Positions 1 to 32,000 of a DNA stretch of 32,000 bases are shown here, piece after piece. The notes beneath the pieces were generated by a model. That model had not been told where the DNA came from, searched no databases, and was given only the letters and a program-made list of their open reading frames with translations. A program made the position numbers and the translations under genes. The DNA comes from Brasilonema sennae CENA114. GTDB lineage: Bacteria > Cyanobacteriota > Cyanobacteriia > Cyanobacteriales > Nostocaceae. How positions within the stretch are numbered: position 1 is the first letter of the stretch; the number at the start of each line of letters is the position of its first letter. The stretch covers positions 4,274,399-4,306,398 of the forward strand of contig NZ_CP030118.1 of assembly GCF_006968745.1 (NCBI RefSeq), given 5' to 3'.

Positions 1-15
1 TATTTATCACTACCC

Positions 16-348
16 GTGAGCTTGACAAATGTGGCAATTGCAGGTAGTGTGTTCTTTGCTTGTTTGCTGAGTTTGACTTATCTCAGTCGCTTCATAAATC
101 CTCAGCTAGCTTGGACTTTCATTTCGCTTGTCTTACTAGCATTGACATGGGGTTTGGGGTCAAAAAATCGCAGTGTTTCTCTAGCTGCCCTGATCTGTAC
201 AATTGCTGGTACTGTGCTCCCTGTCTTTGGATTATTAGTACCATTTAGCGGTCTTACTCTTAGCCTTGCAGGCTTGCTTTCAGTCATCTGGCTTGCAGTT
301 CGTCACTGGTATGGCTTATATAGATTAGAACTAGAAGACCGTAGATAA
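16..348 (+). CDS. small hydrophobic membrane protein, function unknown (possibly 5'-partial)
   Basis: ORF with a GTG at 16. The frame has no stop back to base 1, so the true start may lie off-window. The translation is dominated by 3-4 long hydrophobic stretches. Confidence 0.4.
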   Translation: MSLTNVAIAGSVFFACLLSLTYLSRFINPQLAWTFISLVLLALTWGLGSKNRSVSLAALICTIAGTVLPVFGLLVPFSGLTLSLAGLLSVIWLAVRHWYGLYRLELEDRR

Positions 349-737
349 TGAGGTCTTTTCCATTGCATGCACTTTTTTGATTTGTCATATCAAGTAACTG
401 GAATTTAAACTAAAGCATGAAAAATGACTCAGCACCGCTGAGTTGTATAAAAAAGTAAGGTAAAAAGCAAAGCTTAGAAATTACGTGACTTTTGAGCGTC
501 GAAACTTGGGAATTTTTGTACCTTTTTTAACGACAGGGTATGGGATTCTACGTTTGCGGGGTTAACTTTGTTTGCAACCTGGAGAAATTCCTTTGAGTTT
601 TGGGAGGTTGGGTAGGTGTACCAATCACCCTATTGAGCCAGCAAATTGATCAAAAAAATAGTTCACAGTTGGAAAACTTATGCTTTTATGGATAATGCTG
701 TCTTCGTGAAGCGTACAATAGTACTAACAAAGTTTAT

Positions 738-1736
738 ATGAGACTTAATTGTAACTCTTACTACGAAACAAAATTTGGTGCTACTTATTTGGGAAACAGC
801 CTGGAATTAATGGCAGGTATTCCCGATGACAGTATCGACCTAATTTGTACATCTCCACCATTCGCACTTGTTCGTAAAAAAGAATACGGAAATGTTGACG
901 CCGACGAATATGTCGAATGGTTTAAAAATTTTGCAAAACAATTTCACCGTATTCTAAAACCAACAGGCTCACTGTTTATTGATATTGGTGGCAGTTGGAT
1001 TAAGGGGATGCCAGTTCGCTCTCTTTACCATTTTGAATTAGTTGTTGCTCTGTGCAAACCGAAAGAAAAAGGCGGAATAGGGTTTTATCTGGCACAAGAA
1101 TTATATTGGTATAATCCAGCTAAACTTCCCACCCCTGCTGAATGGGTAACAGTTCGCAGGGAAAGAGTTAAAGATTCGGTAAATACAATTTGGTGGCTGT
1201 CAAAAGAACCACATCCTAAAGCTAACAATAGAAGGGTTTTAAAGCCTTATAGCGATGCGATGAAAAACCTGATTAAGAATGGATACAAGCCCAAAGTTAG
1301 ACCATCGGGTCATGATATTTCCGATAAATTTGGGAACGACAGAGGAGGGGCTATCCCCCCGAATATTATTGATGGACGTTGCAGTACAGATAAAGAAGAA
1401 ATAGGGCAACCGACTCTTATACAAGAAATTTTATTTGAAGATTTAGTCCAGCCTGTAAATGTGATTTCTGCATCGAATACTGCTTCTAAGGATTATTATC
1501 AACGGCGTTGCAAAGAAGAAGGTTTGAAGCCACACCCGGCAAGATTCCCTCAAGCATTACCAGAGTTTGTCATCAACCTTTGTACAGAACCGGGCGATAT
1601 TGTTTTAGAACCTTTCGCGGGTTCTAACATGACAGGTCGAGTTGCAGAAACCTTACAAAGACGCTGGTTGGCTTTTGAGATTGATGAAGACTACATCAAA
1701 AGCTCAAAATTGAGATTTGAACAAAATGCTCCTTGA
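738..1736 (+). CDS. beta-class N4-cytosine/N6-adenine DNA methyltransferase (PvuII-methylase-like, SPPF type), apparently solitary
   Basis: ATG at 738. Catalytic motif IV is N-terminal (LICTSPPFALVRKKEYGN). The AdoMet motif I is C-terminal (VLEPFAGSNMTG). This is the circular permutation typical of beta-class amino-methyltransferases, and SPPF is most typical of m4C enzymes. Confidence 0.85.
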   Translation: MRLNCNSYYETKFGATYLGNSLELMAGIPDDSIDLICTSPPFALVRKKEYGNVDADEYVEWFKNFAKQFHRILKPTGSLFIDIGGSWIKGMPVRSLYHFELVVALCKPKEKGGIGFYLAQELYWYNPAKLPTPAEWVTVRRERVKDSVNTIWWLSKEPHPKANNRRVLKPYSDAMKNLIKNGYKPKVRPSGHDISDKFGNDRGGAIPPNIIDGRCSTDKEEIGQPTLIQEILFEDLVQPVNVISASNTASKDYYQRRCKEEGLKPHPARFPQALPEFVINLCTEPGDIVLEPFAGSNMTGRVAETLQRRWLAFEIDEDYIKSSKLRFEQNAP

Positions 1737-2062
1737 GAAGTTGGTTGTCCCTGGCAGGTGTTTTTGAACGGGAATACAAAATAAACTGGGATGTTGTTTG
1801 CGATATTCTAGGCATTAAGAAAGATTTTATCGACGAGCTTTATACCCTGACTCCCCGACAAAAATATTTTCTGCTGAGTCTGCTTAACCTTGATGTGAAA
1901 GAACTTACACCAGCCAATAAAGTTGCCCAACATACCAGGAGTGTTTATGAACTGGAGTTTAGACTAAAAGCAGGCGATCGCTGTGCGGTTGCACGGGGTG
2001 TTGTAAGTATAAAAAAAAGTCAGGGACAATCGAACTACAAAAAAAACCTAACCCAGATTTAA
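1733..2062 (+). CDS. hypothetical small protein overlapping the methyltransferase stop by 4 nt (weak call)
   Basis: 109-codon ORF whose only start candidate is a TTG at 1733. It has no internal Met and I recognise no motifs. The overlap with the methylase stop suggests coupling, but the coding evidence is weak. Confidence 0.25.
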   Translation: MRSWLSLAGVFEREYKINWDVVCDILGIKKDFIDELYTLTPRQKYFLLSLLNLDVKELTPANKVAQHTRSVYELEFRLKAGDRCAVARGVVSIKKSQGQSNYKKNLTQI

Positions 2063-2176
2063 TTCGGGTCAGGTTTTGAGTGCTTGATGTTAATGCCGAA
2101 TTAATACTAAAAATTCTACTGAGGAATTACATGGGACTAAAGTCATGAGCTGATGTGACTTTATTACTAAATTTTA

Positions 2177-2200
2177 GGGGGTGATTGCTGAATCACCCCC
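2177..2200. terminator. perfect 10-bp stem hairpin between convergent genes (possible bidirectional terminator)
   Basis: gggggtgatt (2177-2186), loop gctg, then aatcaccccc (2191-2200). It lies between the 3' ends of the 1733..2062 ORF (+) and ndhD (-). Confidence 0.5.
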
Positions 2201-2252
2201 TGTATGATCATTCTAGGATTCTTTAACAGTCCCACTCCTGTGGGGACAGATA

Positions 2253-3860
2253 TTACTCAGCAATATTAACCAAACCTGGAACTTCTGAACTAGCCAGTGT
2301 TGGTGCGGTAAATATAAGGGAATATAAACTTGTTGGTTGCTGCTGTGCAACAACTGGTAGAACTTGACGAGCATGAGTTGCGACTTGCATAGTCTTCACG
2401 TCGTATGTTTGCATCGCCACCTTAGGATAGAAGCCGATACCGATGATGGGAAGTATCAAACAAGCAGTGATGAACAGTTCGCGTGGTTTAACATCTAGTA
2501 CCACTGCATCCAGCACTAACTCTTCATTTTGCTGACCGTAGAAGACTTCGCGCAACATTGAGAGTAAATAAATCGGAGTCAGAATCACACCAACAGCTGA
2601 GAGTAGCACGACGACAACCTTGAAGCTAGAGCTGTAGACATCGCTTGTGGCAATTCCGAGAAAAACCATCAACTCACCGACAAACCCACTCATCCCTGGT
2701 AACGCCAGAGAAGCCATTGCAGCCGTAGTGAATAGAGCAAAGGTTTTGGGCATGACTTTTGCTATGCCACCCATTTTGTCCATCATCAAGGTGTGAGTGC
2801 GCTCGTAAGTCACGCCAGAGAGGAAGAACAAGCTTGCAGCAATCAAACCATGAGAAATCATCTGTAGCATTGCGCCGTTGATGCCCAAGTCTGTATAGGA
2901 AGCAATACCAATCAGGACAAACCCCATGTGAGCAACAGACGAATAAGCCAAGCGCCGCTTAAGATTCGTTTGAGCAAAGGCACAGCAAGCACCGTAGACA
3001 ATGTTTACGACACCTAAAATTGCTAGCACTGGAGCGAAGTAAACATGAGCGTTGGGTAACATCTCCACGTTGATGCGGATAAGTGCATAACCACCCATCT
3101 TCAACAAAACACCAGCCAAAATCATCGAACCAGGTGCTGGGGCTTCACCGTGAGCATCAGGTAACCAGGTGTGCAGAGGGAAAATCGGCAGCTTGACACC
3201 AAAAGCAATCAAGAAACACACATAAACTAGAAGTTCAAATGCTTTGGGATATTCCTTCATTCCCAAAGTTGCCATGTCGAAGGTAACGCTGTCTCCAGAG
3301 AATGCCATTGCAAAGCCCGCTACCAAGATAAATATTGATGCAGCAGCAGTGTAGAGAATGAATTTGGTAGCTGCATAGCGGCGCTTTTCTCCTCCCCAGA
3401 TAGAAATCAGCAAGTACACAGGTACCAACTCGATTTCCCACATCAAGAAGAACAACAGTAAATCCTGGGCAACAAAGACGCCAATTTGGGCGCTGTACAT
3501 CACCAGCATGAGAGCATAAAACAAACGCGGCTTGGTAGTTACTTTCCAAGCCGCGAATACTGCGAGTGTGTTAATCAAGCCTGTTAACAATATCAATGGC
3601 ATCGATAACCCATCAACCGCTACAGACCAATTCAAACCTATTTGAGGAATCCAAGAATATTTTTCAACCAGTTGGAATGCAGAGCTTTGAAAATCGTAGT
3701 TATGCCAAAAAGCATAAATCATCAGGGCAAAGTCTGTAAAGGCGACTCCCAAACCATACCAGCGGAGAGTTGTGCCTTCTTTATCTGGGATTAGGGGGAT
3801 GGCTGTAGCAGCCACTATCGGCAATAAAATTATGGTTGTTAACCAAGGAAAATCAAACAT
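2253..3860 (-). CDS. ndhD: NAD(P)H-quinone oxidoreductase (NDH-1) subunit 4 / NdhD (NuoM family)
   Basis: 535-aa polytopic membrane protein with ATG at 3860. It carries the NuoM/NdhD signature [33 protein letters not shown]. The N-terminus [16 protein letters not shown] is typical of cyanobacterial NdhD. Confidence 0.93.
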
Positions 3861-4034
3861 ATTCTATCAGGTGACAATCACTTTACGTTTTTATTTTAAT
3901 TACATTATATTAAGTTGTTCATACTTTTGTGAACGTCATTTCTCTATCAAAACCAAATCTTTAGATTTCATTAGTAACAAATACTTATTTTTGGAAGCAA
4001 ATCCATTCTAATTGTAAAGTTTTGCTAAGTCAAC

Positions 4035-4056
4035 AAAAAAGGTGGCAACAGCCACC
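4035..4056 (-). terminator. candidate intrinsic terminator downstream of thrB
   Basis: On the minus strand, ggtggc-tgtt-gccacc is followed by TTTTTT (plus-strand A-run 4035-4040, stem 4041-4056). Confidence 0.45.
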
Positions 4057-4108
4057 GTCACAATTTGTTATGTTAACTCTGCCCTAGGAGGGTTCTGTGG
4101 GAAAGACA

Positions 4109-4164
4109 GGGAGCCGGGAGCAGGGAGCCGGGAGCCGGGAGCAGGGAGCCGGGAGCCGGGAATA
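4109..4164. repeat. heptamer tandem repeat (GGGAGCC/GGGAGCA) x8, STRR-like
   Basis: Direct reading gives gggagcc gggagca gggagcc gggagcc gggagca gggagcc gggagcc gggaata. It accounts for the spurious ORF 4042..4230 (GAGSREPGAGSREPG). Confidence 0.9.
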
Positions 4165-4324
4165 GAGAACAGGGAAGAAGGGGGATGGTGTTTGTTTGAT
4201 TCGTTGCGAGTGTGTAACGGTGCTAGTTAAAGGCTCAGTACTTAAATAAAAAGACAGAGATAGTTACCTATAACTATCTGATAAATACGGTTGACATATC
4301 AGCAAAAGTTTCAGAGTGTAAAAT

Positions 4325-5302
4325 TTAATTTATAGTTTGGAATTTTGAATTGATTTGTGCCCCTTGAGTATCAACACAGAGCGATCGCACCTCTGGTTTT
4401 ATTCCCTCCTCCATCCAAGCTGCTGTCATCGCTTGCGCCACAGCTTGAGAATGCGCCTTATCCGTCAAAGCCAACAATGTTGGACCAGCACCACTAATCA
4501 CCATCCCATAAGCACCAGCTTCAACAGCAGCAGAATACACCGCATCGTAACCTCGAATCAATGCTTTTCGATAAGGCTGATGCAACCTATCTTGCAAAGC
4601 AGCCCTCAACCAATCACCCTTGCCAGTTTCCAAACCACGCAACAACAACCCCAGATGCGCCGCATTAAAAATCGCATCCGCACGACTTACCTCAGTAGGC
4701 AAAACCTGACGCGCCTGCTTTGTTGAAAGCTCAAAATCTGGAATCGCCACGACTGGTACAATCTCCTCACACCAAGGAACCTCACAAACCTCCCACTCTC
4801 TGTGCTCTCTGTGCCTCTGCGGTTCACCTTCTACCCCCGTCGCCGCCAACCGACATCCTCCCAACAAAGCTGGTACCACATTATCTGGATGTCCTTCTAG
4901 AGCGATCGCCAACTCCATCACTTCCAACTGGCTCAAAGGCTCCCCCGCCAACAAATTCGCACCAACCAACCCACCGACAATTGCTGTCGCCGAACTCCCC
5001 AAACCCCGCGCCAGTGGAACACCAAGATGAATCTCAATCTCTACAGGTGGCGGTGTCTGCTCTGTGTGTTGATAAAATTTCACAAACGCTTGATAGAGCA
5101 AATTACTTTCATCAGTGACAACTCGTTCAGCCTCCGCACCTGTGACAGTAATTTTCACTCCCTCAAGGTAAGGCGGTATATCAAGGCGAGTGAACTTAAA
5201 CTCGTTGTACAGCGTTAGAGCCGCACCAATACAATCAAAACCTGGTCCTAAATTGGCAGTTGTGCCTGGAACAGTGATAGATACAGAAGAAAGAACAGAC
5301 AT
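4325..5302 (-). CDS. thrB: homoserine kinase
   Basis: GHMP-kinase motifs are present: TTANLGPGFDCIG near the N-terminus and PLARGLGSSATAIVG. Length is 325 aa with ATG at 5302. Confidence 0.93.
   Translation of the reverse strand: MSVLSSVSITVPGTTANLGPGFDCIGAALTLYNEFKFTRLDIPPYLEGVKITVTGAEAERVVTDESNLLYQAFVKFYQHTEQTPPPVEIEIHLGVPLARGLGSSATAIVGGLVGANLLAGEPLSQLEVMELAIALEGHPDNVVPALLGGCRLAATGVEGEPQRHREHREWEVCEVPWCEEIVPVVAIPDFELSTKQARQVLPTEVSRADAIFNAAHLGLLLRGLETGKGDWLRAALQDRLHQPYRKALIRGYDAVYSAAVEAGAYGMVISGAGPTLLALTDKAHSQAVAQAMTAAWMEEGIKPEVRSLCVDTQGAQINSKFQTIN
4796..4822. repeat. three tandem 9-mers inside thrB, in frame
   Basis: The plus strand reads ctctctgtg ctctctgtg cctctgcgg. On the coding strand this is ccgcagagg cacagagag cacagagag, encoding PQR-HRE-HRE. 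Confidence 0.85.
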
Positions 5303-5427
5303 TTGTCAGTAAAAACTAATTAATCAACCAGCATCTCATGTAACTGATTAATTTGCTCAGCAGTTATCTGAATCTCTTCTGTAACGTAATCCAATGTGTT
5401 GTTCTAAATACTTGAAAGCGTCTAGCC

Positions 5428-6231
5428 CTACTGCCCTAACTCCTGAATATTATTCATCACTTGTTGATAGAGTATTTTATTATTCTGTTTATCAAAGATT
5501 TCTGCTGCTCGCTGCAAGTCTTGCCTAGCTTTTTCTTTATCACCTAGCGCAGCATAGGCATTTCCTCGGTTATTGTATGCTGCGGCAAAATTAGGAGCAA
5601 GACGAATCGCTTCGTTATAATCTGTGATTGCTCCCTCTATATCTTTTTGAGCACTGCGAGCATTACCTCGATTGTTGTAAGCAACAGCATATTGAGGATT
5701 GAGGCGAATCGCTTGGCTGTAATCCTTTACCGCCTGGTTTTTATCTTTATTTGTTGAAAAAGCATTACCTCGATTATTGTAAGCAACAGCATATTTAGGA
5801 TTGAGGCGAATCGCTTGGCTGTAATCGTCTATCGCTCCGTCTCTGTCTCCTTGTGCGGCGCGAGCATTTCCTCGATTATTATAAGCTTGAGCATCGTTAG
5901 AATTTATGCTCAGCGCTTGGTTGTAATCTTCTATCGCCCCCTGCTGATCTCCTATATCAAAGCGAGCAAGTCCCCGACTGTTATATGCAGTTCCATAGTT
6001 GGGAGTGAGGTTAATTGCTTTGGTATAAGAAGCGATCGCTCCTTGTGAATCCCCTTTAATTTGCTGATACTGGCCTTCAATATAAAAGTCTTTAGATTGA
6101 GATGGTGTTGCTACAGGGCGTCCAATAGGACGAACTCCAATTTCTGTTACTAAAACATCGTCACTGTTACTACAGGAAACGGTTGTAAGGGCGACAAATG
6201 CGGTAAACGCAGCTATGCAGACAGCTTTCAT
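5428..6231 (-). CDS. secreted/lipoprotein-like TPR repeat protein
   Basis: N-terminal signal-like segment ending in ..LTTVSC. It is followed by six or more 34-aa TPR units with the recurring AYNNRGNA..A..DY..AI.L.P pattern. Confidence 0.8.
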   Translation of the reverse strand: MKAVCIAAFTAFVALTTVSCSNSDDVLVTEIGVRPIGRPVATPSQSKDFYIEGQYQQIKGDSQGAIASYTKAINLTPNYGTAYNSRGLARFDIGDQQGAIEDYNQALSINSNDAQAYNNRGNARAAQGDRDGAIDDYSQAIRLNPKYAVAYNNRGNAFSTNKDKNQAVKDYSQAIRLNPQYAVAYNNRGNARSAQKDIEGAITDYNEAIRLAPNFAAAYNNRGNAYAALGDKEKARQDLQRAAEIFDKQNNKILYQQVMNNIQELGQ

Positions 6232-6271
6232 TCTTTACCAGTCATCCTTTGAAGAAATATAGGGAACGCTT

Positions 6272-6341
6272 AACAGTGAACAGTAAACAGTGAACAGTAA
6301 ACTGATAACTGATAACTGGTAACTGATAACTGATAACTGTT
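6272..6341. repeat. composite heptamer array (AACAGTG/A)x4 then (AACTGAT)x6, STRR-like
   Basis: Ten consecutive 7-mers read directly. The same two-part array recurs at 11533-11570, 27456-27487 (inverted) and 29977-30086. Confidence 0.9.
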
Positions 6342-6343
6342 CA

Positions 6344-7267
6344 TCACTCATCAGTATTTTCGTGACTTTCTTGATTTTTGGGAATCAGTCGCCAAGCAGT
6401 GGTTTTCTCAATATTTACAGACAATTGTTCCAAATTTTCTCCTAAATCTTTTTGTAGCTTTTGAGTTAGTGTAATTGGAAAATCGAAATCTATGTCTTGA
6501 GTTTGTACTAGCTTTGCGAGTTCTACAAATGCTACCTTCACTGTTTTTCGCTCAGAGGAAGAAAGCTTGAAGTAGGAACTTTCTGGTAGATTCTGAGCAA
6601 GCATAGCTTTTTTTATTCGCTCTTGTAAATGCGCGAATTCCGAGTCTATGAGTTTCCATTGTTGCTCAAGCTGTGCATATCTTGCATTCAGTGATGTTAG
6701 GTTTTCTGTGGTAGGCTCTGGATTAATTTCTTTGTTTAATTCTATCAAACGTTGATGGATTTGAGCAAGATAAATGCAGTCTAGGTAAGCATACTCTATT
6801 TGTTCTTCTGTGAGTGGTCGCTTTCCCCAGTCGCTGGTTTGTTCTTGTTTCTCTATATTCTTAAAATCACAAAGTTCTGCTGCTAATGTTTTTAATTGGT
6901 AGTTAGGTACTGGTAAGGCATAGTAGGGAATTTTTTTTGCCATTTCCAGAGTGCAAGTGATATTTGTAGCCTTTTTGTTACCCAGATATTTCACATCAAA
7001 GTTAGCATTATGAAAAACTTTTTCAATTTGGGGATTGAGCATAATTTTGTCAATGAACTCAGCCACAATATCAGGATGATTGAGTACATCTAAAATATGG
7101 GTGTGTTCGCCACTCAAGTCTGTTGGATCATCTAATACCTGAATCAGTGATAGTCTCGGACTACGACTTTTGTATTCTGCGATTTCTGTATCAATCCACA
7201 AAGTATGAGCTTGAGTATATTCAGCAACAAGAGAACGCATTTCGCTAGCTGAAGTCAAATATGGCAT
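6344..7267 (-). CDS. DEDDy 3'-5' exonuclease (RNase D / WRN-exonuclease-like) with a C-terminal helical extension
   Basis: The three Exo motifs are present: ExoI WIDTEIA, ExoII HNANFDVKYL and ExoIII IEYAYLDCIYL. The track ORF starts at a TTG at 7294. I prefer the ATG at 7267 (MPYLTSASE..). Confidence 0.8.
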   Translation of the reverse strand: MPYLTSASEMRSLVAEYTQAHTLWIDTEIAEYKSRSPRLSLIQVLDDPTDLSGEHTHILDVLNHPDIVAEFIDKIMLNPQIEKVFHNANFDVKYLGNKKATNITCTLEMAKKIPYYALPVPNYQLKTLAAELCDFKNIEKQEQTSDWGKRPLTEEQIEYAYLDCIYLAQIHQRLIELNKEINPEPTTENLTSLNARYAQLEQQWKLIDSEFAHLQERIKKAMLAQNLPESSYFKLSSSERKTVKVAFVELAKLVQTQDIDFDFPITLTQKLQKDLGENLEQLSVNIEKTTAWRLIPKNQESHENTDE

Positions 7268-7483
7268 GGGGTGAATTTGCGGAAAAATGGGCAAGAGGAA
7301 TTAAGTCCTAGTTTCCCAAGTTAGCATTTTATGAGTAATTTTTCTGGTGTTATATTTACGGAAGGCGGATTTGCAACAAGGAGATAACTCGCGGTGGTTC
7401 CGAGAAGCGGGGATTGTCTCTATTGTGACTTAACCTCCAATCGTGACACTCTAAGCTGTTCCACATTTAATTTGCATTTTAAA

Positions 7484-7514
7484 CCGCAGAGGCGCAGAGG
7501 AAGCAGAGTAAGAG
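7484..7514. repeat. short CGCAGAG-type tandem repeat
   Basis: ccgcagaggcgcagaggaagcagagtaagag. It belongs to the same motif family as the thrB insertion and the decamers at 16091-16120. Confidence 0.6.
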
Positions 7515-7603
7515 ATAAAAGAGCTTGATACTTTTTATCAAAATTTTAAATTATGCAAGTTAGATGTGTTTTAGTTTATACTCTAGAAAATTTTAGTTAT
7601 GTC

Positions 7604-8233
7604 CTACTGACTAAGTATTAATTCACTCAAGAGTTTTAATACACTTAAAACCTGTTGTAGTTCACTTTCTTTCTCTATTGATAAAGCATAAGAACGAGCA
7701 TATTTTGGTTTTTCTTGCTGAACTAATTTTACGAAAACAAACTCTCTACCGTTGACAAGTAACCCAAAAGTCGGCTGTTCAATATTGGGAGTATCAAGCA
7801 TATAAGCTAGTGCTTGGGGTAATGCAGTTATCACATCAAATTTAGTGCTTTTTGATTCTATAACCAAGATCCAAAGACGTTTTTGTATAACCAAAACATC
7901 AATATTGCCTTTGACTACAATGCTTTCATCTTCAGCAGAAATCTCAGTAGAAGTTTCGGTTTCAATCTCGAAAGATGGTTGATAAAAGCCAGCTAAATCT
8001 AGCAGTGGAGACAGGACTACCATCTTCACTGCTTCTTCTGACATTGGGCGACGTTTAGTTAAATTGAAATAGTTGCTTTTAACTCGTTCCAAAGAGAATC
8101 TTTCTCTATCAGTCAGTGGTGGTAAGTTCTCTACCCATTCTGTAAAAAAATCAGCGCTTGTAATTAATTCCAATCCAAATTTTTCTTCTAAATCGTAAAG
8201 ACTGATATCTCGCGCTTGAATTGTTTTTACCAT
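7604..8233 (-). CDS. PD-(D/E)xK nuclease-fold protein (restriction-endonuclease-like, HSDR_N-like), function unknown
   Basis: 209 aa with ATG at 8233. A candidate catalytic core is GNIDVLV...WILVIESKSTK (D...ExK). The coding region is visibly AT-rich compared with its neighbours. Confidence 0.6.
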   Translation of the reverse strand: MVKTIQARDISLYDLEEKFGLELITSADFFTEWVENLPPLTDRERFSLERVKSNYFNLTKRRPMSEEAVKMVVLSPLLDLAGFYQPSFEIETETSTEISAEDESIVVKGNIDVLVIQKRLWILVIESKSTKFDVITALPQALAYMLDTPNIEQPTFGLLVNGREFVFVKLVQQEKPKYARSYALSIEKESELQQVLSVLKLLSELILSQ

Positions 8234-8288
8234 AATTACTGAAACATGCGGCTGGAAAATGGGGAATACATTAGTATTGTATGTTATT

Positions 8289-8390
8289 GCGCTCGAAGCC
8301 CTTACACCGTTCGGACGTTCGGCGAAGCTTCGACGCCGCTCAGCTTCCGCTCAGTCGAGCCGCTGAGCGCTCACCTTGGCGTTGCCCTTA
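8289..8390. repeat. GC-rich small dispersed repeat composite
   Basis: gctcgaagcccttacaccgttcggacgttcggcgaagcttcgacgccgctcagcttccgctcagtcgagccgctgagcgctcacc. Its composition contrasts with the flanks. It contains the hairpin gctcag..ctgagc and shares motifs with 8938-8956 and 11471-11532. Confidence 0.6.
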
Positions 8391-8489
8391 CTCCCTACTT
8401 TTTGTGAGATTTTTTACCACGTTTCCGGAACATCGAACTCAAGTTATGTAGTCAGAAGTAAGTATTAAGACGAATATGTAAAGTAGCAG

Positions 8490-8930
8490 ATGGAACCACT
8501 CACCGCAGGGGCGATCGCAATTGGGACTGTGATTGCGACTAAGGCTTTAGAAAAAACGGGCGAAAAGGTAGGAGAAACTCTATGGAATAAAACTGGTGAG
8601 TTTCTCGTCACCCTCAAAAAACACTCTCCCCATACTGTAGTTGCTATTGAAAAAGCGCCATCTCAACCACTTGACTATGGTAAAGCAGTATTGGAGGTAG
8701 AATCAGTAGCTAAAGCTCATCCTCAAGTAAATCTTGCTGTGCAAGAATTAGTAGCAGCAGCACAAGCTAATCCACCATTGAATTTAGCTGATGCATTGAA
8801 AGAAATAAAAGCAGCTGTAGAGAAATCTCAACATCCAGATGCTCCAGCTTTTATTCAAAACATCCAAAAAGCTATTAATGCGGCTCAAACTCAAACCATT
8901 GACCAACGCAATAGTACTTTCAACATTTGA
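8490..8930 (+). CDS. helical N-terminal module of the downstream NB-ARC/TPR gene, separated from it by one in-frame TGA
   Basis: 146 aa with ATG at 8490. It has an N-terminal hydrophobic helix (LTAGAIAIGTVIATKAL) and an N/Q-rich tail (IQNIQKAINAAQTQTIDQRNSTFNI). It is in the same reading frame as 8982..11507, and the intervening 51 nt contain no further stop. Confidence 0.65.
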   Translation: MEPLTAGAIAIGTVIATKALEKTGEKVGETLWNKTGEFLVTLKKHSPHTVVAIEKAPSQPLDYGKAVLEVESVAKAHPQVNLAVQELVAAAQANPPLNLADALKEIKAAVEKSQHPDAPAFIQNIQKAINAAQTQTIDQRNSTFNI

Positions 8931-8981
8931 CTGCAGTCGTCCGAACGGGAACGGACAAAGTTAACTCCCCCAAATAATGTT

Positions 8982-11507
8982 GTGTTTCAAGGTTCTGCTA
9001 ACTTTGTAGGCAGACAGCATGAACTTTCCCTACTGCAAGAATTGTTGCAGCAACCAGGCGCAGTGGCTATTTCTGCGGTTTCTGGTATGGGTGGTGTTGG
9101 CAAAACCGAACTCGCAACGCAATATGCACGTCAACATCAAGCGGATTACCCTGGTGGGATTTGCTGGTTAAATGCCAGAGAATCGAATCTGGCTGCAGAA
9201 ATAGTGCAGTTTGCTCAGTTGTACATGAATCTGGAAGTACCGCAGCAGGATTTGCGGGGAAGGCTGTTGAGTCTTAACGAACAGGTACACTGGTGTTGGC
9301 AGCACTGGCAACCAACAGAAGGACTCGCGTTGGTGGTGTTGGATGATATCATAGATTTGGGGAGTTGTCGAGAGTTCCTGCCAACGGCTCATCGCTTCCG
9401 TGTGTTGATGACAACACGGTTGCGAAATCTAGATTCTAATATTGAGGAGATATCTCTGGATGTGCTGTCACCAGAAGAAGCTTTGCAATTGTTGACAAAG
9501 CTGGTGGGTGAAAGACGAGTGCAAAAGGAAGAGGAAACAGCGAAACTCTTGTGTGAATGGCTGGGATATCTTCCTTTGGGTTTGGAATTGGTGGGGCGAT
9601 ATTTGGCTAAAAAACCTCCTCATTGGACTTTAGCTAAGATGTTGCAACGGCTGAAACAGCAGCGACTCCAAGATGAAGCGATAAACCGCCATCAAAAGCA
9701 ATTGCAACAAACCCTGAGTACAGCACAGCTTGGGGTTCTGGCTGCATTTGAATTAAGTTGGCTGGAACTTGCTGCTACGACACAGCGTGTCGGTGAGTTA
9801 TTAAGCTTATTTGCACCGGATATTTTTGCTTGGGAATGGGTAGAGTCTGCAACTTCTCGGCTGAATTGGGATGCAAGTGAAGTTGAAACAGCAGTTGGGC
9901 AACTTTACGAGCGTCATTTGATTCAATGGGTGGAAGATAAAAGTGGAGATTTCGATGATTCCTACAAAATTCATCCCTTAATTCGGGAGTTTTTGAAACT
10001 CAAGCGAGCAGCATCTGAACAAGTTGATGAGTTGAAACAGGACTTACGCACGAACAACATAACTACTGTCATTGCGAGCGAAGGGAAGCAATCTCAACCC
10101 GCTCTTTTTCGTAGCGCGTGCGTAAGTCCTATGAAACGCGCTTTTGCAGAAACTTTTATCGCGATTGCTAAGACAATCCCCTATTCGCCAACCCGTCGTG
10201 ATATTGAATCCGTCAAAGATGCTATTCCACATTTAGCAGAAGTGGCACAAAATCTGACTGATGCAGTCAGTGATGAAAATTTACCTTGGGTTTTTACTGG
10301 CTTGGGTAGATTTTATGAAGGACAGGGTTTGTATGCGCTGGCTCAACCTTGGTTAGAGCAATGTGTATCAGTCGTACAATCCCGTTTGGGAGAAGAGCAT
10401 CCCGATGTCGCCGCCAGTTACAACAACTTGGCTCTCCTCTACTATTTCCAAGGACGGTACACTAATGCTGAACCACTCTACATCAAAGCTTTGGAACTAA
10501 GACAACGCTTGCTAGGAGAAGAGCATCCCGATGTCGCCAACAGTTACAACAACTTGGCTGAACTCTACCGTTCCCAAGGACGGTACACTGAAGCTGAACC
10601 TCTGTACATCAATGCATTGGAACTAAGGCTACGCCTGCTAGGAGAAGAGCATCCCGATATCGCCTTAAGTTACAACAACTTGGCTCTCCTCTACTATTCG
10701 CAAGGACGGTACACTGATGCAGAGCCACTTTTAATCAAAGCATTGGAACTAAGGCTACGCCTACTGGGACAAGAGCACCCTGATGTCGCCGCTAGTTACA
10801 ACAACTTGGCAGCACTCTACGATTCCCAAGGAAGGTACATTGAAGCAGAGCCACTCTACATCAAAGCTTTGGAACTGTTGCAACGCCTGCTGGGAGATGA
10901 GCATCCATATGTCGCCGCCAGTTACAACAACTTGGCATTTCTCTACGATTCCCAAAGACGGTACACTGAAGCTGAACCTCTCTACATCAAAGCATTGGAA
11001 CTAAGACGACGCCTGCTGGGAGATGAGCACCCTGATGTCGCCTTAAGTTTCAACAACTTGGCAGCACTCTACAAATCCCAAGGACGGTACACCCAAGCAG
11101 AACCACTTTTAATCAAAGCATTGGAACTATACCAACGCCTCCTAGGAGAAGAGCATCCCGATGTCGCCACCAGTTACAACAACTTGGCAGCACTCTACGA
11201 TTCCCAAGGACGGTACACAGAAGCTGAACCACTCTACATCAAAGCTTTGGAACTAAGGCAACGCCTGCTAGGAGATGAGCATCCCTCTGTCGCCACCAGT
11301 TACAACAACTTGGCTACACTCTACAAATCCCTTGGACGGTACACTGAAGCAGAACCTCTCTACATCAAAGCATTGGAAATTGCTGAACGTAGCTTAGGAG
11401 TCAATCATCCCAACACAATCACTTTCCGTAAAAATTTGCAACTCTTACGCGATAATCGCCAGTCTTATAACAGTGAACACTTCGACAAGCTCAGTGCATC
11501 GCAGTGA
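8982..11507 (+). CDS. STAND NTPase of the NB-ARC type with a C-terminal TPR array (bacterial NLR-like protein)
   Basis: NB-ARC motifs are present: Walker A GMGGVGKTELA, Walker B ALVVLDDI, RNBS-B-like VLMTTR and GLPL-like GYLPLGLELVG. Eight or more 42-aa TPR units follow. The only start candidate is a GTG at 8982 with no obvious Shine-Dalgarno sequence. There is no ATG before the P-loop. Confidence 0.88.
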   Translation: MFQGSANFVGRQHELSLLQELLQQPGAVAISAVSGMGGVGKTELATQYARQHQADYPGGICWLNARESNLAAEIVQFAQLYMNLEVPQQDLRGRLLSLNEQVHWCWQHWQPTEGLALVVLDDIIDLGSCREFLPTAHRFRVLMTTRLRNLDSNIEEISLDVLSPEEALQLLTKLVGERRVQKEEETAKLLCEWLGYLPLGLELVGRYLAKKPPHWTLAKMLQRLKQQRLQDEAINRHQKQLQQTLSTAQLGVLAAFELSWLELAATTQRVGELLSLFAPDIFAWEWVESATSRLNWDASEVETAVGQLYERHLIQWVEDKSGDFDDSYKIHPLIREFLKLKRAASEQVDELKQDLRTNNITTVIASEGKQSQPALFRSACVSPMKRAFAETFIAIAKTIPYSPTRRDIESVKDAIPHLAEVAQNLTDAVSDENLPWVFTGLGRFYEGQGLYALAQPWLEQCVSVVQSRLGEEHPDVAASYNNLALLYYFQGRYTNAEPLYIKALELRQRLLGEEHPDVANSYNNLAELYRSQGRYTEAEPLYINALELRLRLLGEEHPDIALSYNNLALLYYSQGRYTDAEPLLIKALELRLRLLGQEHPDVAASYNNLAALYDSQGRYIEAEPLYIKALELLQRLLGDEHPYVAASYNNLAFLYDSQRRYTEAEPLYIKALELRRRLLGDEHPDVALSFNNLAALYKSQGRYTQAEPLLIKALELYQRLLGEEHPDVATSYNNLAALYDSQGRYTEAEPLYIKALELRQRLLGDEHPSVATSYNNLATLYKSLGRYTEAEPLYIKALEIAERSLGVNHPNTITFRKNLQLLRDNRQSYNSEHFDKLSASQ
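10040..10129. mobile_element. 90-bp miniature inverted-repeat insertion, in frame, inside the NB-ARC/TPR gene
   Basis: Perfect 13-bp terminal inverted repeats: ggacttacgcacg (10040-10052) and cgtgcgtaagtcc (10117-10129). The length of 90 bp equals 30 codons. The interior contains cattgcgagcgaagggaagcaatctca, which I recall as a recurrent Nostoc-type small repeat. Confidence 0.7.
10389..11396 (+). repeat. eight tandem 126-bp coding repeats (42-aa TPR units) with very high internal identity
   Basis: The motif ggaga(a/t)gagcat recurs at 10389, 10515, 10641, 10767, 10893, 11019, 11145 and 11271, and a degenerate ninth unit starts at 11397. The spacing is exactly 126 bp each time. Confidence 0.95.
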
Positions 11508-11570
11508 ACACTTCGACAAGCTCAGTGCATCGCAGTGAACAGTGAACAGTGAACTGATAACTGATAACTA
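11471..11570. repeat. 31-bp direct duplication followed by a (CAGTGAA)x3(CTGATAA)x2 array
   Basis: cagtgaacacttcgacaagctcagtgcatcg occurs at 11471-11501 and again at 11502-11532, and heptamers follow to 11570. The NLR stop codon (11505-11507) lies in the second copy. Confidence 0.9.
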
Positions 11571-11579
11571 ATAGCGGTA

Positions 11580-11996
11580 CTAGTTCCTCGCCAAAAATTC
11601 TTGAACAGTCAGAATCTCAATGCCCCGAAATGAGTTTAGCACTAGTAAATCATCATCTCCGGTAACAATACACTCTGCTTGACCACTCACTGCCAATTCC
11701 AGATACTTGTTATCTTTTGGATCTCGGCATTCCGAAATCTGTTCAGTCACATCAATAAACTGAGCGGTTTGAGTTAAATCCTCTAGCAATTCTTGCCGCC
11801 TTTCCTCGGTGAGATATCTATCAAATTTAGGACGATATAAAACCTCTCTTAACTCTGAGAAGACAGAACTGGAGAATATGAGAACACCAATATCTTGAGC
11901 TTGATCCAATGCCTGACGTGGCTTGCTTTGACTAAACAAAAATGCGCTAATCAATACGTTAGTATCAAAAACAAACCGTTGTTTATTCGTCATCAT
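11580..11996 (-). CDS. PIN-domain toxin (VapC-like ribonuclease)
   Basis: 138 aa. The acidic PIN residues are in the expected context (FVFDTNVLISA, ..ELAV.., IVTGDDDLL). It overlaps the upstream small gene by 14 nt. Confidence 0.8.
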   Translation of the reverse strand: MMTNKQRFVFDTNVLISAFLFSQSKPRQALDQAQDIGVLIFSSSVFSELREVLYRPKFDRYLTEERRQELLEDLTQTAQFIDVTEQISECRDPKDNKYLELAVSGQAECIVTGDDDLLVLNSFRGIEILTVQEFLARN

Positions 11997-12231
11997 TCAA
12001 AATCGATTCTAAAATTTCAGGCGTTAATCCTCGCTCTTGTGCTTCAAGGCTAGCTTTATCCATCGTGTTTCTTAGACGGGCGATAGCTTCTTGTCTATCA
12101 ATTGTAAATTGAGACTGCATAATTACCGCAATCTTGAGTTGCAATTGTTCACGCTCTTCTTCAGAGGCATTGCGGTATGCCTCTGCTACCTCAGACGGCA
12201 CTTTGATGGTAATTTCTTCTGTAGTAATCAT
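11983..12231 (-). CDS. cognate antitoxin of the PIN toxin
   Basis: An 82-aa acidic protein (MITTEEITIKVPSEVAEAY..). It overlaps the toxin start. I prefer the ATG at 12231 to the upstream alternative start at 12318, which would add a hydrophobic, non-protein-like leader. Confidence 0.65.
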   Translation of the reverse strand: MITTEEITIKVPSEVAEAYRNASEEEREQLQLKIAVIMQSQFTIDRQEAIARLRNTMDKASLEAQERGLTPEILESILNDDE

Positions 12232-12363
12232 AGTCTGTTCGCTTTTCTCATCTTTCAATAAGTTTCCCCGGTTTTGGGATGTACAAAAGCATACAACCAT
12301 AACCATTGAAACCACCAATTGACATCAGCAATTAGTGTTTTCGCTTCGTTTCTGGCAATGATA

Positions 12364-12942
12364 TTATCCCCAAATTTTTTGTAGATTGAGTATAAAACCA
12401 GGTAAAACATCCTCCCCTGAAAGAGTTTGAGGTAATTTTAAAACTTCCACATCTTGTTTGGGACGATAAATTTCTACTTCCTGTTTTTTTCTGTTTATCA
12501 ACCAACCCAAACGACACCCATTTTCCATATATTCTTGCATCTTATTCTGAGTTTTTTTCAAGCTGTCGTTAGGTGAAAGTATCTCAATGACAAAATCAGG
12601 ACACAGAGGAATAAATTTTTCTTTTTGTTCTTTAGTCAAAGCATCCCAACGAGATTTTTCTACCCAAGAAACATCAGGAGAACGGTCAGCACCATTTGGT
12701 AAAGTAAATCCAGTTGATGAATCAAAAACTTCGCCCCCGTGGTTTTTTTCATTCCATAATCCTACTTGAAGAATTAAATTAACATTGCTTCTCCCTGTTT
12801 CTCCTCCCGTCGGTGGCATTATAATTAATTCTCCCTGGGCATTTCGTTCTAATTTTAAATCGGAGTTTTCTTCACACAGTTGATAAAACTGCTCTCTAGT
12901 CAGTTTAATTATAGAGTTAAGGTTTAATGTAAGTGCTGTCAT
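12364..12942 (-). CDS. Uma2-family (DUF820) restriction-endonuclease-like protein
   Basis: 192 aa with ATG at 12942. It has the family pattern ..LERNAQGELIIMPP.. and PDFVIEILSPND (PD...E.L). I recall this family as highly expanded in cyanobacteria. Confidence 0.8.
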   Translation of the reverse strand: MTALTLNLNSIIKLTREQFYQLCEENSDLKLERNAQGELIIMPPTGGETGRSNVNLILQVGLWNEKNHGGEVFDSSTGFTLPNGADRSPDVSWVEKSRWDALTKEQKEKFIPLCPDFVIEILSPNDSLKKTQNKMQEYMENGCRLGWLINRKKQEVEIYRPKQDVEVLKLPQTLSGEDVLPGFILNLQKIWG

Positions 12943-13117
12943 AGGAGTATCTCTCGTTTTTGTTCGCTGAGTGAGTTACAAACCTATATCTATTTTGTCT
13001 CACACCGTATTTCTTATACTCTTATACTGTGGACGTCACCCTCAGCCATCAGGCAGAGTGGGGAAAATGTCAAGACATTAATCCTTTAAAAATGACAAGA
13101 ATTCTTTAATATTCAAA

Positions 13118-13190
13118 TGGAGCTAAGCGGATTCGAACCGCTGACCCCCTCAATGCCATTGAGGTGCTCTACCAACTGAGCTATAACCCC
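13118..13190 (-). tRNA. tRNA-Ala (anticodon GGC), CCA not encoded
   Basis: The minus strand reads GGGGTTA-TA-GCTC-AGTTGGTA-GAGC-A-CCTCA-ATGGCAT-TGAGG-GGGTC-AGCGG-TTCGAAT-CCGCT-TAGCTCC-A. This folds as a 73-nt cloverleaf by hand. It has the G3:U70 Ala identity pair and the anticodon loop aT-GGC-At. Confidence 0.93.
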
Positions 13191-13199
13191 GCAAATAAC

Positions 13200-13245
13200 A
13201 ATTCAAAATTCAAAATATGTCCTGCGGACACGCTACGCGAACAAA
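13200..13245. repeat. 46-bp dispersed repeat copy, perfect inverted partner of 14832-14877
   Basis: aattcaaaattcaaaatatgtcctgcggacacgctacgcgaacaaa is the exact reverse complement of 14832-14877. Confidence 0.95.
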
Positions 13246-13392
13246 GTTCAAAATTAAAGACCTTTTTAGTTAGGGATTTAATTTACGAGAACGCATTTGC
13301 TATTCTACTTTAACAATATCCTGTTTGTCAATATCGCTGCTCGTCAATTGTTAATGAGTGCCATGAGCCACTAGCCAATGGCAATGACTAAC

Positions 13393-13584
13393 TTAAGAGA
13401 GTTGCAGCAAGTAGGTTATACAATGCCCCATCAGGAAGTAAACCACTAACATAGCCGCTGCTGCTAGGGCAACAAGTGTACCAGCTAACATTAAAGAAAA
13501 TTCTTTGCTTTCATATGCTTTTTCCATCAAATGCAGCGACCAGGCTACTAGCGCCACATCAAAAACTAAAATTGGTATCAACAT
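13393..13584 (-). CDS. hypothetical small two-helix membrane protein
   Basis: 63-aa ORF with two hydrophobic segments and no recognisable motif. Confidence 0.35.
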   Translation of the reverse strand: MLIPILVFDVALVAWSLHLMEKAYESKEFSLMLAGTLVALAAAAMLVVYFLMGHCITYLLQLS

Positions 13585-13688
13585 ATGTCTTAAAATTATT
13601 AATTATTGTTAACTTATATTAACACTGTTTTCAAAAAATGTCTTTAACTACTCTTTGGGTTAGATTGACAAAGAGTTGCAACTTAGGC

Positions 13689-14456
13689 TTACATTCTGAC
13701 GGGAACTTGGCGATCGCGCAGATAAGTCTTGACTTCAGCTACGCTTAACTGTCCGTAATGTAAAAGTGAGGCAAGTAATGCTGCTTCTGCTTGAGCTTCT
13801 GTGAGTGCGGTATAGATATGTTCACAATTGCCTGCACCGCCAGATGCAACGACTGGAATTTGTACAGATTGAGCGATCGCCCGAGTCAACTCTATGTCAT
13901 AACCAGCTTGAGTACCATCAGCATCCATACTTGTTACTAGCAGTTCTCCAGCACCGCGTTTTTCGACTTCTTGCGCCCAAAACAGGGCATCAATACCAGT
14001 ATTTTCTCTACCACCTCGCACAAAAACATCCCAACCAGGGTGATTGGGGTCTAGTCGTCGTCTGGCATCAATTGCAACGACTATACATTGATTTCCAAAA
14101 CGGTCACTCGCTCGATTAATAAAATCTGGGTCGCGTACCGCCGTAGAATTAATACTAACCTTGTCTGCTCCAGCTCGTAAAAGATTTTTAACATTTTCTA
14201 AGGATTGGATCCCACCACCGACAGTGAGGGGAATAAAGACCTGTTCTGCAGTTCGGTACACCACGTCGATAATAGTGTCGCGGTCTTCATGAGTGGCTGT
14301 AATATCTAGAAACACTAACTCATCTGCCCCGGCATCGTTGTAAACCTTTGCCAGTTCTACTGGATCGCCTGCATCCCTCAAGTTAACAAAGTTAACTCCT
14401 TTAACAACTCGTCCTGCCTTCACATCCAGACACGGTAAGATTCTTTTAGCTAGCAT
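13689..14456 (-). CDS. hisF: imidazole glycerol phosphate synthase, cyclase subunit
   Basis: 255 aa with ATG at 14456. It carries typical HisF (beta/alpha)8 signatures: [28 protein letters not shown] and [15 protein letters not shown]. Confidence 0.95.
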
Positions 14457-14671
14457 GAGTAGTTTTACACTCCTGTGATAATTATCTAAAACTGAAATTT
14501 TAAATTTGCCAGAGTATTACAGAAACAACATTTTCGCACGTGAACAGGGGTTCAGGGAAATAACAGTATGAGGGAAAATGTAAAGTGTAGCTCGTGAATC
14601 TGTGTATTGTGAACTTGGATTGTGAACACTGAATACTTATCGTAAATTAAAGGGTTCGCTGACCCCTTCGT

Positions 14672-14877
14672 CTATACGTAGTACGCCAGATGCCAACTCC
14701 TGCGGATACGCTGCGCGTTCGCCTCCGGCGTGCGCTTTGCGCTTACAAGTCGGGAAACCCGCCCACGGCACCGCCTCCTCAGTTTGAGTCGGAATTTAAA
14801 TGGAAAAATGAAAGACTCTTTCATTTTGAATTTTGTTCGCGTAGCGTGTCCGCAGGACATATTTTGAATTTTGAATT
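14672..14877. repeat. cluster of GC-rich small dispersed repeats (TCCTGCGGAYACGCTRCGCG family) plus the 46-bp repeat copy
   Basis: tcctgcggatacgctgcgcgttcg lies near 14698 (+) and gttcgcgtagcgtgtccgcagga near 14838 (inverted). The same motif occurs at 13220 and twice within 31527-31555. The ORFs 14672..14860 and 14690..15010 are artefacts of this block. Confidence 0.8.
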
Positions 14878-14945
14878 CTTATTCACCCTACCGTTTTACG
14901 CTCAACACTGCAAAAGTCGTATATCCAAAATCAATAGCAGTCATT

Positions 14946-16046
14946 ATGGCGATTATCTCCTCAAAAAAACAGCCCCAAGAACCCAACAAAGAACCAAAGC
15001 AGCGGCGTGAGGTGGCGAAAGCGCCTCCTAAAGAGAATCTTTTGCAACCCGAAGCAGCTGTTGATGAAGGTAAGCAAGAAGAAAGTATACGCCCACAACG
15101 ATTTGCGGACTATATCGGACAAAAAGATTTAAAGGACGTCCTAGATATTGCCATAAAAGCAGCCAAGTCTCGGGGTGAGGTGCTAGATCATCTACTGTTG
15201 TATGGTCCTCCAGGATTGGGGAAAACCACAATGGCTATGATACTGGCGTCTGAGATGGGAGTAAATTGCAAAATTACGAGTGCGCCAGCTTTAGAACGTC
15301 CCAGAGATATTGTTGGGCTATTGGTGAATCTCAAGCCAGGAGATGTTTTGTTTATTGATGAAATTCATCGTTTGTCGCGGATGAGCGAAGAAATTTTATA
15401 CCCAGCGATGGAGGATTATCGCTTAGATATTACGATTGGTAAGGGTTCTAGCACCAAGACTCGCAGCTTACCACTATCAAAGTTTACCTTGGTTGGGGCA
15501 ACAACTCGTGCCGGGGCGTTGAGTTCACCGTTGCGCGATCGCTTTGGCTTAATTCAAAAACTGAGATTTTATGAAGTTGATGAACTGAGTAAAATTGTCT
15601 TACGCAGCGCTCAATTACTCCAAACGAATATCACTGACGATGGTGCCGCAGAAGTTGCCCGTCGTTCGCGGGGAACACCACGTATTGCTAATAGATTACT
15701 AAAACGAGTCCGTGATTATGCGCAAGTCAAATCATTCAATGAGGTGAATGAACAAGTTGCAGCAGAAGCATTGCAACTATTTCAAGTTGATCCTTGCGGT
15801 TTAGATTGGACAGACCGTCGGATGTTGAGTGTGATTATTGAACAGTTTAATGGTGGTCCGGTGGGATTGGAAACCATCGCTGCAGCAACGGGTGAGGATA
15901 CACAAACTATTGAGGAAGTGTATGAACCATATCTGATGCAGATTGGCTATTTAAGCCGGACGACCCGTGGTAGAGTGGCGACACCCACAGCTTACAAGCA
16001 TTTAGGTTTTAAACCTCCAAATGAACAGTTGTCATTATTGCCGTAA
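14946..16046 (+). CDS. ruvB: Holliday junction branch-migration helicase RuvB
   Basis: Walker [10 protein letters not shown], Walker [11 protein letters not shown] and sensor region [18 protein letters not shown] prefer the ATG at 14946 (MAIISSKK..). The track start (TTG at 14871) lies inside the 46-bp repeat. Confidence 0.93.
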
Positions 16047-16090
16047 ATTTGATCAACACTTCCAGTGATAATGAGTTTTGAATTTGGAAC

Positions 16091-16120
16091 CGCAGATGGA
16101 CGCAGAGAAACGCAGATGAT
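16091..16120. repeat. three tandem decamers (cgcagatgga cgcagagaaa cgcagatgat)
   Basis: Read directly. It lies just upstream of, and overlapping, the preferred start of the TPR gene. Confidence 0.8.
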
Positions 16121-16922
16121 GAGACTAATTATTATTTTTCTAAGTCTGTTGCTGGTGTTTGGGTGGGGTGAGGTTGCCATAGCAGAAACAAAATCCCCCA
16201 ATTTCACTGCAGAACAGTTACAGCAAGGCGATGAGTTAGCGAATAAGGCAATTGCCGCTACTAATAAAGGTGATTTTGGCACGGCGGAACGGTACTGGAC
16301 GCAAATTCTTGAGCAATTTCCCGATAATCCAGCGGTTTGGAGTAATCGAGGAAATTCTAGGGTTAGTCAAAATAAGTTGCAAGAAGCACTCGCAGATTAT
16401 AATAAGGCGGTAGAATTAGCTCCGAATGTAACTGACCCCTACTTGAATCGTGGTACGGCGTTGGAAGGTCTGGGAAAATGGGATGAGGCGATCGCAGATT
16501 ATAATCACGTTCTAGAACTTGACCCCAAAGATGCAATGGCATATAACAATCGAGGAAATGCCTATGCTGGTTTGAGGAAGTGGCAAGAGGCGATCGCCGA
16601 CTACAAAAAATCCAACGAAATTGCCCCGAATTTTGCCTTTGCCCGTGCGAACTATGTTCTTGCCCTTTATGAAACTGGTAAAGTAGACGAAGCAATTCGG
16701 GAAATGCGGAACATTCTCCGTAAATATCCTAACTTTGCAGATGTACGTGCTGCTATTACTGCAGCCTACTGGCAAAAGGGAAAACAAGGTGAAGCGGAGA
16801 GTAACTGGGTGTCAGCAGTTGGACTGGATGCGCGTTACAAGGATATCGACTGGGTGACGAATGTTCGGCGATGGCCTCCTAGTATGGTGACGGCTTTGGA
16901 TAAATTTTTGACACTCAAGTAA
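16116..16922 (+). CDS. TPR repeat protein with an N-terminal signal/anchor
   Basis: MMRLIIIFLSLLLVFGWGEVAIA is followed by TPR units (W.NRGN.., AIADYN..L.L.P). I prefer the ATG at 16116 to the upstream alternative start at 16065, which would begin within the decamer repeat. Confidence 0.8.
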   Translation: MMRLIIIFLSLLLVFGWGEVAIAETKSPNFTAEQLQQGDELANKAIAATNKGDFGTAERYWTQILEQFPDNPAVWSNRGNSRVSQNKLQEALADYNKAVELAPNVTDPYLNRGTALEGLGKWDEAIADYNHVLELDPKDAMAYNNRGNAYAGLRKWQEAIADYKKSNEIAPNFAFARANYVLALYETGKVDEAIREMRNILRKYPNFADVRAAITAAYWQKGKQGEAESNWVSAVGLDARYKDIDWVTNVRRWPPSMVTALDKFLTLK

Positions 16923-17020
16923 GATATATGTTTGGCAGAGGGCGTTTAAAGCAAAAGTAGGTTAATTTTGCAAGCCTTCTGTCAAAAAATTACGATTTAT
17001 TTACATTTGTCCGCTATAGA

Positions 17021-17055
17021 ATTAAGTGCATAAGTTGATTTTATTTGCACTTAAT
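17021..17055. promoter_or_regulatory. 10-bp perfect inverted repeat with a 15-nt spacer upstream of the SDR gene (operator or terminator candidate)
   Basis: attaagtgca (17021-17030) and tgcacttaat (17046-17055). It lies about 100 nt after the TPR stop and about 110 nt before the SDR start. Confidence 0.3.
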
Positions 17056-17164
17056 AAATAGATAAGGGGTTTTGACTTTAAGCGTCACAAATAAGCGTGC
17101 GTTCATTAAAGATGGCAGGAATTTCAGTGCAACGACTATTTCACAGTAGCAATACTTAGGTATT

Positions 17165-17932
17165 ATGAATCGAGTCCAAGATAAAGTTGCAATTGTTACA
17201 GGCGCAGCACGAGGTATTGGTGGAGCAACAGCTCTACTTTTAGCAAAAGAAGGAGCCAAGGTTGCTGTCACAGATATTCTTGCGGATGAAGGTAAAACAT
17301 TAGTACAAGAAATTCATAGTCATGGCTCAGAAGCTGATTACTGGCATTTAGACGTTTCCCAGGAAACTCAGGTCAAGCAAGTATTTGCTGAAGTTTACCG
17401 CAAGTGGGGAAAAATCGATATTTTAGTCAATAATGCCGGAATCGCTGGTATCAATAAACCCACTCATGAGATTTCTGAAGAAGAATGGAACACAGTGATG
17501 GCAATTAATACAAATGGGGTTTTTCTTTGTACTAAACACGCGATCGCTTATATGCTAAACACTGGTGGTGGTAGCATTATCAATCTGTCCTCAATTGCCG
17601 GGCTGGTTGGTTCACGTGGTTATCCACCCTATCATGCAGCTAAAGGTGCAGTACGTTTGATGACTAAAGCGAATGCAATACAATATGCAAAAAATAATAT
17701 TCGCTTTAATTCTATTCATCCCGGCTTAATTTGGACAGCGATAGTAGAAGAACCTTTAAAAAAAACAGAAAACCCCACAGAAGTTTTGAAAGACTACGAA
17801 AAGCGAATCCCCGCAGGACGTCTAGGCAAACCAGATGATATTGCTTATGGAATACTTTACCTGGCTTCTGATGAGTCAAAGTATATGACAGGAGCGGAAT
17901 TAGTCATTGATGGTGGCTATACAGCCCAGTAG
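17165..17932 (+). CDS. classical short-chain dehydrogenase/reductase (SDR family)
   Basis: Cofactor motif TGAARGIGG, then NNAG, and the catalytic Ser...YHAAK triad. 255 aa. Confidence 0.9.
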   Translation: MNRVQDKVAIVTGAARGIGGATALLLAKEGAKVAVTDILADEGKTLVQEIHSHGSEADYWHLDVSQETQVKQVFAEVYRKWGKIDILVNNAGIAGINKPTHEISEEEWNTVMAINTNGVFLCTKHAIAYMLNTGGGSIINLSSIAGLVGSRGYPPYHAAKGAVRLMTKANAIQYAKNNIRFNSIHPGLIWTAIVEEPLKKTENPTEVLKDYEKRIPAGRLGKPDDIAYGILYLASDESKYMTGAELVIDGGYTAQ

Positions 17933-17990
17933 TAACAAGTTGGTATGAAAAAGCAGGCGTTGCTGTGCATAATTTCATTCATGAAAGCAA

Positions 17991-19616
17991 TTGGCTACGG
18001 TAGAGTTACCCTTAACGCCAGCACAATCCATTGTCAATAAAATTGCCAAGAATATGAAGTCCGGCACAAGTTTCCAGGATAAAGTTCATTCTGAGTATGA
18101 CTACATTGTTATTGGTGCAGGTTCGGCCGGCTGCGTTGTTGCCAACCGAATGTCACAAAACAGCGACACAACCGTGTTACTCCTTGAAGCAGGCAACCCG
18201 GATACGAAACCGGAGATTCATATTCCGGCAGAAGTCGGCAGTCTACAAGGCTCCGAGGTGGACTGGGGCTATATCTCAGAACCAGAGCCGTACTTGAATC
18301 ATCGCAAAATGTTTTGTCCCCGTGGCAAAGTTTTGGGCGGCAGCAGTTCAATTAATCTCATGATTTATATCCGGGGCAATCCTCACGATTATGACCACTG
18401 GGAATCGCTAGGAAATCCCGGCTGGTCGTACCAGCACGTTTTACCCTATTTTAAGAAATCTGAGAACCAGCAACGCGGTGCCGATGCTTACCACGGGGTT
18501 GATGGTGAGTTGAGCGTCACTGATTTGATTTCCCCTGGTGTAGTATCCCAACGCTTTGTCGATGCCTGTGTGGAACTGGGGTATGACCACAATCCTGATT
18601 TCAACGGGATGCAGCAGTCAGGGGCCGGACTCTATCAGTCAACAATCAAAGATGGTAAACGGCACAGTACCGCCGCTGCCTTCCTGGTGCCGATTCGCCA
18701 GCGTCCTAATTTGACGATAACGACAGGCGCGTTGGTGACTCGCTTGTTGTTTGAGGGAACCAGCGCTGTTGGAGTGGAATATCTGCACGAGGGAATGCTG
18801 CATCAGGTCAGGGTTAACCAGGAAGTCATTTTAAGTGCGGGCGCGTTCGATTCACCCAAGCTGCTGCTGCTTTCCGGCATTGGCGATGCAGAATACCTGC
18901 AAGGGCTGGGAATTTCTGTCGTGGCTGATTTGCCAGGGGTCGGTCAAAACCTGCAAGACCACCTTATCGTTCCGGTAGCCCAACAGACGACTCAAGAAAT
19001 ACACCCTGCCATCACCAGCAATGTGTCTGAAGCCGGACTGTTCTTCCATAGCGAGGGCAACCTGGAGGCTCCACCCGATGTCCAGTTCTTCTTCGGTCCT
19101 GATATATTTGTACCGCCTGGCTATGACCGTCCTGATTGGGGATTCACGGGTGTAGTCTCTTTGACTCATTTCCAAAACATTGGCAGTGTCAGTTTGCGCT
19201 CATCTGACCCCAAAGACCCTCCAGTCATACGGATGAACTATCTGCAAAGTGAAGCTGATGTGCGAAAGCTCGTTGCTGGGATTCGATTAATGCGGCAATT
19301 GTTTCAGTCCCGTGCTTTTGATGAGTTTGGCGGTAAGGAAGTTGCTCCGGGTGCTGGTGTTCAGAACGATGCAGCACTGGAAGCCTACATCCGGGAAACT
19401 TGCAGTACGGGACATCATCAGACTGGCACTTGCAAAATGGGCACTGACCCAATGGCAGTGGTAGACTCCGAACTGCGAGTACATGGGGTTAAGGGATTGC
19501 GGGTTGCGGATGCATCGATCATGCCAACTCTGGTCAGGGGCAACACAAACGCGCCCATCATTATGATTGGCGAAAAAGCAGCTGATTTCATTAAAGCCGC
19601 AGGTGGCATTTCATAG
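17991..19616 (+). CDS. GMC-family FAD oxidoreductase (choline/alcohol dehydrogenase-like, AlkJ/HOTHEAD type)
   Basis: FAD fold DYIVIGAGSAGCVVANRMS, a GMC signature region GKVLGGSSSINLMIY, and a C-terminal His/Asn active-site region (HQTGTCKMG ... ADASIMP). The start is uncertain: TTG at 17991 or ATG at 18054. Confidence 0.88.
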   Translation: MATVELPLTPAQSIVNKIAKNMKSGTSFQDKVHSEYDYIVIGAGSAGCVVANRMSQNSDTTVLLLEAGNPDTKPEIHIPAEVGSLQGSEVDWGYISEPEPYLNHRKMFCPRGKVLGGSSSINLMIYIRGNPHDYDHWESLGNPGWSYQHVLPYFKKSENQQRGADAYHGVDGELSVTDLISPGVVSQRFVDACVELGYDHNPDFNGMQQSGAGLYQSTIKDGKRHSTAAAFLVPIRQRPNLTITTGALVTRLLFEGTSAVGVEYLHEGMLHQVRVNQEVILSAGAFDSPKLLLLSGIGDAEYLQGLGISVVADLPGVGQNLQDHLIVPVAQQTTQEIHPAITSNVSEAGLFFHSEGNLEAPPDVQFFFGPDIFVPPGYDRPDWGFTGVVSLTHFQNIGSVSLRSSDPKDPPVIRMNYLQSEADVRKLVAGIRLMRQLFQSRAFDEFGGKEVAPGAGVQNDAALEAYIRETCSTGHHQTGTCKMGTDPMAVVDSELRVHGVKGLRVADASIMPTLVRGNTNAPIIMIGEKAADFIKAAGGIS

Positions 19617-19702
19617 CAAGCACTGCATAAACTTGAGCAAGCATCACTGGAATAAACAATTTCAGCTTTACCGAAATGTACCTTTGTATCTTAAGAGAAA
19701 TT

Positions 19703-19780
19703 GATATCGATTGGGTGGCAAATTTTCGGCGATCGCCTTCTAGTATGGTAACAGCGATAAGTTTTTGACATTGAAGTAGG
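19703..19780 (+). pseudogene. relic copy of the 3' end of the TPR gene (homologous to 16842-16923)
   Basis: Hand alignment gives roughly 80% identity with one 4-nt gap. The relic gatatcgattgggtggcaaattttcggcgatcgccttctagtatggtaacagcgataagtttttgacattgaagtagg aligns with gatatcgactgggtgacgaatgttcggcgatggcctcctagtatggtgacggctttggataaatttttgacactcaagtaag. Confidence 0.8.
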
Positions 19781-19787
19781 GGCATTT

Positions 19788-21176
19788 ATGATCAAATTAC
19801 CTGATGGACCAAAAACTCCGCCTTGGTTGCAGCTATTACAGTGGATTGCTGACCCTTTAGGTTATATGGAAACGTCTTTCCAACGCTACGGAGATTTCTT
19901 CACCGCCCGTTGGGGAAATCTTTACCCCAAAGCGGTGTTCATCAGTAATCCGCAAGCAATTCAAGAAATTTTCACCGCTGATCCTAAACTGTTTGACTCT
20001 GGTCGAGGGAATGGGCTGGGAAAAGTCGTCGTAGGAGAACACTCTATACTTTTGTTGGATGGATCTAGCCACCAGCGTCGGCGACGCCTTTTAACCCCCC
20101 CTTTTCATGGTGAACGGATGCAAGCATATGGCGATTTGATTTGCACCCTCGCCAAACAAGTCAGCAGTCAGTGGACAATAGGCAAGCCCTTTTCTGTCCG
20201 GAAATCCATGCAAGAAATTAGTTTGCGCGTCATCTTGCAAGCTGTTTTTGGTCTCAATGAAGGACCGCGTTATGAGGAACTCAGACAACTGCTAGCAGAA
20301 ATGATGGATATGACAGTCTCTCCTTTGCGGGCGTCTATGCTGTTCTTTAAGTTCTTGCAAAAGGATTTAGGGGCTTGGAGTCCGTGGGGAAGCTTTCGGC
20401 GTCGCCAGCAGCAAATTGATCGGCTACTCTACGCCGAAATTCAAGACAGGCGTAGACAAAACGACCTTGAACGCAGTGACATCCTCTCCTTAATGATTTC
20501 AGCTCGCGATGAGCAGGATCAGCAGATGACAGATGAAGAGTTGCACGATGAACTCATAACTCTGCTGTTAGCTGGTCACGAAACAACAGCCAGTTCTTTA
20601 TGCTGGGCTTTATACTGGATTCACTATCAGCCCCAGGTACGGGACAAGCTACTGCAAGAACTCAATAGCCTTGGTGCAGATCCAGACCCCACAGACATTG
20701 TTCGTCTGCCATATCTGACTGCTGTGTGTCAAGAAACACTGCGTATTTATCCGCCATTATTCTTGACTTGGCCCCGGATTTTGAAAGCTCCTTTAAAGCT
20801 GGGAGACTATCACTTTGATACTGATACCGTACTGCTTCCTTGTATTTATCTGACTCACCAACGAGAGGATCTTTATCCAGAACCAAAACAGTTTAAACCG
20901 GAACGATTTTTAAAGCGGCAATACTCTCCATTTGAGTTTTTTGTTTTTGGTGGAAGCAATCGTCGCTGTGTTGGTGCGGCATTGGCTATGTTTGAAATGA
21001 AACTGGTAGTGGCGACAATCGTATCAAATTATCAATTAGCGCTGACTGATAGCCAACCAGTGAAACCACAGCGCCGAGGTTTCTTTCTCGCCCCTGCGGC
21101 TGGGTTCAAGATGATGATAACGGGCAGGCGCGTGCGTCAAGAGCAACCTAGTCAGCCTGTTGGCAGTTCAATTTAG
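19788..21176 (+). CDS. cytochrome P450, CYP110-like (P450-A)
   Basis: Heme loop FGGSNRRCVGAALA, I-helix AGHETT, ExxR (ETLR), and an N-terminus LPDGPKTPPWLQLLQWIADPLGYME that I recall as typical of cyanobacterial CYP110 proteins. Confidence 0.92.
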   Translation: MIKLPDGPKTPPWLQLLQWIADPLGYMETSFQRYGDFFTARWGNLYPKAVFISNPQAIQEIFTADPKLFDSGRGNGLGKVVVGEHSILLLDGSSHQRRRRLLTPPFHGERMQAYGDLICTLAKQVSSQWTIGKPFSVRKSMQEISLRVILQAVFGLNEGPRYEELRQLLAEMMDMTVSPLRASMLFFKFLQKDLGAWSPWGSFRRRQQQIDRLLYAEIQDRRRQNDLERSDILSLMISARDEQDQQMTDEELHDELITLLLAGHETTASSLCWALYWIHYQPQVRDKLLQELNSLGADPDPTDIVRLPYLTAVCQETLRIYPPLFLTWPRILKAPLKLGDYHFDTDTVLLPCIYLTHQREDLYPEPKQFKPERFLKRQYSPFEFFVFGGSNRRCVGAALAMFEMKLVVATIVSNYQLALTDSQPVKPQRRGFFLAPAAGFKMMITGRRVRQEQPSQPVGSSI

Positions 21177-21255
21177 CACTCAACTAGAGCTAGTGTGGAG
21201 TATGCGCTGATTTTGAGGACGCATCCCCACTACCATCCGCACACCCTCTGCTGGT
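21177..21255 (-). pseudogene. relic of the 3' end of a minus-strand P450 gene
   Basis: cactcaactagagctagtgtggagtatgcgctgattttgaggacgcatccccactaccatccgcacaccctctgctggt aligns by eye (about 75%) with the last ~80 nt of P450-C (25999..) and P450-B (24506..). It includes the position of their stop codon. Confidence 0.7.
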
Positions 21256-21356
21256 TTGAGAAAATGGCAAGAGGCGATCGCCGTGGGTGGCAAATATTCG
21301 CCGAGCGTCTCCTAGTATGATAACAGCTTTGGATAAGTTTTTAACACTTAAGTAGG
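21250..21356 (+). pseudogene. second relic of the TPR gene with an internal deletion (16566-16599 fused to 16851-16923)
   Basis: gctggtttgagaaaatggcaagaggcgatcgccg matches 16566-16599. The adjoining tgggtggcaaatattcgccgagcgtctcctagtatgataacagctttggataagtttttaacacttaagtagg matches 16851-16923. It shares derived bases with the 19703 copy. Confidence 0.8.
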
Positions 21357-21377
21357 TTGGGCAGAATATAAGAATGT

Positions 21378-21413
21378 GGGGCTGGATATATACGAATATC
21401 CTCATCCAGTCCC
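21378..21413. terminator. imperfect hairpin between the convergent operons (possible bidirectional terminator)
   Basis: ggggctggat ... atccagtccc, with one mismatch. It lies between the TPR relic and the 3' end of the FAAL-ACP-TE gene. Confidence 0.3.
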
Positions 21414-21435
21414 TAAAACTTTTATTGTCGGATTA

Positions 21436-24411
21436 CTAGGAAGCAGGAACTTCATTTGCAAGCACATGAGCCTGTGCCCTTTCGAGACTGACTCTTAGCC
21501 GTTCGGCTAGAATCTGGACGTGGGGTTCAACCATCATCGTTACATGGTCGCCCGGAACGAAATGGATGTCCACTGCTTCGATAGAAAGCTGGCTCCAGCC
21601 GAAAGTCGAATCTCTAAGAACCTCATCAGAAAGCCAAGTAGCAGCATCCCAAGGATGAACCTCGTTGGCTCGGAAGAAAGCAATTCGAGTCGGATAGACC
21701 TCCTGTGGCATATAATTAGCCATAGCTTGAAGGTTAGCCTTGAGAACTTTCACTAAGCCACGCACTTGTTTTGTCCCTGCCTCAGAAGGCAGCACATTAA
21801 CTATTTTCAACTGCTCCACTACATAATTCACTTGCTCGTCTGGAGCAAGGAGAGCGAGGTCATTGTACGATACCTCCAGTTTTTTTCCTAGCAGGCGTCC
21901 AAATAAACTGGCAAGCTCAACCATGCATTGAATATCATCCCAATCAACACGTATCGGCTGATTGGGAAGTGGTGCTGGGATGTCTAAAACTGCAAGTAAA
22001 GCTACCTGATGCCCAGATGAAAGCAACTGCTGAGATATCTCGAACGCCACCTTACCACCGAAGGAATGACCTCCGAGAAAGTATGGTCCCTGCGGCTGAA
22101 TGCTTTGTAATGCTTCGATGTAGTGAGCAGCTATTTCCTCAATTTTTGTGTAAGGCTGTGCTTCATCATCAAGTCCAAGTGCTTGCAGACCGTAAAAAGG
22201 TTGGTCTTGACCGAGGTGAAGTGCTAAAGTATGCAAATAGAATGTAGTTCCTACACTCCCAGGCACGCAGAAGAAAGGAGGTTTTGAACCGCCCGACTGA
22301 ATCGCCACTAAAGCAGAATAAGACAAAGCTTCTGGCTTATCATCTTGAGGTAATTCTGCCTGAGAGCTTTCGGAAGGCTCTGAGGAAAGCACTTTTTTTA
22401 CCAGATAATCAACAAGCGCTTCCACAGTTGGATAGTCAAATATCACCGTTGAACCAAGGGAGCATCCTAGGCTCTGTTCGAGAAGATTTGTCAGTTCAAT
22501 CACCATGAGTGAGTCGAGTCCCATACTGGTTAAAGGCTGCTGCCAGTCTAACTGGGATGGATCTACTGTCAGAATCTTCGAGATCAGATTCTGAAGATGA
22601 GATTTCAGCAACCCCTGACGCTTTTCTGGTGAAGTGTCCAACAGCGCTTTTCGCTCTGGGAAGACTTGTCTTTCGATAACATTAAATTCTTTGTGGATGC
22701 TGCTAGCCACCACATCCAAGCTACCATCCAAAAACCCCACCCGACAAGCATGGCGCTGAATCTTATTACTGCCAGTCTTTGGAATACTCCCTGTATTTAG
22801 CAGCAGGACAGCATAAACTTGTAAATCATGCTGCTGCGACACCGCTTGACGGATGGCTGCAACTACCTGATCCACATTCAGCTTTTCTAGATAAGTCTGT
22901 TTAACTTCACAAGCAATAACTAATCGCTCCTCACTCTCCACTTCCACTGAAAATGCTGCACTACAGCTAGGTTGGAGTGCGGGATGGCTTTTTTCTACGG
23001 TAAACTCAATATCTTGAGGATAATGGTTACGACCCCGAATAATGATTAGGTCTTTAAGACGACCCGTAACAAACAACTCTTTATCAAGCAAAAATCCCAA
23101 ATCGCCAGTACGCAAAAATGGTCCTTCATTGGTATCTGCTAAGTAACCGTGAAAGGTTTCCTTGGTTGCGTCAGGTCGATTCCAGTAACCTTGAGCAACA
23201 CTCGGACTTGACACCCAAATCTCTCCCACTTCTTCGGGTGGACATTGGATTAAGGATTCAGGGTTAACGATCAGGATTTTCTGGTCCAACCAAGTGCGAC
23301 CACAACCCACGATTTTTTGGGTACTTTCGCTTTCACCAACCGCTACGACAACTCGGTTTTGCTCAAATGCTGCCTTCTCAATGTTTTGGATTACAGCTGG
23401 CTGTTTTTTTAAACCCAAAGAAATACCGACAACGCTCTCAGCCATACCGTAGCCGGGATTAAATGCCTCTCGGCGAAAGCCACACTGAGTAAAGGTGGCG
23501 ACAAACCGCTCAATAGTTTCTGCACGAACTGGTTCAGCACCGCTAACAGCCAATTCCCAACTGCTCAAGTCAAGCATTGCCCGTTGTTCGGCAGTTGTCT
23601 GGAAACAAGCCATGTCATAAGCAAAATTGGGGGCAAGGCTTTGAGTCGCTTTGTAACGGGAAATCGCCATTAGCCAGCGCAAAGGCTTTTGTAGGAAGTC
23701 CAGTGGCGACATGATCGTAACTGGGAAATCACTGTAAACAGGCTGTATAACTCCAACGATTAACCCTGTATTGTGACCGAATGGCAACCAAGTCACCGTC
23801 CGGCTATTGGAGGTCAACTCTCCTGACTTATGGCTCATAGCCAAATTGTGCATCAAATTGCTATGAGCGATCATCACCCCCTTCGGTGTCCCCGTAGATC
23901 CAGAAGTGTATTGGAGAAAAGCCAGGGTATCGCTGCTGAGTGTCGGTTTTTGCCAGTCTGCTCCCAGGTCACTGGCAATATTATCAGTAGCTAACAAATG
24001 CATCCTTCTTGCCAATTCTGGATTTTCGTCAAAGCGGCTTTCTAAATATACTAATAGAGAAGAAGTTGTGAAAGCTACTTTTACTTCCGCATCTGTGGCG
24101 ATCGCTTCGAGTCTGGAAAGTGACTGATTGGGGCGGGGTGGATACGCGGGAATAGCGATCGCCCCAGCATACAAACACCCAAAGAAACCGGCAATGAATT
24201 CCAGACCAGGTGGGTACAGTAACAACACTCGTTCGCCTGTAGCATTTATGGACTGAAGATAGGCGGCGATCGCCCGTGCTTGTAGTTCTAATTCCTGATA
24301 AGTCAGACTGCTGCTTATTGTTTCACCATCTTGGAGAAAAGTATAAGTTTTTTGGTCAGGCTGATTTTGCGAGCGATAGTGCAGCAAGTCTACTAAATTA
24401 GAAAATTTCAT
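21436..24411 (-). CDS. tridomain fatty acyl-AMP ligase (FAAL) - acyl carrier protein - type I thioesterase
   Basis: Adenylation core YTSGSTGTPKG (aa 168-178) in a FAAL-like N-terminal context (QKTYTFLQDGE...LTYQEL). Phosphopantetheine site MGLDSL with Ser634 (codon 22510-22512). Thioesterase GHSFGG with Ser783 and a C-terminal GDH motif (aa 954-956). There is no KS, AT, C or R domain. Confidence 0.9.
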   Translation of the reverse strand: MKFSNLVDLLHYRSQNQPDQKTYTFLQDGETISSSLTYQELELQARAIAAYLQSINATGERVLLLYPPGLEFIAGFFGCLYAGAIAIPAYPPRPNQSLSRLEAIATDAEVKVAFTTSSLLVYLESRFDENPELARRMHLLATDNIASDLGADWQKPTLSSDTLAFLQYTSGSTGTPKGVMIAHSNLMHNLAMSHKSGELTSNSRTVTWLPFGHNTGLIVGVIQPVYSDFPVTIMSPLDFLQKPLRWLMAISRYKATQSLAPNFAYDMACFQTTAEQRAMLDLSSWELAVSGAEPVRAETIERFVATFTQCGFRREAFNPGYGMAESVVGISLGLKKQPAVIQNIEKAAFEQNRVVVAVGESESTQKIVGCGRTWLDQKILIVNPESLIQCPPEEVGEIWVSSPSVAQGYWNRPDATKETFHGYLADTNEGPFLRTGDLGFLLDKELFVTGRLKDLIIIRGRNHYPQDIEFTVEKSHPALQPSCSAAFSVEVESEERLVIACEVKQTYLEKLNVDQVVAAIRQAVSQQHDLQVYAVLLLNTGSIPKTGSNKIQRHACRVGFLDGSLDVVASSIHKEFNVIERQVFPERKALLDTSPEKRQGLLKSHLQNLISKILTVDPSQLDWQQPLTSMGLDSLMVIELTNLLEQSLGCSLGSTVIFDYPTVEALVDYLVKKVLSSEPSESSQAELPQDDKPEALSYSALVAIQSGGSKPPFFCVPGSVGTTFYLHTLALHLGQDQPFYGLQALGLDDEAQPYTKIEEIAAHYIEALQSIQPQGPYFLGGHSFGGKVAFEISQQLLSSGHQVALLAVLDIPAPLPNQPIRVDWDDIQCMVELASLFGRLLGKKLEVSYNDLALLAPDEQVNYVVEQLKIVNVLPSEAGTKQVRGLVKVLKANLQAMANYMPQEVYPTRIAFFRANEVHPWDAATWLSDEVLRDSTFGWSQLSIEAVDIHFVPGDHVTMMVEPHVQILAERLRVSLERAQAHVLANEVPAS

Positions 24412-24505
24412 CGCTATTTGCCGTCTCCTTAAAATATCAAATTTTCACTGATTCTATGGATGCGCTTGTCTCTGCTTGAGCCATCCCAGCCCAAACTATC
24501 AATCT

Positions 24506-25900
24506 TCAAACTGAACTAGAAGTAGTCTCCAAAATACGCTCATTTTGAGAGCGCCTCCCCGTTACCACCATCCGCACACCCCCTTCTGGTCCTGACAGAA
24601 GTCCCTTACGTACTGGCTGCACTGGTTTGCTATCAGCGAGTTCCATCTGAACGCGCGACAAAACTGTCGCCAAAACCAGTTTCATCTCAAATAAGGCAAA
24701 TGCCATACCAATACAGCGACGGTTACCGCCACCGAAGGGTAAATACTCAGAAGGAGCAAATTGATGTTCCAGAAAACGCTCAGGTTTAAACTGCTTTGGA
24801 TTGGGATATAAATCTTCGCGATGATGGGTTAGATAAATAGATGGAATCAGCAGAGTACCAGGCTCTAACTGATAGCCCATGATGTCTAGCGGTGATTTCA
24901 CCAGTCGATTTAATGCCGTCGAAACTACTGGGTAAAGACGTAGTGTTTCAGAACAAACTGCATTTAAATAAGGTGATCGCAAAATAGCATTCGTATCAGG
25001 ATTTTCACTTAAGCGATCCAACTCTTGCAGCAGTTTTTTATGCACCTCTGGCAGACGGTGAATCCAATATAATGCCCAAGCTAAGGAAGTTGCTGTTGTC
25101 TCGTGACCTGCGAACAAGAGCGTCATCAACTCATCGCGCAACTCTACATCTGTCATCGGCTGACCTTGTTCATCACGAGCAGATATCATCAAAGACAGGA
25201 TATCAGTCCGAGATGTATCCAGTTGCTCTTTGCGTTCCCGAATTTCAGCGTAGATGAGTTCATCCATTTGCTGCTGTTGCCGCATCAAGCGCCCCCACGG
25301 ACTCCAAGGACCTAAATCTCGTTGCAGTGACGGCAAAAAAAGCAGGATTGCTCTCAAAAGAGGTCTGCTCGGATTTAACCTCTCTATGAGGAGTTCCTTT
25401 AATTTTTCATAACGGGGGTTATCCTGGAGACCAAAGACTGCTTTTAAAATCACTTGGAAGGAAATTGCTTGCATGGACGGTAGGACAGAAAAGGGTTCGC
25501 CGACCTGCCACTGACTCGTCACTTGCTTAGTAATATCGGTGATTAGCTCACCATAAGCTAACATCCTTTCTCCATGAAAGGGGGGTGTCAACAATTTTCG
25601 TTGTCGCCGGTGAGGCTTGCCTTCTAGCGCCAGCATTGATTGCTGCCCCAATAAAGGTGATTTAATACCCGCTGGTTCACCCGAGTCCAATAGTTTTGGG
25701 TCAGTGGTAAAAATCTGTTGAATCGCTTGGGGGTTACTTATAAATACTTGTGGCTTAAAAACTGGACCAATCCTGAGAGTGAAGATATCACCATAGCGTT
25801 GAGTACAAGCTTCCATGTATTCTAAGGGGTTAGTCAGCCATTGAAGCGTCTGTATCAAAGGGTGAGTTTGAGGACCGTCAGGCAGTTGAAGAGTAGGCAT
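24506..25900 (-). CDS. cytochrome P450, CYP110-like (P450-B), tandem paralogue
   Basis: Heme loop FGGGNRRCIGMAFA, AGHETT and ETLR. It lies 94 nt upstream of the FAAL-ACP-TE gene on the same strand. Confidence 0.92.
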   Translation of the reverse strand: MPTLQLPDGPQTHPLIQTLQWLTNPLEYMEACTQRYGDIFTLRIGPVFKPQVFISNPQAIQQIFTTDPKLLDSGEPAGIKSPLLGQQSMLALEGKPHRRQRKLLTPPFHGERMLAYGELITDITKQVTSQWQVGEPFSVLPSMQAISFQVILKAVFGLQDNPRYEKLKELLIERLNPSRPLLRAILLFLPSLQRDLGPWSPWGRLMRQQQQMDELIYAEIRERKEQLDTSRTDILSLMISARDEQGQPMTDVELRDELMTLLFAGHETTATSLAWALYWIHRLPEVHKKLLQELDRLSENPDTNAILRSPYLNAVCSETLRLYPVVSTALNRLVKSPLDIMGYQLEPGTLLIPSIYLTHHREDLYPNPKQFKPERFLEHQFAPSEYLPFGGGNRRCIGMAFALFEMKLVLATVLSRVQMELADSKPVQPVRKGLLSGPEGGVRMVVTGRRSQNERILETTSSSV

Positions 25901-25998
25901 TTTTGGTACTTCCTGATACTAAATAATCATTTAATCCATAAATAGCTCGAAGTTTAACGGATTCCACGAAATTCCCGCAACCAATGCGGTGGGATACT

Positions 25999-27396
25999 TC
26001 ACACTGAACTAGAGCTAGTCTCCAAAACACGCTCATTTTGAGACCGTCTCCCCGTCACCACCATCCGTACACCCCCTTTTGGTCCTAACAGAAAACCCTT
26101 ACGTTCTGGCTGCACTAGCTTGCTATCAGCGAGTTCCATCTGAACGCGGGACAAAACTGTTGCCAAAACGAGTTTCATCTCAAATAAGGCAAATGCCATA
26201 CCAATACAGCGACGGTTACCGCCACCAAACGGCAAATACTCAGAAGGAGCAAATTGACGTTCCAGAAAACGCTCTGGTTTAAACTGCTTGGAATTGGGAT
26301 ATAAATCTTCGCGATGATGAGTTAGATAAATAGAGGGAATCAGCAGAGTACCAGGCTCAAACTCATAGCCCCCGATTTCTAGGGGTGATTTCACCAATCG
26401 CTTTAATCCCAACATCGCCACTGGGTAAAGGCGCAGTGTTTCATAACAGACAGCATTTAAATAGGGCAAACGAAAAATAGCGTTCGGATCTGGGTTTTCA
26501 CCCAAACTATCCAGTTCTTGCAGTAATTTCTCACGCACTTCGCTCACATGGTGCATCCAATATAATGCCCAAGATAACGCACTTGCAGTGGTTTCATGAC
26601 CCGCTACCAAGAGCGTCATCAACTCATCGCGTAACTCTACATCCGTCATCGGCTGCCCTTGCTCATCGCGAGCCGATATCATCAAAGACAGAATATCACT
26701 CCGAGATGAATTGTCTGGTTGCTGTTTGCGTTCCCGAATCTCGGCGTAGATGAGTTCATCTATTTGCTGTCTTTGGCGCATAAAGTTTTTCCAAGGACTC
26801 CACGGACCTAAAGCCCGTTGGAGTAATGGGAAAAGAAGCATGACAGCTCTCAACAAAGGTCTCTTTGGATTCAGGATTGCAATCAGGAGTTCTTTGAGCT
26901 TTTCGTAACGTGCCCCTTCCTCTAGACCAAAGACAGCTTTCAAAATAACTTGGAAGGAGATTGCTTGCATAGAAGGTAGGACAGAAAAGGGTTCGCCAAT
27001 CTGCCATTGACTCGTCACTTGCTTGGTAATATCGGGGATTAGCTTACCATAAGCTAGCATCCTTTCCCCATGAAAAGGAGGTGTCAACAGCTTTCGTTGT
27101 CGCTGATGAGGCTTACCTTCTAGCGCCAGCATTGATTGTCGCCCCAATAAAGATGATTGAATACCTGCTGGTTCACCAGAGTCCAATAATTTTGGATCAG
27201 TGGTAAAAATTTGTTGAATCGCTTGGGGGTTACTTATAAATACTTGTGGCTTAAAAACTGGACCAATCCTGAGAGTGAAGAGATCACCATAGCGTTGAGC
27301 ACAAGCTTCCATGTATTCTAAGGGGTTAGTCAGCCATTGAAGCGTCTGTACCAAAGGGTGAGTTTGAGGACCGTCAGGCAGTTTCTGTTCGGGCAT
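25999..27396 (-). CDS. cytochrome P450, CYP110-like (P450-C), tandem paralogue
   Basis: The same motifs as P450-B and roughly 85% amino-acid identity to it by eye. The gap to P450-B is 98 nt. About 45 nt of the leader is also duplicated. Confidence 0.92.
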   Translation of the reverse strand: MPEQKLPDGPQTHPLVQTLQWLTNPLEYMEACAQRYGDLFTLRIGPVFKPQVFISNPQAIQQIFTTDPKLLDSGEPAGIQSSLLGRQSMLALEGKPHQRQRKLLTPPFHGERMLAYGKLIPDITKQVTSQWQIGEPFSVLPSMQAISFQVILKAVFGLEEGARYEKLKELLIAILNPKRPLLRAVMLLFPLLQRALGPWSPWKNFMRQRQQIDELIYAEIRERKQQPDNSSRSDILSLMISARDEQGQPMTDVELRDELMTLLVAGHETTASALSWALYWMHHVSEVREKLLQELDSLGENPDPNAIFRLPYLNAVCYETLRLYPVAMLGLKRLVKSPLEIGGYEFEPGTLLIPSIYLTHHREDLYPNSKQFKPERFLERQFAPSEYLPFGGGNRRCIGMAFALFEMKLVLATVLSRVQMELADSKLVQPERKGFLLGPKGGVRMVVTGRRSQNERVLETSSSSV

Positions 27397-27455
27397 TTTT
27401 GATGCTTTCCTGATACTAAAGAATTATTGAACCAAGACCAGGCTTAGCCTGTCAT

Positions 27456-27487
27456 TTATCAGTTATCAGTTACCAGTTTTCACTGTT
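27456..27487. repeat. STRR-like heptamers (TTATCAG x2, TTACCAG, TTTTCAC), inverted orientation
   Basis: Read directly. It is the reverse complement of the CTGATAA/CAGTGAA composite. Confidence 0.8.
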
Positions 27488-27641
27488 TGAAGGACAAGTA
27501 AATCTATTATCCAAATATAGCAATCCTACTAAATCAATTCATGAATAACAAGATTCCTGACTTCTTTGAAAAGTCGGAAATCTAAAGAAAAACGTCAATT
27601 ATGAGCAAGATAGGAAAATTTGTTTCTACTATTAATAAAAT

Positions 27642-27670
27642 AAAAAAAAAGGCAGGTTTTAAACCTGCCT
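27642..27670 (-). terminator. intrinsic terminator of the glucan phosphorylase gene
   Basis: The minus strand reads aggcaggttt-aaacctgcc followed by TTTTTTTTT, about 30 nt after the stop at 27700. Confidence 0.8.
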
Positions 27671-27699
27671 ACAAGCTGAACCAAGAAACTTAAAATTCC

Positions 27700-29913
27700 T
27701 TACACTAGAACCTTTGCTAAAATCGGTCCAACACGAGTGGCAATTTCTGGGACGTATACCTGCGAAACGTAATCGGCAATCATCCTATCCGTGTTGAACA
27801 ATGGTGCATTCGTCTTGATTGATGCCTTCATCATTTGCACCCAGCCGTGAGGAGTGCCGTTAGCATCTTGGTCGTAGTACAAGGGGACTATTTGCTCTTC
27901 CAAAAGCTTATAAAGGGATTGTGCATCTATGCTATCTTGTAAATCTTGATCACTGGTGTGAGCATCCTCACCAATTGCCCACCCATTTATCCCTTGACCA
28001 TTTGCATCTGCTTTGTATCCTTCGCACCACCAACCATCGAGGACGCTGCAATTAATTCCACCATTAAAGCAGACTTTTTGCCCACTCGTACCAGAAGCTT
28101 CTAAGGGGCGACGGGGGTTGTTTAACCAAACATCAACACCTTGGACAAGTTTTTGACCAACGTAAATGTCATAGTCTTCAATAAAAGCAACTCGATGCTG
28201 AATTGCGGAATGCTGACACCATTCCATTAAGCGTTGGATAATCCGTTTGCCTTCTTCATCAGCTGGGTGAGCTTTACCTGCAAAAATAATTTGTACAGGA
28301 CGTTGTGCATTGCCAAAAATTCTCATTGCCCGTTCGGCGTCACGCAAAAGCAGATGACCGCGCTTATATGGGCTAAAGCGTCTGGCAAATCCGATAGTCA
28401 GCACTTTGGGATCAAGCAGTGTTTCTGCCGCTTGAATTATTTGGTATTGTTCACCGCGTTGTTCCCGTGCTTTTTTCACTTTATATCGAGTGTAGGCAAT
28501 CAGTCTTTCTTTTAAGACTAAGTGTCGCCACCAGAGTTCCTCATTTGGAATATTATCAACTTTCTCCCACGTCTTCGGGTCAATGACACGAGTTTTCCAG
28601 TCTTCGCCTAAGTATTGAGCGTACAGCTCTGCCATTAAGGGAGCAGTCCAAGTGGGCGCATGGACGCCATTAGTAATGTAACCGATGGGGACTTTGTCTT
28701 CAGAACGTTGTGGATACAAAATTGTCCACATTTTACGAGAAACATGACCGTGCAATTCGCTGACGCCATTGGCTGCACGACACATCCGTAGTGCCAAAAC
28801 TGTCATGCCAAAGGGTTCCCAAGGGTCGCCCAGTCGGCGTGCGCCTAATGCCAAGAATTGCTGGCGGGATAGGCGTAGCTGAGTCCAGTAATGGGCAAAG
28901 AAGGAGTCTATCAAGTCAGGTGAGAAGACATCATGACCTGCGGGAACGGGTGTGTGGGTGGTGAACACACAACGATTTCGCACATCGGCTTCGATGTCGT
29001 AGAAGGATTTGCCAGTGCGCTCAATTTCTTGGCGTGCAACTTCTAAAGTGGAGAATGCAGCATGACCTTCGTTGAGGTGATGGACAGAAGGTTGAATCCC
29101 CAAGGCTGTTAACGCTTTGACACCACCAATTCCCAAGACGACTTCTTGGGCAATGCGAGTTTCCTGGTTACCACCGTACAGGTGTCCAGTTAGCCAGCGG
29201 TCTATGGGATCATTATCCTGGCGATCGCTATCCAATAAGTAAAGACTCACTCGCCCCACTTGCACTCGCCAAATTTGCACTCTCACCATTCGTTGGCGAA
29301 CTTGCAATTGTATCGTGATTGGTTCCCCGTGCCAATTTCTCATTAACTCCATAGGCATTTGGGAGAAGGGGTTGTCAACGTAGTAATCTTCTTGCCAACC
29401 GCCGCGATTCAACCGTTGTCGGAAGTAACCTTGGCGATACAACAAGCCGACACCAACCATTGGGACTCCCAAATCTGATGCTGATTTTAGGTGGTCACCT
29501 GCAAGAATGCCTAAACCACCAGAGTAGACAGGCAAAGATTCATGTATGCCAAATTCAGCACAAAAGTAAGCAATGGGATGTTCTTGGGTAATTTGTGGTG
29601 CAACCCGACTCACCCAAGTGTCTTTTGTGCTCATGTATTCGTCAAACTCGCGCACGAGTGACCCTATTTGCTTGAGATAATACGGGTCTTCAGCAAGCTG
29701 GGTAAGACGTTCGTATGTCGCTGAGTGTAACATTTCTACAGGATTATGCCCGCAGCGTTCCCATACTTGAGGATCGATGGTTTGGAACAGCGCGATGCGA
29801 TCGCTCGTCCAACTCCACCAATAGTTATAAGCCAAAGAAGCCAAGCGCTTGAGTGGAAAAGGTAATTTCTCACCCAGTACTTGCACTGCGGTATTTGCAC
29901 TGCTGATATTCAT
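27700..29913 (-). CDS. glgP: alpha-glucan (glycogen/maltodextrin) phosphorylase, short alpha-glucan-phosphorylase family
   Basis: 737 aa. It has the N-terminal PVYSGGLGILAGDHLKSASDLGVP motif and a PLP-lysine region EASGTSGQKVCFNGG. Confidence 0.88.
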   Translation of the reverse strand: MNISSANTAVQVLGEKLPFPLKRLASLAYNYWWSWTSDRIALFQTIDPQVWERCGHNPVEMLHSATYERLTQLAEDPYYLKQIGSLVREFDEYMSTKDTWVSRVAPQITQEHPIAYFCAEFGIHESLPVYSGGLGILAGDHLKSASDLGVPMVGVGLLYRQGYFRQRLNRGGWQEDYYVDNPFSQMPMELMRNWHGEPITIQLQVRQRMVRVQIWRVQVGRVSLYLLDSDRQDNDPIDRWLTGHLYGGNQETRIAQEVVLGIGGVKALTALGIQPSVHHLNEGHAAFSTLEVARQEIERTGKSFYDIEADVRNRCVFTTHTPVPAGHDVFSPDLIDSFFAHYWTQLRLSRQQFLALGARRLGDPWEPFGMTVLALRMCRAANGVSELHGHVSRKMWTILYPQRSEDKVPIGYITNGVHAPTWTAPLMAELYAQYLGEDWKTRVIDPKTWEKVDNIPNEELWWRHLVLKERLIAYTRYKVKKAREQRGEQYQIIQAAETLLDPKVLTIGFARRFSPYKRGHLLLRDAERAMRIFGNAQRPVQIIFAGKAHPADEEGKRIIQRLMEWCQHSAIQHRVAFIEDYDIYVGQKLVQGVDVWLNNPRRPLEASGTSGQKVCFNGGINCSVLDGWWCEGYKADANGQGINGWAIGEDAHTSDQDLQDSIDAQSLYKLLEEQIVPLYYDQDANGTPHGWVQMMKASIKTNAPLFNTDRMIADYVSQVYVPEIATRVGPILAKVLV

Positions 29914-29976
29914 AAAACTCTAGGTACTCTCTTAGTTTTTCTGTTTTGCCGTCAAAATTTGCTTCCCAGTGGGGAG

Positions 29977-30086
29977 ACAGTGAACAGTGAACAGTGAACA
30001 AGGGGTGGACGAGTCCGTTTCCTACCTGATAACTGATACGAGTGGTACTTGATAACTGGTAACTGATAACTGATAACTGATAACTG
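29977..30086. repeat. composite STRR-like array (ACAGTGA)x3 ... (CTGATAA)n, interrupted by about 25 nt
   Basis: Read directly. It explains the spurious ORF 29952..30185. Confidence 0.85.
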
Positions 30087-30386
30087 TTTCAAGCGTGGAG
30101 TCGTTTTTTGACGGTTTTTATTTTTCCAGACGTAATCCAAATCATCCTTCTTTTTTGGCAGTTTTGACAACTTGATCTGCATCAAATTAATTGACGTTCT
30201 TTTAATTTAGTTTTTATTATTTTTTCTTAATATATGGTAATCAATCAAGATTCCCCACTTCATCTGAATAAATAGAATTTCACAGATTAAACGGGATTGC
30301 TATGTTAGGGCTTACGCAGAAGAGATCCCCCAACCCCCTCCCCTTAAAAAGGGGGCTTTTAAGATTCCTTTAGAGCCAGGGCTTGC

Positions 30387-32000
30387 TTAAATCATATTTA
30401 ACGGGTCAACATCAATTGTTAAACTGACAGTTTTAGGACAAAGTTGACGCACTTCCTCCCAATCTGGCAACTGTGGTAAGGCACTGGGGGCAAATTTTAG
30501 CAATATTTGCCAGCGGTAACGATTGGCAACCCGTAAAATAGAAGCGGGTGCTGGTCCTAAAATGTCTAACCCTTCATGAGTCGCCAAAGCTGCTGCTATG
30601 ATCCCAGCTGTGTTCTCTACCTGAATTGGATCAGGACTGCTTAAGCGCAATAAAATCAATCTCCCATAGGGAGGATAATTGAGTGCTTGCCGTTGTTCCA
30701 ATTCGGCATCTATAAAAGACTGATAATCGTGATTTTGTACTGCTTCAATCACAGGATGTTCTGGAGTGTAAGTTTGGACAATCACTCGTCCTGGCTCATC
30801 TCCTCTACCAGCACGTCCTGCAACCTGTGTCAAGGTTTGCAATGCTCGTTCGCTGGAACGATAATCTGATAAATGCAGCAGTCCATCTGCAGCAACAACA
30901 CCCACGAGTGTGACTTGAGGCAAATCTAATCCCTTGGTGAGCATTTGCGTACCGACTAACAAATCTGCTTCACCGTTAACAAACTGTGTCAGAAGAGTAC
31001 GGTGTGCTCCTTTTGTACGGGTGGTATCGCTATCAAAACGAATGAAGCGCAATTGGGGAAACTGTTTTGCTAACTCCTGTGCGACTCGTTGGGTACCACT
31101 GCCGAAAAATTTTAGGTAGGGAGAACCGCATTCTGGACAGCTTTGGGGATGCGATCGCGCAAAATTACAATAGTGACAACGCAGTGTTTGCGGCGCGTTC
31201 TCTTCTATATGGTGATAGGACAGCGACACATCACAGTTTGGACATTCCAAAACATATCCACAACTGCGACAAGAGACAAAAGTGCTATGTCCCCGACGAT
31301 GAATAAATAAAATTCCTTGCTGACGACGTTCTCGCAATTGCTCCAAAGCGGATTGCAAGGAACGACTAAATATAGAACGATTTCCCTGTTGCAATTCTTG
31401 CCGCATATCCACAACTTCCACCGGAGGCAGAGGACGGGAGTACACGCGTTCGGGAAGAGAGAGGTAGTGAGTGGGAGGGAGTGAGGAAGTTATTTCTCCC
31501 CCTGCTCCCCTGCTCCCCTGCTCCCGTTCGCGCAGCGTGTCCGTTCGCGTAGCGTGCCCTTTGGGCATAGGACTCAGCTTCCCCCACACTCACCCAGGTT
31601 TCCAGCGAGGGGGTTGCTGAACCCAGCACCAGGGGACAGTTTTCTAACTCTGCTCGCCACTGTGCAACGGTGCGGGCGTGGTAGGTGGGGATGGGAGAAT
31701 CTTGCTTAAAGCTGCTGTCGTGTTCTTCGTCTAATATGATTAAACCCAAGTTTGGTAAAGGAGCAAAAACTGCACTGCGCGTACCGATGACAACTTGGGG
31801 TTCTCCGGTTAACATTTGCCTCCAGGTGTCGTAACGTTCACCGTCTGAAAGGGCGCTGTGGTAAACGCTCACTTTGTTACCGAAACGAGCACGGAAACGA
31901 TCAGTCAACTGAGGTGTGAGTCCAATTTCTGGTACTAAGACAAGGGCAGACTTGCCTTTCTTTAGTAGAGGGCTTATTGCTTGCAAATATACTTCTGTTT
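30387..32000 (-). pseudogene. priA: primosomal protein N' (replication restart helicase PriA), 5'-partial, reading frame broken by a repeat insertion
   Basis: The upstream frame reads ..TEVYLQAI.. (end of the Walker A region GKTEVY), LIILDEEHD (DEEH box) and LGSATPSLETW. The downstream frame carries Cys-rich zinc motifs (CRSCGYVLECPNCD, CHYCNF, CPECGS), GTQMLTKGLDLP and QVAGRAGR. The two parts are offset by +1 and overlap in 31366-31589. The gene continues past the window edge. Confidence 0.85.
31467..31593. mobile_element. 127-bp repeat-rich insertion with imperfect terminal inverted repeats inside priA
   Basis: The ends are gtgagtgggagggagtgaggaag (31467-31489) and cttcccccacactcac (31578-31593, revcomp gtgagtgtgggggaag). 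The interior has (GGGAGCAG)x3 and two TTCGCG(C/T)AGCGTG motifs of the dispersed family also seen at 13220 and 14838. Confidence 0.65.

Follow-up and report, generated by a model that had tools for sequence, protein, structure and literature searches.

Does the NLR-like NB-ARC/TPR gene in this stretch of Brasilonema sennae CENA114 DNA (32,000 nt, hereafter the window) begin at a gene boundary, or does it continue the small gene in front of it across a leaky stop? The two open reading frames share a frame, and the sole stop between them is TGA 8928–8930, with C at 8931 (Table 1). The earlier note on this DNA had reported these coordinates, the common frame, the single TGA-C stop, a 51-nt readthrough segment and a hairpin at 8939–8956, all of which hold; with the frame kept past TGA, the 51 nt from 8931 to 8981 translate as LQSSERERTKLTPPNNV. 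Of its three explanations (an inactivated or split NLR, a leaky stop giving short and long isoforms, or a two-gene pair), the leaky stop is the one that comparative evidence best supports. Programmed UGA readthrough, yielding an abundant Bell-like effector and a rare effector–NLR fusion, is the probable reading of this locus: this layout of TGA and hairpin is found again in about 80 cyanobacterial loci, which makes deliberate readthrough of the stop the most likely case.

Table 1 Features of the effector–NLR locus in window coordinates.
Feature	Position	Strand	Remarks
Effector ORF	8490-8930	+	ATG start, 146 codons
Bell-like effector module, coding part (146 aa)	8490..8927	+	Putative; alignment A1, AF2 model
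N-terminal hydrophobic helix of effector module			MEPLTAGAIAIGTVIATKAL
Helical domain of effector module	8490-8774	+	aa 1-95
Exchangeable tail of effector module	8775-8927	+	aa 96-146
N/Q-rich amyloid-signalling-like tail	8850..8927	+	aa 121-146, FIQNIQKAINAAQTQTIDQRNSTFNI; conserved across module family
Opal stop, weak context TGA-C	8928..8931	+	Conserved in hairpin loci
8-nt spacer	8931..8938	+	CTGCAGTC (consensus CTNNAGTC)
Predicted RNA hairpin gtccg-aacgggaa-cggac	8939..8956	+	Begins 8 nt after stop
Hairpin 5' arm	8939-8943		GTCCG
Hairpin loop	8944-8951		AACGGGAA
Hairpin 3' arm	8952-8956		CGGAC
Remaining post-stop linker	8957..8981	+	KLTPPNNV; homologous to linker after NLR-side motif in two-gene relatives
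Post-stop open frame, NLR part	8931..11507	+	858 codons and stop codon
NLR-side ORF	8982-11507	+	GTG start, 841 codons, same frame as effector ORF
GTG	8982..8984	+	Mechanical ORF start, not a conserved start
hhGRExE-like motif	9003-9026	+	FVGRQHEL, in post-stop frame
NB-ARC match	about 9033-9719	+	Pfam
Walker A	9084-9107	+	GMGGVGKT, in post-stop frame
TPR array	about 10242-11390	+	TPR_12/TPR_10

The 146-aa module belongs to a widespread cyanobacterial family of 709 homologues, nearly all of 144–147 aa. AF2 models it as all-alpha (pLDDT 84) with a helix at residues 3–23, and the module had no match in Pfam, NCBIfam or PADLOC. Homology to published Bell domains is supported indirectly, through homologues that stand in Bell/BASS pairs: relatives 70–90% identical over the domain occur in textbook pairs with the tail repeated at the N-terminus of the NLR (L042, L064, L067, L037). 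The N-terminus MEPLT... also recalls 'MEPIS', a motif reported in Bell/Hell domains, and the Bell/HeLo and amyloid-tail resemblance first offered as speculation thus appears well founded. By eye, the window tail seems akin to the Microcystis tail IEKIVNFSQRDININEQNITM, of which the adjacent NLR in L067/L070 has a second copy at its N-terminus; in the AF2 model the window tail is helical rather than beta. Past the stop, where frames +1 and +2 are closed, Pfam recognizes NB-ARC (PF00931, E=4.8e-18, residues 35–263) accompanied by nine TPR_10/TPR_12 repeats.

The layout is not peculiar to the window. The genome set comprised 80 rows (79 fetched loci and the window), in 58 of which TGA ends the module. 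A perfect 5-bp hairpin lies exactly 8 nt past the stop in 46 rows, all of them with TGA (46/46), and 44 of these show no further frame-0 stop within 150 codons or before the contig ends, the frame running into an NB-ARC, NACHT or other sensor; among the 22 TAA/TAG loci the hairpin was found in none. A metagenome search whose pattern covered the hairpin only, with no TGA included, returned 34 more loci, every one with TGA at the expected distance (31 TGA-C, 2 TGA-G, 1 TGA-A) and with upstream MEP... modules and tails more diverse than those of the genome set. Across the pooled 80 hairpin loci (46 genome, 34 metagenome) the spacer is invariably 8 nt, and frame 0 is open from the stop in 73, the exceptions being in-frame nonsense rather than frameshifts. 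Extra in-frame stops in those seven (L011, L043, L081, L083, L092, L100 and L106, of which L043 and L100 may be one and the same contig) indicate that some copies are decaying. The recurrence of TGA, spacer, hairpin and frame continuity together is far above chance. TGA keeps this position across Nostoc, Anabaena, Calothrix, Brasilonema, Scytonema, Stigonema and a Merismopediaceae MAG, independent assemblies included; the stop is ancient and fixed. The family is carried on both chromosomes and plasmids; a search of viral contigs gave no hit.

This distribution bears on the idea that a fused Bell–NLR gene was recently broken by a nonsense mutation, or that the gene is split or the stop a sequencing error. 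All-in-one Bell–NTPase fusions do exist in the module family, and extra stops occur in a few loci (L011, L043, L052). Against this stand the fixed position of the TGA across about 80 loci of many genera and in independent assemblies, the conserved stop context and hairpin, and dN/dS values of 0.23–0.53 for the post-stop ORFs (0.23–0.38 for the window against its orthologues and paralogues), a range that marks these ORFs as real proteins under purifying selection. We give damage or error next to no credence, and reject recent pseudogenization and misassembly, which the earlier note had considered, on the conserved position and the selection downstream. The post-stop partners in 50 loci are NB-ARC (38) and NACHT (4) proteins, the others being CHASE2, FGE-sulfatase, CHAT-TPR and PsbP-like sensors.

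The stop itself is unusual in its context. The base after TGA is C in 68, G in 10 and A in 2 of the pooled loci. Long ORFs in the same loci end in TGA in 20% of cases, with C following in 12% of those, so that TGA-C makes up about 2.5% of their stops and is otherwise avoided in the same DNA. It is documented that termination is inefficient at +4C, above all after UGA, and that tRNA-Trp misreads UGA (PMC5289835). When orthologues were compared, as had been proposed, TGA stood at the same position in the hairpin loci; the only sense variant seen was TGG (Trp) in L031, and the all-in-one fusions were without the tail.

In the alignments the hairpin, a side remark in the earlier note, surpasses the rest of the element in conservation and covariation. 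In alignment A2, 98% of stem cells are paired and the covariation score was reached by none of 500 shuffles, while slid controls pair at 21–55%; RNAalifold independently predicts the same helix. The second stem pair occurs as U:A 29 times, C:G 20 times and U:G 3 times, never unpaired, and over the pooled 80 loci as T:A 42, C:G 36, T:G 2 and C:A 0; Fisher p values for its covariation (1.5e-8 and 5e-12) are uncorrected for phylogeny, and the paralogues recombine. A compensatory change distinguishes GUCCG/CGGAC, in the window and L109, from GCCCG/CGGGC in the orthologues L001 and L040, at 92–94% nucleotide identity. The stem contains many G.U cells, pairs that are valid on the sense strand only, and the hairpin is, by these signatures, a sense-strand RNA structure. 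It is small (mean MFE -6.0 kcal/mol), the window sequence folds no better than shuffles (z=0.29), and a pseudoknot at the hairpin was not supported. Also in A2, the spacer positions C10, T11, A14, G15 and C17 are conserved in a pattern that does not track codon positions, and AAAGTTAACTCCC is conserved in the post-stop linker. Two-gene NLRs have a homologous linker, GQKQLTPTK, encoded as CAGAAACAGCTAACTCCCACAAAA; they have part of the post-stop conservation (KLTP, TCCC) in common with the TGA loci, and that part is therefore protein-level or inherited rather than signal.

A conserved hairpin close behind a UGA, with a G-rich loop that is conserved too, is the hallmark of bacterial selenocysteine insertion (UGA, SECIS hairpin and SelB), and the loop (A/C)GGGAA is conserved beyond the needs of the stem. 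Dedicated recoding, with UGA decoded as selenocysteine or another residue by a special tRNA or factor reading a SECIS-like hairpin and the full-length fusion as the main or only relevant product, nevertheless strikes us as highly improbable. The site lies in a linker rather than a redox motif, there are no Cys homologues, the sole sense variant encodes Trp, and a stand-alone short product is conserved here. Typical bSECIS elements are longer and farther from the UGA than this hairpin, whose stem is 5 bp and whose apical loop begins 13 nt after the stop. A search of Rfam with the hairpin gave no match, and about 1 Mb of flanking DNA held no tRNA with anticodon UCA. Surveys report cyanobacteria that have selD/ybbB and not the Sec-decoding trait, no Sec machinery being reported for the group (PMC1273633), and cyanobacteria go unmentioned in two selenoproteome papers of 2026. 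Since all-in-one fusions have no amyloid tail, efficient recoding would also leave the tail pointless.

Where translation of the NLR part might otherwise begin is a separate matter. The window has no ATG ahead of its P-loop, as the earlier note stated, the first being the Met of GMGGVGKT at post-stop codon 53. GTG 8982, taken there as the sole candidate, proved to be the most upstream of several (post-stop codon 18, followed by TTG at codons 38 and 39 and GTG at codon 45), and the later ones would cut the NB-ARC N-terminus further. Across 50 loci the first in-frame ATG, GTG or TTG falls anywhere from post-stop codon 1 to 115, often at or after Walker A, the P-loop region or FVGRxxEL (codon 70 in L013, 103 in L017 and 53 in L022, each past Walker A). 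Annotations vary likewise: in GenBank CP019637 the NLR starts 102 codons past the stop, after Walker A, and in L116 it starts 4 aa before Walker A. The NLR part of the TGA loci has no conserved independent start codon. In L002 a 1-nt loop insertion puts about 12 codons in another frame before the original frame is restored downstream; the frame is kept here although the peptide is not.

These start sites are central to a reading in which two genes are translated separately: the effector would end at TGA, the NLR would initiate by itself (from GTG 8982 in the window and from non-canonical or re-initiation codons in other loci), and the hairpin would serve intercistronic coupling, processing or stability. 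Gene callers and GenBank annotate two genes, TGA-G occurs in 8 of the 46 genome hairpin loci, and GTG is the very next codon in six loci (L023, L024, L035, L040, L044, L046). Cyanobacterial genes, moreover, often have no SD sequence. Classical Bell/NLR pairs are often a few nucleotides apart or overlapping (Dyrka et al. 2020). The window GTG, 17 codons past the stop, would retain the whole NB-ARC, and could thus yield a complete protein, which makes independent initiation possible for the window locus alone. We still judge this arrangement unlikely. Independent initiation needs no frame continuity, yet frame 0 is open in 73/80 loci; no start is conserved, and the commonest next codons are CTG, a poor start, and CTA, no start at all. 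An NLR made in this way would have neither amyloid motif nor effector domain, unlike every characterized architecture. The two-gene pair of the earlier note stands as regards the short product, a member of a stand-alone effector family, but not as regards the sensor, which has neither a conserved start nor its own motif copy.

Homologous modules ending in TAA or TAG are a natural control. These sister loci have the two-gene layout published for Bell-BASS/NLR pairs: the NLR can lie in any frame, at a distance of 24–509 nt, and has its own ATG as well as a second copy of the tail motif at its N-terminus, neither of which is present in TGA loci. The directly fused all-in-one relatives (P0141, P0179, P0218, P0222) have no amyloid tail, LxSxERER linker or internal stop, yet the tail is kept beside the stop here, which argues that both isoforms are needed. 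Between the window and its orthologue L040 the tail region has been swapped as a cassette, identity resuming at 8926, 2 nt before TGA; a swap of the tail only would be tolerable only if effector and receptor share a single motif copy.

The swap could also mean that the TGA–hairpin segment acts mainly at the DNA level, as a junction for homology or recombination that shuffles effector/tail and sensor cassettes, translation past the stop being irrelevant. Modules, tails and sensors are mosaic among paralogues, and at this one junction at least four tail types meet NB-ARC, NACHT, CHASE2, FGE-sulfatase, CHAT and PsbP-like partners. Such a junction leaves unexplained the constant TGA, mostly TGA-C, the continuous frame, the sensors without start codons and the stem covariation with its sense-strand-only G.U pairs. 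As the primary function we hold it very unlikely; a junction role more plausibly follows from a recoding signal or comes on top of one.

From these patterns we infer that readthrough occurs, how efficient it is, which residue is inserted, what the hairpin does, that the tail behaves as an amyloid and that cell death is the output. Under programmed readthrough the locus would be one translational unit with a leaky stop. Termination at UGA 8928 would give the 146-aa protein, a Bell-like helical membrane-targeting domain with an N/Q-rich amyloid-signalling tail, while a minority of ribosomes would decode UGA as sense, most simply as Trp by near-cognate tRNA-Trp. The poor RF2 context UGA-C and the conserved 5-bp hairpin starting 8 nt downstream, an arrangement also seen in known stimulators of readthrough and frameshifting, would assist. 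The readthrough product, of about 1005 aa, would have the order Bell–tail–linker–NLR. If the locus works like Bell/BASS and fungal HET-S/NWD2 systems, triggering of the TPR sensor would oligomerize the NLR and bring the N-terminal tails together; the gathered tails might nucleate an amyloid fold that templates the excess free short isoform, whose Bell domains would then attack the membrane, leading to regulated cell death or abortive infection. If this is true, one gene supplies both receptor and effector, in a fixed ratio and bearing the same motif.

Bell-domain/BASS amyloid signalling pairs adjoin bacterial NLRs (Dyrka et al. 2020, bioRxiv 10.1101/2020.01.06.895854), and antiphage function of the Bab/Agp BASS11 pair was shown in E. 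coli (bioRxiv 10.1101/2024.11.07.622273). The present loci share with such pairs a small helical protein that starts with MEP... and has a hydrophobic N-terminal helix, a C-terminal N/Q/G-rich motif of about 25 aa, a collinear NB-ARC/NACHT and TPR gene immediately downstream, and occurrence in filamentous cyanobacteria. They differ in that the NLR of the window and of some 80 related loci, having no motif copy or start of its own, is joined in frame through TGA-C and the hairpin. The 2020 screen required a motif common to two annotated proteins and so could not detect this layout; neither preprint mentions stop codons or readthrough, and we found no description of a TGA–hairpin effector/NLR layout in the searchable literature. 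All-in-one NLRs (Avast2, bNACHT proteins with MEPIS, fungal HeLo-NLRs) share the order Bell-like domain–NTPase–repeats predicted for the long isoform, whereas here stop and tail lie between effector and NTPase, so that free effector is predicted as well.

Readthrough is familiar from viruses, as in phage Q-beta coat/A1 (UGA), alphavirus nsP3/nsP4 (UGA-C) and gammaretrovirus gag-pol (UAG, 8-nt spacer, pseudoknot). Common to these and the present loci are a leaky stop in a weak context, RNA structure 8 nt downstream across a conserved spacer and, as predicted here, two nested products in fixed ratio from one ORF. The present family differs in being bacterial, on chromosomes or plasmids, with a simple 5-bp hairpin and termination that would be by RF2; selenocysteine insertion aside, no bacterial case is known to us in which a simple hairpin stimulates readthrough. 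One conserved leaky stop would here join a membrane-toxin-like effector to an immune receptor (NLR). The prfB (RF2) site CUU UGA C likewise uses a weak UGA-C termination signal as a bacterial regulatory device, but with a +1 frameshift and an upstream SD-like stimulator, whereas at the hairpin loci translation is predicted to continue in frame 0 and the conserved element lies downstream of the stop.

Reading window positions 8300–9300 and translating 8400–9130 confirmed all sequence statements of the earlier note, which had described a short helical module separated from an NLR-like NB-ARC/TPR frame by a single in-frame TGA. The 146-aa module begins with MEPLTAGAIAIGTVIATKAL, i.e., with the hydrophobic N-terminal helix and MEPIS-like start of Bell-like effectors, and its AF2 model is all-alpha (pLDDT 84) with a helix at residues 3–23. 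Its C-terminal tail, FIQNIQKAINAAQTQTIDQRNSTFNI, has a composition like that of the ~25-aa amyloid-signalling motifs rich in N, Q, and G with alternating hydrophobic residues, but AF2 models it as a helix. Searches of the module against Pfam, NCBIfam, and PADLOC gave no match, which is uninformative as these libraries contain no Bell profile; against the PDB, a profile search returned only a weak match to a WD-40 construct, most likely by chance, and Foldseek nothing below E=0.67. Directly 3' of the stop lies a collinear NB-ARC domain (PF00931, E=4.8e-18) with nine TPR_12/TPR_10 units (Pfam), the layout of Bell/BASS systems, and its translation contains the hhGRExE, Walker A, Walker B, TTR-type sensor, and GLPL-like motifs of an NLR (FVGRQHEL, GMGGVGKT, LVVLDDI, LMTTR, and LPLGLE) ahead of the repeat sensor. 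The statement that a GTG is the only start candidate of this NLR part held in part: the GTG comes first and no ATG precedes Walker A, the first post-stop ATG being the Met within that motif, but TTG is also available at codons 38 and 39, and GTG at 45, counted from the stop. On the + strand between the two ORFs of the window, no promoter-like or terminator-like site was found.

Features of the cassette and its surroundings (positions in the window)
Feature	Position	Strand	Remarks
HSDR_N-like nuclease-domain gene	7604–8233	-	divergent from cassette
Module ORF	8490–8927	+	ATG, 146 codons, then TGA 8928–8930
+4 base after TGA			C
Post-stop stretch	8931–8981	+	LQSSERERTKLTPPNNV; module's frame open here and on to 11504
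Hairpin gtccg/aacgggaa/cggac	8939–8956		8 nt 3' of stop
Second ORF start per ORF finder	8982		GTG
hhGRExE-like motif FVGRQHEL	9003–9026	+	
Walker A GMGGVGKT	9084–9107	+	
PIN-toxin gene and small upstream partner	11580–12318	-	PF13470, E=4e-23; partner 111 aa, no Pfam match
Uma2-family endonuclease gene	12364–12942	-	E=4e-52
tRNA-Ala(GGC)	13118–13190		same tRNA at similar distance in L001 (Scytonema tolypothrichoides)

The module belongs to a family of 709 proteins (E<=1e-3), the best 120 of which are almost all 144–147 aa long and derive from Nostoc, Anabaena, Brasilonema, Stigonema, Calothrix, Rivularia, and others; 346 matches among 50%-identity representatives are nearly all 120–160 aa. Eighty genome loci were fetched, and as one ran off its contig, 79 loci and the window were compared (80 rows). 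The module ends in TGA in 58 of these rows. A perfect 5-bp hairpin starting exactly 8 nt after the stop is present in 46 of the 58 and in none of the 22 rows ending in TAA or TAG, so that every hairpin row (46/46) has TGA. The +4 base in these 46 loci is C in 37, G in eight, and A in one, and the module frame stays open for at least 150 codons past the stop, or to the contig end, in 44; the two exceptions carry in-frame nonsense codons and no frameshift. Metagenome contigs were searched with AGYCGYCYGANNGGGAACGGRYAAAGT, a pattern made of the spacer end and hairpin that leaves the TGA out. All 34 loci retrieved have TGA as the codon 8 nt 5' of the stem (TGA-C 31, TGA-G 2, TGA-A 1); their upstream ORFs encode helical 'MEP...' modules that vary more than the query family and bear many different N/Q/G-rich tails, and the downstream frame enters ...FVGRxxEL... 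NB-ARC proteins. Across genomes and metagenomes the codon at the stop position, a check the earlier note had proposed, is TGA in 80/80 hairpin loci, with TGA-C in 68/80 and frame 0 open in 73/80, as expected of the fixed stop and in-frame continuation of a recoding site. Among 360 long ORFs taken from the same DNA as a background, 50% end in TAA, 30% in TAG, and 20% in TGA; only 12% of these TGAs have +4C, and TGA-C makes up ~2.5% of ordinary stops. Termination in bacteria is weak at +4C, especially after UGA, which is also misread by tRNA-Trp (PMC5289835). No copy of the element (stop, spacer, and hairpin) was found elsewhere in the window or in the 80 loci, and none in viral contigs.

This distribution refutes the proposal of a recently inactivated gene or an assembly error, to which we give next to no credence: the same TGA and hairpin recur in ~80 loci, and post-stop ORFs have pairwise dN/dS of 0.23–0.53, as under purifying selection and similar to the module's own. 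As judged from sequence comparison, the stop is old and fixed and not a recent accident. A single locus, in a Dolichospermum MAG (L031, ~6430–6530), has a sense codon at the stop position, TGG (Trp); it reads ...STFNF-W-QHSSDGERTKL... and then meets a TAA inside the NB-ARC N-terminus, and may be a decaying copy.

Evidence that the hairpin is an RNA structure comes from an alignment of 52 distinct TGA loci. The five stem pairs are 98% paired, with U:A 29, C:G 20, U:G 3, and no unpaired case at the second pair and double changes at two further pairs. The covariation score was reached by 0/500 column shuffles, slid controls pair at 21–55%, and RNAalifold returns exactly this helix and no other. 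The metagenome pattern had left the second pair free on both sides; pooled over both sets it is T:A 42, C:G 36, T:G 2, and C:A 0 (Fisher p = 1.5e-8 and 5e-12, uncorrected for phylogeny). These changes fall on first codon positions and are non-synonymous, exchanging Ser and Pro on one side and Thr, Ala, and Val on the other, and we see no protein-level cause for the coupling. Compensation is also seen between close relatives: the stem is GUCCG/CGGAC in the window and in a 99% identical locus (L109) and GCCCG/CGGGC in L001 and Brasilonema sp. CT11 (L040), which are 92–94% identical to the window, all four loci being syntenic orthologues by blastn. Many cells are G.U, which the opposite strand would present as C-A mismatches; we therefore assign the structure to the mRNA and not to DNA or antisense RNA. 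Conservation extends to the spacer CTNNAGTC and the loop (A/C)GGGAA, where it does not track codon position. In one locus (L002), a 1-nt loop insertion shifts ~12 codons of conserved nucleotides before a second indel restores the frame, so that the nucleotides and frame continuity are kept and the peptide is not.

The stability of the hairpin is modest (mean MFE -6.0 kcal/mol), and a single-sequence fold of the window element is not more stable than shuffles (z=0.29); the support for the hairpin is comparative. With its fixed 8-nt distance and compensatory changes, it corresponds to the 3' structure of a recoding site, with a putative stimulatory role. A possible outer stem pairing UUGACU, stop included, with AGUUAA is 87% paired, but covariation is absent and TGA-G variants are uncompensated. 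A pseudoknot between the loop GGGA and a downstream TCCC (86% paired) is not supported, as it shows almost no covariation and TCCC is equally conserved in two-gene NLRs without the hairpin. Rfam returned no family, locally at E up to 10 or window-wide at the gathering threshold. In L084 (7320–7410), a 'tRNA-???' with an anticodon of four bases is called by ARAGORN on the strand opposite the hairpin element (7340–7366); the hairpin itself probably gave rise to this spurious call. Two loci from Dapis and Okeania (L036, L038) have a module ending in TGA-C, no hairpin, and a short TM-plus-TPR ORF in frame (180 codons in L036); they may represent a hairpin-less layout variant or an ordinary gene pair.

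The post-stop frames look like genuine proteins that lack a conserved start of their own. Among 50 such ORFs, Pfam assigns NB-ARC to 38 and NACHT to four; other partners are CHASE2, a TM segment with FGE-sulfatase, CHAT-TPR, PsbP-like, and TPR-only sensors. Walker A lies 48–61 codons after the TGA in NB-ARC loci, and the first in-frame ATG, GTG, or TTG falls anywhere from codon 1 to 115, without conservation and often inside or beyond the FVGRxxEL/Walker A region (codon 70 in L013, 103 in L017, 53 in L022, and 50 in L005). On the CP019637 plasmid the NLR is annotated (CP019637.1 2464–4728) from 102 codons after the stop, although Walker A is at codon 54, and on a PCC 7120-type chromosome its annotated start lies 4 residues ahead of Walker A (L116 5571–8345). 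Many database cyanobacterial NB-ARC/NACHT proteins are probably N-terminally truncated models of this kind. These observations bear on the explanation that the NLR is initiated independently or by coupling to the module, which we regard as unlikely: it has no need for the frame continuity observed, no start is conserved, and the product would have neither motif nor effector domain.

Relatives ending in TAA or TAG are organized differently. They include modules with the tails ...KLAEKIGQVVMPGGTGNIxNxSF, ...GKIQANEVNF, and ...GGSITQGDIS and a Microcystis module with the tail ...IEKIVNFSQRDININEQNITM. The NLR behind them follows after 24–509 nt in any frame, has an ATG of its own, and repeats the tail motif at its N-terminus, e.g., MSEDSGKFAEKIGVYVAPGGQAxIGTQIIEGQKQL-TPTKxIPRGSVHFVGRE; the paired motif was seen in L042, L047, L064, L067, and L037. 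The question raised earlier of whether relatives are fused or separate thus has two answers, as TAA/TAG loci hold separate genes whereas TGA loci keep frame 0. The former match the Bell-BASS/BASS-NLR arrangement of Dyrka et al., whose screen needed a motif common to two annotated proteins (bioRxiv 10.1101/2020.01.06.895854). The loose resemblance of the module to Bell-like domains noted earlier has gained substance from these homologues in classical Bell-BASS pairs and from the MEPLT... start, which resembles the N-terminal MEPIS motif of Bell/Hell domains and some antiphage NLRs (bioRxiv 10.1101/2024.11.07.622273); Bell/BASS membership is supported by both likenesses. The window tail resembles, by eye, a Microcystis tail whose motif recurs in the adjacent NLR, and looks related to the INxxxQNIxI tail type, which is found in both layouts.

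Neither the window nor any TGA locus contains a second copy of the tail motif, although such a pair defines the Bell/BASS family, and motif pairing in the window could only come about by readthrough. The reading as a genuine two-gene effector/sensor pair stands as far as the short module is a stand-alone family but fails for the sensor, which has no conserved start or motif copy. The GQKQLTPTK linker after the NLR-side motif is homologous, even at the nucleotide level, to the TGA linker 3' of the hairpin, which makes the two layouts evolutionary variants of a single system, in which TGA, spacer, and hairpin replace the stop, intergenic region, ATG, and second motif copy. All-in-one relatives, in which a Bell-like domain is fused directly to the NTPase (P0141, P0179, P0218, P0222), have neither tail nor linker; therefore, the presence of a tail beside the stop argues that free short and long isoforms both matter.

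We consider programmed readthrough the probable explanation for the whole system, by analogy with Bell/BASS, HET-S/NWD2, and viral readthrough. Most ribosomes would stop at UGA-C, freeing the 146-aa Bell-like effector and its amyloid-type tail. A minority, for which the poor RF2 context and a hairpin located at the mRNA entrance would be favourable, would read UGA, probably as Trp from near-cognate tRNA-Trp, yielding a Bell-tail-linker-NB-ARC-TPR protein of ~1005 aa. Upon activation, the NLR would oligomerize and cluster its N-terminal tails, which would nucleate an amyloid fold and recruit excess free effector, whose Bell domain would damage the membrane. Of the three options in the earlier note, the leaky stop is the one best supported at the sequence level, by the fixed TGA-C, covarying hairpin, and startless NLR part.

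A UGA followed by a hairpin also fits selenocysteine insertion or other dedicated recoding, but we hold this to be highly improbable. The Sec-decoding trait is reported absent from cyanobacteria (PMC1273633), which go unmentioned in recent selenoproteome literature. The site is a linker between tail and NTPase and not of redox type, with no Cys homologue among the relatives, the sole sense variant is TGG/Trp, the short isoform is conserved, and ARAGORN found no suppressor tRNA or tRNA(UCA) near the loci. In L102, a 16-tRNA array (773–2344) lies ~5 kb from the TGA-hairpin cassette (element 7700–7726); its visible part lacks the anticodon UCA, and we take it to resemble the accessory tRNA clusters of Nostocales. 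A-to-I editing of UGA to UGG by TadA, which requires a UACG loop in which the TGA does not lie, appears unlikely, and +1 or -1 frameshifting is unnecessary given continuation in frame 0.

The locus shows mosaic evolution. The domain part of the window module is 91% identical to that of L040, but the window tail (8775–8925) cannot be aligned with L040 6286–6418, whose tail is ...QGNTIIGGTF; identity returns at 8926, two bases 5' of the TGA, and remains at 92% on entering the NLR. In effect, ~150 nt encoding the signalling motif have been swapped as a cassette between syntenic orthologues. Such a swap on the effector side only would break a two-gene pair, but would be harmless if receptor and effector take the motif from a single set of codons. 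For these exchanges, the conserved junction may also provide a homology anchor. A purely DNA-level recombination junction, which would attribute the entire element to such exchange, appears very unlikely as it leaves TGA-C, the frame, and the RNA-type covariation unexplained. The TPR array (window 10445–11252) differs in repeat number and register between the window and its 92–94% identical orthologues L001 and L040, seen as multiple offset blastn matches, which suggests rapid turnover of the sensor repeats. The NLRs of the window and L001 are only 54% identical in global alignment because repeat numbers differ; by blastn they are 93% identical orthologues.

The nuclease- and toxin-type neighbours of the cassette resemble, in our impression, a toxin-antitoxin or defence-type neighbourhood; the small partner of the PIN-toxin gene is probably an antitoxin. 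In the AT-rich promoter region 5' of the module, a GC-rich segment of ~187 nt (window 8224–8430) is flanked on both sides by the direct repeat TTTTTACCA (8224–8243, 8411–8430) and includes the palindrome CGGCGAAGCTTCGACG along with repeats of GCTCAG/GCTGAGCG. It looks like a small inserted, MITE-like element, of which the window has no other copy.

Programmed stop-codon readthrough is textbook knowledge for viruses and selenocysteine, but to our knowledge a conserved device of this kind is almost unknown in ordinary bacterial genes. If the proposed mechanism is true, we know of no earlier case of programmed readthrough that is both widespread and structure-associated among the cellular genes of bacteria, selenocysteine aside. 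Each component has been described before, namely Bell-like effectors, tails of the BASS type, NB-ARC-TPR receptors, a weak UGA-C context, and viral readthrough assisted by RNA structure; their combination is not described in two Bell/BASS papers (bioRxiv 10.1101/2020.01.06.895854, 10.1101/2024.11.07.622273), and full-text searches on readthrough with cyanobacteria, NLR, or Bell found nothing relevant. We are modestly inclined to see here a third NLR/amyloid architecture beside the two-gene and all-in-one types, implemented by recoding, in which hairpin-assisted UGA-C readthrough of one ORF would supply free Bell-tail effector and rare receptor, maybe tuned by RF2 or translation state. Readthrough could respond to that state, e.g., during phage infection, and possibly tune or trigger receptor dosage.

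Readthrough, if true, would account for the expression of many cyanobacterial NLR-like genes with 'no start codon', provide a one-gene answer to receptor/effector stoichiometry and motif matching in amyloid signalling, and explain the free swapping of tails between strains. Annotation pipelines truncate such NLRs, in some cases losing the P-loop, and the entire class escapes screens that look for motif pairs in bacterial amyloid signalling. The ~80 or more loci with a covarying hairpin define a compact, easily mutated signal, and the hypothesis is directly testable in the tractable model Anabaena/Nostoc PCC 7120, which carries a homologous locus (all2788 and the gene behind it). The 146-aa protein of the PCC 7120-type cassette, BAB74487.1, appears to be all2788 from accession arithmetic and the matching length, NP_486828/all2788 being listed at 146 aa (PMC2823733). 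This cassette reads ...SSFNF-TGA-C-LQSSGREQTKLTPTK...FVGREQEL, and its hairpin, GUCUG/CAGAC, is another compensated variant.

Follow-up and report, generated by a model that had tools for sequence, protein, structure and literature searches.

A candidate fatty-acid-tailoring island of Brasilonema combining a FAAL-ACP-thioesterase protein with three CYP110 cytochromes P450

Described systems and the plan of the island

Thiotemplated loading, modification and release of a fatty acid without chain extension has been established experimentally for the polyynes (PMC9828172). In the cay and pgn pathways to caryoynencin and protegencin a FAAL loads the free acid on a dedicated ACP, three paralogous oxidoreductases tailor the chain, where the P450 CayG can be accessory, and a thioesterase (TE) releases the product (PMC9828172). 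A six-gene island in the window analysed here, by which the whole 32-kb stretch of DNA is meant, shares the loading enzyme, the three paralogous tailoring oxidoreductases and the TE. The tailoring enzymes of cay and pgn are membrane desaturases, whereas those of the island are P450s of the CYP110 family, the action of which on acyl-ACP is putative. FAAL, ACP and TE, which are separate in cay and pgn, are united in a single 991-amino-acid protein in the island, which encodes no rubredoxin or ferritin partner and has a GMC and an SDR oxidoreductase in addition. A predicted one-protein enzyme for loading, holding and releasing fatty acids is thereby joined to three P450s and two alcohol oxidoreductases, a variation on known biosynthetic logic.

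In JamA/JamB/JamC and in puwainaphycin biosynthesis, too, a FAAL and an ACP together present the fatty acyl chain for tailoring. For the FAAL-primed puwainaphycins the hydroxy and keto groups of the acyl chain are credited to the P450 PuwJ (PMC10088813). The FAAL-ACP protein PuwI is 56% identical to the corresponding part of the tridomain protein. PKS/NRPS modules take over the Jam and puwainaphycin chains, whereas in the island the TE follows straight after the ACP and there is no assembly line. The olefin synthase Ols likewise opens with a FAAL-ACP didomain (PMC11837247) but continues with KS-AT-KR-ACP-ST-TE, and KS, AT, KR and ST are all lacking in the island. The nostochloroside (ngl) pathway of Nostoc punctiforme makes a FAAL-primed lipid with an O-methylated hexose, which matches glycosyltransferase and FkbM-methyltransferase cassettes of sister islands (PMC10849952); ngl has PKS modules, the halogenase CylC, and CylK, whereas glycosyltransferase, methyltransferase, PKS and halogenase are missing from the island.

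The P450s belong to the same family as CYP110A1 of Anabaena/Nostoc PCC 7120. CYP110A1 binds long-chain fatty acids in free form; methyl laurate, fatty alcohols and alkanes are not bound, and the enzyme has been hypothesised to be a fatty-acid omega-hydroxylase (PMC1079853). Two of the three island enzymes fall in a different subfamily, E, whose characterised member CYP110E1 oxidises small molecules promiscuously (PMC7014017). The island also has, in one locus, a hydroxylase, a GMC-family oxidoreductase and an adenylating enzyme. This combination is known from AlkB/AlkJ/AlkH/AlkK of Pseudomonas putida GPo1 and from CYP52 with fatty-alcohol oxidase; the island differs from both in having no aldehyde dehydrogenase and a FAAL fused to ACP-TE instead of a CoA ligase. 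Beta-oxidation is reportedly missing from cyanobacteria (PMC10088813), so that a pathway encoded by the island would be anabolic or tailoring and not catabolic.

Genes and protein families of the island

The gene map was obtained by ORF calling followed by Pfam and NCBIfam profile scans of the 32-kb window, and the six reading frames of the original prediction were recovered with their coordinates, strands, gaps and domains. The plus strand carries a classical SDR of 255 amino acids (17165..17932; Pfam adh_short_C2, E = 6.7e-73), a GMC flavoprotein oxidoreductase of 520 amino acids (18054..19616; Pfam GMC_oxred_N and GMC_oxred_C) and P450-A of 462 amino acids (19788..21176; Pfam p450, 9.8e-78). 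On the minus strand lie P450-C (25999..27396; 465 amino acids), P450-B (24506..25900; 464 amino acids) and the tridomain protein (21436..24411; Pfam and NCBIfam), separated by gaps of 98 and 94 nt, and 259 nt lie between the two convergent operons. The mechanical reading frame of the GMC gene begins with TTG at 17991; the annotation and all orthologues begin with ATG at 18054. The catalytic motifs of all six proteins are intact. Housekeeping genes flank the island (ruvB, a TPR protein, alpha-glucan phosphorylase and priA), with ruvB and the TPR gene forming a conserved left border (14871..16922, plus strand; Pfam and NCBIfam) and the phosphorylase gene a conserved right border (27700..29913, minus strand; TIGR02094, 906 bits). 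A terminator-like hairpin 3' of the phosphorylase gene (27650..27670, minus strand; a 9-bp stem followed by a T-run) marks the upstream limit of the minus-strand operon, the total of such matches in the region not being above chance.

Domain scans of the window detected no KS, AT, condensation, terpene-synthase, sulfotransferase, PPTase or ferredoxin gene, and no glycosyltransferase, methyltransferase or aldehyde dehydrogenase. The predicted lack of a chain-extending enzyme was thus borne out, and the lack of a redox partner and a PPTase, predicted for the cluster, holds for the whole window.

The FAAL domain of the tridomain protein (22702..24411, minus strand; residues 1–570, with AMP-binding at 15–410 and a DIP2-like C-terminal subdomain at 454–567) carries the motif TSGSTGTPK at residue 169, and in the NCBIfam scan FACL models scored below FAAL models. 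Its best match among solved structures was 7r7e-g (617 bits, with residues 2–569 aligning collinearly to 6–569, a stretch of about 565 residues), an entry deposited as 'Polyketide synthase' which we take to be the loading domain of the olefin synthase Ols of Synechococcus PCC 7002. The ACP (22402..22596, minus strand; residues 606–670, PP-binding 7.3e-17) has its phosphopantetheine serine, Ser633, in the motif GLDSL, the LDSL part of which is invariant across the aligned family members. The type-I thioesterase domain (21496..22278, minus strand; residues 712–972, Thioesterase 2.9e-32) contains Ser783 in GHSFG and His956 in GDH, and it is most closely related to the terminal TEs of PKS/NRPS proteins. 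An identical 991-amino-acid protein is found in B. octagenarum UFV-E1, and the window was assigned to the chromosome of that strain. A literature search yielded no publication on a FAAL-ACP-TE tridomain, and the protein represents a cyanobacterial family not described before, with members also in Trichodesmium and Crocosphaera.

Comparison with the named sequences in the supplement of PMC7014017 showed that the P450s, originally called CYP110-like, are true CYP110s. P450-B and P450-C are 70% and 72% identical to CYP110E14, and P450-A is 58–59% identical to CYP110A11 and CYP110E16; identity of all three to CYP120 and CYP197 is only 23–29%. P450-A contains both the AGHETT motif and the heme cysteine (FGGSNRRCVG). 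With 85% identity to each other, as compared to 58–60% of each to P450-A, P450-B and P450-C are recent duplicates of subfamily CYP110E, which weakens the idea that the three P450s have different regiospecificities. P450-C is conserved at 94–99% across Brasilonema-type genomes; P450-B is the hypervariable copy, with only 86–87% identity among three such genomes and most differences in residues 150–350. P450-C and its duplicate share an operon with FAAL-ACP-TE, and P450-A shares a mobile cassette with it. In other cyanobacterial biosynthetic gene clusters CYP110s of the same family lie beside FAAL or TE genes.

The SDR has the motifs TGxxxGxG at residue 12, NAG at 90 and YxxxK at 156, and its nearest solved structures are R-specific alcohol dehydrogenases of Lactobacillus and hydroxysteroid dehydrogenases, so that it appears closest to secondary-alcohol dehydrogenases; the closest homologues outside Brasilonema share 62–70% identity with it. 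The GMC protein has GxGxxG at residue 21, scores under the BetA cut-offs of NCBIfam and is nearest in structure to choline dehydrogenase, chloramphenicol oxidoreductase and alcohol oxidases.

The chromosomal slot and the relatives of FAAL-ACP-TE

B. octagenarum HA4186 carries all six genes in identical order in the corresponding chromosomal slot, a synteny which had been set as a test of the original prediction. Since, in addition, a core of CYP110E, FAAL-ACP and a variable third part recurs, the arrangement goes beyond chance. The slot itself is well defined: ruvB lies on the same side in HA4186, in the sister genome L098 and in Kalymmatonema NIES-4073, the TPR gene at the left border was confirmed in HA4186 and L098, and the phosphorylase border is the same in the compared related genomes. 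Within it P450-A and FAAL-ACP-TE travel jointly with their adjoining spacers as one recombination cassette of 4.9 kb (19602..24584), which differs from HA4186 by only 4 mismatches (99.92% identity), as compared to identities of 96.0% for GMC and 87.2% for P450-B. In L098 the segment 19623–24495 is swapped for a UDPGT-type glycosyltransferase and an FkbM methyltransferase, with the breakpoint exactly on the GMC stop codon. Although FAAL-ACP-TE is entirely missing from this genome, SDR, GMC and two CYP110E genes are retained, from which it follows that the oxidation genes are not obligately carrier-dependent. In Kalymmatonema the orthologous FAAL-ACP (FAAL 93% identical) bears a reductase in place of the TE, and a decayed N-terminal remnant of a CYP110E lies upstream of it.

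In a metagenomic genome (L012), which holds the closest relative outside Brasilonema, a CYP110E is located directly upstream of FAAL-ACP-TE with a gap of 34 nt. CYP110 thus co-occurs with FAAL-ACP-TE in HA4186 and in L012 and, as a remnant, with FAAL-ACP-reductase in Kalymmatonema; no GMC gene was found among 91 FAAL/TE loci. In independent lineages relatives of FAAL-ACP-TE adjoin four unrelated oxygenase types, namely CYP110, a Rieske protein together with another P450, a di-iron FA_hydroxylase and a PhyH dioxygenase. Many orthologues are isolated genes without an oxygenase in their surroundings, namely those of Crocosphaera ATCC 51142, a Crocosphaera MAG, Dapis and Trichodesmium MAG_R02. The family is also repeatedly linked to sugar-activating, glycosyl/sulfo transferase and methyltransferase genes, and its clade 2 to Lipase_3; the link to glycosyl, sulfo and methyl transferases was missing from the original prediction.

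Proposed pathway and alternatives

We tentatively regard the island as an orphan, genus-restricted system for tailoring fatty acids without chain extension, the products of which are most likely oxygenated fatty acids. The FAAL would adenylate a medium- or long-chain free acid, then pass the chain to the phosphopantetheine at Ser633 of its own fused ACP, a step to which strong homology and the domain fusion point. The CYP110 P450s, with electrons supplied by general ferredoxin/FNR, would hydroxylate the ACP-held chain, and the fused TE (Ser783/His956) would free the oxygenated acid. Ketones may then arise from secondary hydroxyls through the SDR, and a primary hydroxyl may be oxidised by the GMC protein, this being the weakest link. 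The location of FAAL-ACP-TE relatives beside four unrelated oxygenase types makes carrier-templated oxygenation plausible, by analogy with the logic of cay and pgn. The synteny with HA4186, the CYP110E genes or remnants upstream of FAAL-ACP in other genomes, the joint cassette of P450-A and FAAL-ACP-TE, the role credited to PuwJ and the binding of long-chain acids by CYP110A1 likewise favour the proposed pathway. Against this part of the original prediction stand the oxidation genes kept in L098 and the CYP110A1 ligand data: as methyl laurate is not bound, a thioester-tethered substrate is argued against, at least for CYP110A1, and CYP110s may need a free carboxylate. The stand-alone orthologues, the usual separation of GMC and SDR genes from FAAL and P450, and the absence of a redox partner and a PPTase from the window also count against the proposed pathway.

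The same ligand data (PMC1079853) favour a reverse order, which we consider unlikely as a whole, in which the CYP110s hydroxylate free acids, the FAAL activates the hydroxy-acid and the TE makes an ester bond, so that a lactone, an estolide-type oligomer or an acyl transfer to a sugar or lipid acceptor would result instead of a hydrolysed acid. Plain hydrolytic release would make a futile cycle of the stand-alone FAAL-ACP-TE orthologues, and the TE may therefore catalyse something other than hydrolysis; its clade is derived from terminal PKS/NRPS TEs, many of them cyclising, and the transferase and Lipase_3 links of the family fit as well. However, the Brasilonema island has no acceptor-supplying gene, the polyynes show that load-modify-hydrolyse exists in nature, and TE chemistry is not readable from sequence. 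Terminal hydroxylation followed by oxidation with GMC and SDR via the aldehyde to alpha,omega-dicarboxylic acids on the carrier, akin to the Alk, CYP52 and cutin routes originally invoked, is very improbable. It would agree with the omega-hydroxylase hypothesis for CYP110A1 (PMC1079853) and with the similarity of the GMC protein to choline and alcohol dehydrogenases/oxidases, but the window lacks an aldehyde dehydrogenase, the SDR resembles secondary-alcohol enzymes, two of the P450s are near-duplicates and the linkage of GMC and SDR is weak.

This linkage also bears on whether SDR and GMC act on the cassette product at all. Both families are widespread in cyanobacteria, where their usual setting is a redox or stress island lacking FAAL and P450, which leaves their predicted role as further oxidisers in the cluster unsupported. 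GMC orthologues of 71–88% identity occur across cyanobacterial orders, with a 76% paralogue in UFV-E1, and are typically surrounded by genes for Dps, DsbA, nitroreductases, USP and other SDRs. Together with the absence of GMC from the FAAL/TE loci, the 4% divergence of SDR-GMC between the two strains beside a nearly identical cassette, and the breakpoint on the GMC stop codon, this speaks for a pre-existing general alcohol/stress redox pair in a mosaic neighbourhood, which we hold to be possible but somewhat unlikely. Against this reading speaks that SDR-GMC is missing from the slot in Kalymmatonema and is hence part of the variable island, not of the conserved backbone. Likewise, three Brasilonema-type genomes keep the pair beside CYP110E genes, a GMC gene is found in the vicinity of a CYP110 in two further lineages, Dulcicalothrix L096 (with a FAAL fragment, a glycosyltransferase and a methyltransferase) and L123, and the nearest structures of the GMC protein are primary-alcohol and choline enzymes, not sugar oxidases.

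The island might also encode only part of a glycolipid pathway, in which a hydroxy-fatty acid would receive its sugar and O-methyl groups from enzymes with genes at other sites of the UFV-E1 genome. The glycosyltransferase and methyltransferase at the cassette site of L098 suggest this, as do glycosyltransferase homologues (62–66%) near FAAL-ACP-TE of Trichodesmium erythraeum and near GMC and CYP110 of Dulcicalothrix, methyltransferase homologues or remnants beside FAAL-ACP-reductase or FAAL-ACP-TE in L010, L012 and L009, and the precedent of the nostochlorosides, FAAL-primed 6-O-methylgulose glycolipids (PMC10849952). It is nevertheless quite unlikely, the window having neither gene and the two cassettes looking like alternatives at one site and not like partners. 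Since the same slot carries such alternative cassettes in related genomes, with glycosyltransferase and O-methyltransferase or with FAAL-ACP-reductase, the FAAL-ACP family overall probably makes decorated (hydroxy, oxo, glycosyl, sulfo) lipids derived from fatty acids.

Composition of the island and of its FAAL-ACP-TE protein

The six-gene map of the original prediction was matched exactly by the ORF listing and by Pfam/NCBIfam scans. On the plus strand lie the genes for the SDR (17165-17932), the GMC protein (17991-19616) and P450-A (19788-21176), which converge across 259 nt on the minus strand genes for the 991 amino acid FAAL-ACP-TE protein (21436-24411), P450-B (24506-25900) and P450-C (25999-27396), the latter separated by gaps of only 94 and 98 nt. 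The GMC reading frame almost certainly begins at ATG 18054, the start given in the annotation and shared by all orthologues. The 991 amino acid protein is found as an exact match in the chromosome of B. octagenarum UFV-E1 (CP030121.1, approximately 4.27-4.30 Mb, reverse orientation), as which the strain is treated here. A motif search showed the catalytic motifs to be intact in all proteins of the island.

The first domain of the fused protein is a FAAL, as it combines an ANL adenylation core (AMP-binding, 1.3e-64 in Pfam) with FAAL profiles and structures which score above those of acyl-CoA ligases. FAAL models of NCBIfam yielded 363-434 bits as compared to at most 302 for FACL models, all of these below the curated equivalog cut-offs. 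The best matches among solved structures are all FAALs, with 617 bits for the entries 7r7e-g, which are deposited as 'Polyketide synthase' and which we take to represent the domain that loads the Synechococcus olefin synthase. Bearing indirectly on the FAAL-specific insertion by which CoA use is blocked, the alignment to 7r7g is gap-free in length (2-569 versus 6-569), and FACL structures gave only fragmented matches. The FAAL motif reads TSGSTGTPK. The cognate carrier immediately follows the FAAL as a fused PP-binding domain, whose GLDSL motif at 631 contains Ser633. The thioesterase (TE) domain carries the features of type-I thioesterases, with the nucleophile motif GHSFG at 781 (Ser783) and GDH at 954 (His956), and both the serine and the histidine are invariant across the aligned family.

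Fold similarity does not separate hydrolysing from cyclising thioesterases. An exhaustive HMMER search of a library clustered at 50% reduced the ACP-TE portion of clade 1, one of three groups of FAAL-ACP-TE relatives, to a single representative, with terminal thioesterases of megasynthases as the next relatives, a result which is uninformative on the chemistry of the TE. When genome contigs were scanned with an ACP-TE alignment, the matches listed were mostly PKS/NRPS thioesterases and included at least four true orthologues. No description of the tridomain protein was found in the FAAL reviews and papers searched, and a literature search on lipid gene clusters of Brasilonema, on links of FAALs to glycolipids and on the tridomain gave no characterised counterpart.

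CYP110 is the dominant P450 family of cyanobacteria, and we know of no physiological function described for it to date. P450 nomenclature requires at least 40% amino acid identity to named members for a family and more than 55% for a subfamily; named sequences from the supplement of PMC7014017 served as the reference set. The best named match of P450-B and P450-C is CYP110E14 (70-72% identity), and those of P450-A are CYP110A11 and CYP110E16 (58-59%). The three proteins share 44-60% with ten other CYP110s and only 23-29% with CYP120A10 and CYP197X2. The predicted CYP110 label thus holds under this rule for all three. The heme-thiolate cysteine, the I-helix AGxxTT and the ExxR motif are all present, with AGHETT and ETLR in each of the three proteins. 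The heme loop is FGGGNRRCIG in P450-B and P450-C and FGGSNRRCVG in P450-A (20950-20979), where a serine occupies a glycine position of the FxxGxRxCxG consensus and the cysteine is kept. The nearest solved structure is CYP120A1, at only 1e-39, followed by CYP3A, CYP4B1, CYP51 and P450-BM3. With 85% identity between P450-B and P450-C and 58-60% between either of them and P450-A, the cluster comprises one recent tandem duplicate and one older paralogue. The idea of three P450s of different regiospecificity is thereby weakened, as the set does not consist of three clearly distinct enzymes.

The GMC protein is a member of a very conserved cyanobacterial family, whose sequences in Nostocales, Microcoleus, Leptolyngbya and Chroococcidiopsis show 71-88% identity, and UFV-E1 has a paralogue with 76% identity. 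The GxGxxG motif is intact. Among solved structures, the protein is most similar to choline dehydrogenase, a chloramphenicol primary-alcohol oxidoreductase, alcohol oxidases and fatty-acid photodecarboxylase rather than sugar oxidases. Assignment as the choline dehydrogenase BetA was rejected, since the scores of 585.7 for PRK02106 and 520.9 for TIGR01810 miss the respective cut-offs of 605 and 732, and the protein is therefore a superfamily member only. The SDR is a classical one, having TGxxxGxG, NAG and S-YxxxK. It passes the cut-off of the NCBIfam 'glucose 1-dehydrogenase' subfamily (256.8, cut-off 215), a name which is no evidence of substrate, and the solved structures nearest to it are those of R-specific secondary-alcohol dehydrogenases and of hydroxysteroid dehydrogenases. 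Its homologues outside Brasilonema share 62-70% identity.

Exchange of a cassette at one chromosomal slot

The island is flanked by the housekeeping genes ruvB, TPR, alpha-glucan phosphorylase and priA, and the space between ruvB-TPR and the phosphorylase is called the slot here. In HA4186, a second B. octagenarum strain, the same six genes occur in the same order in this slot, so that the arrangement is syntenic in another genome, and the predicted cluster is restricted to one genus. The baseline nucleotide identity of the window to HA4186 is 98.4-99.2% (ruvB, TPR, P450-C and phosphorylase). The block from 19602 to 24584, which contains P450-A and FAAL-ACP-TE, has only four mismatches (99.92% identity), whereas flanking genes differ by 1-13%. 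SDR and GMC (17296-19616) are 96.0% identical each, as compared to the baseline of about 99%, and P450-B only 87.2%. Gene conversion at SDR/GMC is possible, UFV-E1 having the 76% GMC paralogue (P0228) elsewhere. The Brasilonema-type contig JAESFI010000169.1 (L098) shares the slot and has retained SDR, GMC and two CYP110E genes, and carries a UDPGT-family glycosyltransferase and an FkbM-type methyltransferase in place of the window segment 19623-24495. Since these breakpoints coincide with the near-identical block, P450-A and FAAL-ACP-TE form a discrete recombination cassette, and both the near-identity and the match to the segment swapped out in L098 point to a recent exchange of 19602-24584.

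In Kalymmatonema gypsitolerans NIES-4073 the slot (L010, 8893-13270) holds a FAAL-ACP protein with a 93% identical FAAL domain, in which a thioester reductase takes the place of the TE, a swap of the release domain in the same chromosomal slot. Its neighbours are a split FkbM methyltransferase and a glycosyltransferase, and an upstream ORF of 60 amino acids corresponds to the N-terminus of a CYP110E (73% identity), a remnant cut short beside an inserted BrnT/BrnA toxin-antitoxin pair. Outside the genus, the most similar protein that has a TE is encoded at the metagenomic locus L012 (FAAL 85%, ACP-TE 90%). It has one CYP110E gene 34 nt upstream and, downstream, a methyltransferase remnant followed by GHMP-kinase/NTP-transferase and a PMT-type glycosyltransferase. 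Because a CYP110E gene directly upstream of FAAL-ACP and a release domain is found in Brasilonema, in L012 and as a remnant in L010, this pair is the ancestral core of the lineage. The possibility that a small ORF is conserved upstream of FAAL-ACP-TE was also considered and dismissed, as the small ORFs are mutually unrelated with the one exception of the P450 remnant.

Another finding was the hypervariability of the P450 at position B, which shows 86-87% amino acid identity among three Brasilonema-type genomes (window 24506-25900; L093, 13855-15249; L098, 13955-15352), while the adjacent position-C P450 is 94-99% conserved among them. The differences cluster in residues around 150-350, the F/G and I-helix substrate-recognition region by general P450 topology. 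This pattern suggests diversifying selection or gene conversion at position B.

Neighbours of the tridomain family and known systems

Orthologues that cover the whole FAAL-ACP-TE protein at 59-87% identity were found in Okeania, Hydrocoleum, Dapis, Trichodesmium, Crocosphaera (including ATCC 51142) and Nostoc sp. C117. Clade 2 (44-47%) comprises sequences of Calothrix, Anabaena, Nostoc piscinale and Leptolyngbya, and clade 3 (38.5%) is located on a plasmid of Oscillatoria acuminata. In Nostoc C117 the genes directly upstream encode a Rieske protein and a P450 which is not a CYP110. In Trichodesmium erythraeum IMS101 (L014, 3933-11215) FAAL-ACP-TE is the last of four consecutive genes on one strand, preceded by those for an NTP-transferase (64% identity to the L012 enzyme), a UDPGT glycosyltransferase (66% identity to the L098 enzyme) and a sulfotransferase. 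This apparent operon points to a product of the sulfated glycolipid or acyl-sugar type in a species which is a major marine diazotroph; in Trichodesmium MAG_R02 the genes upstream of FAAL-ACP-TE are missing. In clade 2 a Lipase_3 gene immediately follows FAAL-ACP-TE in Calothrix NIES-4071 (L177, 10001-15392), where a di-iron FA_hydroxylase is also present, and in Nostoc piscinale CENA21 (L178, 8001-12276), and this conserved pair hints at lipid remodelling. The clade 3 gene is accompanied by a sulfotransferase, a GT2 glycosyltransferase and a PhyH-containing fusion protein. No lipid-related neighbours were seen near FAAL-ACP-TE in two Crocosphaera genomes, Dapis, Trichodesmium MAG_R02 and locus L013. 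Thus four unrelated oxygenase types recur beside FAAL-ACP-TE together with sugar, sulfo and methyl transferases, though not universally.

That GMC and SDR belong with the fatty-acid cassette is plausible, but this is the weakest part of the finding. None of 91 other FAAL/TE loci contains a GMC gene, and among 41 GMC loci only those of Brasilonema have a FAAL. The usual neighbours of the GMC gene are redox or stress genes (Dps, DsbA, nitroreductases, USP, alternative oxidase and assorted non-orthologous SDRs); SDRs beside other GMC orthologues were rejected as orthologues of the island SDR at 29-40% identity. Two exceptions have a CYP110 nearby. In Dulcicalothrix PCC 7102 a 47% identical CYP110, a FAAL fragment, a glycosyltransferase and a methyltransferase are found, and the redox-rich locus L123 (3286-18863) encodes a SnoaL-like protein, seven SDRs, Pyr_redox_2, a CYP110 (61%), DJ-1/PfpI, the GMC protein (71%), a prolyl oligopeptidase and a Zn-ADH.

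Within the 32 kb, Pfam/NCBIfam scans detected no KS, AT, C, terpene-synthase, sulfotransferase, PPTase or ferredoxin genes, and the view that the island is not a PKS/NRPS, terpene or Ols cluster stands. In Ols, FAAL-ACP is followed by KS-AT-KR-ACP-ST-TE, whereas the island lacks KS, AT, KR and ST. Alk-type omega-oxidation uses an AlkH-like aldehyde dehydrogenase and an AlkK-like acyl-CoA synthetase, whereas the island has no Aldedh-family protein and its adenylating enzyme is a FAAL-ACP fusion. The Ols, PKS/NRPS, terpene, Alk and BetA assignments were all discarded, as tests for their defining features were negative. The polyyne clusters cay/pgn resemble the island in having FAAL, a dedicated ACP and a TE in one locus that is free of KS and C domains (definition in PMC9828172). 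They differ by a desaturase triad and a rubredoxin/ferritin partner; as desaturases and rubredoxin are absent from the window, the island is not a member of this group and is analogous only in logic and architecture. We rate the island as a candidate case of thiotemplated fatty-acid tailoring without extension, new here being the fused tridomain carrier enzyme and the CYP110 P450s.

Proposed reaction sequence and its alternatives

The acceptor onto which FAALs load free fatty acids is an ACP and not CoA (PMC10088813, PMC11837247). Experiments on polyyne clusters demonstrated that a FAAL, an ACP, three tailoring enzymes and a TE modify a carrier-held fatty acid and release it without extension (PMC9828172), and in the FAAL-primed puwainaphycins hydroxy and keto groups of the acyl chain are credited to the P450 PuwJ (PMC10088813). 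In the island one protein unites a FAAL, its own ACP and a Ser-His TE without an extension module, its gene is co-oriented with two CYP110E genes, and it shares a mobile cassette with the third CYP110. On the basis of this arrangement and these precedents, the FAAL would load a fatty acid onto its own ACP, the CYP110s would hydroxylate the chain, the SDR may form a ketone from a secondary alcohol and the GMC protein may oxidise a primary alcohol, and the TE would release the product. A strong rival is the reverse order, in which free acids are hydroxylated first and FAAL-ACP-TE then makes an ester, lactone or acyl-transfer product. It is retained because CYP110A1 binds free acids and not methyl laurate (PMC1079853), which speaks against strict on-carrier chemistry, and because the many stand-alone FAAL-ACP-TE orthologues would be futile if they were hydrolases. 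The omega-oxidation route to a diacid, as originally proposed, is without an aldehyde dehydrogenase in the window and finds no regiochemical support.

A more general reading, put forward tentatively and with considerable doubt, would see in FAAL-ACP-TE a self-contained 'load-hold-release' platform of cyanobacteria with interchangeable tailoring and release modules. CYP110, Rieske, di-iron or PhyH oxygenases, glycosyl-, sulfo- or methyltransferases and Lipase_3 might then act as plug-in cassettes, and release domains (TE or reductase) might swap at one chromosomal slot. The products would be decorated fatty-acid lipids (hydroxy, oxo, glycosyl, sulfo), a hidden class including those of Trichodesmium and Crocosphaera, and in Brasilonema the duplicated CYP110E with its hypervariable substrate-recognition region might diversify products between strains.

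The coupling of three CYP110 copies to a fatty-acid-loading enzyme yields a testable hypothesis on CYP110 substrates, acyl-ACP versus free acid. FAAL-ACP-TE is an uncharacterised enzyme family in the major marine diazotrophs Trichodesmium and Crocosphaera, and assignment of a product would add a lipid class in ecologically important organisms. Regioselective oxygenation of fatty acids by one carrier protein and P450s would be a compact system of interest for biocatalysis, and cassette swaps at a single slot illustrate how small lipid gene clusters evolve by module exchange.

A promoter/terminator scan of 16.8-27.8 kb gave no more sites than shuffled sequence, and its best 'promoter' was discarded as it overlaps the start codon of P450-A. 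Rfam and tRNA scans found only a tRNA-Ala(GGC) outside the island (13118-13190, minus strand), which lies some 4 kb to the left of the variable island and beside PIN/Uma2-type genes. Further upstream, an NB-ARC/TPR (STAND-type) protein is encoded at 8982-11507, with about eight 126-nt tandem TPR_12 repeats of 83% mutual identity at 10389-11378. In the flanking priA the reading frame shifts from -1 to -3 inside a low-complexity short-repeat insert (31475-31590), and an error of assembly, a true frameshift or hypervariability of the insert may lie behind this; the priA homologue of L098 is in frame.
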